Positions 1-64,000 of a DNA stretch of 64,000 nt are shown one piece after another (position 1 is the first letter of the stretch; every line of letters starts with the position of its first letter). The position numbers and the translations under genes are program-made. The stretch spans positions 5,575 to 69,574 of the forward strand of contig JAHLTZ010000063.1 in NCBI GenBank assembly GCA_025786725.1, written 5' to 3'. The stretch comes from Syncephalis fuscata S228 (taxonomy: Eukaryota > Fungi > Zoopagomycota). The notes below the pieces were generated by a model, which was not told where the DNA came from, made no database searches, and saw nothing but the letters and a program-made list of their open reading frames with translations.

Positions 1-1801
1 TTAGTAAAATTTTTGAAGTTGTAACATAACAACCAATTTAATACAAGCAATTTTACTGCCGTACCATTATCAAGTCATGGCTATAAGGAAACAAAGAAAA
101 GAGCCAAACGTATTATGGCTTGATAAAAACAGCACCCGTGATTTAACTACGCAAGTATCAAACATGGGTTATAATTTAAAACACCTGCTTGGTGTTAAAT
201 CCCTTATTGGTCTAACAGGCTTAACAATTAATACTTGATTAAACCCTGAAACTTATTTGATATACAACAGCAAGTAAAGCTTTCATAATTAGAATTTTAT
301 TGTGTTTATTATTTAAATGACTTGCGCTTAAATAGATCAAAATTGTTATAGATCAAGACTAAAGCTCATAAGAAATGGTACTGATATAATTAGTAGAAAA
401 ACACTTAAAAACATTGTACTGACAGAAATTACAACCATCTATAAATAAAGTAAAACATATGTTACTATAACCTAATGTCAATAAAAACTTATGAACTGGG
501 TAACTATTGTCTAGATTATTAGATATATTACATTAACAGTTATGCCATTTTGTATTGAAAAAATGTTCTATAATTCTATATTTGCCTATATTGTATACAA
601 TTTTCGGAGATGGGTGGTGAGTGGCATCAAAGTCTAAACTATTATCATCATAGATTTATTATCAGTATGCGTATATCCAGTATACATATATCCTCACTCA
701 CCTATATCGTTAACAATGTATGCCTATAGTTTTATATAGCACCCTGCGCTATACGGAATACACCATATTGTTACAGGTTCAATTACATATAACCTGTCAA
801 ATGAATGCGGCAAAAGAATGGAGATTTATTAATAATAGTACTAGAACAAAAATAAAAGTAGCATTAGATACAAAAAGACTATGCAAGTATAGAATGGTAT
901 ATAAAATGATAAATGAACGGTAAGAAAGCATATAAAACAATGTCAAAGCTATAGTGCATATAATGCAATAAGGGGAATGAGTAAAGTGTAATGGAACATA
1001 TAAACAATGGAATATGTCTAGTATATCATAAAATGATATATAGTAGTGTGGGACAGAATAAGAACAATATAGATTGATAGAAAATATATGTATACTGAGT
1101 ATATATATATATATTGGATAATAAATCTACGATGATGCGTATTTTGGACCCTGATGTGAATTACTCCTAGTTTCATGTTCAGTAGAAAGAAGGTTTAATT
1201 TAAAAGATGAATATTATCAAATGTAATCATTTGACCACCAAACAAACAATAAATGACTAGTAAATTGTTTAATGTACAAAGAGATTATTTTTATTTAATT
1301 AATAAATGAGATGATACATACAATAGGATAATAAAAGTCATAAATCAAATGGCATTGTACATAAAAAGCCTATAAACAAATTAAAGTATCGATAGAGTTG
1401 TTCAAGTGGTGGGATATAAAAAAGAATAAACATCAATTGCATAAAATAAAGTATAATTATAGAACATGTCAGCAGTAAAACAATGATGTATAGGAATAAT
1501 AGACAACAAACAACAAACAATAAAGACAAATATATTCATAGAACAATGTCATCAGCAAAATAACAAGAGTATTTTGAATAGGTTACTATCTTGCTAGCCA
1601 CGTGTAATGTTGAAACAATGTTTATTTTAGCTCAAAGTTATCTCTGTTTAGACGGTAAGGTGATACCTTGGCAATAGTGGTCTCAGCTATCAAAACAAAC
1701 AGATCCTTATTCGCTTTTTCGTTCAAAAACACGCTCAAATACATTGGTTCTCGTTTCAATCGCTCGTTAACACAAAAGTTGCTGCACAAGCTGATAATAT
1801 T

Positions 1802-3284
1802 ATGGATGACGCGGCAAAGCAGTCCAATCAGCATTCTGATGCAGGGGGTTCCGACTCCATTGCAGCTGGCAATAGTTTAGAAGGGGTAACGCTTGATGTT
1901 AACGAGCAGGTGCAGCCAAGTTCAGCGTCTGGTAAGTTATAAGTAGCATAAAGATGCGGAATGTACATTTATTATTTAAATTGTTTTGAATTACAGAAAT
2001 TAGTCAAAAAATGACCAGAGGAGGAAGCGAAACATCTATATGGGCCAAGTCTGTTCCTGTCCAGCCAAAGCGTACGGTATCGCCGGCAAATACCAAACGT
2101 AACAACAAAAGTAATGCTAATAAGGCTGGTTCCAGCCTGCGAGCGGTAGGTGCTGTTTTTTTCCAGTAAAGCAGCAAAAACTATTACTAAATATATTAAA
2201 AGAAACCAAGCGAAGAGGAATTGCAAGCCCGAATGAACCGTATTCGTCAGCAAAATCAAGAGCTACTAAAACGTCGCGAAGTAAGTTGCTATAATACAGT
2301 TAAATAGCCATTTAACACAATAGTACAGGCTATTGAACAGGATGAAGCAGAATTCGCTAAAATCGTGGAACATGACCGTGAAGTGAATGAACAAGCAAGC
2401 GCACTTCAAAAACAAAAGGTTGAACGAGAACGTAAAGCCATGAAAGAAATAAGGTAAATATTGTTACAATTTATCGCAAATAGTGCTAACAATTTATTTG
2501 AACTTACTAGAGTGGAACGAGAGGAGAATGCGCGACGTAAATTGGCTGCTAGCCAACTGCGAGCCTGGGACTCTGAGAAAAGCGACGGCCCTAACAGCCG
2601 GCCCGGCTCAACAAGTCCAGGTCCCGCGTCAAAATCATTTGGTAGTCGAGGCGGTAGAGGTCATCGGTCAAAGGATAAAATGATAATAATTTGGGATCAG
2701 GTTCTGAACGATCAAAATCGCCATTTAGTCCAAAGTTTCCAGCTAGAAAAGTACAAAGTAGCAATGGTGCCTATTTATCAAACGCAGGCCCATTATTTCA
2801 AAAAGATAACACTTCTAGATCGAATGAACACTTGGAACCAGAGGCTGATCGATCCAATAAAATAAATGATGGCGATAGTCATAGTGAAGGTGGACAGACA
2901 CCAGCATTAGAAGCGTCTACATTGCCTATAATACACATTCCTGATCACCAGTACGACAGTAATGGCAGTGATAGTAAATCACAAAAAAGTAGAAGTAGAA
3001 ATAGAAATAATAATAATAGGAATAGCTCTCGTGATTCACGACACAAGCAGCAGCCTCACTCTTCTACGCGCCAAAGTGAAAGTAGTTTGTCTTCGGCGCA
3101 GGATTCACCAACGCAGCCCGAAGAAGTCAAGTCGCCTATATCAGATGCTGGCGTAAAAAGCGTCGATAACATGGACGATTTGTTTGCTTGGCCTCCCCCG
3201 GATAGCGAACGTGTGGCCTGGGGCGACGAAGAGGTCTCTGTATTTAAAGCAGGCGCCGAGAAAAGTTTGTGGGCGAATAAATAA
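1802..3284 (+). CDS. Multi-exon coiled-coil/low-complexity protein, CCDC9-like motifs
   Basis: ATG 1802 (MDDAAKQ...), GT-AG introns (first 1932-1996). The middle exons read EEELQARMNRIRQQNQELLKRREAIEQDE...REENARRKLAASQLRAWDSEK. The terminal region is in ORF 2691..3284; a frame change between ORFs 2461 and 2691 is unresolved. Confidence 0.65.
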
Positions 3285-3456
3285 ACAATCTATGTGCCAG
3301 TATTACATTTTATTGCGTTTTACTATATGAACTTAATAAAGCCTTTTATTTATTTAGCACAAAATAATTATAATCATAATCATATATCTGTATTTTATTT
3401 TACTACGATTACAAAGTAAATTGCAACACTAATAAAACCATTTACTTATAGCACAA

Positions 3457-4085
3457 TCAAGAAAGTTCAATCAATTCAGCATTTTCTGGCTTTTCGCAAA
3501 ATAATTCCTTAGCAGGCTGTATCGGTAGTCTACGTGGTGCTTGGCAATACTGGCACCGAGTAATAATGGCAGGATTGATATTTTCTACTCAATTTAATTA
3601 CACATTTTATAATTATCTGGTAAACACATTATCTTACCTTCAAATTGCAGTTTAAAGGTGATGCCTGGCAAAAGAAGTGTATCACATCGTCGACATAGTG
3701 CTCGTTTAAGTGTTGGATCTCTGTTAAATGAATTATAAATGAATTAAATAAACATGATTGATTAACTAACTTACAAACGCAATACATTACGCTTTGCTAT
3801 TGTCTTCAGCGAAGACACGTAGAATCGTCCTAGACCAGCCAATGCTGGACGAGTTGGATTATTTACATCTTTAATTGCTTGTTTCGTTGCTTGTGAAGGA
3901 CGTGGCTTTGATTTGCGCGTTTTACGCTTTGGTAGATGGCCTGGAGCTGTATCGTCGGCTATACGGCGTTCAGGCACAACGGCTGCTGTCATTAGTGAAG
4001 CAGCCTGGTATAGAAAGTTCATACGTTGGAACTCTTCTGCATTCTGCAACGGACGTGCTTGTTTTTCTTTTTTTGCTTTACCCAT
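3457..4085 (-). CDS. RPR2: RNase P subunit Rpr2/Rpp21 family
   Basis: FQRMNFLYQAA, LGRFYVSSLKTIAKRNVLRL, then spliced exons DPTLKRALCRRCDTLLLPG and IITRCQYCQAPRRLP (two CxxC zinc knuckles). TGA at 3457-3459. Confidence 0.9.
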
Positions 4086-4217
4086 CGTAGTGTTATTAAC
4101 GCCAAGTAATTGGCGTTGGTCTATTTCAATTCAAAGTAGAGACAAAACCAAAAGAAGTGTGACGAATCTACTTTTTACTTTGTTTTCTTTTTTGATCACG
4201 CCATACTAGTAGTCAGA

Positions 4218-4924
4218 ATGCGTAACTCGTTAACTCTATGGCGTCAGGTAGATATAACTGCAATTGTTGGTTTGTAGTAACATTGCTAACCAATCTACTA
4301 CCGATCAGGTACGGCCAACTGCGATGCGTGGCATAACCTGGACGCCTTTTGGCATCAATATTCGACGCAGTATTACCGATCGGGCTAAGAAGATGATCGA
4401 AGAGGTAATACGTGTTGTTTAATACTAAATAGCATAGTATTTATGTCTGGTTGATTAATGTAGAATATTCAAAGCAATGATGTTTGCGTTTTTATGAAAG
4501 GCACTTTAGATAGGCCACAGGTAAGTGGAGTAGCAATTAGCGTACAATGGCCTGTTTATATTAACTTTATTAAAGTGCGGATTTAGTCGAGCAGTAGCAC
4601 AAATACTGGATGTTCACGGAGTATCTGGTGTTAAAGCACTTAATGTGCTTGAAGATCCTGAGCTGCGTGAGGGAATCAAGGAGTACTCGTAAGCAATTAA
4701 TGGACATGACTATAACACGTAATAATCATCATTGTACACTGCCAAATATTTGTAGATCATGGCCAACTATTCCACAGGTCTACGTTAAGGGTGAATTCGT
4801 TGGTGGATGTGATATTATGTTTGATATGCACAAATCTGGTGCATTAGAAGAAATGCTGGTAAAAGAAGGTATCGTGGAACCATTATCGGAAGAAGAGCCA
4901 GAGGCAAATAAACCAACAGCTTAG
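4218..4924 (+). CDS. GRX5: Mitochondrial monothiol glutaredoxin
   Basis: Arg-rich presequence. Spliced exons give [10 protein letters not shown]|[11 protein letters not shown]...LREGIKEYS|[20 protein letters not shown] (CGFS active site). Confidence 0.95.
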
Positions 4925-6007
4925 TTTAATTAACTAATAAAGACTTTATCATTAAAGCAATTAAACGCGGCATATGGTTCAACTAACATTTGTGGCGTAT
5001 AATAAATACAACACTGGTAAAAGCCATTTACACACTATAATAAACACGAATACACATAATAATTTGCTTTCCCTTAATCTATTGTGACTGTGACGTATGC
5101 CGTATGACGTATGTAAGAAAACTAATGGTCAGGCGCCCATAGTTGAGCTATGACTGTTACTATGACTGCTGTTACTGCTACGAAACAACAAGTTCAACAT
5201 TAATTGAGATCGTTATATAGATAAACCAGAGGTGAATAGGAGATGTGATAAAAGAGCGAAAGACTAGGCGCGCATAACAAATGCAAAGTAAATAAGTTTA
5301 ACAAACTGTAAATAACGCAGAAAATCCCCCGATGGCATGAAAATGCAATGGATACTCGACAGAGATAATGTAAAAACATACACAAAAATGAAAGTGACAG
5401 CCAGAAGGATGGCACATGCGGTGTAGGCACGCATATATTCCCCGAATGCAGACTGAAGGGCGAGGGGAGCAAAGCAAATAGATGGATGTATAGGCATGAG
5501 ATGGCATAACCTATAATATATATTTGCCTGGCGTGTAGAAAAGACGCGTCTTACCTAGAAAGACAAGCTACAACAAATAGAATCATCCATATCGTACTGG
5601 TATTCTAGTGTATACAAGAAGAAGAAAAGAAAAGGCTGGTCCACAAAACTGACTCAAAAGAGTACAATGACCAAAATGGAATGCAATAGTTATTACCAAT
5701 ATGATTGCACCCAGTGAAACAAGAAAATAGAAAAAATATCACAAATTGTGGAATGCACGCCAAAAGCGCGTGCAAACTAGCTAGAATGCGGTAGCAAGAG
5801 GGAGTAATGCATTGGACTATTCACATAGCACGAAAGTCCAAGAAACCGCGATAAAGTAATAAACTAAAATAAAAGTGGCCGTAAAACGTACAAATTGAAT
5901 AAATGAAATTGATTTAAAAAGTCTATAAATGCTATTACTTGAGGTGATTGTGTATATATATATATATGGATATATAGATATATAAAACGTGTCGATAGTT
6001 AAAAGCG

Positions 6008-7127
6008 TTACCATCTTGGAGATGGCAATGGTGATGGTGGCGTCAATGCTGGTAGTAAAATACCAAGCGGGCTATTGTCTTTGCTTTCGAGGCGTGGTAA
6101 TGGCGTCTGAGGCGGTGTTTTCAAGACGTTAAACGCTTGTGCGCCATCAACCACTGGCGAAGCAAGACCAGTTCGAATGCGCATCTGACCAGCTCGATGC
6201 ATGGCCTGCACAAATGCCGCATCCAGCATATCATCATCACTGCTATCATCTTCCCCACCGAGCATGGGTGTCATATTTCTTTCATTCAAATCGGTGCCGC
6301 TATTCGAATCAAGTTCAATGGATGCCGGCATCATGGCGGTGTCCGTTGCAGAGGATGTTTCGGAAAGAGAAGGTGTACAAGGAGCCGTCAGCGATGACGG
6401 CATTGGACTGGTGCAGTCCGACTGCGTGTGGTTGGTGACGGTAACATCCATGGCGACCGGGCCAACGGTTGAAAAGCGTTCCATGACCGCGAGGACATGA
6501 GCAGTACGACGATGCTTAGTCAGCGTTTGTTTGTGGCAGAAACTTTTGCCACAGCCGTCGAACGTGCAGCGGTAAGGCCGCTTCCCGGCATGGACACGAC
6601 GGTGGCGAGCGAGCGATGAACTATCGCTAAAAGCACGTCGGCAAGAAGGCTCTTCGCAAACATGCGGGCGCTCACCGGAATGCGTGCGCAGATGGACGGT
6701 CAGTGCAGAACGTTGAATAAACGATTTGCTACATCCGGGTATGGTGCAGGCAAATGGTCTATGTAAAAGGCACACAATAGATATTAGAACTAGCTGGATA
6801 ATAATGAGGCAAGCTGGTCACACGATCTGTACAACGTGTGTGGCTACTGCATATTTCTCCCTGGCTGAACCTTGGTTCATACCGCATCATGACACCTATT
6901 ATGGAAAGGCTCTACCATGTCGATGCTAATCCATCCGCATAGCTGCACGTTTCTGCACAAGATAATTTTATAATTGACTTAACTTACCGTTCATTAGTAT
7001 GGATCCGCAAATGGCGTACAAGATCTGAGCGGCGTGCAAATGCTTTCGGACAATTGTCCCAATGGCAGGCGTAAGGCCGATGTTCCGGCAATAGCGTATC
7101 AAGGTGAATAAGTTCAAGAATATCCAT
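6008..7127 (-). CDS. C2H2 zinc-finger transcription factor (4 fingers)
   Basis: Exon 1 MDILELIHLDTLLPEHRPYACHWDNCPKAFARRSDLVRHLRIHTNER, an intron of about 230 nt, then three more fingers with HSGERP/HAGKRP linkers in ORF 6008..6775. Confidence 0.92.
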
Positions 7128-9210
7128 TATGACTTTGGTAGATGGAAAATGTAAAAACGTAATATTCTAACCACTGTGTAAATGTGTGCCAATGTATATG
7201 AGTAGAGAGTGTGTATATGTGTGTGAAGAATAGACGGATAGCTAACGATAAGGGATAATGGTGTTGTTGTTGTTGTTGTTGTTGATGGTGATGACGATGT
7301 AAGTAAAGGATTGTGTTACAGTGGAGTTTAAACGGTCACACACATACACACAGAAGCACGCACAGTTCAAGTACCAAAAATGAAAATGGAAATGATTCTA
7401 ACTAGAAGGGTATTCAGTTGGCGGCAAAGATGTTTAGGTTAATTCAATAAAGATCCAGTGCATAAGAAATATGCAATCATGTAATTGACAAGATAATAGT
7501 AGTGACAATGACAGCAACGATGGCGTCAAAATTGGTGACAAAGCGGAACAATCAAAATTGGTCGGATGCGTTGGAAAGAAACACCCAAGTAAAGCGATTT
7601 TCTTAAATAAAAAATGGGGATTGAGGGATGGAGACGGAGAGAGGGAGCAAGAATTGATAAAGAGAGATGAGGACGGAGATAGGGACTGAATAAGGGAAGA
7701 GAGAGAGAAAAAAGAGAAGGGGAGAGAGATGTGGCGACGGTCAGCGTAGAAAATCTGACAAAAGAATACAGAGGAGAGGACGTGATGAGTACTGCAAGAA
7801 CTAAGCCCGGACTATTCAAGATTTTATATTAATCGATGCGCGGCACTGTGGATCATTGTGGCCTATCAGACAATTGTACAATAAATTACTTGTAGGAGAA
7901 TTTATGGCTGCTAAGGTCAATAAATCCGATTAGTGTGAATAACGCCGAGTTGTAAAAATAAATGGTCCAATGACGCGTCTACACTTTTCTACTACTTTGT
8001 GTTTTACCGTTTGCATATGGTGATGGTGAGAATAATAAAAAAGCGAGCCGAGGAGCGTGAACAGAATCTATGCAACCTATGGAACACCATGCAGTATTAC
8101 AGGGCGTGGGGTGAGATCTTCGTTAGCGTCAGGTGTCAAGGGTGGATGGCCACAATGCCAAATACTCGGCCCAGTGCTTTTCTACGCCACCATGATACAA
8201 GAAAGTGATGGTGTTGGTGTTATCTTTAAGTAAAGGCTGTCATACATCCATCAATGGCCATGACTTGATACATCAACCTTGAAATAAATGAATACTTGCA
8301 GCTTAATAACACGTGCGTGTGCGTACGTGCACTTGTAGTTATTAATCATTGATAATGTAAATAAAATTGGCTATTCGCTATTTCTTTATTAATAACAAAC
8401 TTATTGGCTAATACAAAATCGATAGTAACTATTGCAGTATTAATTGAATGAATCTAATTCTACCTATTAGGATGAGTGCAAGGTCACATGGATACAGAGT
8501 GTACAATTAACTGATTGGATAATTGACCGGCTAAATGATTGGCTAACCAGTCGTTTAGTTTAAGCCATTCTAATAGCAATTGTAACAATAAAAGGGGCAG
8601 TCATTTATTAACATTATTACTATTGCTATCAATGTTGTTGCTCTATTCATTGAGTGTAGGCCATACTATTATCGATTAGCAAGCTCGTTTCTATTGAAAC
8701 GCGACGCTTGGACCTACACGTGGTGCGCAAATCCTTTAAATAATTTGTGCTAACATCACGATCAGCATTGGCATCCTTAGCCTTTCCATCTTTAAGCGTC
8801 TTTCCTTTTTCCCTCGCTTCCCCTTGAAATCATTGGCATGTCGTTGCTTATGCACATGCCAATAGCTAATTAGCGTTGTACTAACAACACTCATTAAACT
8901 ATTGCAGTTTTTAATTAGAAATTATGCTATATTTCGATAGAACAGCTAGCATCATAGCGATGATATCGATGCTGCTAATGACAATCATAATCATAATAAC
9001 AATTAATAATTGAATGTATATACTTTGAAACTGCATAGTCGATCTTATCTGTCTTGCACATTTATATCTATTACAGTATTTTCATCTCAATATGGATGAA
9101 TTATAATAATTATATATTTTCCAATTAAAATTACGTAAATATACACTTTATTCAACTAAACACACTTATGCATATATATATATGTACAATTACAGAATGG
9201 CCATACTATC

Positions 9211-12200
9211 TTAACCTTCTGTATCCAACTGGCTTGAATGTTCTCGGTGACGTGGTCGCAGCAAGTGTTTTACCTTGTGACTGCCTTCATCCAGCTTGTC
9301 CTTGGCCCATTTAAGTGTACGTACCCCTTTGTATTTCATTGCGCCTGAACCATAGAAAGCATCGTTAGTGTTGTTGGTTCGTACAGCACATCTCATTAGA
9401 AGCGGCCGCTTTTTCAAGTAATACCCAACTACAACTTACCTTGTTCATCTCGAACTCGTCTGCGATGAACAGAATCGTCGGATAGACTGGTTCGCTCGGG
9501 TGTTTCATCTTTATAGTGCTCGTTAGTTCGACATTCATTTCTATCTTCGCTATTTGTCGTTGCCATTTTGGCAAATGTCTTTGATTTTTGTGAATACTGA
9601 GAATAGCCGCTAATACTCGATCGATTAGAGTTATTGCCTGACTCGCCTTCCATTGTGGATGTTTCATTTTCCAATGATGCTCTTTGAGGATGTCGAAGTT
9701 TAACAACTGAATCTAAATACTCTTCTGAGGTACCAGATATCTCCAACGACTTTCGCAGATCCTCATAACTTGGATCAACCGAATCGGTATTAACTATATT
9801 TTCGTCTTGTATAATATCGTGCACTTCCATGGCTCGTTGTAAAAATGTATTGGTATGTTTGCCTTTTCGATGCTTGTCAGCAATACCACCGCGGAATACA
9901 ATATTAAAACGGATATGCCCGACAAATCGCTCCAGACGAACCTTATCCGGACCCGTTGCCGTCTTAATCATATCGTGTGCCGCCGTACGTAGATTAATAA
10001 TGTTCGATTGTGGTGTGATATCTCGTTCAAAAGGTCGAATATCACCTGGAATAAAGATAGGGATATCAGCTGATACCATTTCATCATCAATCAGATCTTT
10101 CAGCCATACGACACCAAATGCTACTACTTCTCGTCGTAGTTTACGCTGTCGCAACTGTATGATAAGTGCAGTGGTATACCGTGCATTAACCGGCAGTGTA
10201 GCCTCGATGTTAGGCCAGCTGGCCTCCGTTAATAAAGTAGATGCTAAGGATTCAACAGTTGTGGCCGGTACTGGTAATGGCGACACGTCCTTTGTCGTTA
10301 GTTTTGCAGTTTCCGTATCAAATGTCTCACTGTTATCATCAGAGCTTAGTGACAAACGGCAGTAAACTGGCATACCTAGCAAATTATAAAATGTTTATAA
10401 TATAGCTGATTAATCTGTGTTCATACTAACCTTCGGCCAATCCGCTTAAATCTGTAGCACATATATCGCTCACGTGCAATGTGCCTACATCTATACGCAA
10501 ATAAGAATATTCAATTTAAATATCCCATTAGATTCGTTATTGTTACAACTTACTGTAGCCACTTATATGCTTTGGAATGGTAATTTCAATTGGATGAAAC
10601 ACTATACTAATTCTAATTTTTCCATAGCCTATATACTATCGTCAACTAAACTGTGATATAGTTTAAATTGAGTAATAATCCTTACCAACACCGCCCATTA
10701 GTCTAAACCATCGAGTCATTTCCATATTTTGTCCCTATTTGTTACAAAATAGTAAGTAAATGGTTTACACTAACCGTACAACTAAATACCTCAGGAATTT
10801 GGTTTATTATATCCTTTAATTCAAAGGCTATAATGCCCAAAACTGGATCACGTTCTCGCGATCTTAAATCTCTGATAACAACGCGTATACGGCAGGTGTG
10901 CCAATCACGTATTACTCGATCTGTTAAACAGTTCCAGTACGGTCGGGGATTTGTTGGTTTTACTCGACTGCGATACGTCAACTCATCATTAACGATAAGT
11001 TCAACGTAGCTTGATGGAAATACGCCATTATTGCTCTGATTACTATTGTTCAGGCCCAATCTTACAGAGCTAGGTGTACCGAAAATCGACACATCCTCTG
11101 GAGATACTTCACGAGGTGCTGTACGCAGCTCAAGATCTGTACCTTCGTGTACCAAAATTGATAAAATACCAGCCGCTATTGAATACATATTTAAATTAAT
11201 AATTATCTATTATGTTTATTTGCAAATAGTAACTTACATGTACGTTTGTTCTTTGTAGTTTTTGGATAGTAGCCAATACTATAGGTCAGTTCGCCTTTGG
11301 ACTCGGCATTTCGACTTAGATCCATCAACGGACTAGTACTATAATATATATATATATATAATTATCAATGCATTCACATTCATACTAACTTACTGTTTTG
11401 TTATAATACCAGGCTTAGCTACCAAAGGTGCCAGTGGTAGATCTATACCACCTAAACCATCGTCACTATTCCATCGATCAGCATCCCATACTTGTAATCG
11501 AATCTTTTCTTGATTGCGTAGATCATCTCGAGTTACAAGCATAAATCCAGTTTCTTCCCAGACGGGATTAAGTTCGTTGTTTAGAATACGTGTACGGAAT
11601 CGTGTTTTTCCACTTTGATGCAACGATATTGTGGCATAAGCATCAGATTTACCTATTACATCGTTAATAATTAATCGCTTATCTAAATCACCAATAAATA
11701 CGCATATCTACTTACCTAGCACATCAGCATTACGTAACGATTTAGCTGAATGGAATGTTACGCAGATTACACCAATAGTCGTAGAATCTATTGATCAAAC
11801 AATTAAACAATTAAAGCTATATTTGTTGCCTATAACTTACTGTGTGGTACATCATCGCCTAGAATCAATTTGCTTACATCAAGTGTATAGGATTTAGGCC
11901 ATACAAATCGATCCACAACGATATTGATACAGTGTAGTATATAGTCAGATATTAATGGTAGCTATATAAATAAATAAACAACTAAGTAAATATAAAATAC
12001 AGGTATTCTGACACTTACATTCATTATATTGACAGTACGTAACGGTTTAACGCTAATATCAATTCTTGGCCTTCGCATGAGAGTAAAGTTACCAAGTTTT
12101 ACAAAAGGAGGATCGGGAGATGGTTGTAGTTTAAAACGGCACTACAAGTTAAATAGTATTACAAAATAATATAATTGTAACTATTTGTAGCTTACCGTGC

Positions 12201-13734
12201 CAATACATGTAAGTAATTCGGCAAAAGCCGGTACAGTAACTCCTGCAAAGCCTTTGACACCCATAGTCAACGAACAAATCATATGGGCATTTCGCGACTC
12301 TTGTTGACGAGTTGCCGCCGGTGCTGCCTGATAAATAAAGTCGGCCTCTAAATGGATACCATCACCAAATGCCTCAATGTCATCATTAGGCTGAAGGTCC
12401 TTTTGCGGCGATAGTACTCGGATACCCCGTACACGGAATGGATGAACACCTTGATCGACATCCTCGACACGTACAGCATAGACGATACTTGGACACTGTT
12501 CCTTAAGTACATCTTCCATTAAATCAATCGCTGGTGTAAATAGTTCACGATTAATGAGTGGCCATAGTTTGCCTACAATGTGGTTGACCCATTCTACAGA
12601 TTCAGCCCGTCGGCCTAGCAATCGATTACCACGCTCTATCTCGACTAGATGTGACCATATTGTTGCATCACTTGCATCAAATCGACGTAGTATATAGACC
12701 CAGCAAGCAAGTGCAGCTGCTAATATCCAAATAGTAATTCCATAGTAGAGACCAAGCCAAACAAGGCCGGCAAATCCAATCATAGATAGTGCATAGCGTG
12801 AACGCATACTATTTGCATAATGGCTAAGAGCCAAGTCAAGATCCAGCGCAGTCTCGTAGTCAAGCTTTCCTCCGTATGGTGAAGATAAAGCGGCCCATTT
12901 ATCCATGTACGATTTACCAGGCCCAGTATTTGGAGTGGGCGATTCAAATGTATCCAATGCTAGTGATCTTCGATTCTGGCTATTACCATTTGTATTATGA
13001 GGCCAATTTCTAACATCTTCACTATCACGACTGAATGTGGCTGACAAAGGAGAGGCCGCTTGAGATGCACTGGGCCAATCAGTACTGGGCCAATCGTCCG
13101 GCATGTTTGTTACAATATTACCACGATAGCCAACACTAGGCTGCATATTTACATCTGGAAATGATTGTGTGGGTATACCATCATGTGAGTTGTTATTGCT
13201 ACGTGAGTTATTATGAGAGCGAGTTAAATTAACTGCCGATAAAGAGCCGAATCGTCGACGAAACGCAGCTGCAATACTTCCGCGTCTTGAATGTCCATGT
13301 TCGTCGTCCGTACCATGTCGTGTTAAATTTGTTCCTTGGCGCTGTTCCTGCGATATTGAGCCTACCTCGCTGGACTGGCTTCTCTTATGCCTTAACTGAC
13401 GTATTTGAGGCAAAATAGCCTGGTTATCTGTGCTAATATCTGCATCTGATCGACGTCGTTGGTGTAGTTGCCGCTCCTGTGACTTTATACGTTCCGGCAT
13501 GGTATTAGTAACAGCTATTTTGTCTTTATTTAATTCATTATCTGTATTCTCAAGTCCTGAGTTACTAGGCTCCAATAAAGGATTCATTGTTTGGTCTAAT
13601 GATGCGCTTGAATCTGTTTTTGTTAATGTAATGAGCGGTTTTAGAGGTCGTGGTGGTAATGGAGGCATGTCAGAAGAAACATTGAGTGCTTCTGACAGCC
13701 CGACATCGTTATTATTATCTTCCGGTTGTGACAT
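9211..13734 (-). CDS. SMP- and C2-domain membrane tether, Mug190/tricalbin-like
   Basis: TM hairpin followed by ESVEWVNHIVGKLWP (start of SMP). C2 domains NNELNPVWEE...QVWDADRWNSDDGLG and RSRVKPTNPRPYWN. C-terminal MKYKGVRTLKWAKD resembles the Mug190 family. Multiple GT-AG introns. Confidence 0.85.
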
Positions 13735-14514
13735 AATAAGCAAGAACAATAGCAACAGTAGTAAAAGTAATATTGTGATGTTGCAAAGTTTGTGTTATTG
13801 TGTTTAAGGTATCAGTGTTTAAAGGTGCCAAGAAACATCATGTTTTGTTTTGGAATGATCGACGAAAAGAATTTGGTCCAATATGAATTGTATACTTGAC
13901 CCAATATTGTTTTGGTTTTACATTTTTGTATAAAAATATTGTCGTGATCTATTATAGTGTAGTCTTTATTGTTTATTTTATAATAGCATCAGGTTCATGT
14001 TGTACTAAGGCAAGCAATTAATTAGTAATTACTAACGCTTAGGTGATAGAAGTAAGCGTAAACAAGACGCTAGCCATTAAGTTGATAGCTGTTGCAGTAG
14101 TCTTTTTTTAATGTAGTATCTATACGAGTGCTATATATTATTTACCACTCACATAAAATCGGTATAAATCAAGTTGTTTTTAGCGACAGCTTCAAAATTA
14201 CTTTTATGGATTATTAAAAATTTGAAATTCATAGACGGTATTGATTCATCAGCAGTTTTATACACTGTTTTACCAGTCTTTACGGACAACTAAGAATAAA
14301 AAGTGTGCTCTGATTTTTCAATGTATTACTGCAGTACAGACAATAAATTTTATGCATAAATACTGGTTTGGGTCCTTACTGTGCATATAGGCTTGTAAAC
14401 TACTGAATTTCAGCTTTTTTTATATCTTTCACAACAATACTTTATTTATTGCGCATCTTCATATATTTACACTAAACTAACTGCGAGTATATCCAATAGT
14501 GGCGCTGTTTTAAA

Positions 14515-15530
14515 ATGTCACCGCCACAAAATGTGAATACTGCTTATTTATATCCGATGGATGCTTACGAAACTGTGGAGTTATTCTCCACCAGTTTGAA
14601 AGAAATGCGAAAACAGCTAACACGTATTTGGATACATATTATAGTTCATATTATTATGAGCTATGTTCAAGGGCATAACATCAACATTGCCCTTCGATTG
14701 GTTATAGAAAAGCCGCGAGCACTTGCAAGATGGTGCTGTTTAATGCCTTCAGTTTTATGTATTGGTATATCGATACTTACAATCATGTTCGACTTTGCCA
14801 AAGTCTTTTATATGGATACATTAGCACTTTACGCTGGATTTACCGTCCCTATCTCCATTATGTGCTACAGTATCATTTTGCTGCAAAAAGCATACACTAT
14901 GTCCCAGAAAAGTCGTTGGGTACTTGTAATAGGCATAATGTTAATTATCCTACAAATAATAACTCCCGTTATAATGTTAAACGTTGATGTTATGGCTAAT
15001 TTTGAATTGTATCGTCGTGGTTTTTCTCATTATCCAAAGGAATTGATTCTACTATGGTTCTGCACATCTCTTGCTGTCAACTTATTTCTCTCGTCTGTAT
15101 TCAGCTACACTGCCTATAAACAATATCGTAAGTTTGGCTCTAAAACCTGGAGGTACCTAGCTAGCGATGGCATGGAATCTATGTGTCTTGTTATACTTTG
15201 TAATACAATATGTACCATTATAATGCTTTCTAGTAGTTCCAGAATTATTTTTACACTTTCCTATTTTATTGACTGGTAAGCATAAGCATAAGCAATATCT
15301 TTTTTATATTTACATAAAATTATAATAGCTCAATCTGCTCAATAATCTTGATCGAAAACTGTCGTAAAACACGCAATGTTTTAATGAGGCTAATCGTCCA
15401 AAAACCGAGAAAATGTTTTATATTTCACAAATACCATCGCCAATGCATGAAGAGACAAATGCTAATACAGCCAGCCAACCGCCTATACCGTATCATAATT
15501 AATATGTCTATAATATTATGCGATTCTTAA
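14515..15530 (+). CDS. Seven-TM integral membrane protein, lineage-specific, GPCR-like topology
   Basis: ORF 14515..15279 has six long hydrophobic segments and a seventh spans the intron starting at 15276. A possible 1-nt indel near 15380 gives an alternative end at 15502. Confidence 0.7.
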
Positions 15531-16281
15531 TAAATATTACACTATTTAATAAACTAATTTAATGATTGCTAAAATGCCTCAACAAAAGTGCCATTATAGT
15601 GGACAGAGTATTTATAAGTGCTTGATCACACAAACTAGTACAAGCTTTTTATTTAAATACATTCAAACAGATAGATATTTAATGCATGGTTAGTTAAAAT
15701 TGCATATCAATTCGTTATATACACTTGAAATAGTCAACAAATACCACAAGCTTTAATTATTATTTACAGTTTATTTTTATGTTTTGATTAAACGACAATC
15801 TAGCTATAATTTTATGCTATGTTGCACTAGCATTCGTGTATAATTGGTTTGTGTAGCAACTATGTCATAATTCTATTGGGTGCATCACTTGAGTAGATCG
15901 ACCATCAAAATGTGCCCCTTTTTAGAGATGGTTACTAGGCATTTGTGACCAACCTATTTGTGACCTGTCTTACGTTGGCTCAGCCAACTTTAATTTATTC
16001 TAAAACCTTTATTAACATTAGCGTTATTTTATTTAAATTACACCTATTTGGTAAATACGCTGACAACGCTTCAATTTGTTTTAATTAGGAATTTATGGAC
16101 AGGCCATTGAGATAATTGGGAAATAAGTAGTCATACCCATCTATAAATAGTCATTTCCGGTTCATCACTGTGCCGTTAAATACTGTTCCATTCTGCCTTG
16201 ACCCGCTCGTTGTCTAGCTCACCACTTCACCTGCAATCTTTTCCCACCAGTAATAATACGCTTTACTGTCGATATCTTACC

Positions 16282-16900
16282 ATGACCATCAAAAAGTCCA
16301 CCAAGTCTTCCGCGGCCGCCGATAACTATCAACCTACACACCCGGATCATTTTCGCGTAAAGTATGGCAATAGCGGTAACTACACGTCTCGTTTGGTGGC
16401 GACAAAGGATTATCCGGCCAACTCGGAAATCATTAAACTAGACGCTAAAACACTGGTATCCGTGCCAGACCCTGTGTATACAACTGTGCAAACAGGCGAA
16501 AAATCCCACGTAGAACTTAATTGCGACCTTACTTTTATGAACCACTCCTGCAATCCAAATGTTCACATAAATACACATACCTGGGAGCTGACTGCCGCAC
16601 GCGATATTGCAGCTGGTGACGAAATGACCTTCTTTTATCCAAGCACCGAATGGCACATGGATCAGCCATTTGATTGCTGGTGTGGCTCCGAAAAGGTAAT
16701 AGGTAGCAATCGATAGAAATATAGCCATAAACTAATACATTATTGTTAATAAATTTTAGTGTATTGGCAAAGTGTGTGGTGCTAAAGATGCACCAAAAGA
16801 TATACTAAGCCTCAACTATCTTAATGATCATATCATTCAAATGCTATCGCAACATGAAGCAAACAAGCATGAGACAGTTGGCGACTTGATATCGTTCTAA
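16282..16900 (+). CDS. Small SET/post-SET domain methyltransferase
   Basis: FMNHSCNPN, RDIAAGDEMTFFYPSTEW and PFDCWCGSEK|CIGKVCGA across intron 16696-16759. Confidence 0.9.
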
Positions 16901-17214
16901 TCTGCACCATTGCTGGGCTACCATATTAATAAACAATAAGTTGCATCAATATTGACAGCCTATTATTATTGTCTAGAAGATTATATGCTAAGATGTAGCC
17001 CATATTGTCTTATTAATCATTAATACATGTAGCCTTTAATAGTAATCATAAAGTCATTGAAATAGTATCTAGCTACAAAGCACAAAAACTATAACCAACG
17101 ACTGTGTATTACAGCGCTATATTTACACGGTGACTCACTCTGTTAGTGTTCCGATAAACTCCGTAAGCAGAGCAAGTTTTATTTCCGCTTTTACTTATTC
17201 TTTTTTTGTTAACA

Positions 17215-18676
17215 ATGGCTCATTTACAATACTCGCTGTAAGCATTAACCATTCTACTAGCCCATACGCTTATCGTCTGTAGATCTAGGGTTGGCGCGTA
17301 CACCGCGCCATATGTGCGCTATCATGCTGCTTCGCTGCCTCGCTTCTATTCTGCAATGGCTGGTTCTCGAGTTGCTGCTGCGCCAAAACCGACACAAGTA
17401 TCGTCTAGTCCACCGGAGTCAACAGACATCAATGGCACGAATAACCTATCGATACAAGTGAAAGCAGGCCAGCTAGCTAACGCATACTCGTTTGCCGCGC
17501 TAACTGGCGATGCTGAAAAAACACTAGGCGAAAAGATAAAGTTCTATGCTCGTCATTACCTACAAGGACTTAAGCAGGTGTTTGTCAATCGTAAAGAAGC
17601 CAACGCAACGCGTCAGCGTATTGCTGGAGGTCAAATTATGACACGGGCTGACTATCAAATGGTAAGTATTATATGTATATATATTAAAATATTCGGTAGA
17701 TATTTATTGCAATATAAACAGATAACGCGTGCCTCTGCGGATATTCGTAAACTATTACCATTTATCGGTATTCTTATAATCCTTCCTGAATCAATTCCTC
17801 TTCTGCTTATATTTGCGCCTGGTCTTGTGCCAAGTACTTGTATTCTTCCCTCTCAAATGGTAACTATCGCGATTTCATCTAGAGATGTTTATAGTGCTGA
17901 CCAATATTTGAACAGGAAAATAAGAATAGAAAGGTACAGGAACGACGTGATGCCATGACACGAGCCATTTATGAATCAACTGAGAAAAATAATTTAGTAA
18001 GTACCGGTGTAATAACATTAAATAAATATGTACTAATTTTTAAATGATCTTGTCTAAAATGCACAGATTCCAGCTAAAGTATACTGCAATTCTGATTCAT
18101 TACGAGAATTAGCCATCCAGTATCCAACAGAATTTCTATTGGACCAACTAAGTAAAGAACACTTGGCCGCCTATTGCCGGTAAGCTACTTATTGAGCGGC
18201 ATAGTCTATTACTCATCAAGCATTAGTTTCCTTGGCCTAAGCGATTTTGGATCACTTTATATGTTGCAACGTCGATTCGTCAAACATATGGACTATTTAC
18301 GATTAGATGACGAAGTAAGCTAACCACTTTATAGCTGTACATTATAGCTAACAATTACATTTGTTATAGCTTATTCAACGGGAAAGCATCGAATCATTAT
18401 CTGAAGAACTACTACGCACTGCAGCAGAAGAGCGTGGCATGTAAGCATATAACTATTTTTTTACTATACGGCAGAATAATAACTATGTTCAATAGACGAT
18501 CTCATCAAGTGGAACCAGCAGTACTACGGTCAGAACTACAAAACTGGATTGATCTACGTCTTGGTAAACCAACCATTCCAGCTGGCATGCTAGTATTTAG
18601 CCGTGTCTTCCGTAATGCCAATATTAAATCTAGCGTAACGCCGTTTACAGAACAAGAAGTAGCCGAAAAAATATAA
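17215..18676 (+). CDS. LETM1-like mitochondrial inner-membrane protein
   Basis: HYLQGLKQVF, TRADYQM|ITRASADIRKLLPFIGILIILPESIPLL, YLRLDDE|LIQRESIESLSEELLRTAAEERG. Many short introns. Confidence 0.85.
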
Positions 18677-18782
18677 TCTGCATCGTTTTATCGTTTTATC
18701 GCTTTATTTTTGACAATAGCACAATTGATCTTAATAAATAGACTATATACCAATTTATTCAATGTCAAATGACCTATTACAC

Positions 18783-20280
18783 TTAGTATTCTCCTTGATC
18801 GGGAAATGAGCCCAATACACGAACTTCCAAGCAATAAGCTTGAATATCAGATAATGCTTTAGCCAAATTGGCATCTTCTGAATGGCCAATACATTCAATG
18901 AAAAAGTAATAATTCCATGGATTCTGTAGGGATGGCCGTGAATTAATACTTGTCAAATTAATGCCGTTATCTTTAAAGCTACGTAAAGCATCACAAAGAG
19001 CACCTGGCTGCCGATGATCCACTGTAAATTTCACTAGCGTCTTATCTTTACCAGTTGGCTTATCCGACTCGGACCCAATAATAAAGAATCGTGTAATATT
19101 GTCTAATTAACATTAGTTGGCTGTTTATACTTTCATTGTTATTGCCAACTTGCCTGATCTATCTTGAATATCTTCTTGGATAATGGATAGACCATATAGT
19201 TTGGCGCACATTGTACTAGCAATCGCTGCTGTATTTACTTCAGATGCAGCCATTTCAGCAGCACGTGAGGTAGATGCCACGTTGATACACTCCACCGATG
19301 GCAAATGTCGACTTAGCCATTCTTTCGTTTGACCAAACGCTTGTGGACTAGTAGAAATAGTATTTTGATAAATAAATAAACAATTAAACTATATAATATC
19401 ATTCCATAATACTTACTGACTATAGACACGTTTAATTGCATTTAATTGATAGTTGGATAGTAAGGCTTGTCGCACCTAACTAATTGATTAAAAACGTATA
19501 AGTAGCATTTATAACAGCTTACTTTAAGATAAGTTTCTGCACGAATATGCACAGGTGACGTACGAAATCGATCAAGTGTTTGAATAACTGTGCCAAAAGT
19601 TGAATTTTCAAATGGAACAACACCATACGTTGTTTGATTAGTTTCTACAGCGGTAAATACATCTATCGATACAGTTAGTATAAATCACTATAATATAAAT
19701 ACATTTACCATCAATAGTATCACGCGGTGAATAAGTGACACTATCACCAAATCGTTTATTCGATACCTATTATATATATATATATATATATTAGATACTC
19801 ATAGCTAACATGGTGATTAATACTATAGCTATTGATATTTACCTCGTGCGAGAAAGAACCGCGCGGCCCAAGATATGCTACAATTACTTCTTTTTGCAAA
19901 GAAATAGAAGCTGACATGATTTCTCGGTAAATAGCTTGCAATGCTTGATCCGATAGTGGTCCACTATTCAAACCGGCCACCTAAACGACATTATTAATAC
20001 TAATTGATATGCTGTTATTAATGTAGTAAACACGCCTTCACCTTACCCGTTCAAATACTACGCGCTCCTGTGTAGGCACATACACTTGTACTTCACTGTT
20101 GCTATATATAAAAAGGTTAGCCGGCCATTTTACCATATCTATTACTTACGGGTTTGTTTCTTGTAGTTCGTGTCGCTTTTGCAAGCCTACTTCAAGAGAA
20201 TAGCTAGCTCTTTCATTAAGTAGCGTTACAATATGGTCGTCTAACGACGCAATCTTCTGCCGCAGCTGTCCCAAGTCCAT
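18783..20280 (-). CDS. pheA: Bifunctional chorismate mutase (AroQ) / prephenate dehydratase with ACT domain (P-protein)
   Basis: MDLGQLRQKIASLDDHIVTLLNERA (CM). AIYREIMSASISLQ..VAYLGPRGSFSHE, GVVPFENSTFG, VYSHPQAFGQ and DNITRF (PDT). PGALCDAL...INLTSINSRPS..PWNYYFFIE (ACT). Confidence 0.93.
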
Positions 20281-20413
20281 AGTGTTCTACTTGAGCATAT
20301 TAGTCGCTTATTGCCTAGTACTGTTTACAATGTATTACTTCTGGTACAAACTATCTCGCAACCGTACACGCTGTAGTGTGAATGAAGGGGTGGTGAGCCA
20401 ATTTGAGTCCTCC

Positions 20414-20420
20414 TGAGTCA
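20414..20420. promoter_or_regulatory. Gcn4/CpcA consensus site TGAGTCA upstream of pheA
   Basis: Perfect TGA(C/G)TCA about 135 bp upstream of the pheA ATG, with a near-match TGAGTCC immediately before it. Confidence 0.45.
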
Positions 20421-20715
20421 GGCCAATACAATTAGTAAAATATAAAAAAACTGATATTTTCATTCAAATTCTTTTACAACACCACAACTGTTACTATCAC
20501 TACTACTGCTGCTACTCTACTGTTGTTATTGTTATTACACTTCTGATCTAGTTTGTAGCTACTATCGCTTCATATTGTTCAGCTAGGCATTACTACAAGT
20601 AATACAGCTACTGTTATCGCTTTACTAGGATACTTATTGCTGTTTTACCTTTTGATCTCGCGTGATCCAGCTATACTATCTTTATCAACCAGTGCTACCA
20701 CTTGTACCGTTGACT

Positions 20716-21566
20716 ATGGCTGTTCGTGCTCAATTTGAGAATACCAACGATGTTGGCGTGTTTGCCAAATTGACCAATGCTTACTGCTTGGTCGCCGTTG
20801 GTGGTTCAGAAAACTTTTACAGGTAAGCTACAAACTCCATTAAATAGCTAGCTTTTTATTTAATTTTATATAGTGTATTTGAAAGTGAATTAAGCGATGT
20901 TATCCCTATCGTGCACACTTCAATTGCTGGCACACGTATCGTCGGTCGTCTTACTGCCGGTATGTTGTCTATTTAATGCTACTGTAGAATAGATGCTAAC
21001 ACTTTATTTATAATATTATAGGTAATCGACATGGTCTGCTTGTACCAAGCACGACAACCGACCAAGAGCTACAGCACCTGCGCAATTCGCTGCCTGATAG
21101 CGTGGCTATCCAGCGCATTGAAGAGCGTCTATCGGCACTTGGCAACGTTATTGCCTGTAACGACTATGTCGCTCTTGTCCATCCGGATATTGATCGTGAA
21201 ACTGAAGAGATTATTGCCGATGTGCTAAAGGTCGAAGTGTTCCGTCAAACGGTCGCCGATCAAGTACTTGTCGGCAGCTACTGTGCCCTATCAAATCAAG
21301 GAGGTCTTGTGCATCCACGCACTTCAATTCAGGATCAAGAAGAATTGTCTTCGTTATTGCAAGTGCCACTTGTGGCCGGCACAGTTAACCGTGGTTCCGA
21401 TGTTATTGGCAGCGGTTTGCTCGTCAATGACTGGTGTGCATTCGCTGGTCTAGACACCACAAGTACAGAAATCTCTGTAGTGGAGCGCATCTTCAAACTG
21501 CAGAATGCACAGCCTACCGCCATTGTTAATGAGATGCGCGATTCACTTATCGACACCTACTCATAA
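20716..21566 (+). CDS. TIF6: Translation initiation factor eIF6
   Basis: [26 protein letters not shown], two introns, then [24 protein letters not shown]...[13 protein letters not shown]. Confidence 0.98.
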
Positions 21567-21710
21567 ATGATTACAAGCGCTGGCCTATGTCTTTTTTCCC
21601 TACAAACTGCGCACAGACTTTCACATTATAATACCAACAACAGTATAATATAGAAAAAGAAACAGTTTCTTATTACTATGCTACACCCGTGTACACTCGC
21701 GCATTGTCGC

Positions 21711-21711
<1 letters not shown>

Positions 21712-21752
<41 letters not shown>
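21712..21752. repeat. (TTA)n microsatellite
   Basis: About 13 perfect units between the converging 3' ends of TIF6 and the Med28-like gene. Confidence 0.95.
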
Positions 21753-21772
21753 GTATCAGCTATGATTGTATT

Positions 21773-22259
21773 TTATAAGTTTGTCAGTGCAGCATTATTT
21801 GTAAAGCTATCGTTATTAGTATTAGACTGGTGGCTAGCATCCGTTGTAGGCATTTCAAGCCAGGCTTCCCAGCGTATTAATGCTTCATTGGCCTCGCTTA
21901 GTAGTTTCTCTTTTAGTTCAATATCCCGTTGAACACTTTCAATTTCCTAAATGTCAAATAATAAAGCTAATTAGAACAAATGTAATATAGATCTATAGCA
22001 CGATATACTTACATTTACCAGCTGAAGTGTAGGTGTCTCTTCAGCCTTTTGACGTGCCAATTCCTGGCTTGTAATCCATTGTTCAAACCATTTGACGCTC
22101 GTCATAAACTGGTCTGTAGCCGGTTGTGTGTCTAGTCGTTTATAGAACAGTTAGTACTCTGCATTCTCACCTGTACTAATAGTGTATACCTGTTCCATTA
22201 TTGATAGTCTGTCCTAGTAATTGGAAGGCATTATTCAGCGATTCCAACCGTGCTTCCAT
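21773..22259 (-). CDS. Small helical protein, Mediator subunit Med28-like (not in ORF track)
   Basis: Three exons with canonical introns: MEARLESLNNAFQLLGQTINNGT|DTQPATDQFMTSVKWFEQWITSQELARQKAEETPTLQLVN|EIESVQRDIELKEKLLSEANEALIRWEAWLE...NL*. Confidence 0.65.
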
Positions 22260-22441
22260 ATTGATAGCTTAAAAACAATGTAAATAGAAGGAGGAGAAAA
22301 GTCGATAGGCAAGTAATAATATTGTGTAGAACAAATTTATTGATAATAATCATAGCGCGCTTATTTGAATCTTGGAAATAAATCGTTCTTATTATCATTT
22401 GTAACAATGGTAACGCAAGCAGTAGTCAATGCCATTCAATC

Positions 22442-23759
22442 TTATTCGCGCCCACTGCGATAAAGCGCTTCCTGTGTTACTTGCATCTCATCAATCTCTG
22501 GTGCTAGATCTTGCAATAGTTCATAAGTGTCCTTGAAGTGGGCTAACTGAGCCGCGACCATATCAGCCAAGTTACGTAGTGGTTCAGGCTAAAATGATAA
22601 TAAATATAGTAGACTATTAGCGTTTATAACCAATACAATTCGTAAAACTTACACTTTCAATAACTGCACGCATTACTGAAGTTGCCTCTTCTACTATAGT
22701 AACAAATTCATCTTCGGCCTTTTCCACTTCTTCTCGTAGCTATAAAAATTTAATGAAATATTGTTGGTATTATCATAGACTATTGAATAAATAGTACCTG
22801 TGATTCGCGGTCTGGTGTAGTCGCCTTGTAGCGTGTCTTGCAAGCATCCAAGCGTACACGGGCCCCTTGTACTCGTTTACGTGCATCCTATATTACATTG
22901 CCATTAGCGATAACAGTTGTTGTTAATAAATACTTGACTATTTACCATAGCATTTTGAATACCAGCATGAAGCGTTACTTGGAATGGCTGGAAGAATTTG
23001 TCCGTAACTTCTTTGCACTAAAGTATCATTACTAATAAGTTCTATGGATATATTCATTATTATAATTTACCATCTTCAATTCAGAGTCGCCAATCTTTTC
23101 CGAAACAGTAGCGTATTTGAACAGAGCAGCACCTAGCAAATTGATAAATTAACACCAGTCCAATTATCACTGCTCTATAAACATGAACTACTTACCAAGT
23201 GGCTCTTCCAATCCAATTTGATCTGAACCTTGATTGCAGGCACGAGCCATGGCTTGGTGTAGATTCTTTGGCTGATCTTCAATACCGCCTTCTTCAGTGG
23301 CTGTCACATCAGGTCCCATGGCAAAAGTCTGCACACGTGTAGCTACACTGCGCATTGTCTCCTGAAACTCTTGTGGTTCTTTGAAGCTAGGTTGAGCATA
23401 CGAGCGAGTTACTCGTAGCATAGATAGGTGAAGATTGCGAATAGCATCGACTCGCTAGACATATTCCATAAGTAATAAGGTTTAAGCGTCATCTAATCAG
23501 CACAGCTACTTACATGTTCCAAATCCTTGTAATCTTGAGGCAAATCGGTCAATTGTTCGACATTACCAAGTCTCTCTTCTGTCCACTATACAAGTACAAC
23601 ATATAACGTTTAGAACCCACCCAGAAAGTATAGTTTTGTACTTGATAGTGCTAGTGCTACTAAGTAGTGTATGGGATTTACCTGTACAGCTTGGTTCAAT
23701 CCGCGGCTCATCTGCTGAGCAAGCGGATTCAGTTTATTAACAAATTGGTTAAAGTTCAT
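22442..23759 (-). CDS. GVP36: BAR-domain protein, Gvp36-like
   Basis: MNFNQFVNKLNP...|WTEERLG...TDLPQDYKDLEH|RVDAIR, PKNLHQAMARA, RKRVQGARVRLDACK, AEDEFVTIVEEA, ending EMQVTQEALYRSGRE*. Confidence 0.85.
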
Positions 23760-25002
23760 CGTGGAATGTGGTATCGTTCAAGGAACAGCTGCAGCGGTGG
23801 CGATGGCCGTACAAATAGTAGTAGGTCAAGGAAGGTGGTTAAAGTAGCTGGTTGCCAAGACTAGAGAAGGGTGAAAAGAAGGACGAGCCGAAATGGTCGT
23901 CATCAAATTAAATTAAAATTCCTGAATAGAACGCTTTCAATACTAAGCCAGCCTTTACGGTACAATTTATTTAATAACAAAAAGGATAACCAGCTTACTA
24001 CGACATCATTTATTGAATCAGTTTATTCTATGGCCGATTTAATGAAACAGATAGTATAGATCAGCACCATGCACTAAATGATTGGATAGTAAAATGGAAC
24101 TTGCCCAGTAATACTAAATATCCATACTATGGCATCTTTAATTAGTAACTTTGTAATAATGATATGCAGATATTATTCAAAATAAAATACAAGTTTAAAA
24201 CAATACTAAATTATTCCACAAAGCATTTCATAGTAGTCTTGGTATACGTGCAGAATATAACAATAAAATACATCTTGCGATATTTCATTGTATATGAACA
24301 ATGGATTAATGGTGTTATCGCAGTCTTTATTATTATTTAGTCCAGATCAAGGTGATTCGTCGACTAATGTTACTACAGCACTGTAGCACCAGTCAAACGA
24401 TGCATTCATGTATAATTATGTGATACAACAACAATAAATAGGTTAGTTATTGGTATCCAGTAATTAGTGTAATGGGCATAAATATAAAGTTATTAATTTT
24501 ATAATATGGAATATTAGCAATTTACACAATAATAAGTAGGTCAGTTATTGATAAGCAAATGTGCTTATTTAAATAATAGAATATATAGCGTATACTATTT
24601 ACTTATTCATTTGGTAAATATATGGTAGTAGTACAATGATACAAGTACCAAACATTTGAATAAATAGAAATATAAAGCCAAAAAGCATATTTAGTTAATT
24701 GGATAATTTATACTTGACTAAATCCCTACTAATCATGTGTCTTAATCTATTGTAATATGCAGCTTGTGTCGTATTGGGTTTATTTGTGTAAATAGGCGAT
24801 AATCATGCGTAAACCAATAAAAAGACTACCTTTATACTGCCGTGTAACCCACATGATTCTATATTTTGTATCCACAGTTAAATGCCGGTAGTCCAAAGTA
24901 TGGCACTGTAACATTCAAAGCCTCTCTTCCTTACTATTATTCGTACATATATATATATACCACTCGTATAAACATCTATTACTGTTGTATTCAAGATCTA
25001 TA

Positions 25003-25237
25003 ATGCGGCGTTTCTTCATTGTATCCTGCACTATTCTACTGTTTGTGCTAGCCAGTATCACTACACTTGATGCGTCTCCCATTGGAGTCGATCCAAACAA
25101 CGCTCGTGTGATTAGACGCTCACCTGAAGATGGTAAGTCTTTGAAATAACAAATACATTTGTGACTAAATAGATTGTATCCTCTATATTACCGCCAACAA
25201 AAGCTTCCAAGCTACAGCGTACTGCAACTTGATTTGA
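25003..25237 (+). CDS. Small secreted prepropeptide, 64 aa, spliced (not in ORF track)
   Basis: MRRFFIVSCTILLFVLASITTLDASPIGVDPNNARVIRRSPED|DCILYITANKSFQATAYCNLI*. Intron 25133-25172 (GTAAGT...GACTAAATAG). TATA-like motifs just upstream. Confidence 0.7.
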
Positions 25238-25688
25238 AAGTAGTCTTTATTTCCTCAATCCTGCCAAATAGCCAGTGTTTATTTTAATCCTACATTATAG
25301 TCTGAAATTAAACATCAACTATTTAATAATAAACTATTCTAATCGCTGGATTGATACCTATACCTATACCTATACCTATACACATTATTTGAATAACACT
25401 TATATTGTATTAATGGTCTACTGATAAAGATTACAATGCTGACCAATAAATAGGCGCAGTTTTAATTGCTTTGTGACATTAGCAAGAGACATGAGACAAA
25501 TAAGATATAACAACAAAATACGCCTCATGGATACATCACGTCGTAATAGGTTGTTGTCGCCGTAATGGGCGGCGTCATAAGCGATCAATAAGAGATAAGA
25601 ATATGAAAAATGCCAACAAGATATAAACTAGAAATAGTAGGGAATTCGATAATATAAAATGGATTACAGGCGCTTATCAGTCGATTGT

Positions 25689-27217
25689 CTATTCAATAGA
25701 CCAGCGTTGGTCTCGCAAATGCGGGTCACTGAAAGCATGACCACCATTACCAAGTTCATAATCGGTATGGTCTTTGTTTCGTTGTACTAGATACATATAC
25801 ATTAGCGCTCATGCTTGTTATAGATAACTTTTACTACTTACATCGAATTTTCAAACCTTTACCGAAATTCTTCAGAATAAAGAATGAAGTGGCAAGCAAA
25901 GCAACGCCCATAAGCAATGTGATGACCGCTATCAATAGCAATTTTATAGCAATAGTATATATCGTTAGCCATCTATCTTGATCAAACAAAGTTACTTACC
26001 GAATAGTGTAAGAAAGATACGAGCACCGGTATATAAGTCGCAGTTATTAGTTTTTCCAGTGCTTGATTTACATGGGTGATCCAAAATAATATTCCTATTA
26101 TAAATCTTTGCCAAGTAATATATCAGATAGGTCATTGTACCAACAACGCCAACCACAAATGCATAGATGCCATATCGGCTTTCTACTCGAGCTGCCCAGA
26201 ATCCCACAACAAATATAAGAATCGAGCCACTGATTGAAATGACCGTATGTAGAATCATGTTATTATGATCATCATTGTAGTAAAATAAATACCAAAGCTG
26301 TCCTGCAAATGCCAAAAAAACAAATATACCAAATTTAAGAATGGTTACAAAAATCTGGTAAAGTCGGTACATGCCTATATTAATAAATAGTCCATCAATC
26401 ATTGATAAGATTAGTATCCCAATAACATACACACACACATATATATATATATACATACGTCGTATATTAAGATCAGCACCAATTTTCTTATAGATCCGCC
26501 AGCCAAACTCTTGAAATAAATGCCATGCCTGAAATGCAAAAGTAATAGCCAGAACAGCCATCACAACAATAATGGCGATTTCTAGACCCATCGATGCATG
26601 ATGAACATAGCTGTTTACGTTTGTCCGTAGAGTTTGAATATCTTTTTCAACGATCATATTCGATGTTTGCCAAAGTTGTACCACTGAGTAACAAAGACTG
26701 AGAAAGTTAAAAATACCAAGTCCAATGATCTGAATTGTATCTTGGCGAAACACCTAATAATACCAATCAATATCATCGTATTTACAGTATTACCTAGTAG
26801 TAATAATAATACACTTACCGCATCGATACAAAGTACAAATTGGAATACTTGAGCCACGATAAAAATCAAATGATAGGCCGAAATAATTGCTACTTTTTGT
26901 AGATTTGCATCATTGCCCAGAAGCATATAGTATGTATCAATAAATCCTGATTCTTTTCGATGAATTTTGTAAACGTTGGCCTCCATTGTAATAATCACTA
27001 CTGCTTGTATGATAGAAGATAGCAATGCTAATCTTACATATAATGAATTTTTACCATTCTATAGTGCAAATATATTAGATATCTTGACTAGATATATTAG
27101 ATAGATAACACTTGCCTGTCCTAAAAACCAATGGTTCTCCAATGGTACAAACCGTCCAATCTTGCGAGTAATAGGACTTCGACTGCTACTAGAGCCCGGA
27201 TTACGGCTTAATGCCAT
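25689..27217 (-). CDS. Multi-pass membrane protein, UPF0658 (Golgi) family-like
   Basis: YHLIFIVAQVFQFVLCIDA, QDTIQIIGL, LFQEFGWRIYKKIGADLNIRR, NFGKGLK and C-terminal RWSIE*. The first intron is GC-AG. Confidence 0.8.
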
Positions 27218-28366
27218 CGTTTCCACCTATAATAAATAGGGAAACCAACAATAGTTGCTACAATATAACTGCCAATCCTAAATCAATCTAGTATTAATTA
27301 TATAGAACAACTACATAATATAGTTAATATATTACCAATAATGCTATTCAAAGGCCAAAGGCTACCGCTAACTATTCTCTTATCTTCGTTGTCGTTGCAG
27401 TGGTTGTTATTGCAGTTGTTGCAGTGGTTGGTTGGTTATTGCTATTACTACTAATAGACGAATGAATCACTGCGTGTATTATGTCTTCAACAGTCGGGAT
27501 TTACTTTGATGATCAATTGGCAAATGCTAATATACAATCCTATAGGTGCGCCTGCGCTACAATAATCAAATGACTATTATTAGTCAAATAGTTGAGTAAA
27601 TTTGAGTATAGCGTGTCAAATCCATGTGGAAAAGGAGAAAAGGGGAACATACTATCTATGGCCATGGTGACAAGCAGTACTGACAAGACAACAAATGCCA
27701 TCAACAACAACAACAGTCCTGCCTATTGTTCTACCATTATTGTCACTATTACCACCATGATATACACCATATACGCCATAGAACATGAATAGTTATCACC
27801 AAACGAGTATTCACTATCAGGTGTGTCGTCATTCCGGTTTCTATAAGATGACTTACCACGCTAAAAAGTCCCGAAATGTCAATAACAAAAAAACACGAAG
27901 AGTCAACACGCTTCGATAGAGACAAAAGCAATACAGCCACAACACACTCAAGAATAAGGCCAAAGAAGGAGAGAGAAAAGCTTTAAGACTATGCTATTTA
28001 ACCGAAAACTCCGACTTTTGAAGATGTCAGGTCACTTGACCAATAAACGCCTTGTTGTTATCGCCTATGAATAAAGAAAAGTGCTGCTTCACCTGGTTGT
28101 AGGGTGTAGGTGTAGTAGTGGTAGTAGTAGAAACACTCGTCGTAGAACAAGTGGAAGAGGGCTAATAATAAAAATATACCCTTTGGTGTGTGTCTACTAG
28201 CACTACTACAAACCAAACGATAAATGTTTTTGGATAGAGATACACGGCCTATGCTGTATCAGGGAGAGCAGACACGTAAGGAAAGAAAAGGATGACAATG
28301 CAAACGTGAAGAAAATTGAATGCCAAAGTAATTGCGCTACAAGCAATAAACCAGTATGAATATTGC

Positions 28367-28397
<31 letters not shown>

Positions 28398-29276
28398 CTA
28401 TGAGTATGGTGGTGGTGGTAGTTGGTTATTGTTGTGGTGGTTGGTTATGTGAGGGTGATAAAAGAAAGAGAATGAAAATAGTGTAGAGGAAATGGATGAA
28501 TTTAATCATAAACTATTCACTGGTCATAACACCTTTGTAGATATAAATATCGATGATATCCTAACTACCCATACACCACTATGTTAAATAGTAACGTGTA
28601 TTAGATTGACTACGGTGTGGGTATACGTTTATAAAGTTGTTGTTTAACTATTACTGTATAGCTTGGAGGATAAAAGGAATGAGGAAGGCGAATGAGAAAG
28701 GCGAATAGAGAGGGGAAAGTATTCAAGACTAGAGTTGAAACAAAAAGACCAGCACTGTTATTTCTTTTCTATATAGTGATACGGATAATAAACTAGGATA
28801 GAACTGAAAGTGCCAAGTAAACCAGAGTATATAAAAGTAAAGAAAGCGGAGCATTGAATACGCTTTTGCTAAATGGTATCCGTGTTTTATCTATTAGTAC
28901 AATACTTGAAAACATTTTGTACCACAAACGTGCTAAAGTGTGGCATGGCAGAATTAGCCATTGCATAGACAACGATTGATCAATACAAGTATAAACAAAG
29001 AAGTACATCCACTCTTTACAATGATGTATCTACTGCATAATTATTTCTATTATGTCTAGGCTATAATTAAATTGACAGTATTTGTACTGCACATGAGTTG
29101 TTGGTGTAATGGTAATTGTAGTGGTGGTTGGCTAAGTGTGAGCTTGAATAAAGGAAAAAAGGGTTATAACTATACTTTACCATATAAAGTAATACCATTT
29201 ATTCTCACCATTAGTTGGCGGAGTTGTTGTGGTGGTTAAATAGAAAGCTTAAAATGATTGATTTATACTAATTAGA

Positions 29277-31088
29277 TCATGTGGATTGGGAAGCCCAACG
29301 AAAGTAATTACAGTTATATTCACTATTCGTATTGCTATTGGTGTTAGTGGGTCCAATGGGCCTAATTAAATATATTATAATTAATACATGTATTTAATAG
29401 TTTCATTAATGAAAAGTTACCGTGAACATGTCCAAAAATGTCTTCCTTGGTGTAGACCTTTTTTGCGCACAACTTTTCTTATGCACGGTTCGTTGTGTCC
29501 ACGGCAATTGGGTGGCACAGGGGGTTCAAACAGTTGTTGCCACACCTCTTTGTTGGCAGATGCAAGTGATGAGTTGACTTGATTTATAGTACTACTACCA
29601 CTACCACTATTACTAGTAGATGGATTATAAATATTATTAAGGGTTAATTCAGTGGATAACGCTTGTTTTTGCTTCTCGTAATCTCTCTCTTCCTTCTCTG
29701 ACGTATTCATTCGTTTAGATAGAAAGTTAAATTTATCTAACGTTGCCTGTTGTGGTTTCATCTTTTTAACGTGACTATTTTGTAGAGAGGATATTGCTAT
29801 GTTAGAGATGGGACGTTTTGTACTAGTCTTATGCTCCTTATTAACATTTGCTATTTCTATTGGTTGTGCTTGTGGTTTAGACAATTGGTTGAAATAGGCG
29901 GACAATGAGGTTTGTTTGCCCGTATACTCGGGGTAATAACGTGTACATAATGCTTGCCAATCATTACCAATAGTTGGTGTTGCAACAATCATGGGTCCTA
30001 ATAATGAGGAATCTAGTGTAATGGTAACGGGACAGTGATCTGATCCTTTTATTGATTGTAAAACATTACATTCTGTAACTGTTTTCATTAATCGAGGACT
30101 CATAAGTACATAGTCAATACGGGTGCCTATTCATATAAGTTGAGTGTATACTAATGGATATAGTCTTACCGAAATTAGAAGCACTAGTCGTAATAATAAA
30201 TAACTTTTAATAAATAGTTTTTATACAAAACAACTTACCGACTATTCAATCTTGTATTCCAACATGTATATAGTTTAGATGAATCATTAGGATAAAAGTG
30301 GCGCACTACATCCACTAATAAACCATTATCATCCTTATTAAACGATGTTAATCGATGTAGCCATTGTCGAAATGGTTCTTGCTCAAACGAACACGGTTCA
30401 CTATTTACTTTACTATACTCTTCTTCCCATCCAATGGGATCACAATGGTCTAATTTTGTAGGTGCAATATTCAAATCACCTACTAAACACACTTCTCTAT
30501 GTTTTATTCGTATCCAATAATGAACTATTTGTTCTAATTGATGACAAAATAACCTTTTAACAGATACACGTTCTGTATCCATCGCAAATGGTACATAAAC
30601 ATTTAATAGAATAAATGGACCTGTATCAATCATTATTAGCCGGCCTTCTTTTTCCATAACATCATAGAATTTATCATCATTGCTAAATGGCTGTATTTCT
30701 TTTTCTTTCTCTTTCTCCTTATTCTTATGGTCGTATATATATTGATATTTTGTTGATGCATATTGTACTTTTAAAGGTGCTGCATTATTGATAAATGTTG
30801 CTACACCTGAATAATTGATACGGTGGCGTGCATAGGCATAATAGGCATCATATTGCGGTACTATAGCTAGTTCCATGCTTAATTGTTCACGTTGCATTTT
30901 ATGTTCTTGAATACAGCAAATATCCGCCTTTAATACGTTTTCCAATAATTCCTAGTATTGTTTGCTATATTGACTATACATTGAATGTAGACTAAGTAAC
31001 TTACATGTAGTGTTGTATTTGTATCGCACCATGGTGTACGCTTGAATAAAGCACGTAGTCCATTGACATTCCAGGTCACTAACTTCAT
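29277..31088 (-). CDS. APN2: ExoIII-family AP endonuclease 2 with GRF zinc finger
   Basis: MKLVTWNVNGLR, CIQEHK, NYSGVATF, EGR, LVGDLNIAP, YTCWNTR, GTRIDY and GSDHCPV. PIP-like QTSLSAYF. GRF finger CRGHNEPC...GRHFWTCSRP...CNYFRW. Confidence 0.96.
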
Positions 31089-31273
31089 AAGTAGTCGTGT
31101 AGAAGAGGTAGAAGTAAAAAGTGTTTACTGTGTTAATAATAACGGTGTCGTAACTAATAAACAGGTCAATGACAATATTGTAATTAAAACATTTTATTAT
31201 TGTTATTATTGTTGTTGCTATTATTGTTTAACTACTTTTCCTGATTACACGTCGGTTGACCAACGATATAATC

Positions 31274-33310
31274 ATGGATACATCTGACGATATAGTCAAT
31301 GGTGCTTCGGATCCGATGCAGTCAGTGGAGACTGCACCACCAACGACTCATATGGCAACGATAGAAGAGCCGGCGACTGCAGATAATTCCGATCGTGAAT
31401 CCGATTCAGAAGATCCAACTGGTGAACACGATCGTCGACGCGGTCTGCCAACTGAAGAGCTCTTGCCACTTATTATCAAGTAAGCTCTAGTATTACTAAA
31501 GTGTACCCTCTAATCGATAGACTAGTCAGTTAGCCGAGATAGGCTATGGTAACTTGGCCATGGTCATTCAACAACATACGGAAACACCAGGCCCTGTGGA
31601 GCCAAGTAATCGATTGGCCGAGTTATGCTATACAGCCATGTATAGTGGAAATAACCGTGGATCTTCAGGTAAGATTAGTAACTATAGTAATTATAATAAT
31701 ATATAATAAATCTATTTATTTAGATGGATTACTTTTATTAAATCAAGAATCTACATTGAAAAGTACTAGTAATACACTTGATACTACATCAAAGGATGCA
31801 TTGGGTACATCAAGTACTGACAATACTACAGAGACTACCATCACCACGACAACTACAAATGATGATGGCGCATCATCTACTGAACCAATACCGACACCTG
31901 ATATACAAATTACTGGTGAACATCTTGATTTAGATGCACCCATTGAAGAAAAGACACGTAGTACACCGGTGTTTGTTCTTTATTACAAGACAACGCATAA
32001 AGGTGAAGCAAAGTGTTCCGCATTTAGTTCAGATGGACAATTGGCCTCAACAGGCTCGACAGATTCTTCAGTTAAACTTATTAATGTCGATAAGATGCGT
32101 AGACATAATGATGCTGACCGACCTGTTATAAGAACCTTTTATGACCATGCTGGCGTAAGTATATATATATACTATATTATATTATGTTATATAGAAATAT
32201 AATTTATAATATTAATAATAACAATAATAACAATAATGCTTATTTATTTTATTAGCCGGTTAATGATGTAGCATTCCATCCTAATGGCATGGTACTTGCT
32301 TCATGTTCTGATGATCGATTTATCAAATTATACGATTTAACAAGATCAGGCAGTAAACGTGGTTTCCGTTCATTACACGATGCCTATCCAGTAAATAGTA
32401 TTGCCTTTCATCCATCGGGTGACTTTTTAGCAGCAGCCACTCAAGATACACTATTAAGAATACATGATTTACATCGTGGCAATTGCTATATTGTTAATAA
32501 GAATAGTTCAGATCAACATCAAGGTGCATTGCAACAAGTAAGTTAACAACGATCTACTTATTAGTTGATTAACTGCTGGTTGGTTGGTTATAGGTTACGT
32601 ATAGTGGGTCAGGTCGCTGGTTAGTAACTGGATCGGCCGATGGCGATGTACGTGTATGGGATGCCGTGTCTGGACGATCTGTTCGGGTTATCGCCGGTGC
32701 ACATACAGGTCGTATGGTAACCAGTGTTAGAATTACCAAGAATGAAAAGTATATATTAACCAGTGGATGTGATTCCATGGTACGTTTATGGGATCTATCC
32801 AGTGGTAAGTAGTCTATCAACTATATAACTGATGGTGTTTATATTAATCTATTTGTATAGGTCGTATGATATTAACGTATGAAGGAGCCACTCATACGGT
32901 AAATACCACTATTATATATATATATCTGTAATATAGCATATTAATATTATTTATTTAATAGGAACAAATAACACGCGCCACTATGAATTATTCAGAAGAT
33001 CTTGTACTTGCTAGTGATGAAATTACCGGTGAAGTAGTTATCTGGGATGCCCGAACCGCTGCACCATTACAACGATGGCGCGGTAAGTACATAACTGTAC
33101 TAATTAGATGTACAATTATTAACAACTTTTTAATTAGCGGCCGATAATCTTATTCGCAGTGTTAATTCAGCCCCTGATGATAATGCGTTTATTACTTGCA
33201 GGCAAGTATAGAATACAAAAAATAACCACATAATGTATTTACGTTTAACTAGTGACGACTTCCGAGTAAGATACTATGCACCCGCCACACATACCGGATA
33301 TGCCATGTAA
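31274..33310 (+). CDS. CSTF1: Cleavage stimulation factor 50-kDa subunit (WD40)
   Basis: N-terminal dimerisation motif LLPLIISQL...PSNRLAEL, YKTTHKG..CSAFSSDG, RPVIRTFYDH and C-terminal FITCSDDFRVRYY. Confidence 0.92.
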
Positions 33311-33396
33311 TCAATCGATTGTTCATCATCATAAAGTGATTTTAATAAGTGAAGAAAAACGCATTGATGTCTTCTGTGTTACGCACAAATACGCAC

Positions 33397-33432
33397 AACA
33401 AACAAACAAACAAACAAACAAACAAACAAACA
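33397..33432. repeat. (AAAC)n microsatellite
   Basis: About 8-9 tandem CAAA units. Confidence 0.9.
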
Positions 33433-33518
33433 GATAGGCACAAAAGGAAATAAAGGACAAATAAGATAATATAAAGCAAATTATCATTTAAAAAAGAAAT
33501 AGATAGATTACTTGTCAC

Positions 33519-36388
33519 TTATGTAATGTGTTGTTGCAGTAAATGGGATGGCACAGTTGTCACTTCACTTGTTATTGTTGTTAGTGTAGAAAGTGGCAAT
33601 ACTGGCTGTTGTTGTTGTTGTACTTTTTGTGCTAATAGTGGAGGTGAAAGAGGAGAGGGAGGAGAAGAGAAAATGGTACTAGTTGCAGTAGCTGTAGTAG
33701 TAGTAGTAGTAGTAGCTGTAGTTATGGTTGTTGGTGTTGTTACTACTTTGGGTGGTATTGGTGTTTCTTTACTATGTCCACTGCCATAACCTTCATCTTC
33801 TGTTGGTATAGCAATTACCTTTTCAGCTCTTAAATCACGCCAAATAGCTGCTAGATCACGCCGATTGGATGGTGAACTGGATAGAGCTGTTGTTGTTGTA
33901 TTGGCAGAAGTAGTTAAAGAGTGATCCGATACATCTTGAACAGTTGTACTACTAGTTATAGCGTATTGGTTGTTAAAACAGAAGATATTGATGGTGCTGT
34001 TGTTGTTATTGTTGATTGTGGTGTATTAACAATGCAAGATGGTGTAGTAGTAGTAGCAATAGTAGTAAATGTATTAGTGTTAGTATCTATTATGCTATTT
34101 TTTATTAATGCATTACTAATCATACTATTACTAATACTATGGTCACTACTATTGTTACTATTACTGTTATTTAATAAAACTGTATCATCAAGAGGCGGTG
34201 TTGTAGCAGTGGCTGATAAACATTGAACATCTTCTCGAGTCATAGGTGGTTCAGGTGAGGCCACTTTCCATAGACTGTTGCTTGTTGGTGTTTTAGCACT
34301 TGTACTTGTACTTGTACTTGTACTCGTCTCTACTTGTTCATCTTCATCTGGTTCACGGTCAAGACAAAATGAACTTAGTGATATTGGCTTTTCTTCACGA
34401 CGTCGTCGAAGCATATCGATACTCATTCGTTTACGTGAATGATTAGGCAGTCCTTGATGGCGTCGTTGTTGAATGTCGGCCAGTTCACGGGCAATAGTTA
34501 CTTCAAGTCTACGCACCTTATCACGTAGATCGTCGTTAAGAAGTGCCGCTTCACGAAGACGATCTTCTTGAAAACGAACAATTTCCCGTAAAGCATGGGC
34601 TGTATTACGAGCATGTCCCAATTCTCGTTCCAACATTAAATTCTGTTGAGCAAGATATTGAGATCGAACACGAGCAAATCCATTTGAAGGGGCCCATGTA
34701 GACTCCATATCATCACTTGACATGTCCTCGTCTAATTGTCGAATAGATCTTGGTGAGTGTAATACAGCTTCTTCTTGAGACGACATATCATTGGTCGTTA
34801 ATAGTTCGTCTGCTGTTTCAATGTCATCTTGTTCTTTTAATAACAATAAAGATGGTGTTGTTGTTGTTTCCACCATTTCATCATCATTGTTATTGTTATT
34901 AATAATCACTGATAATGGTTTACGAATAAGATGGCAATCATCGGTATCTACTTCTAAATTGCTATTCTCTTCTTCTTCTTCTTCTTCTTCGTTATTATTA
35001 TTATCGCTAATAAATAAACCATTTTCTTCTTTTAAATGTTCATCTTCTTCATTATCGTCATCTTGTTTATCTTCATTGTCAGATGGCCATTCATGCACAA
35101 AGTTATGTTGCTGTTTTGTTGTCTTTAAAATATTACCCAATGAATTGGTACGATGACCAGCACTTCCTGCATTAATCAAGCTAGGTAATTCGGGCACATC
35201 ATCATCTAATTCGGCTTCAATAATAGAATTGTCGTCATATTCAATGGAATCTTCTTCGTAATAATACAAATGCTCTTCATCTTCATAATCTTCCTCGTCT
35301 TCTTCATCATCATAATCGTCGTTGTCGCCTTCACAGCCACTGGCACACATTTCATTTTCATGTAGTTCCGAGTGCAGTAGATCATTTTGAGTGAGCTCTA
35401 AACGACTGGCGTTAATTGTGCTACACTCAATGTCATTAGTATTCGCTTGGGCAGCGCAGAATGAAATGGCCGAGTCAGGTGGAGGTGTTGATGGATTATC
35501 GTTTAACGATAGTGTCAATAGCTCTTTAGTTAACTTTAATGGATCCATAGTATTAGTAATAGAAGATGGTTCAGTTAAAGAACGAGAATTGATAGAAAGT
35601 TCTTTGGCAAGTGGATGTGACAAATGATGCGGCAATAATTGATCTGTCTTTGTTGTAGCGTTATTGTGTTTCTGCTTGTCTTCGTCATCACTACCATTGT
35701 ACTCTTCTTCTATCACTCTTTCCACAGAATTGGTACGTTCTAGTAAATGACCAATACGTAAGGGAGAACATGGTCGATTGGTGGTTGAATCACTAATACG
35801 AGCATAGACAATTGAAGTGTCTTTTCGTCGTACATATGATTCACGATGGCTAGTCGTCGTGGTTCCACTAGAACCATTGGTCAAAGCGTGACCAAGTCCA
35901 AGGGCGTCCATGCCTTCAAGTTCATCAACAAGAATAGGTTCCATAGCTGGTGACATGATAGGCGACAGAACAGGTGATAATATGCTATTAGCCGTAGGTG
36001 TACCAGGTCGACTGCGACGATCTTCTGTGTCGCTTGATGCCGTGGTAGACGATGTGAACGAGTAGTCACTTTGAGCATTATCACGAAAAGTCGATCCATT
36101 GCCGCTTAGCAAGTCAAGTGCATTACGATTCTTTCTACGCTTCTTTCTACGCTTACGCCGGGCCTGTTGGCTAGGCATTGGGCGGTCCGGTACGGAAGAT
36201 GTACTGCCTGACAGCAAGTTAGATAACGACGACATAAGCGACTCTGGTCGAGGTGGCCGTATCAACTCTGCCTGTTGTTGCCACGTATCTGGATTTACAG
36301 CCGTAACGGCAACTGTAGGTTGGGTATTCACCATAACCGCTATTGATAGGCCTATATATCCGCCTTTATGCATAACAAATTGTGGCAT
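33519..36388 (-). CDS. Large intrinsically disordered protein with NLS-like basic tract, acidic tracts and a coiled coil; function unknown
   Basis: 810-aa ORF. An open Thr/Ser/Pro-rich frame continues past an apparent 1-nt indel at about 33962 to TAA at 33519. Confidence 0.75.
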
Positions 36389-38570
36389 GATTAGTTAAAT
36401 AGATGCATTGATTTGTTTGTAAGTAGCTATTAATAAGAAGACTTGAATAGCTAGAGAGTGTAATAAAATAAAAGCTGGATAGTAGTAGCGCAATGAGTGT
36501 ATTCAAGTCAAGTAATAAACAAAAAAGTGACTAGCTTAACTCTTGGCAGAGTTACAAGAAAGGTATCGATAATTAAAAGGATAGATATGAGAGAGTAGCG
36601 TTGAAACAGATGCGTATTGGTTACAAAGAAGCCGGCAACTGAGAAGACATCAATAGGAGCGGAATTTTGCTTCGGAGTTTACATAAATAATATCGGAGAC
36701 TTACCGTTTCAATGGATTGAGAAAGAAAACAAACGCACTGTATGCTACAGTTGCGCGACTTGTATAGATGTGTGCGTGTATGTATGTATGTGCGTGTGTG
36801 CGTACGTGTGTATGCGTATTGGCACTATAGCAATAGCGTGACCTTGATAGGCAATGTAGTTAGTAATTGTATAATATAGTTGATAGATGACTGCGTGCTA
36901 TCGTGATTGTGTATTCAAAATTGTATGGTGCGGAGTAAAGTGAAGAAGTAGAGGAGAAAGAGAGAAAGAGAGAAGTGTGCATACACGTGTATGTGCGTAG
37001 TGTATCAAAATCGCCCTTCTATAATCAAGCTATAGTATAGAAGCTGTTACTATGTATAGATATGCAGCAACAACAATAAAAACAACAATAAAAACAGTAA
37101 AAACAAACTAGTGTAAACAGCTTAAGATGACCATATACAAGAGTGGAAATGGACGTGTAACAACTGTCGTCAATCAATCTCGCCCTCTATTAATACTATA
37201 GCCACGACTATGAACAGAATAATCTAGCATCATTGTAATGTGGTCACTTGATAAAGGCACGTGATTATAATGAGTTACTCGATCCATCTATAGATGCATA
37301 TAACTACATATTTTGATCTAGCTTATAGATTCATGTATCTAACATATCAATTCATATGACCCACTCCTACTACTATCATTATTATTACACTAGCACTAAT
37401 AAGTAGTATCTATTTCTCTTTTTACCACGCATTTATAAGTAGAGCACTTACTGAGTTGAGTTGAGTTATGGCTTAAAATGAAAAAGAAAGTGTCGCAACT
37501 CAGATACTAGGAGAGGAAATAACAACAAATACTCGTCTTTGTGGAATCACTTTTACGGCAATACAATGACGACGACGACGACGACGACGATAATGCAACA
37601 ATAACCGGAGATAACACTCGTTTTATAGACGATCTGTAGTTTTTAATAGACAGTCAATGAATACACGCATACATAAGTGCGTATATATATATGTGTGTGT
37701 GTATATTTAAGTATGTATATATGCACGCATATACACATTCATATATATATATATATATATATACGTATATTTACTATGACGCTATTTCTCGTCGTGTAGT
37801 TATCCGTGTAAGCAAAAGAGTCAAAAAGCAAGAAAAAGCAAAGAATGAACGTAACAAAGTAAAAGTGGAAGAAGAAGGAGTAGTAGGAGGTAAAGCGACA
37901 ATGCCAACTATGCGTAGTGCGGTAGTGGTGCAAAGAGAAAGAAACAAGAGAGGAAGAGAGAGGAAAAGAAGAAAGAAATACGAGCATTCAAAAAGAAAGA
38001 AGAGAAGTGAGCAAATGTGACCGGCGATACAAAACACCGCCTACACACAAATACAAACCATTTACGTATATTTACGTATCTATTCATAATCCATTTACGA
38101 ACTATACCAACACTACTGTATCATAAACTAATCCTTATTAGTCATACAGCTATGATAATAATCATCGTCATTTCTTATTTAAGGGGTTAATACTTCTATT
38201 GTATATGTAGGTGATCATAGGCGTACTACATCTATTCATCTATCCATTATAATGAACACTGCAGATCAAGGATACCAAATAATAAATATATATAATTATA
38301 TAACTTGGCACTTAATTAGCACATAATACATAAATACATTAATTATTAGTAGAATTACTAAAGTTATTAACACTATTCTATCTAGCCTAGTCTAGTCTAC
38401 TGCTTTAATTCATGTTTTTTATTTCTCTTATGATTTGTCATAATAATAATAATAAACCATAACAATGATGTCATTTCTCTATGGCTTGTCCTTTTGTCGA
38501 TACTTGTACACTCGAGAGTAGACATGCGTAGTAATACGACAAATAAACTAGCCAGTAAACATCATAATTA

Positions 38571-41500
38571 TTAAGATGATGCTGTGGCAGTAATTTCTAC
38601 TGATGCTGCTTTTTCAGCACTGGCAACAGCCGGCGCCGCTTTTCCAGCCGGTGCTCCTCCACGTTTAGCTTTCGTCTTTTTGGCCGCAGTTGATTCGGCG
38701 CTTGATCCACTACCGCCACCATATTTGACCTTCCAGGCTACTTCTTGTTTCGGTTCAATGCGTTGGAATAGATATTCGGTTCACCAATACGATGACCCGG
38801 CAATAGATCCATCGTCCATTGATCGGCCAATTGACGGGGTGGTGCATTCAATTGGCGCCAAATAGCCTCACTCGTCGATGGCATAAAGGGGAAGAAGAGG
38901 GAAGCAAGCAAATAGACTAAATTGGCCGCTACACCCACTACTGTATCACATCGTGTACGTTGATCGGCATACAATGCATTATCTAAGCGCTGGTCTTGCA
39001 AGTATTGATTGCCACGGGCTGACACTTCCATAGCAATACGAAGAGCGGCACGAATCTTTACTTGTTTCAATGCATCGATATACTGGCCTACAAGCGCTTG
39101 AATATCCGCCACCATCTTTTCTTGCTCAACATCCGACTCAATAGAAATGGCTGGCAATACTGAATTATACTTGGGCGAGTCCAAGAATCGAATAACTCTG
39201 TTACAGAAATTACCAACATTGGCCAATAGTTCATTATTATTCTTGGCAATCATTTCTTTCCACGTAAAGATACTGTCATTTGTTTCAGGTCGTGAGCTGA
39301 GTAGATAATAACGCCATACAGAAGGTGGCACACCCGTCTCTTGAGCATTATCGCCAAATACACCAATATTACGACTCTTGGAAAACTTTGTATCCTCATA
39401 ATTCAAGTATTCTATCCTATAATTAGATATATATATAGCATTTATATCAACTAACCTGTAGTACTTAGATGATGTAATAGAGTCCATGGATCATTAGTAC
39501 CCATTAAACATGAAGGGAATATAACTGTATGGAATGGCACATTGTCCTTGCCCATGAATTGATACAATTTAACTTCATCTGGATTCTTCCACCACTTCTC
39601 CCAATCAGGTGTGTAGTTGGCCGTAATAGATGGATAGCCAATAGGAGCATCATACCACACATAGAACACTTTATCTTCCATACCCTCATATGGAACAGGT
39701 GTGCCCCATTTAAGATCACGGGTAATACAACGTGGCTTTAAACCTTCATTTAACCAGGATGCGGTAATAGTGCGACCATTGGATGTCCAATTACCTATTG
39801 TTTAATAAATGATATAATAAGTTATAATAGCCATATATTTATATTTATATTTATATTTATATATACCTTTGATACTTGATTCTTTAAAAAAGGCTTCACA
39901 AGCAGGTTGTAATTTTGGTAAATCAACAAATATATGTTTTGAATCACGAGTCACTGGTGCATTGCCATCAAGTTTGCATCGTGGCTTGATTAGTTCATGA
40001 GCATTTAATAGCTGACCACATCCATCACATTGATCACCACGGGCATCCTATAACAAACATTCAATTATATAAGATACTATAAATACACATTACTGCTATA
40101 CTTACATCATAGCCACACTTGGGACAGGTGCCTTCAACATATCGATCAGCCAAAAAGCTATAATAGAATAAAATAGAATACAATTAATTAATATGTACTA
40201 ATAGATTATACGAATATTGACTTACCGATGACATTGTTCACAGTACAACTGTGTCATGCTTTCAATCAATGTATATTCATTCTTAACTAATCCTTTAAAA
40301 ATATCTTGGGCAATACTATATATGTATATATGCTAATTAGTTATTTCTATTGTATATAGCTACTTTTAACTTGCACTGTTTGTTGTGGTGTTGTTGTACG
40401 GCCAAAGTAGTCAAAATCAATTTCAAACCATTTATAGACATCACTATGTAGTTTATGGAATTTATCACATAGTTCTTGACAGGTAACGCCTTCTTCAAGT
40501 GCCTTTGTTTCAGTGGCTGTACCATACTCATCTGTGCCACAGATATACAATGAATTGATACCACGAATACGGCAGAATCTATAATGTCAGCGATTAGAAC
40601 GATTAATAATTATAGCGTTACTATGAATAATCAATACATACCGAGAATAGACATCAGCACTAAGAACAGCACCAATAATATTGCCCAAATGTGGAACATT
40701 ATTGACGTATGGAAGAGCACTAGTAATAAGAACATTTTCTTGACCAGGAATTGGCAGTCTAAATTAATTAATTAATAATATTATAAAATATTTAATAGCA
40801 ACTTACTTGATTTGATCGTGGCTCAATGAAATGCTGTAATTAGTATTAATTTTACGATGAGATTCATTGGCTATAATCTTTGGTGGTGCTACGTTAACCT
40901 ATAGATATGATTGTATACACGTATATATATATATTAATATCTTTATTAGTAATAATTGATATACTATTTACCTTGGCAGTTAATGTTTCAATTGCTTTTG
41001 CAATAGTTGGTAACTGGCTTAATTGAGCAATTCTCTTGGATAGAATAGGATATGTATCGCGCACATCACTATCAACAGCAGACCACCATGGATAGAAGCG
41101 AGCAAATAGAATAACATCAACAGCTCTCAATGTACCATTCTATCACCATGTTAATCATTATGTATTAATTCATGTTCATTATATTAATTACCTCTGTATT
41201 CTGTCCAAGTGATTCAACAAAGGTGGATGCCTTGTTTAATTCATCAGATGAGAAAGTAGGTGGATTATGATACGGCAATGTCTCCTCCCATTCAATCATT
41301 TCATTGTGTGTCAATTCACCGGTGGCTGATTGACCCAAAAAAAATCTAATTATTACAATTAATATAAATTACTTTATACAAATGATATAATTACCGAACA
41401 GCTGCATTAGGTACAAAGAATGGATGTGCTACACCATTCACGTGTAATAGAGGTACTTTGCCATCTATATTAAATAACAGATTAGATTGATCATATTACT

Positions 41501-41666
41501 TTTAATTATATTTACACTTACTGTTCTCGTCAATCGTAATATTGGCATTGCTAACAATAGTAGCTATAAAAAACTTTAATTGAGCAATGTGGGCCGGTGA
41601 ATTGTAGACAGCCGGTACTGTCGTAAGGATCGACGAAATAGACGACGATGGTGCGGCAGTAGCCAT
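38571..41666 (-). CDS. MES1: Cytosolic methionyl-tRNA synthetase with N-terminal extension
   Basis: [62 protein letters not shown] and KFSKSR. Apparent 1-nt deletion at about 38779 before EYLFQRIE...SS*. Confidence 0.97.
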
Positions 41667-42078
41667 AGATCTTGCTGTTTTATTGTAGTTTCGTGCACGT
41701 TATATATATATATATATATATCAATATACGTTGCTATAAAATAGACACAAGCCTAGTTGGTTAATGCGTCGGTTGGTTGGTTGGTTAACTAGAATCAATG
41801 CCAATAGCAAAAAAACGAGAGAGTGAGAGAGATAAGAGGAAGAGAAAACGTCAAAGGCTCGAGAACGAGAACTAGTGTAGCGGTGTTTAATTAACTATAA
41901 CTAACTAATTATTACACATTTTTTATTTATAATAAAAAGTGGGCACATCACTCAATGTCAGCGTGGCGTCATTTTTTCTTTAGATGTCACGTTGATCGAT
42001 CTACTATATCTGTCTTTTTTATCAGCTAGTTTATTAGTGAATACTATTATTATTATTATTAAGTAGTATTGATACAAT

Positions 42079-42943
42079 ATGGTACAAAGTTGGAATCCCG
42101 CGGGGATTCAACAAGCATTCCGCTTATTAATACGGCCTCAATGGACTGTACCTCATTTGCTAGTGAATGGTAAATATAATGTGTATTAATTATTATACTA
42201 ATTAATTAACTATACTAGATATCAGAGGTATTGATTTTAATCAATTGTATCAAAGTGGTATACGTGGTGTTGCTTTTGACAAAGATAATTGTCTAACTAG
42301 ACCTTATGAAGATAAATTGGCTGATGAATTACAAGTAAGCTGTAGTAACTATCTAATATTGTAGTATTGATTAAATGTATTATTAGGAAGCATGGCAACA
42401 ATGCCAAACTACATTTTCAAATCATATTTGTATTGTCTCCAATTCAGCTGGTACGCTCGATGATCATGAATATCAACAGGTAGATAGCAAATAATATAAC
42501 AATAAATAGCCGTATAATTAATTTAAATAGGCAAAGAAAGTTGAAAAAGATTTAGGTGTGCCTGTATTACGACACCAACAAAAGGTAAATAGATATATGA
42601 CTAAAAGGCGCAATATTAATTATTAATGGCAGAAACCGGCCTGTGCCCAAGAGCTTTGTCAGTACTTTGCTCGTCTTAATGTACAGCCCTCAGAGATTGC
42701 CATGATAGGCGATCGCATACTTACTGATGTTGTCTATGGTCATCGAGTGGGTGCATTTACAATACTTTGTCGAAAAGTGCTAGGAGAGAATGGAGATAAT
42801 TGGGCTGCTAAACATGTAAGTTGTATAGTTATTTATTATATTTACACTTGCTAATACATTTATAGCTGAGACGTCTTGAACATCAATGGCTTGATTTAGT
42901 ATGGCCAACAGATCGTAATTCGATTACAATTCCAAGTGGATAG
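42079..42943 (+). CDS. GEP4: Mitochondrial phosphatidylglycerophosphatase (HAD IIIA)
   Basis: MVQSWNPAG, GVAFDKDNCLTRPY, IVSNSAGT, VLRHQQK|KPAC and AMIGDRILTDV. The C-terminus may extend to about 43029 if a 1-nt indel is present. Confidence 0.93.
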
Positions 42944-43135
42944 AACTAGCCAATAGTCATTGCCGTATTGTGCCACCTGAACATCCAGTGATGCGCCAAT
43001 TATTAAAACATTCATTTAATATTAAATAATCCATATAAATATATAATAAATATTTATTAGGTGATTTGCTAGTAAGCATCCATGATGAATAGATGTTAAT
43101 GTAATAGCATGAATAAATACACAATGTCATAATGA

Positions 43136-45601
43136 TTACAATTGATGGGCAAGCTGTTGATCCAATACGCGTGCTGCATGTTCCACGTCGGTCTCTGCAC
43201 CAAGTATATTAATGACTGAGGCCATCTCACGAGCTACAATAAATGTACGAGCAATAAGTGCCGGGGCCATCGATTGATTCGAGCTATTTCCCGTGACTGT
43301 TGTTAACATTTCCAGGCATTTTACTAGTGTACCGGCCAGTCTATCGGTGTCCTGAAGCAGTGCATTTCGCCATTGAATAAGTTCAATTAAGAATTGACGG
43401 AGATAAATGCCATGCGATCGCATCGTTAGACTATTCAATAAAGCAATGGCCAATGCAGGATGAGCACGTATTTCCGGTGACGCTACTCGACAAATATCGA
43501 GTGCATCTTTTGGATGACCGCAAAGTGCCCTTACTATTGCTAGCACCGTTTCTTGTGGTGTATTATCTAAACGATCAGGATTGATATGTAATTCAGCAAA
43601 TGACGCTTTAAATAATTGAGTATTACGTGCAGCCGTCTTTGGCAAATCTTGCGATTGCCATGTATTAATGCCGGCAATAACTCGTAGCCCTTGTACATCA
43701 TTGACTCGTCCCAAAGCGGCAATCATGTTAAAGCAAAATCCCGTGGTATCAATGTTTGAATAGACATGTTATCTGCCGCAACTTGAAGGCATTTACTCGT
43801 TGTTTCATTAGAATAAGCCACGTACTCCATAGACGGGCACGATGTCGATGCATTGCATAGGCAATCTCCTTGCGGTTAATAATAATACCATCGATGGACC
43901 AATGGGCCGGCCATCGACCAAATGCATATAAAAGTGCTTGTACATCGGCTCGTGTCCATAATTCGCCCAAGCCCATTAGACGAGTGGCCATAGAACGTGC
44001 ACCAATAACGTTTGATTTGTAGGCATAAGCGCAAAGCATAGTGCGATAAGCATCTGGTGAAGCCACACCACGCTTTTCAAATCGTCCTAGCATTGTTTGC
44101 CAATAAGCCATAACATCTCGCCAATCATTGCTTGCTTTAGGTATTGCTACTTATTGGCCATTGATACACGAATACATGCCTTTAAGAATAAACGCTGTAT
44201 GGCTGGATTCTTTGTAGGTGCGTTGTAGAATCTCTTTCCAATAAAGCTCCAACGCTTCAAGTGTAGTTGTTTGCCGTAGTAAAGGAGCAAATGTAGTGGC
44301 ATTAGCCAATGTGCATCAAAAGGACCTGCCAGTTGATCTAGCATCTTGAGCAATTGTTGAACACGTACTTCATAGCCAGATTCTAATGGCTGTTGTGCTG
44401 CTATTAATGCATTAATTGGCGCTGACCTAGGCTGATAGCCAGCGGCAATCATACGCTGTAAATAGCTAAATGCAATAGCTTGTCGATTGGACCGTGCATT
44501 GGCCACTATAGCCATGTTAAACACTTTCATGCTTAGTATTGCACCTGCTGCTTCAACTACTTGAAAGACTAGAGACATTAGTTAGTAAAATATTGTAGTA
44601 TTGCTCATTCAGCTTCTCACCTGTCTCTGCTTGATCTAATCGACGGCGACGATACAGTATAAGGACCATTTGTGTGTAGGCTTCTACGGCTTTATGCTGC
44701 AAAAGTATATCACCTGCATGTTTGTGATGTCGTGCAAATACTGACTCTGCCAAATCAACGCGATTGAGTCTGTCACATGCACACATTAATTGCGATACAA
44801 GACGACCAAATAATAAAGGCTGATTGGCATATTGTTCTCTAAGTTCGCTGTAGATTGTATCTATCATCCGAGTTTGTAAATCTGACGAACTAACATGGCG
44901 TAGTAATTCACAGGCTTGATTTAGAGTGGTAAATGCCTAAACAACATTTAATACAAAGTATTAGCAGACTAATACGACAACGATTTTGCTTAATAGTTAC
45001 CTGTTGTGCTTCTGTAGGCAGGCGTATTGATTTAGATCCTTCTGCTGAGCTTTTTATAGTAGATGCCAATTCTTTTTCTGCTTGATGCTGTCGTAAACGA
45101 TTCGATAGACGTGATTCTTGATTAGCAGCTTTTGTTTTTGGTTTTGTTCGTAATGATATATTGGCTTTTTTTTTTGTAAATTTGCCATAGACTGCAGTGA
45201 CTGAATGATGATATATGGATGGTTCCCATTTTGCATTAATGGGCAGCGATAAAGGAAATACTGAAAAAGAGTGCTGAGATGTTTGTGCTTGGTTCTTGTC
45301 AGTTGACTGCTTGAAAGTAGAAAAAGTAGAAGTAGAAGTAGAAGTAGAAGCAGGTAGAAGCAGTGGTAGAAGCAGTATTAGATTCATTGTCCAAGATCGT
45401 AGTTGGATCTTGTTTGTTAGCATAAAGCGAATTGGTATTAGTGCCAGGAGCAGCCAATGGTTTGCCGGAAACAAGTGATCGACGCGTCAGTTGTAGTGTT
45501 GCTCGCAAGACAAAATTGGTTGGATTACCAGACGATATGCTGATCATCGTAGGTGGTCGACTGTGCAGCAAGCATACATACGGCCTCCAACTACGCGTCA
45601 T
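43136..45601 (-). CDS. Pentatricopeptide-repeat (PPR) protein, probably mitochondrial; frameshifted in this sequence
   Basis: PPR-like helices (VFNMAIVANARS...YLQRMIAAGYQP..APINALI; AYRTMLCAYA; FNMIAALGR) and a basic N-terminal leader. Two clear introns plus several small frame breaks (about 45350, 44300, 44150, 43770). Confidence 0.7.
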
Positions 45602-46125
45602 TCTAGGTGATATTGAGCCGTATAGGCAATATAATCAACAAGAAAAGAAAAGAGATTGCTGAGAAAGAATAGTTTGGTTGTATTAATTTGAATAAATATT
45701 AATGGTGCAGTTTAATATGATCAACATCAAAGATCTACAATGTAAATGGATCGATCAATTTAACATTATTTCAATTTACTTTCTATTCATATTGAGTATT
45801 TTGTTACAAGTCAAGGCTTTAAAGTTATTTATTATTTTACATTGCGCACTATATATTTATTAATATACAATAAAATAATTGAATTGCATACTATGATTGA
45901 TATAAAGCAACAGGTTAATGTAACAACAACAACACCAAATGGAAATAATACATGACTGATTATGAATACTTTAAACAAACATCACATTATAACTCTATGC
46001 TAAAGTTGTAATAGAAAAGTATTAATAAAACAACAGTTTAATAGATTGTTAAACATCAAATAGTTTATTGAATAAAGGCCTTGTGAAAGCATAATACAGC
46101 GCTAGACTGTAATGAGCTATCATAC

Positions 46126-47522
46126 TTAGAGCTTGGAATTGGATGGCATGGTGGGTACTGGATTGAATATGCTCAGAGTTGCTCTGTAGTTCTTGGCAAC
46201 CTCTTCTGTCGAAGGGCGCTGTCCAATATTGGGATTAAGCATAGTGTTCATAACGGCAATAAGCGGTCTCAATAATGTTCGGGCATTGGCAACCATAGCA
46301 TCGTAATTCCGCTTGGCACTGTTGTAAATAACTTGTTGGCTCGAGTCTTTTGCAAGAGATTTAGCCTTACTCATCTCTGTTCGAAGAGAGACAAGTTCCG
46401 GCGATTTAAAAAAGTTATCAGGGAGTGTTGCTTTGGGATTATAATTGCGTTGGCATCTTGTTCAGATAGCATCTTGTATAGCACAGCACCAGTGGCCCAA
46501 GCAAGTTTCTTGGTGATAATGTCTTTTTGTCTCCTTCAACAAGGAAGCCAGGTGTTGCTACATCTTGTATATTTGTCGTTGCTGGAAAGACATACATCGA
46601 TGCCTCTAGCTTTCCATACTTGTCAGTATTTAAGCAAATGTCTAAATAACCAGTTAGTTTAATAGGTATGTGCTGTAGTAATGAATAGTAATCAGTTACT
46701 TACAATCTGGACCAAAGTTTTTATACAAAAGACCTGCATTTCGCATAAAATTTATGCCTATACGTTGATGATTAGAATTGAATAACAACAATAGCAATAA
46801 TAACAATGGCAATCAAAGCATTACTTACCTTGAACAACTTGACCAAATAATGGTCCTAGCTTGTTTGCCTTTTCTTCAATCGACAATCTATTAGTGTAGT
46901 CCATGAGTTTGTGGACGCAAGTGTTTTTTGTAACAAAACATTGGTGAGATTTTTTTGGAGTATCGGTAGTGAGAAGTAGTCCGCTAATGAACTTCAAACC
47001 ATTAAGATCAATGTTTCTAACGCGAATTGATGGATCTACTGGCTTGCCGTTTTTAACATTCTGATAATTGCCCACTCTCTATATTTGCAAGATTAGATGG
47101 CGTGACTAGTGACATTAAAATCTACCTTTGCAACTATGTAACGGTTTGGTACTGTTTTCATTCCAGTAGGCACACATCGGATTTCACCTTTAACTCCATT
47201 ATATACTGCTTCTGCGCCAGGTATGCCAAATTCATCAACAGGTAGACGTTTAGTGATTTGTAGCTCAGAATTGCCAAAAACATTAGGCGTGTTAAATTGG
47301 ACTGAGGTAAATGGATCTGCGACTAGCACAATATTTATTAGTTAGCTGATATCAATGTAGCCTTGGTCAGCTATACTTACCGTCATCGTTAGTAATAGCA
47401 CCAGACTTGGGTGTATTGGTTGTGGATATAGGGTTGGTTGTGGCCACTTGTAGACCGTCAGTTAGGCCTGCAAGGCATATGGCCGCAACAATAGAGAGAA
47501 GCGTAATGTTTTTGGTAGTCAT
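46126..47522 (-). CDS. Secreted protein-kinase-like (pseudokinase) protein
   Basis: Signal peptide MTTKNITLLSIVAAICLAGLTDG. Kinase-fold remnants LFGQVVQ|GINFMRNAGLLYKNFGPD (VIa/VIb), AWATGAVLYKML (IX) and MLNPNIGQRPSTEEV (XI). Frameshifts in the last exon. Confidence 0.7.
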
Positions 47523-48576
47523 GATAATCTATTATTGATTTAATGGAGAAATGTTGTGGTTAATAGAATTGCTGAAATAAAGAATGCTGTAAAATTGATG
47601 GATATTTATAAAGAAACTTCTTAACGTCTTTACTCCACGAGTATTGACTCCTGTTTCAAAAGTACTAAAGCAAAACATACAGCTACTTTATTTGGATATA
47701 AGGCTTTTAAAAAGATAAAAAAATAAATTGGAATTGACTAATAAACCAATAATACTATGCTTTTAAATTGCAATATACATAACAGATGCGGGATGTAAAT
47801 AGAATGTTCTAGTTTAACGGCAAACCAGTCGGACTCACTATTTTACAAACCCAGCTAAATTATGGATGTTCTTTCGGCTTTATTGCTTATAACAAGTCAT
47901 ATCCTATAAGCGTGGTCTTGCTAAATAAATAACAAGTTTGCACATGGCCACACTACACTGTTTTAGATGGTTTTAATTAACAATACTAATGCATTATATA
48001 CGTCATATTTAGCCCAAAATCGATAACACTTGGTCTACTTTTCTTTTACACTCAATATATTATTTGTTAAGCCAAATGTATTTTTTTTGTCAATATACAT
48101 ACACACACATATATATATATATAATAAAAGTAATAAACGAAATGAACAAAACACATTAAAACATATAAATAACAGAATGCGTATAGTATATTATTTATAA
48201 TATATAATAGTTTGATTATACAATGGGAATGATATGAATGAATAGTGAGTATATGTGTACTGCATAATAAATATATGATATGTATTTTGACAACTGATTC
48301 TATCCAACATCCAGTATCATGTTCGATAGAAAGAATATCTAGTTCGATTGCGCGTATATTATTAAATAAGGTCATTTGGCACTAAGTTACATTAAATGAT
48401 TAATAAGCTGCTACATATTAATCCAATAATCATAACACAATAAAAATAAAATAAACCAAATTTAATTAATTAAAACAAAACAGATAATCACAGTATTCAC
48501 AAATATAAAGAATTTAAAAAGAAGAGCGTAAATATTAGAGGAAAAGAGTAGCGTGGCCACAAGTGGGCGTTTTAAA

Positions 48577-50868
48577 TTAAACACTAACATCTAGTCCAAT
48601 GCTTTTAAGCATCTTTGAGCCATGCAGACTAAGCCAGTAGTCTGCAACCAAAGACACGCGCAAGTTTTCGCGCTTTGCGTATTTGTGAAAGACCTGTCGA
48701 CAATCGGGTTGGCTTTTGAATAGAGAGTGCACTAGTGTAAAGCTAGTATTGTACAACTGGCGCACTTCAAAGCCGGATGCTTTGGCATGGTTTTTTGTCT
48801 ATTGTTCCATATAAACAATAGTGATTAGCCTATTGTATAATATCACCATTGCTAATAATTACTTACCCATTCTTGCTTTCCTAAAATGCCACGGGCCAGA
48901 TAATAAGCACTGGCCGCAAGAGTGGAGGTGGACACTAAAAGAAACCGATGATCCAGTAGAGCTACTTCTAGTAGATATTTAGCCATAGCACGGATTTCCT
49001 TGTCCAAACTGTCAACGATCGATAGCTGACGTATAAAGTTGAGTGGGCTAGGCCAGCCAAATTCGTAGCCTAGTATGCTAGCAATGTATCGTTCGGACGA
49101 TTTTAAATCTTCAACGGTAAGTGTATTTCCACTCAACTCTGCAAATGTGCTAAATGCTGGCACACAACGTTCTTCGTACTTGCAAGCCAATATTAAACTG
49201 CCAGCACCGACTAATTGTAGTCGCTGTATTGATGCGTTCTTTTTGCTCAAAAAGCGGTCAAGAATATTAACACTAAGAAATAGTGTTTCTGGTAGCAATT
49301 CTAGCTTATGATGGACTTCAACCATCCAATCGATCAACTGTGTTCGCATATGCCATTCCAACTGTGTCTGTCGACTCATATAATTAGGATCAGGATGGTA
49401 TTTTTTCTAAATAAACGTTAATCGATTAGTTATTAGCCTGATTGTATACTTACTTCTAGCTCAAGCATGTATTTAATAATGTCCTTGGCATATTCAGCGA
49501 CATACATTGGATCATCTTCAATGTCCTGTTGATTTAAAGATGGCCGCTCATTACGTGTTCTTGTTTCTGCCGCTGCTTCTTCTTCTTCTGCTGCCGCTGT
49601 TGCCTTATTATTAGTAGTAGTTGTAATAGTTTTTCTAATTGGCCGTTGAGGCTCAGTAGTTGTAGTGGTAGTTTTTGGCGTTTTGCTTTTAGTAGCTTTT
49701 GGACTATCTGTTTCACTGGTAGCATATCCAGCATCCGAGTGAGTTCGTGCAGCTTTATTGGTGGCATGCGACGACATTGAATCAATACTTAGCATTGATA
49801 ATCGAGATGATGGACAAGGACGTGCATTAGGTAGTAGTCCATCCTTGTAGGTAGCTATATATCCTGGCGATAGCTCTTCTTCCACTTCGTAATCAGAGTC
49901 AGGGTCTGACGAGTGGCCAGGTGGTGGAGAGGATGCCGGCGTAGTGGCCGGCTCTTTGCCTTTACTATTACTATCCGCAGCGCAATAAGGGATGACTCCA
50001 TTGGCTGTACTGAATCATGTCCAGTCGATGTGGACGGGCGATGGACTTGTCGACTCACTCGAGATACATTTGGTGAAATTATCATGTTGTCGGCCGAGTC
50101 AACCGACTGATAAAGCTGCTCGTAGCACTCTGTTTCGTTTGAGTAGTCTTTTGTTTCGCCTGCTTGTTGGCATAAGGTTTGACAATTCTAATTGGGCGAG
50201 GCACACCATTAATTGTTTCGTACGTCGTTTGAGACGTTGCTGAATTATGCGATGATAATGGCTGTTGTTGACCTTGTAATACTGCACGACTCTGAGTAGG
50301 CTTGCCAATTTTTTGAGAACGGGTAAAATCACACGACTTTTTTAGCTAATTAATAATTGTTAGTAATATGTTATTTTGTTTTCTTTATTACTTACTTCTG
50401 ATTTGGGTGCCGTAAACTTGCTATCAAACTGGTGACCGTGGATATATTGGCATAAACACCGCTTTTGCTTTCAATAGCATAGCGTTTTGCAGATGGTTCA
50501 GCATCATTTTCTAAATCAGAACGCGCACGACGTACTGCAGGTGCAAGAGTGATCGTGGTCACAGGCTGCTGCGCCTGCTTGCTTACTTGATTGCTTTCCG
50601 CTGCAGTGGCGGTATCTTTTGCTGCACTGGACACGGCCAATGTCAATGCAGCTGCAGCAGAATCTTTAACTTCAAAACGGCCAGCGACCATTTGAGGATA
50701 AACAGCTTTACTTGAAGCTTGATCAAAACATTGATTTGACGTGTTGTCGTTCTTGTGTGCCAGACTGGCGGAGACTGGCGGAAAGCTACTGCTGGCTGGG
50801 CGGCCTTGCAATTTTCTCGTCGACGATGGAGAGAATATGTTTAGAAAGCTAGTACTGCGACTAAACAT
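48577..50868 (-). CDS. B-type cyclin (Clb/Cdc13 family)
   Basis: DPMYVAEYAKDI, MRTQLIDWMVEVHHKLELLPETLFLSVNILDRFLS, LQLVG..LILACKYEE and VFHKYA. The N-terminal region has apparent indels at about 49980-50310. Confidence 0.93.
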
Positions 50869-51870
50869 GGTGTAAACTAGATAGAAAAGCGTGTAAGCAC
50901 TCTTATCTTAACCGAGCTAAAGAGGCCTCATCTGTGTTACACCATTATCGTTTTGGATAGCTGATGCCACGCGTGCAATGTGCCCATTGGTTTTCACTGA
51001 AATGAAGCTGGGAGAGAGTCCGTTTGTATTGGCACATCCACCCACCCACACAGATACACGCACACGCACACGGACACAAATTACTTTGACAGCTACGTAT
51101 AGTAATCGTAGTAACAGCAGTAGCAACAGAAGACGGGAAATAACGACAATAACGATAACAATAATAATAAGCAGTATACCAGCCACGCACATAGCCAAAT
51201 ATTGTTTACTGCACACGTATGTATAAAATGCCATAGCACAACCAATCAGTAAAATAAAAATAAAAACTCACCAATTCAATTGGTTATTGGTGATTAACAA
51301 AAATGACAAAACTGGTGATATTGCTGTTCTTGCAAGGTGTTGTGCGTAGTTTGTAGAGTGTTTATAGACAAAAAGAATGATATATTGCAAATAGGTGTGG
51401 TATGGTGTGATGGTGTTGAGTGAAGACGACGCGTAGTTGAAAAGAAACGAGTGGCGTGTGCAGCGATAAAAGTGAATGAGTGTAAAAGTGTGCCCCGCGT
51501 GCAGTAAATTGGTTATATACGCATATCTAAAATAAGCCTTTGATAATGATTGGCTGGCAAGTAAATGTATATGGACTTGTTTAAATACAAGCCATTAAAA
51601 CAAAGGTGGAGTTGTAATTATTTCTTACGCTTTTTAGTTTTTTATTTTCTTTTTATAACTCCTATTCATTGCTAAAATAGAGAAGTAGCTTATAAACTAA
51701 ACAAAAAATGGATATAAATACGTTTTACGTATATGCACAAGAATGCCAATATAGATTAACTATTACTCCCTCCAGGGTAGTAAATAATTTTACGCGATCA
51801 ATTGTAATGATTTAAATAATTGACGAGTTAATTAAATGTAATTGAACATTGTGTCATAATAATATTAAAC

Positions 51871-52200
51871 ATTTAAATAAAGAATGTAACATGCTATTTG
51901 ATTTCATTAAACATTTGGGGATCATTATTGTTGTTGGCCATGTGTAGAAAGGTTGATCGAATATTAATAAAGCCATATAATTGCAATTCCATATCGTTCC
52001 GCAGTTGTTATTGTTGTTACTACGTACAGTGTGGTTTCTTGCATCTAAATGGTCTCTTCTATTTCCAACCTTCTACTGTTGCATTTTAGGCATATTTGCA
52101 ATGTAAGATACTCGTCTATGATGACAAAGGAAATTACTTCCACCATATGCACTAATGATAGGTTGAGTGTCGTTACCAGGAAGATCTTGTAGTGAAAGTT
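51871..52200 (-). mobile_element. Decayed Fanzor/TnpB-like nuclease 3' fragment (copy 1)
   Basis: Across frameshifts: ...QPIISAYGGSNF / FVIIDEYLTLQICLKCNSRRLE / NRRDHLDARNHTVRSNNNNNCGTIWNCNYMA / INIRSTFLHMANNNNDPQMFNEIK* (stop 51894-51896). This matches RuvC-II (DEY), the zinc knuckles and a degenerate RuvC-III WNRD. Confidence 0.78.
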
Positions 52201-53603
52201 GTAACCAGAAGATACGGCATGCCGTTGAGGTTACTTGAACAGGTGTTGATGTAAATAAGGAAAGTAAAGGCTAGGGATTGAATAGTGTTTTTTATTGATG
52301 TTCAGATACGCATGTTATTTATATTGTTATATTCTGCATTATCGTATAATATATTACTGAATAGAGCAATAAGGTAGCGATAAGAAAAAGGTAGTGAACT
52401 GAGTAAATAAAAATGTGGGAGTCAAAGTACATTAGAAATATTAAAGCCATTTAATACTAAGTCACTGTTATAAAACATACTGCCAATAAATTACTGAGTG
52501 TAATAGAAAATACAATAAAAGTCTATGTTTCTTAAATACAAGCGTAGCCATAGAAGGTGTTATTATTAAATAATAAAACATTGTTACTAATTTACCTGTA
52601 TAACTATGGTGTAAATTGCGCTATTTACTAAATGTGGTAAATAACTTAATTAGCAATAATTACATCACGTGATTGTTCCCATTTCTGGTAATCGTCAGGG
52701 TCCTTACAAAGATAGTCGTGCTTTCAGCCAAGATACGACGATCATACTATTATAATTGCTTCTAATTCGTAGCAGGAAACACAGCGCCTATAAATATTTG
52801 CGATCCACGGCCCCATATTACTTATTAAAGTAACACTGGCCCCATATCGCTTGAAGAAGAAATTGAACAGACAAGCCGTTCAAGTTCTTCCTTCGCAGTA
52901 TTCAAGACCATTTACTATAAAATGGCAACTATGTTTCTTAATCTTAATAAACATTATCTTATCTTGGTTTAAATTCTTTTTTTATTTTATTTGAATTTTG
53001 AACCTTTTGATCATTTCAGTCTTGCAGTGATTGCTAGACTGAACTGATCTTTTTATCTGAGCTAACAATATTCTAGTCATTTATTCTACTTCTGTAGAAA
53101 TTATTAATTAAAGGTTGATAATCTTTATTAATAAAAACAATTAAGTAAGTCTTATATAACACTAATTACTAACATTATAGGTCACTCAAGACCAAGCATA
53201 ATATTAGTAATCCGTTTATTATTCTACTCTTAGTGGAATAGTAACAACATAATTATATTTTAGAAGATGAACCAATAGACCAATAGTTTAAATGAATGAA
53301 TAAATAATATTTAGTATTAAAAACTGATTAACGGTTTTATTATTATTTAAATGAGATTATAGGTCTATTACTATAAACTTGCACAGTTGAATAGAAACAA
53401 CTAAATGCAAGCTTGTCAGTAAAATAATGATTCTATTGATTGCAGAGTGAGTAAACCGGAGCATTGGCCAAAACTTGGTATACAAATGGACTATGCGGCG
53501 TAGTTGTCAAATGGGCTTGCTTTTTACCGAATATATACCTAAAGTGTATTGGAATAGCGGTTTGATCGCACTACCAATGCTAATGTCTTGAAATCATAGA
53601 TTA

Positions 53604-53816
53604 TTAGCAATAACCCATTTGTTGACAATCTTCGTGACACTTCCACTTTCTAATAAGACGAGTGCAAAGCTTATTAACGCATGTATCGCAGTCCGCAGCA
53701 CCACGACGAATTAAATCTGATTTATCATCCACCATAGTTGGTTTAGCATCCACAATGGCTGTAGCGGCTATCAAAGCCACAACGACGGTGCAAACGACGG
53801 CAATAGAAAGCTTCAT
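53604..53816 (-). CDS. Small secreted Cys-rich prepropeptide (6-Cys mature peptide)
   Basis: Signal MKLSIAVVCTVVVALIAATAIVDA, pro-segment ending IRR, mature GAADCDTCVNKLCTRLIRKWKCHEDCQQMGYC. Intact and intronless. Confidence 0.88.
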   Translation of the reverse strand: MKLSIAVVCTVVVALIAATAIVDAKPTMVDDKSDLIRRGAADCDTCVNKLCTRLIRKWKCHEDCQQMGYC

Positions 53817-54098
53817 GGTAATATTAATTTGTTAAGACAAACAAACAGAGCAGGCAATAGAGCGTGGTTGGTATAGAGTGAAGAGTAGTGCGTGTATAGC
53901 AAGAAGTAGAATGTAATGATGATATTGCAGTTGGTTGTGTGTATTTTGTGGGCTATTTAAACTTATGGCTTATTGAGATGCTAGTATGCTGTAGTATATG
54001 AGGTACACCATTGATGTGTGATACGAGCCAATAAAGCAATCCGGGTAATGGTTTGAGGTACGCGTGTACCAATAGATTCAGGGTGTGATAGCATGCTT

Positions 54099-54161
54099 CC
54101 TAGGCTTAATTTCAACCTGCCCAGTCTTGATTTTAACCTACCCGGTTTTTGCTTCAACCTG
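54099..54161. repeat. Three imperfect 21-bp tandem units
   Basis: cctaggcttaatttcaacctg / cccagtcttgattttaaccta / cccggtttttgcttcaacctg. Confidence 0.75.
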
Positions 54162-55557
54162 CTAATCATTTGCACGAGTACTGTAACAGTGTTTATAATC
54201 CAGTACATATGCGATAAAAATAGGCATATTAGTCTGTATTTCCTATTGCACAATCTAACTATTGGCGAAAACAAATATATTGTTTGGTTTTGTAAAAATT
54301 ATAATAATGTTTTTGCTGCCATTTCTACCGATTCGGTTCTCAGTATTTGCATGCATACAAAATAACACACAACACTGATACAAAAACAAGTTTAATGCAT
54401 CAAACCGGTGTTTTTATACAAGCTTTTACTGTTATACATAGGTTAGCTATATTTTAAATTATAAATGTATTGATTGGTACATGCATGCATTTCATTCGAC
54501 ACTATGCCCATTGTTATGGGGTAATCATTGTTTCGAATTCACAAATGTATCACATCCAAACATATCATGCCACATGTTGTGCAATTATCATCGTTCAAAT
54601 GGCGGCTAATCCAAATCATCTGAACTTGACTATACGATAAGTACTATTTGCAGGATAATGCATCGTGGCATTTTAAGCAATGGGACATTCCAACAAGTCA
54701 TTTTTAGCAGTTTTTCGGCTGTAAACCAAATCGCATCGGCTAGATTACACACAATACAATATGCAGACACTAGCTAGACACGCCAGAAAGCACTAGACAC
54801 TTACCAGTAATTTCGAGTATATTGTGGCTGCAGATCACATATAAACTGATAATCGTCCAAGGCCTAACTGCTGCTTACCTTTCTGAAACTTGATTTTGAC
54901 AAGTTAAATAAGATGGAATATAGAACAACAAGCCAAAGCTGAAACCAATGGAAAAACAAACGGCAGCCCAAAGACCTACTGTTTTAACCTATAACCTATA
55001 GCAAACCATTATAGTTATGCTAAGCTAAACTGCATTTATCAAAAGCTGGCTGTTGCTGATGCAGCCAGAACAGCAGCAACGTTAAACCGAGATAACACAC
55101 AGAAAACAGAGAAATGTAAATAGAACTAAATCAATGAGTTTTGGTAGTTAAATAACTTATTATTGTCGCTATAATTATAATGCTAGTTGTTTGTACGGAT
55201 AAATATTTACAATCATATTGTAATCTCTTATATGCTCACATTTACACGATCACCAATTAAGCCAACTATTGTAAGGCTTAATTTAATTATTTATCAAAGT
55301 AAGCAGCCAATGTCATACATTATTACATTGATAGAAAGACAAATCAATTGTATTTATTGGCCATTAATAAAAGCTGTATAGCTATATATTAAAATAAAAC
55401 AAAACATTGGATTGAGCGCATAATATTTATATGATCAAATCATTTTTACCTTGACTTACATATTTTGACCTCAAAGTAAAGCTCGTTTTAATTGAAGTCG
55501 CACTGCTATACACAACACAGTTAGATTGCTTCCTGATAAAATGTTGGCAATAAATTG

Positions 55558-55720
55558 ATTTAGATAAAAGAACGTAACATACTATTTAATTTCTTTGAAA
55601 CATTTGAGGTTTGTTGTTGACCATGTGTAGAGAGATTAATCGAATATCAATAGAAGCCATATGATCACAATTCCATGTCATTTTATATTTGTTGCTGTTG
55701 CATCTACGTACAGCATTACT
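55558..55720 (-). mobile_element. Decayed Fanzor/TnpB-like nuclease 3' fragment (copy 2)
   Basis: Open 45-codon frame 55720-55586, SNAVRRCNSNKYKMTWNCDHMASIDIRLISLHMVNNKPQMFQRN*. The nucleotides align by eye with 51871-52030, including about 25 nt beyond the stop. Confidence 0.75.
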
Positions 55721-56174
55721 TTACAGTTATTAAAATTTATAGTTATTGTAATGTCGGACTTGGACCCAATGGCATCATAAAACGGAGTCCGAATACTTAA
55801 TATAATTGTTTACAATTCCACTTTCAGATTTTATTTATTCTATTATTCATTGTTTACTAATAATATCAAGTTCGTGATAGTTAAGTGTTTATGGCTTAAT
55901 TGTTACATTTGCTCTATCTAACTTCCATATACTCCACCAATGCGACAGTTATTAAATAAAATCTTTTTTGCCGTATGTTATATTATTTATATTGAGTAAA
56001 GTAAATGATTTGTAAATGCTTTTAATTGAATAAAATCATAGGGAATATATTAAAAATACAGAAAAAGCAGCCGTGTTAATGTATGAACTTGACCCAAAAT
56101 AAACAAATGTAGTTGCCAGAGACCATTATCTACAAGTCAATCAATCAAACAAACAAACGAACATCCAATAGCAG

Positions 56175-56545
56175 CTACAGTCCAGCGACAGCACTAAGAC
56201 CTCGTGTATTGGATCTGCGAAGTAAACGGCCTATATGATCTGCTGGATTGACAACGGTCACCTTTGAAATGTTGTTATTGCTTCCTTCAGCGAGGCTATC
56301 TTTGACGCCACGTGATGATAAGCCCGTCCCAGTCGGGAACGGGACCACCGGGAGGTGGTTGGTCGTGTTGTTGATAGCTCTCCCGTTTGACGACTGGTAA
56401 GCTGATTCTGAATAGATGGATTGTTGGTGTTGATACTGGTGTGGCTTTTGTTTTTGTTGCTGTTCGGAATGTAAATGGTTGGGAAATGAATTGTTGGAAG
56501 GCCACTGAAAGGATTGCTGGGTGTTATTGCCGGTGTGAAACGAAT

Positions 56546-56576
<31 letters not shown>

Positions 56577-57636
56577 TGATTTATAGTCTGAAATCGTTTC
56601 TGTTGGCTGAACACGTGAGTTAAAGTTTAATGGTACATTCTCTCGTGTGTTATCAGTAGAAGTGATTTTAGATTCACCTGTGTCATAATACATATCATCG
56701 CTATTTGTGCCATGACTGGATGACAGTGCTAAATGATGACTGGTTGGATAAGAGCTGGGGGTAATTGCCTGGCTTTTGACGCTATTTTTGCTATTGGGCG
56801 AAATAGTGTTGCAAGCATTTACAGCGTGCAGTTGGGACGATTCACCGGGTATGGACGTCGATGATGCCCTTCGTGCGTATGAATGCTGAGACAATGTGGT
56901 GGCCAACATGGTGCGGTGAATAGCGTGAGTTGGCGGTAGCATTCGTATAGCTACTGAAAATAAATGCGATTCATCAACGGCCAGTGAGAAATCGAGTAAG
57001 CGTAGCATTTGACGTTCCATTAATGAAATCTCCGATGCTGGAAAGCCAATATGATGCTGATCCCAATGATTGTTATTTGGCCAGTAGTCGCTAATATACT
57101 TGCCGGCGATAACTAACGAGGCCAAAAATAGGCGATGTGCTGTACATGTTTGGCCACGCGCCTCTTTGGGCAAACGTGATCGCAAACGATCCAAGAGAAC
57201 GACAACACACATCAGTGTGCCGGTGCGCACTCTAGAACATCTCGAGACAAATGCAATAAATGCCTCCAAAGGTGGAGGGGGAAGGCCGGAACGGAATGCA
57301 CCAATAGAAGCGTCGATTGGCTTATTGCTGGATGCAGACGAAAGTCGATGAGAGCTATTGCGCGACCCTGACGACAAGGAATTAAGAGCAGCAGCGGGTA
57401 GCATCTCAGGAACTACGCGATTAGCAGATTCGGCCACCAGTCCTAAAGGTAAAATATATTGGTTAATACATGTTGCGATTTGGCCCATATAGTAATAGCA
57501 ACTTACTAATAAGATTATCGGAAATATCTGCAGAACACACCTCTCTCAACATTGTCGAATCAATCATGGGATTAGGCAGATTAAAGGTGTTGCCTTCGTG
57601 ACCCATAGATGCTTTAGCGCTTGATCCAGGTACCAT
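56175..57636 (-). CDS. Pho85-type cyclin (Pcl1/Pcl2 family)
   Basis: Exon 1 MVPGSS...DISDNLIR, an intron at about 57445-57506, then PPLEAFIAFVSRCSRVRTGTLM..LLDRLRSRLP...TAHRLFLASLVIAGKYISD...EISLMERQMLRLLDF. Gln-rich tail. Confidence 0.93.
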
Positions 57637-60600
57637 GTTGAACGAATTGGTGTAGTTAAGTAGCCAAAAGCAGCTGTACAGCTTAAAGTGTGCTTATTGA
57701 TAAGCTGTCTACAAATAAAATAGTAATAATAATTAAGGTTTAAGGTTAGTAAATTAGAAATTGAAAAAAATGATTGGCAGAAAAGACGATGAGTAACATA
57801 AACTAAGGTAAATACAGGTAAAACGTTTACGAAAATATATTAGAGTCGAGTACACAAGTAATAAATATCAATAAAGGCTCGGTTTGCTAGCTGAGCAACC
57901 TTAACGTTTACGCTAATACTAAATGAGATGATGGTTATCAAATCACTGTACGGCAATTATTAATTGATATACAGACGGTGTTACAGTCGCAATTGGCCAA
58001 AAAGGAAAGGGGAATAATAGGGAGACACAACAAACTGTGTTGGATTAGCCAAGTGTGTGAAGGAGACAACGCACAAGCGTCAATGTAGCCTAAAGGGGAG
58101 AACGCAAGAGCAAAACTGAAATAGAGATAAAGAAATAGAACGAAGGAAATAAGAGGATAGAATAGTAGTATACGTGCGTTTACAATTATGTGCATATAGG
58201 AACATATGTAGTGTATATGTGTGTTCCAACAAGCAAAAGGAGATCGATCCAAGGAGAAACAGATCCTGTATACAAACAGCTTGGAAGAATATACAAACAC
58301 CGTAGAAATCAAAATGCCAGAAAATCGGGGCTGAGAAAGTGTAAACGACGTGGAGTGAATGGAAATACTAAGTATGATACTTGCATGTTAAACAATCGAT
58401 TAAAAACAAACGTCTATTATGATTCAACCATTGCTAGTGTGGTAGCTAATTAAATAGTCGTCATAATGATGACCGACGGCTAAACATCATCATCATCATC
58501 ATTTGTTACATGATGTCAAAAGGTAAAACACGCTGGGGAATAAGAAAGGAGGATTGTCACGTTACCAACACTAATTTACAACTGGGCACGTAGCAAGGGG
58601 AATAAACTCAGTTTAAAGGTGATCATGGCAATAACTATGGTCTAATGTGTAACGAACGCCTTGAACATTTAAATTATGTTGCCATAATAACATTCGCAAA
58701 TAAAAATAGAAATGCCAAAACAATGATGATTACGGCAAGTATCCATTTTGTATAATCAACGTCACGCATGGCAGTAATGTACCTTTAGTAAATGGGCAAT
58801 AGAAAGAATGACAGTGTTGATGATACTGATACTGATAATAAACAAAAAAGGATTGGCTGTCAAATACAAATGTGTTTTAGGGAATATGATAAACGCCGGC
58901 TACTAGCACGGTAGAAAGCGTATTTAACATCGCACCATGATTTAGCCAATATCGTTGAGTATTCATGTCAAGTACACACACATATAGGAAGAGGGGGAAG
59001 GGGAACGAGGAGCCACCAATACAGTCTAGAAAGTCTGCAGCACCATCAATAGAAAAGCCGATGGCATAGTAATATGAAAACCGTAATAACAATGGCTATA
59101 GCACGTGTCGTTGTTGTACTCTCTCACTTTTTCTCTTTCTCTTGCCTACATTTTTTAGACACATAAAGGTGGTTAACACATTGTCCGCAAAGAAAGTCTG
59201 TGCATCACTGTAAAGATCTCTGTGTAAGATGTGTCGGCTAAGAGACACCAGAAAGGTGAAACTAATGTGCACTGTGTTCTCTTTGGCAATGATGCATGTA
59301 TATCCAATTGTGGTATTACCGAAAAGCAGGAGAATGCAGCAGTAATAAAAACGATAACTGGGGGAAAACTGGGTACTTGGAAAGCTCGAGTTTGGTTAAC
59401 GACATGCTGCTATAATAAAAAGGAGACTATATATCATTTGTGATACGAATAGACATTATTACATATAAAATAAAAGAATATAGAAATTGCTAAAAAAAAT
59501 AGGGGAAATGGTATTACTTACTGCTGTACAGGTGTGTAAAATAGAATTCTGAACAAAAAAACTGAATGGCTATGCACTATATCATATAGCCAAATCAAGA
59601 CAAAAAAGTAAAAGTAAAAAACTAACAAGAAGCGGTTTGAATAGCACGGTAAATGAGTATGTGTAAAAGTAGTCAATTATGGCGAAGAACAAATGAAGTC
59701 GCAGATATAAAGCTAGCAACGGTAATGACCGTGTCGAGAAGCAATATGGTAGACAAGGACAGCACGGTCACTAACGCAAAATTTAGAAACAAGTACTCAT
59801 TGACTCAAACACATACGCATTTAATTAATATATTGATAAATAGCTGCAACCGGGAACTAGGAACATCAGTGATGCGCCAACATGAGACGAGCCCAGTTTG
59901 CTAGTCTTAATGTGTTGTACTGATCAAATAAAATAGGGTAGATCAACAAATCCACAAGCATGTCCACTTTGTTAATAAATTCACGCAAATCAGATGGGAT
60001 CGGCAAAGTGGATTGTATCGAGCTGTATGTATCTCTCATATGCAAGCTTCAAAAAATCAGTTCGTATAAGAAAAGACCAAAACTACGTGCACACCATAGA
60101 TGATGCATTGCATGAAACTTAGAAGCAGGTCCAATAAAGATCAACACATTTCAGAAATGGTGTAAAATCTAGAACAGAGCCGATCATGAGTAGAATGTGC
60201 AATTGCATCATTGTAATGCGCTGCAATACATAATCAGTTGAGCTAAGAAGGAAAACTCATTAAATCAATGAGATCACCCATACACGCATCCATAATCATG
60301 TCGAAACGCATGGTACATTTTACAACAGTTATATACATTTATGCGTAAACAAAGGAGTAGTAATAGGAGCAAGCAATAAAGATGCTATCATTACCGCCAT
60401 CACCAAAGTTACTTGCCTGGAATTTCTCTGTAACAAGACTATAATAGAACAATACGTAGACTACAATGGCTATTGCAATATTATTCTTGGAACTTTACTG
60501 CACAAGAGAAAATACAAAGAACAAGAAAAAAGTAGTGAGCTGCTAAACAATGGATTTATCAGCACATAATATACAAAATCATTACAAATGCACTGAGAGA

Positions 60601-62189
60601 GCGAGCGATATCGTTAAACTGGAAACCAAAGTTTCACCCATAGGCAAACGAGTCAGACTTTTCGGCCGATACTGACACCAATGAGAAGCGCATCCTTCGA
60701 TCACTCTTTCACATGATTCACCCACTTGAGGTATGTATGTGTGTGCACCAGCTTACCTTGTTGTTGTTGCTCATAAGATGGATCTATTCGTCCAATAGTA
60801 TTATCGGCAATGCCGAGTGAAATAATCAAATAATCATAAAAATGCTGGTAAATAAGACAGTGGTATTAAAAGTCACTCGTCAGTCTTATTTATACGAGAG
60901 TCATAGATGTAGGATTGGCATTGCTGGTCTGATTCGGTATTTATCGTTCCGCGTGTCAAAGTAGGCATGTGTAACCGAATGGGTGATATACGGATGGACT
61001 GGCAAACCAAAAAGAGACAATTGTGAATAAATGGGAATTTCCGGCTAACAATAGAACTGCGCATGGCAGGAACATTCAATTCTAGATAAACGTGTTCTGC
61101 TTAGTTAGAACAATTAAAGTAATGTTTCCATCAGTTTTTTTCTATCTTTCTTGTGATAATAATAGTTGGGATATTCTCACACTGGGATATCGTTTTGTAC
61201 ATTGCAATGATTCACTTTGTGTTTATCTGTATGCCTTATCCAAGTAGAGACTCCACAGCTTCGTGGGAACAAACAAGCGAATAAACATGCTCCGTCCCGA
61301 TAGCTTCCTTCATTTCTAATCATCTAAAAACTACTCAGCGATAGCAAGCTGGCTATAATGTTATTCCGTTTTTGTACTAAATTGCATCATTTAATTGTTT
61401 TTATTCATTTAATAATACATAGCTTGATTCAATTTGAACGACAGGTCACAAATATAAGCATCTTCAAGGCGACTTAGCTTAGTAATTTCTATATTAGTTC
61501 GTAGAAGAGTGACATCATTGGCAATAATAAAACGATTAGGCTGTTGCCAATACATGTAATTTGCAAACATTTAGGCGAGCAAAAACACTAGTAAGGCTAC
61601 AGAGTACAAGCCAGTTTCTAGGATGCATCATCAGCAGTCAATCTCCAGGTGTGGTGCAACTCTAGTTATTTGTTTGTTATAGTATAGATGTGTCTAGAAT
61701 AAACGGTTTACTAATCAATTGATATAGCTATTTCTAAATTTATTTTTGCATGTGATTTAATCAGCTTAATGATAAACGAAGAGCATTATATTACTAATAA
61801 AAAGCAGCCAGTTACTCGTTTGTGCCCTAAATAACCAGGGCCATTGATGGATTATAGCCAATTATTTATTAATTAAATAGTAGTCGGTTTTATGACAGAA
61901 TCAGCAGGTTAATTAAAAATGTTGTTTTATTAGATCAAATACTGAATAAAATGATAAAACTATTGCACAGCTTTATCAATTACTTAAGAATGACAAACTG
62001 CTTTTTTGTTTCTGTTCTCTATCTATAGTGGATGCATGGTTGTGATCTATGGATATAGAAAGTTTTTTTTGCTGTGCTTTCTATCTTTTTAATATAAATG
62101 AAATACCTTCACCACATGCCAAGACCTTTATGAGCAGAGTAATTGAGCAAACTATCCATTTCCCTTTGCTCATAAGTCTGCATGCTGAT

Positions 62190-64000
62190 GCAGCTACTGT
62201 GCCTTCAGGAGTGAATACTATAGCTTCTTTAATTTTGAAAAACTGTTTATTTATTTAAAAAATAATCATTAAGTCGCTAATTTGTTTAATAAAAGTACAC
62301 GTTATCATTGTAAACGATTTAAATTTTTATTATACATCACTATTGACATAATTGCTACTACTTTTTACGTAATGACGGTAAGATAGATGTGGAATACAAT
62401 TGTCATTGAGATTCATTATATAATAGTTGGATAAAACTGCCTTAAACGAGTATCTTGAAGGCAACTTTGGTATCAGCACTGATCAACAAAATCTTGAAAT
62501 AGCGTATAAAGCACATGAAGAAACAAAAGAAAATGCAGCAAACAGTGCAAAACAAGGTCAGTAAACAAAGGCTTACATTGTACAAGTTTATATAATTTAA
62601 TAGATTTTAATCAATATAATACTGTTAAAAAGTCCAGTGATTTGAATGAAAAAAATATATAATTACGCGATCAGTTAAACAAAGCAAAACGTATTAATCT
62701 GGTGCTGTTCAAGAATATCAAACTACGCAATAGAGTCGAAGCGCTAGAAAACAAAGTTAAAAAGCAAAAAGTACAGCTAAAAAAGAGAAGAAAAAGCAAA
62801 ATGAAATAGAAAATAACTATCGAGAAAAAAATAATTAGAAAGCGACTACTGCAACAAACGGGACGAAGTAGAAAACGACTATCGGAAAAAGGAAGTGGAA
62901 TTGGAAAGGAATTACCAAGAAAAAGAGGAAAAGCTAGAAAACAAATACCGAGAAAAACAAAACAAAAAATGACTATATAAAGAAGGTGGAAGAGTTGGAG
63001 CATAATTATCAGAAAAAACAAACTGAAATAGAAAACAACTATTACAACAAACAAAATGAAGTAAAAATAGCTACCAGAAGAAAATAGAGGAATTAGAAAG
63101 CTGCCATCAGAAAAAGAAAAAGAACTACAAAAACGTGGAATAAAATTCAATCAAAAAGATAATAGTTCCTTCAAAGATGCAGAAACGGACTTGGCACCAT
63201 GCTTAATAGAATATGAAATGGCGATTAAAGGAATAATTAATAATTACAATAGTATTACTGAAATGATAGAAGGTACTAACGGAAATTCTTTCAACCGTAA
63301 AGATTTAGAAATATATAAAAAAGCTGCTGCTCTGTTATGCTTGATACTACTAATTATAGCAAAGATACTATAAGAAAGATCTACTATTAAAATTTTTTCA
63401 TAAAGCTCTAAATACAATTTTAACGATTGACGGGTCTAAAAAAGACAAATAAAAGTACAATAAGGTAATGAGTTATTAATTTGTTGCTATTTACACCAAT
63501 ATTTTGTGACAATATATTGCTTCAAATTGCTTACACTGTGAAAAAAAAGTTGCTATATTTTATAAGACATACACAAATACATACAAAGTTTTTATAATTA
63601 AAAGGACTGCTGTCTTGGCACTTAGCGTGCCTTGTTCGTAAATACTATCCTTTATTTTGAAAACTGTTTTATTTGTCTTCAAAATCCAGTATTCAATCAT
63701 CATCAATATATTAATAGAATGCTTCGTTTTATTGTAAATAATTAGATTTTGCTACACATTACTGTGACTTACTGCTAACTATTTTTGCGCAATAAAGTAA
63801 AGTTTTTTTAAAATGCAACCGTCATTGTGGCTTATTATAAAATAGTTGGATACATATAGTTTTTACAGATATTTCAAAGATAGCTTTGATATCAACGCTG
63901 TCCAACAAACTTCCAAGATATCAGGGGAAGAAAATGAAATAGTAAAAGAAAATAAAACTTTACTTGTAGAAATTACAACATCCAATGCAAAAAACAAGGT
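62190..64000 (+). repeat. Degenerate tandem duplication (about 62190-62560 vs about 63620-64000)
   Basis: Shared ordered blocks: aatacta..ttttgaaaactgttt, attgtaaa, gtcattg..attata.aatagttggata, ctttg.tatca.c.ctg..caacaaa and gcaaaa..caaggt. Confidence 0.65.
62660..63373 (+). pseudogene. Frameshifted coiled-coil gene with 11-aa repeats
   Basis: LESDYCNKRDEVENDYRKKEVELERNYQEKEEKLENKYREKQ and similar units, broken by indels in A-runs. Confidence 0.5.

What the first reader, a model, noticed from the sequence alone, without database searches (positions are those of the whole stretch)
51871..52200. Hidden fossil of a Fanzor (eukaryotic TnpB-like RNA-guided nuclease) gene
Seen in sequence: the minus strand, read across small frameshifts and invisible in the ORF track, gives PIISAYGGSNF / VIIDEYLTLQICLKC / RNHTVRSNNNNNCGTIWNCNYMA / INIRSTFLHMANNNNDPQMF*. 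Established knowledge: Fanzor1 C-termini run IAYGxxxF ... DE(Y/F)xTSxxCxxC ... HxVxxC..CxxxWNRDxxAxxNI ... RP.F (RuvC-II Glu, zinc finger, RuvC-III Asp). Inference: this is an internally deleted, inactivated copy (a stretch between the AYG and DEY motifs appears to be missing) of a Fanzor family in this lineage, so intact copies and their guide RNAs may exist elsewhere in the genome.
Basis: partly seen in the sequence, partly recalled or inferred. Interest (0 to 1): 0.85.

Follow-up and report, generated by a model that had tools for sequence, protein, structure and literature searches.

The report
Decayed Fanzor1 nuclease gene remnants
Two short, dead 3'-end pieces of a Fanzor1 (eukaryotic TnpB-like RNA-guided nuclease) transposon gene lie in an intergenic region of the mycoparasitic fungus Syncephalis fuscata. 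They are ordinary transposon debris, except that their closest named relatives come from Mucorales, the fungi that Syncephalis parasitises.

Summary
The minus strand of 51,897-52,207 reads, across frame breaks, PIISAYGGSNF / VIIDEYLTLQICLKC / HTVRSNNNNNCGTIWNCNYMA / INIRSTFLHMANNNNDPQMF.

The separate pieces hit nothing in Pfam, NCBIfam or PDB. A profile of the window's own copies found 10 proteins among 1.84 billion. Nine carry Pfam PF07282 and the same motif order. Their full-length relatives are 700-940 aa proteins of Mucorales and Umbelopsis. The profile of those relatives hits solved Fanzor1 structures: SpuFz1 at 1.8e-13 and GtFz1 at 4.7e-11.

Copy A, read through with X at its breaks, scores 68.7 bits against the family profile. 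The best of 2000 shuffles scores 9.9 bits.

Copy A is only the last ~16% of the gene. It is 5'-truncated, lacks 30-40 codons between AYG and DEY, has several frameshifts, and has lost the RuvC-III Asp and one zinc-finger Cys. A second, shorter copy lies at 55,553-55,720 (78% identical). The two have diverged neutrally.

The window is Syncephalis fuscata (100% identity to GCA_025786725.1). Nothing suggests a working nuclease or guide RNA here. Whether intact copies exist elsewhere in this genome could not be tested. Transfer between host and parasite is a lead, not a result.

The parts
52130..52207 (-). Copy A, piece 1: WLQLSLQDLPGNDTQPIISAYGGSNF. This is the segment around the canonical RuvC-II position, which is Gly in Fanzors (AFG/AYG).
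   Evidence: tblastn to P0010 428-453. HMM positions 675-703, E 0.24 alone but colinear with the other pieces.
52126..52129 (-). Deletion junction with a frame change. About 30-40 codons are missing between ...SNF and VIIDEY.
   Evidence: P0010 454-493 has no counterpart. In alignment A5, first-row (P0010:425-568) residues 30-69 have no counterpart in copy A. Reading of the DNA.
52054..52125 (-). Copy A, piece 2: VIIDEYLTLQICLKCNSRRLEIEE. It holds the relocated catalytic Glu (GAG 52111-52113, kept), TS changed to TL, and the first CxxC of the zinc finger (kept).
   Evidence: HMM E 3e-3 as an independent piece. 61-67% identity to Mucorales proteins over 18 aa.
51971..52045 (-). Copy A, piece 3, in another frame: DARNHTVRSNNNNNCGTIWNCNYMA. 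The third Cys is lost, the fourth kept, and WNRD has become WNCN (RuvC-III Asp changed to Asn, AAT 51980-51982).
   Evidence: Alignment to the family.
51897..51968 (-). Copy A, piece 4, in a third frame: INIRSTFLHMANNNNDPQMFNEIK*. Relative to copy B, one base is deleted at ~51970 and another at ~51909.
   Evidence: HMM E 5e-3. Indel positions.
51866..51896 (-). About 30 nt after the stop codon that are still shared with copy B. Similarity ends here in both copies. Inferred to be the right end of the parent element.
   Evidence: Alignments. No stable RNA fold.
55589..55720 (-). Copy B: SNAVRRCNSNKYKMTWNCDHMASIDIRLISLHMVNNKPQMFQRN in one frame, with stop TAA at 55586-55588. The third Cys is kept, the fourth is changed to Tyr, the RuvC-III Asp is kept, and Arg is changed to Cys.
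   Evidence: blastn 78% identity over 162 nt, E 4e-29. HMM E 1.2e-9.
55553..55585 (-). Copy B post-stop stretch shared with copy A.

Best explanation
These are two non-functional, neutrally decaying 3'-terminal remnants of one Fanzor1-bearing DNA transposon family in the genome of Syncephalis fuscata. The parent gene would have encoded a 600-900 aa omegaRNA-guided RuvC endonuclease. That enzyme has a DPG RuvC-I Asp, a relocated Glu in DEYxTS, a CCCC zinc finger and a RuvC-III Asp in WNRD. Its guide RNA is transcribed from the 3' end of the gene and the transposon's right end. Copy A keeps only the last ~16% of the gene. It has an internal deletion, several frameshifts, Asp changed to Asn at RuvC-III and a lost zinc ligand. 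Copy B keeps only the last ~42 codons. Neither can make a nuclease. Shown here: the homology, the damage, the neutral divergence and the identity of the host. Inferred: that the shared 3' boundary is the element's right end, and that the parent worked like SpuFz1.
For: A profile of the window copies found PF07282 proteins with the same motif order among 1.84e9 representatives. Their full-length relatives are in Mucorales and Umbelopsis. The family profile hits SpuFz1 8gkh at 1.8e-13 and GtFz1 9cer at 4.7e-11, well ahead of TnpB and Cas12f. The four pieces of copy A and copy B are the top hits of the family HMM in the whole window and are colinear. The X-joined copy A scores 68.7 bits against 9.9 for the best shuffle. 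Differences between A and B fall 6/10/7 on codon positions 1/2/3, with 22 transitions to 9 transversions and four indels. No other Fanzor homology exists in the 64 kb. The window is 100% identical to the S. fuscata assembly.
Against: The individual pieces give no hit in Pfam, NCBIfam or PDB, so the assignment rests on a two-step search. No transposon ends, target-site duplication or left end were found. No intact copy from this genome was available for comparison.
Confidence: 0.93

Rival explanations
1. The pieces are ghost-type non-autonomous elements. They are kept because their 3' ends still encode omegaRNAs that load onto an intact Fanzor1 made elsewhere in the genome.
For: Both copies keep exactly the 3' end of the gene plus ~30 nt past the stop, and they share the same 3' boundary. 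That is where Fanzor1 guide RNAs are encoded, and ghost loci are known in S. punctatus (PMC10432273).
Against: The 3' 145 nt of both copies fold less stably than their shuffles (z +1.6 and +1.2). The copies are only 78% identical, with indels. No shared left end or inverted repeat was found. There is no Rfam match. No intact Fanzor from Syncephalis turned up.
Confidence: 0.04
2. The apparent frameshifts are short introns, and the region is part of a live, spliced or domesticated Fanzor-derived gene.
For: Fanzor genes do carry introns (PMC10530073).
Against: The pieces abut or overlap within a few bases, leaving no room for introns. The RuvC-III Asp and a zinc ligand are lost. About 85% of the protein is absent from the window. 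Substitutions show no third-position excess.
Confidence: 0.02
3. The motif resemblance is chance, or the sequence is host (Mucorales) DNA contaminating or mis-joined into the assembly.
For: The single pieces have no database hit on their own. Syncephalis is grown on a Mucorales host (PMC6784888).
Against: 68.7 bits against 9.9 for the best of 2000 shuffles. Two diverged copies sit 3.7 kb apart in AT-rich intergenic DNA, between cyclin genes, on a 69.6 kb contig. That contig also carries an eIF6 97% identical to the eIF6 of two other Syncephalis species. No DNA-level match to the Mucor locus was found.
Confidence: 0.01

Closest known systems
Mucorales Fanzor1 proteins, e.g. Mucor circinelloides HMPREF1544_02846 (P0011, 912 aa) and Parasitella parasitica BD408DRAFT_429113 (P0012). 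Fanzor1 families of Mucor, Rhizopus and Phycomyces were described by Bao and Jurka 2013 (PMC3627910).
   Same: The order and wording of the C-terminal motifs are the same: AFG/AYG...VDEYLTSQICPxC...H.V..C..C.T.WNRDHMAS.NIRS.FLHMA.NN..RP..F. Identity to P0011 is 54% (copy A) and 53% (copy B) over the shared columns. They fall in the same clade with 100/100 support.
   Different: The window copies are fragments with frameshifts, lost catalytic and zinc residues, and no N-terminal 85%. The host is a zoopagomycete, not a mucoromycete. There is no DNA-level similarity.
SpuFz1, Spizellomyces punctatus Fanzor1 (PDB 8gkh), together with the partial Fz loci and ghost elements of that genome (PMC10432273).
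   Same: The family profile matches SpuFz1 over the RuvC and NUC regions (E 1.8e-13). DEY aligns with E541 and WNRD with D606. S. punctatus also carries partial Fz genes and ORF-less ghost loci.
   Different: The relationship is distant. SpuFz1 is intact and active. Spu-1 elements have 30-nt inverted repeats and a defined omegaRNA, and neither was found here.
Prokaryotic TnpB (ISDra2) and Cas12f
   Same: They share the RuvC fold, the CCCC zinc finger and the (N/D)RD..A..NI RuvC-III motif. The family profile gives weak hits (E 1e-4 to 0.03).
   Different: TnpB keeps the canonical RuvC-II Glu. This family instead has Gly at that position and the relocated Glu typical of Fanzors. Here the host is a eukaryote and the proteins are much longer.

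Membership tests
Fanzor1 | Significant sequence homology to the Fanzor1 RuvC/NUC C-terminal region | tested here: met
   X-joined copy A scores 68.7 bits and copy B 39.4 bits against the family HMM. The family profile hits SpuFz1 at 1.8e-13 and GtFz1 at 4.7e-11.
Fanzor1 | RuvC-I Asp in a DPG motif | tested here: not met
   This region is absent from both copies, and the HMM finds no further piece anywhere in the window. The relatives have GVDPG.
Fanzor1 | Canonical RuvC-II Glu replaced by Gly/Pro, with a relocated Glu ~45 residues downstream in DE(Y/F)xTS | tested here: met
   Copy A has AYG, and IIDEY with GAG at 52111-52113. The rule comes from PMC10530073. The spacing cannot be judged because of the deletion. 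Copy B lacks this region.
Fanzor1 | CCCC zinc finger between RuvC-II and RuvC-III | tested here: not met
   Copy A keeps Cys 1, 2 and 4 and has lost Cys 3. Copy B keeps Cys 3 and has Tyr at Cys 4.
Fanzor1 | RuvC-III Asp in WNRD | tested here: not met
   Copy A reads WNCN, with Asn replacing Asp. Copy B reads WNCD, with Asp kept and Arg changed to Cys.
Fanzor1 | Intact ORF of roughly 600-900 aa | tested here: not met
   Only ~100 codons (A) and ~42 codons (B) remain, with frameshifts and stops.
Fanzor1 | omegaRNA encoded at the 3' end of the gene and the transposon right end | tested here: inconclusive
   The copies share ~30 nt past the stop. There is no stable fold and no Rfam hit. No reference omegaRNA for this subfamily was available, and a Parasitella omegaRNA motif taken from the supplement of PMC10432273 was not found.
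Fanzor1 | Carried inside a transposon with recognisable ends or target-site duplication | tested here: inconclusive
   No inverted repeat or shared upstream end was found. The left end would lie in the missing part.
Fanzor2 | Closer to Fanzor2 or IS607-type TnpB than to Fanzor1 | tested here: not met
   In PDB only Fanzor1 chains score strongly. No chain named Fanzor2 appears at E<=1.
Pfam PF07282 (Cas12f1-like TNB, formerly OrfB_Zn_ribbon) | Score above the gathering threshold | tested here: not met
   The pieces give no hit even at E<=10. Eight of the ten profile hits pass the threshold and P0004 falls below it.

The most novel reading that the evidence does not exclude
The Fanzor1 transposon family reached Syncephalis by horizontal transfer from (or to) its Mucorales hosts through the haustorial parasite-host interface. 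The remnants fall with 100/100 support in a clade whose named members are all Mucoromycota. Their C-terminal identity to Mucor (54%, after decay) is within the range seen among the Mucoromycota members themselves (50-66%), although the two phyla are anciently separated.
Probability: 0.3. Interest if true: 0.6.

Novelty: new member of a known kind. Interest (0 to 1): 0.3.

Why it matters
In itself it matters little. Decayed Fanzor and TnpB fragments are expected wherever these transposons have lived, and this one cannot cut DNA or supply a guide RNA. It does show that a Fanzor1 family of the Mucorales type was once active in a zoopagomycete mycoparasite. I found no report of Fanzors in that group in the paper library searched here. 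It therefore points to the S. fuscata genome and its relatives as places to look for intact copies. It also offers a concrete test case for transposon exchange between a fungal parasite and its fungal host.

Tried and rejected
- The four pieces of copy A and copy B, searched separately, gave no relevant hit in Pfam, NCBIfam or PDB. The only results were chance-level matches to an IgY receptor, L40e and PatB.
- P0010 alone against PDB gave only a weak hit to a designed nuclease. The family profile was needed.
- P0007 in the profile search is a repetitive false positive without PF07282.
- The metagenome scan returned 69 Fanzor1-like loci, none close to the remnants at the DNA level.
- The viral-contig scan found no relative.
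- Folding the 3' ends showed no stable structure (one search failed on length).
- Rfam gave only sub-threshold miRNA-like noise.
- No inverted repeats or transposon ends were found.
- A Parasitella omegaRNA motif taken from a supplement was absent from the window and the fetched loci.
- The AU test could not show that the remnants nest inside the Mucoromycota sequences (p 0.334).
- Exact look-ups of the neighbouring cyclin ORF found no gene model on record.
- The PHO85-type cyclin was useless for placing the host. eIF6 settled it.
Read-throughs with X at the breaks were made only inside scripts.
- In one search I pasted two aligned 160-nt rows into a script. The analysis was redone from the files, and only that call is cited.

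Full report
**Observation.**
PIISAYGGSNF lies in the frame of 52270-52076. VIIDEYLTLQICLKCNSRRLEIEE lies in 52230-52048. ARNHTVRSNNNNNCGTIWNCNYMA lies in 52072-51857. INIRSTFLHMANNNNDPQMFNEIK* lies in 52007-51897. The ORF list shows nothing longer than 47 aa here. The window is eukaryotic and fungus-like, with two cyclins, MUG190-type SMP/C2 domains, MetRS, eIF6 and a SET domain.

**A second copy.**
A blastn of 51,700-52,700 against the window found one further match. Positions 51871-52029 match 55558-55713 on the same strand, with 78% identity over 162 nt and E 4e-29. This copy B reads in a single frame as SNAVRRCNSNKYKMTWNCDHMASIDIRLISLHMVNNKPQMFQRN*. Similarity continues for about 30 nt past the stop codon in both copies and then ends at the same point. 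It does not extend upstream of the AVRRC/HTVRS codons in copy B.

**Identification.**
- Each piece searched alone gave nothing relevant in Pfam, NCBIfam or PDB. That is expected for stretches of about 25 residues.
- I aligned copy B with the two matching pieces of copy A (A3) and ran that profile against 1.84 billion representative proteins.
- Ten proteins reached E<=1e-3. Nine of them carry Pfam PF07282 (Cas12f1-like TNB, formerly OrfB_Zn_ribbon). They read VDEYLTSQICPxC ... H.VL.C..C.T.WNRDHMAS.NIRS.FLHMA.NN..RP..F. The tenth (P0007) is a repetitive false positive.
- P0010 (568 aa) is full length and has GVDPG, VVVAFGAAKF, MIDEYFTSQICPLC and NRDHMASMNIR.
- Its relatives are 700-940 aa proteins of Mucor circinelloides, Parasitella parasitica, Helicostylum pulchrum, Mucor flavus, Benjaminiella poitrasii, Radiomyces spectabilis and Umbelopsis isabellina.
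- The short hits come from Thamnidium elegans, Rhizopus microsporus, Benjaminiella and, more distantly, Amoeboaphelidium.
- A profile of 17 family members (A4) hits the solved Fanzor1 structures SpuFz1 (8gkh, E 1.8e-13) and GtFz1 (9cer, 4.7e-11). TnpB, TranC and Cas12f chains follow only at 1e-4 to 0.03.

**Direct test of the remnants.**
An HMM built from A4, which holds database proteins only, was run with all filters off against all 3730 six-frame pieces of the window. Its four best hits are copy B (1.2e-9), the DEY piece (3e-3), the INIR piece (5e-3) and the AYG piece (0.24). They fall in the order of the profile, at positions 675-703, 723-745 and 775-797. The HTV piece falls at 746-775. 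The DEY and AYG pieces were not part of the query that found the family, so they are independent confirmation. Nothing else in the 64 kb matches. Inside a script, copy A read through with X at each of three breaks scores 68.7 bits against the C-terminal family HMM (E 8e-20 for Z=3730), and copy B scores 39.4 bits. The best of 2000 shuffles of copy A scores 9.9 bits.

**Anatomy and damage.**
- tblastn places P0010 428-453 (WKPLSPRDGQDERTRPVVVAFGAAKF) on 52207-52130, and P0010 494-511 on 52125-52072. Residues 454-493 have no counterpart. The junction is the four bases 52126-52129 and changes the frame.
- There is no homology upstream of ~52207, so about 85% of the gene is absent from copy A (N-terminus, WED/REC, RuvC-I).
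- Jiang et al. (PMC10530073) show that Fanzors carry Gly or Pro at the canonical RuvC-II Glu, with a relocated Glu about 45 residues downstream. AYG is therefore the substituted canonical position, and the Glu of DEY is the relocated catalytic one.
- By the alignment and the residues listed by Saito et al. (PMC10432273), that Glu corresponds to SpuFz1 E541. The Asp of WNRD corresponds to D606.
- Copy A keeps the Glu (GAG 52111-52113) and the first CxxC. TS has become TL, the third Cys is lost, and WNRD has become WNCN (Asp changed to Asn, AAT 51980-51982).
- Copy A also changes frame between the CxxC and HTV. Relative to copy B it has one-base deletions at ~51970 and ~51909.
- Copy B keeps the third Cys and the Asp, but has Tyr at the fourth Cys and Cys in place of Arg.

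**Neutral decay.**
Over the 121 aligned coding bases, differences between A and B fall 6, 10 and 7 on codon positions 1, 2 and 3. Transitions outnumber transversions 22 to 9, and there are four indels. There is no third-position excess, so both copies have drifted without selection on the protein. The 3' 145 nt of each copy folds less stably than its shuffles (z +1.6 and +1.2). Rfam gives only sub-threshold noise. No inverted repeats or shared upstream end were found. The 3.3 kb between the copies holds no recognisable coding remains apart from a 70-aa Cys-rich ORF with a hydrophobic N-terminus.

**Host.**
An eIF6 exon at 21102-21563 is 99% identical to Syncephalis fuscata eIF6 and 97% identical to that of two other Syncephalis species. 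The S. fuscata locus fetched around that gene is 100% identical to window 17716-24566. The record is GCA_025786725.1, contig JAHLTZ010000063.1, positions 23290-30140. The window is therefore positions 5575-69574 of that 69,574-bp contig. Syncephalis species are obligate mycoparasites grown on Mucorales hosts, for example S. pseudoplumigaleata on Mucor moelleri (PMC6784888).

**Relationship to the host group's Fanzors.**
- Over 80 C-terminal columns and 63 sequences (named proteins, 45 metagenome loci, and the two remnants), the remnants are sisters (ultrafast bootstrap/SH-aLRT 96/82).
- They lie inside a 16-member clade with 100/100 support whose named members are all Mucoromycota.
- Their best identity is to Mucor circinelloides P0011: 54% for copy A and 53% for copy B. 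This is within the 50-66% seen among the Mucoromycota members in the same region.
- The apparent grouping with Rhizopus microsporus P0006 may rest on the shared Arg-to-Cys change, which could be parallel CpG decay.
- An AU test does not reject a tree in which the 14 other clade members exclude the remnants (p 0.334). Many clade members are unnamed. No Syncephalis genome could be searched with these tools.
- Horizontal transfer between host and parasite is therefore a lead and not a finding. No relative was found in the viral contigs.

**Mechanism.**
Shown here: homology, truncation, deletion, frameshifts, loss of catalytic and zinc residues, and neutral divergence. It follows that nothing here can act as a nuclease. 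Inferred from the family (PMC10432273, PMC10530073, PMC3627910): the parent was a transposon-borne omegaRNA-guided RuvC endonuclease. The common 3' boundary of the two copies would then mark the element's right end, where the guide RNA scaffold ends. Partial Fz genes and ORF-less ghost loci are already known in S. punctatus, so remnants like these are an expected by-product.

**Verdict.**
The object is ordinary transposon debris of a known kind. It sits in a lineage where I found no earlier report in the library searched, and it has an untested host-parasite angle.

Noticed in passing
window 55553-55720 (-): A second, shorter remnant of the same Fanzor1 family, 78% identical to copy A. It reads in one frame to a TAA stop, and similarity ends at the same point ~30 nt past the stop.
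   Followed up: yes
whole window (17716-24566 checked): The window is Syncephalis fuscata GCA_025786725.1, contig JAHLTZ010000063.1, positions 5575-69574. S. fuscata is an obligate mycoparasite of Mucorales. All named relatives of the remnant are Mucoromycota.
   Followed up: partly
window 51983-51985 and 55667-55669; P0006, P0008: Both window copies read WNCD/WNCN where the family has WNRD. The same Arg-to-Cys change occurs in short Rhizopus microsporus (P0006) and unnamed (P0008) fragments. This is either a subfamily trait or parallel CpG decay, and it may inflate their grouping in the tree.
   Followed up: partly
window 53604-53816 (-): A 70-aa ORF lies between the two remnants. It has a hydrophobic N-terminal stretch and eight Cys residues, so it could be a small secreted protein. 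It has no Pfam hit.
   Followed up: partly
L001 2979-5327: An ENA metagenome contig carries a near-full-length Fanzor1 of this family. It is interrupted by a single in-frame stop just before VMVDEY and is annotated as two genes (667 and 108 aa).
   Followed up: partly
window 48852-50868 (-) and 56175-57488 (-): The remnants sit in a 5-kb AT-rich intergenic region flanked by a B-type cyclin and a PHO85-type cyclin. The closest database relative of the PHO85-type cyclin is only 48% identical.
   Followed up: partly
window 50950-51130: Low-complexity repeats lie just downstream of copy A. They appear as runs of RV/VR and of Leu/Ile in the ORF translations. They were not examined.
   Followed up: no
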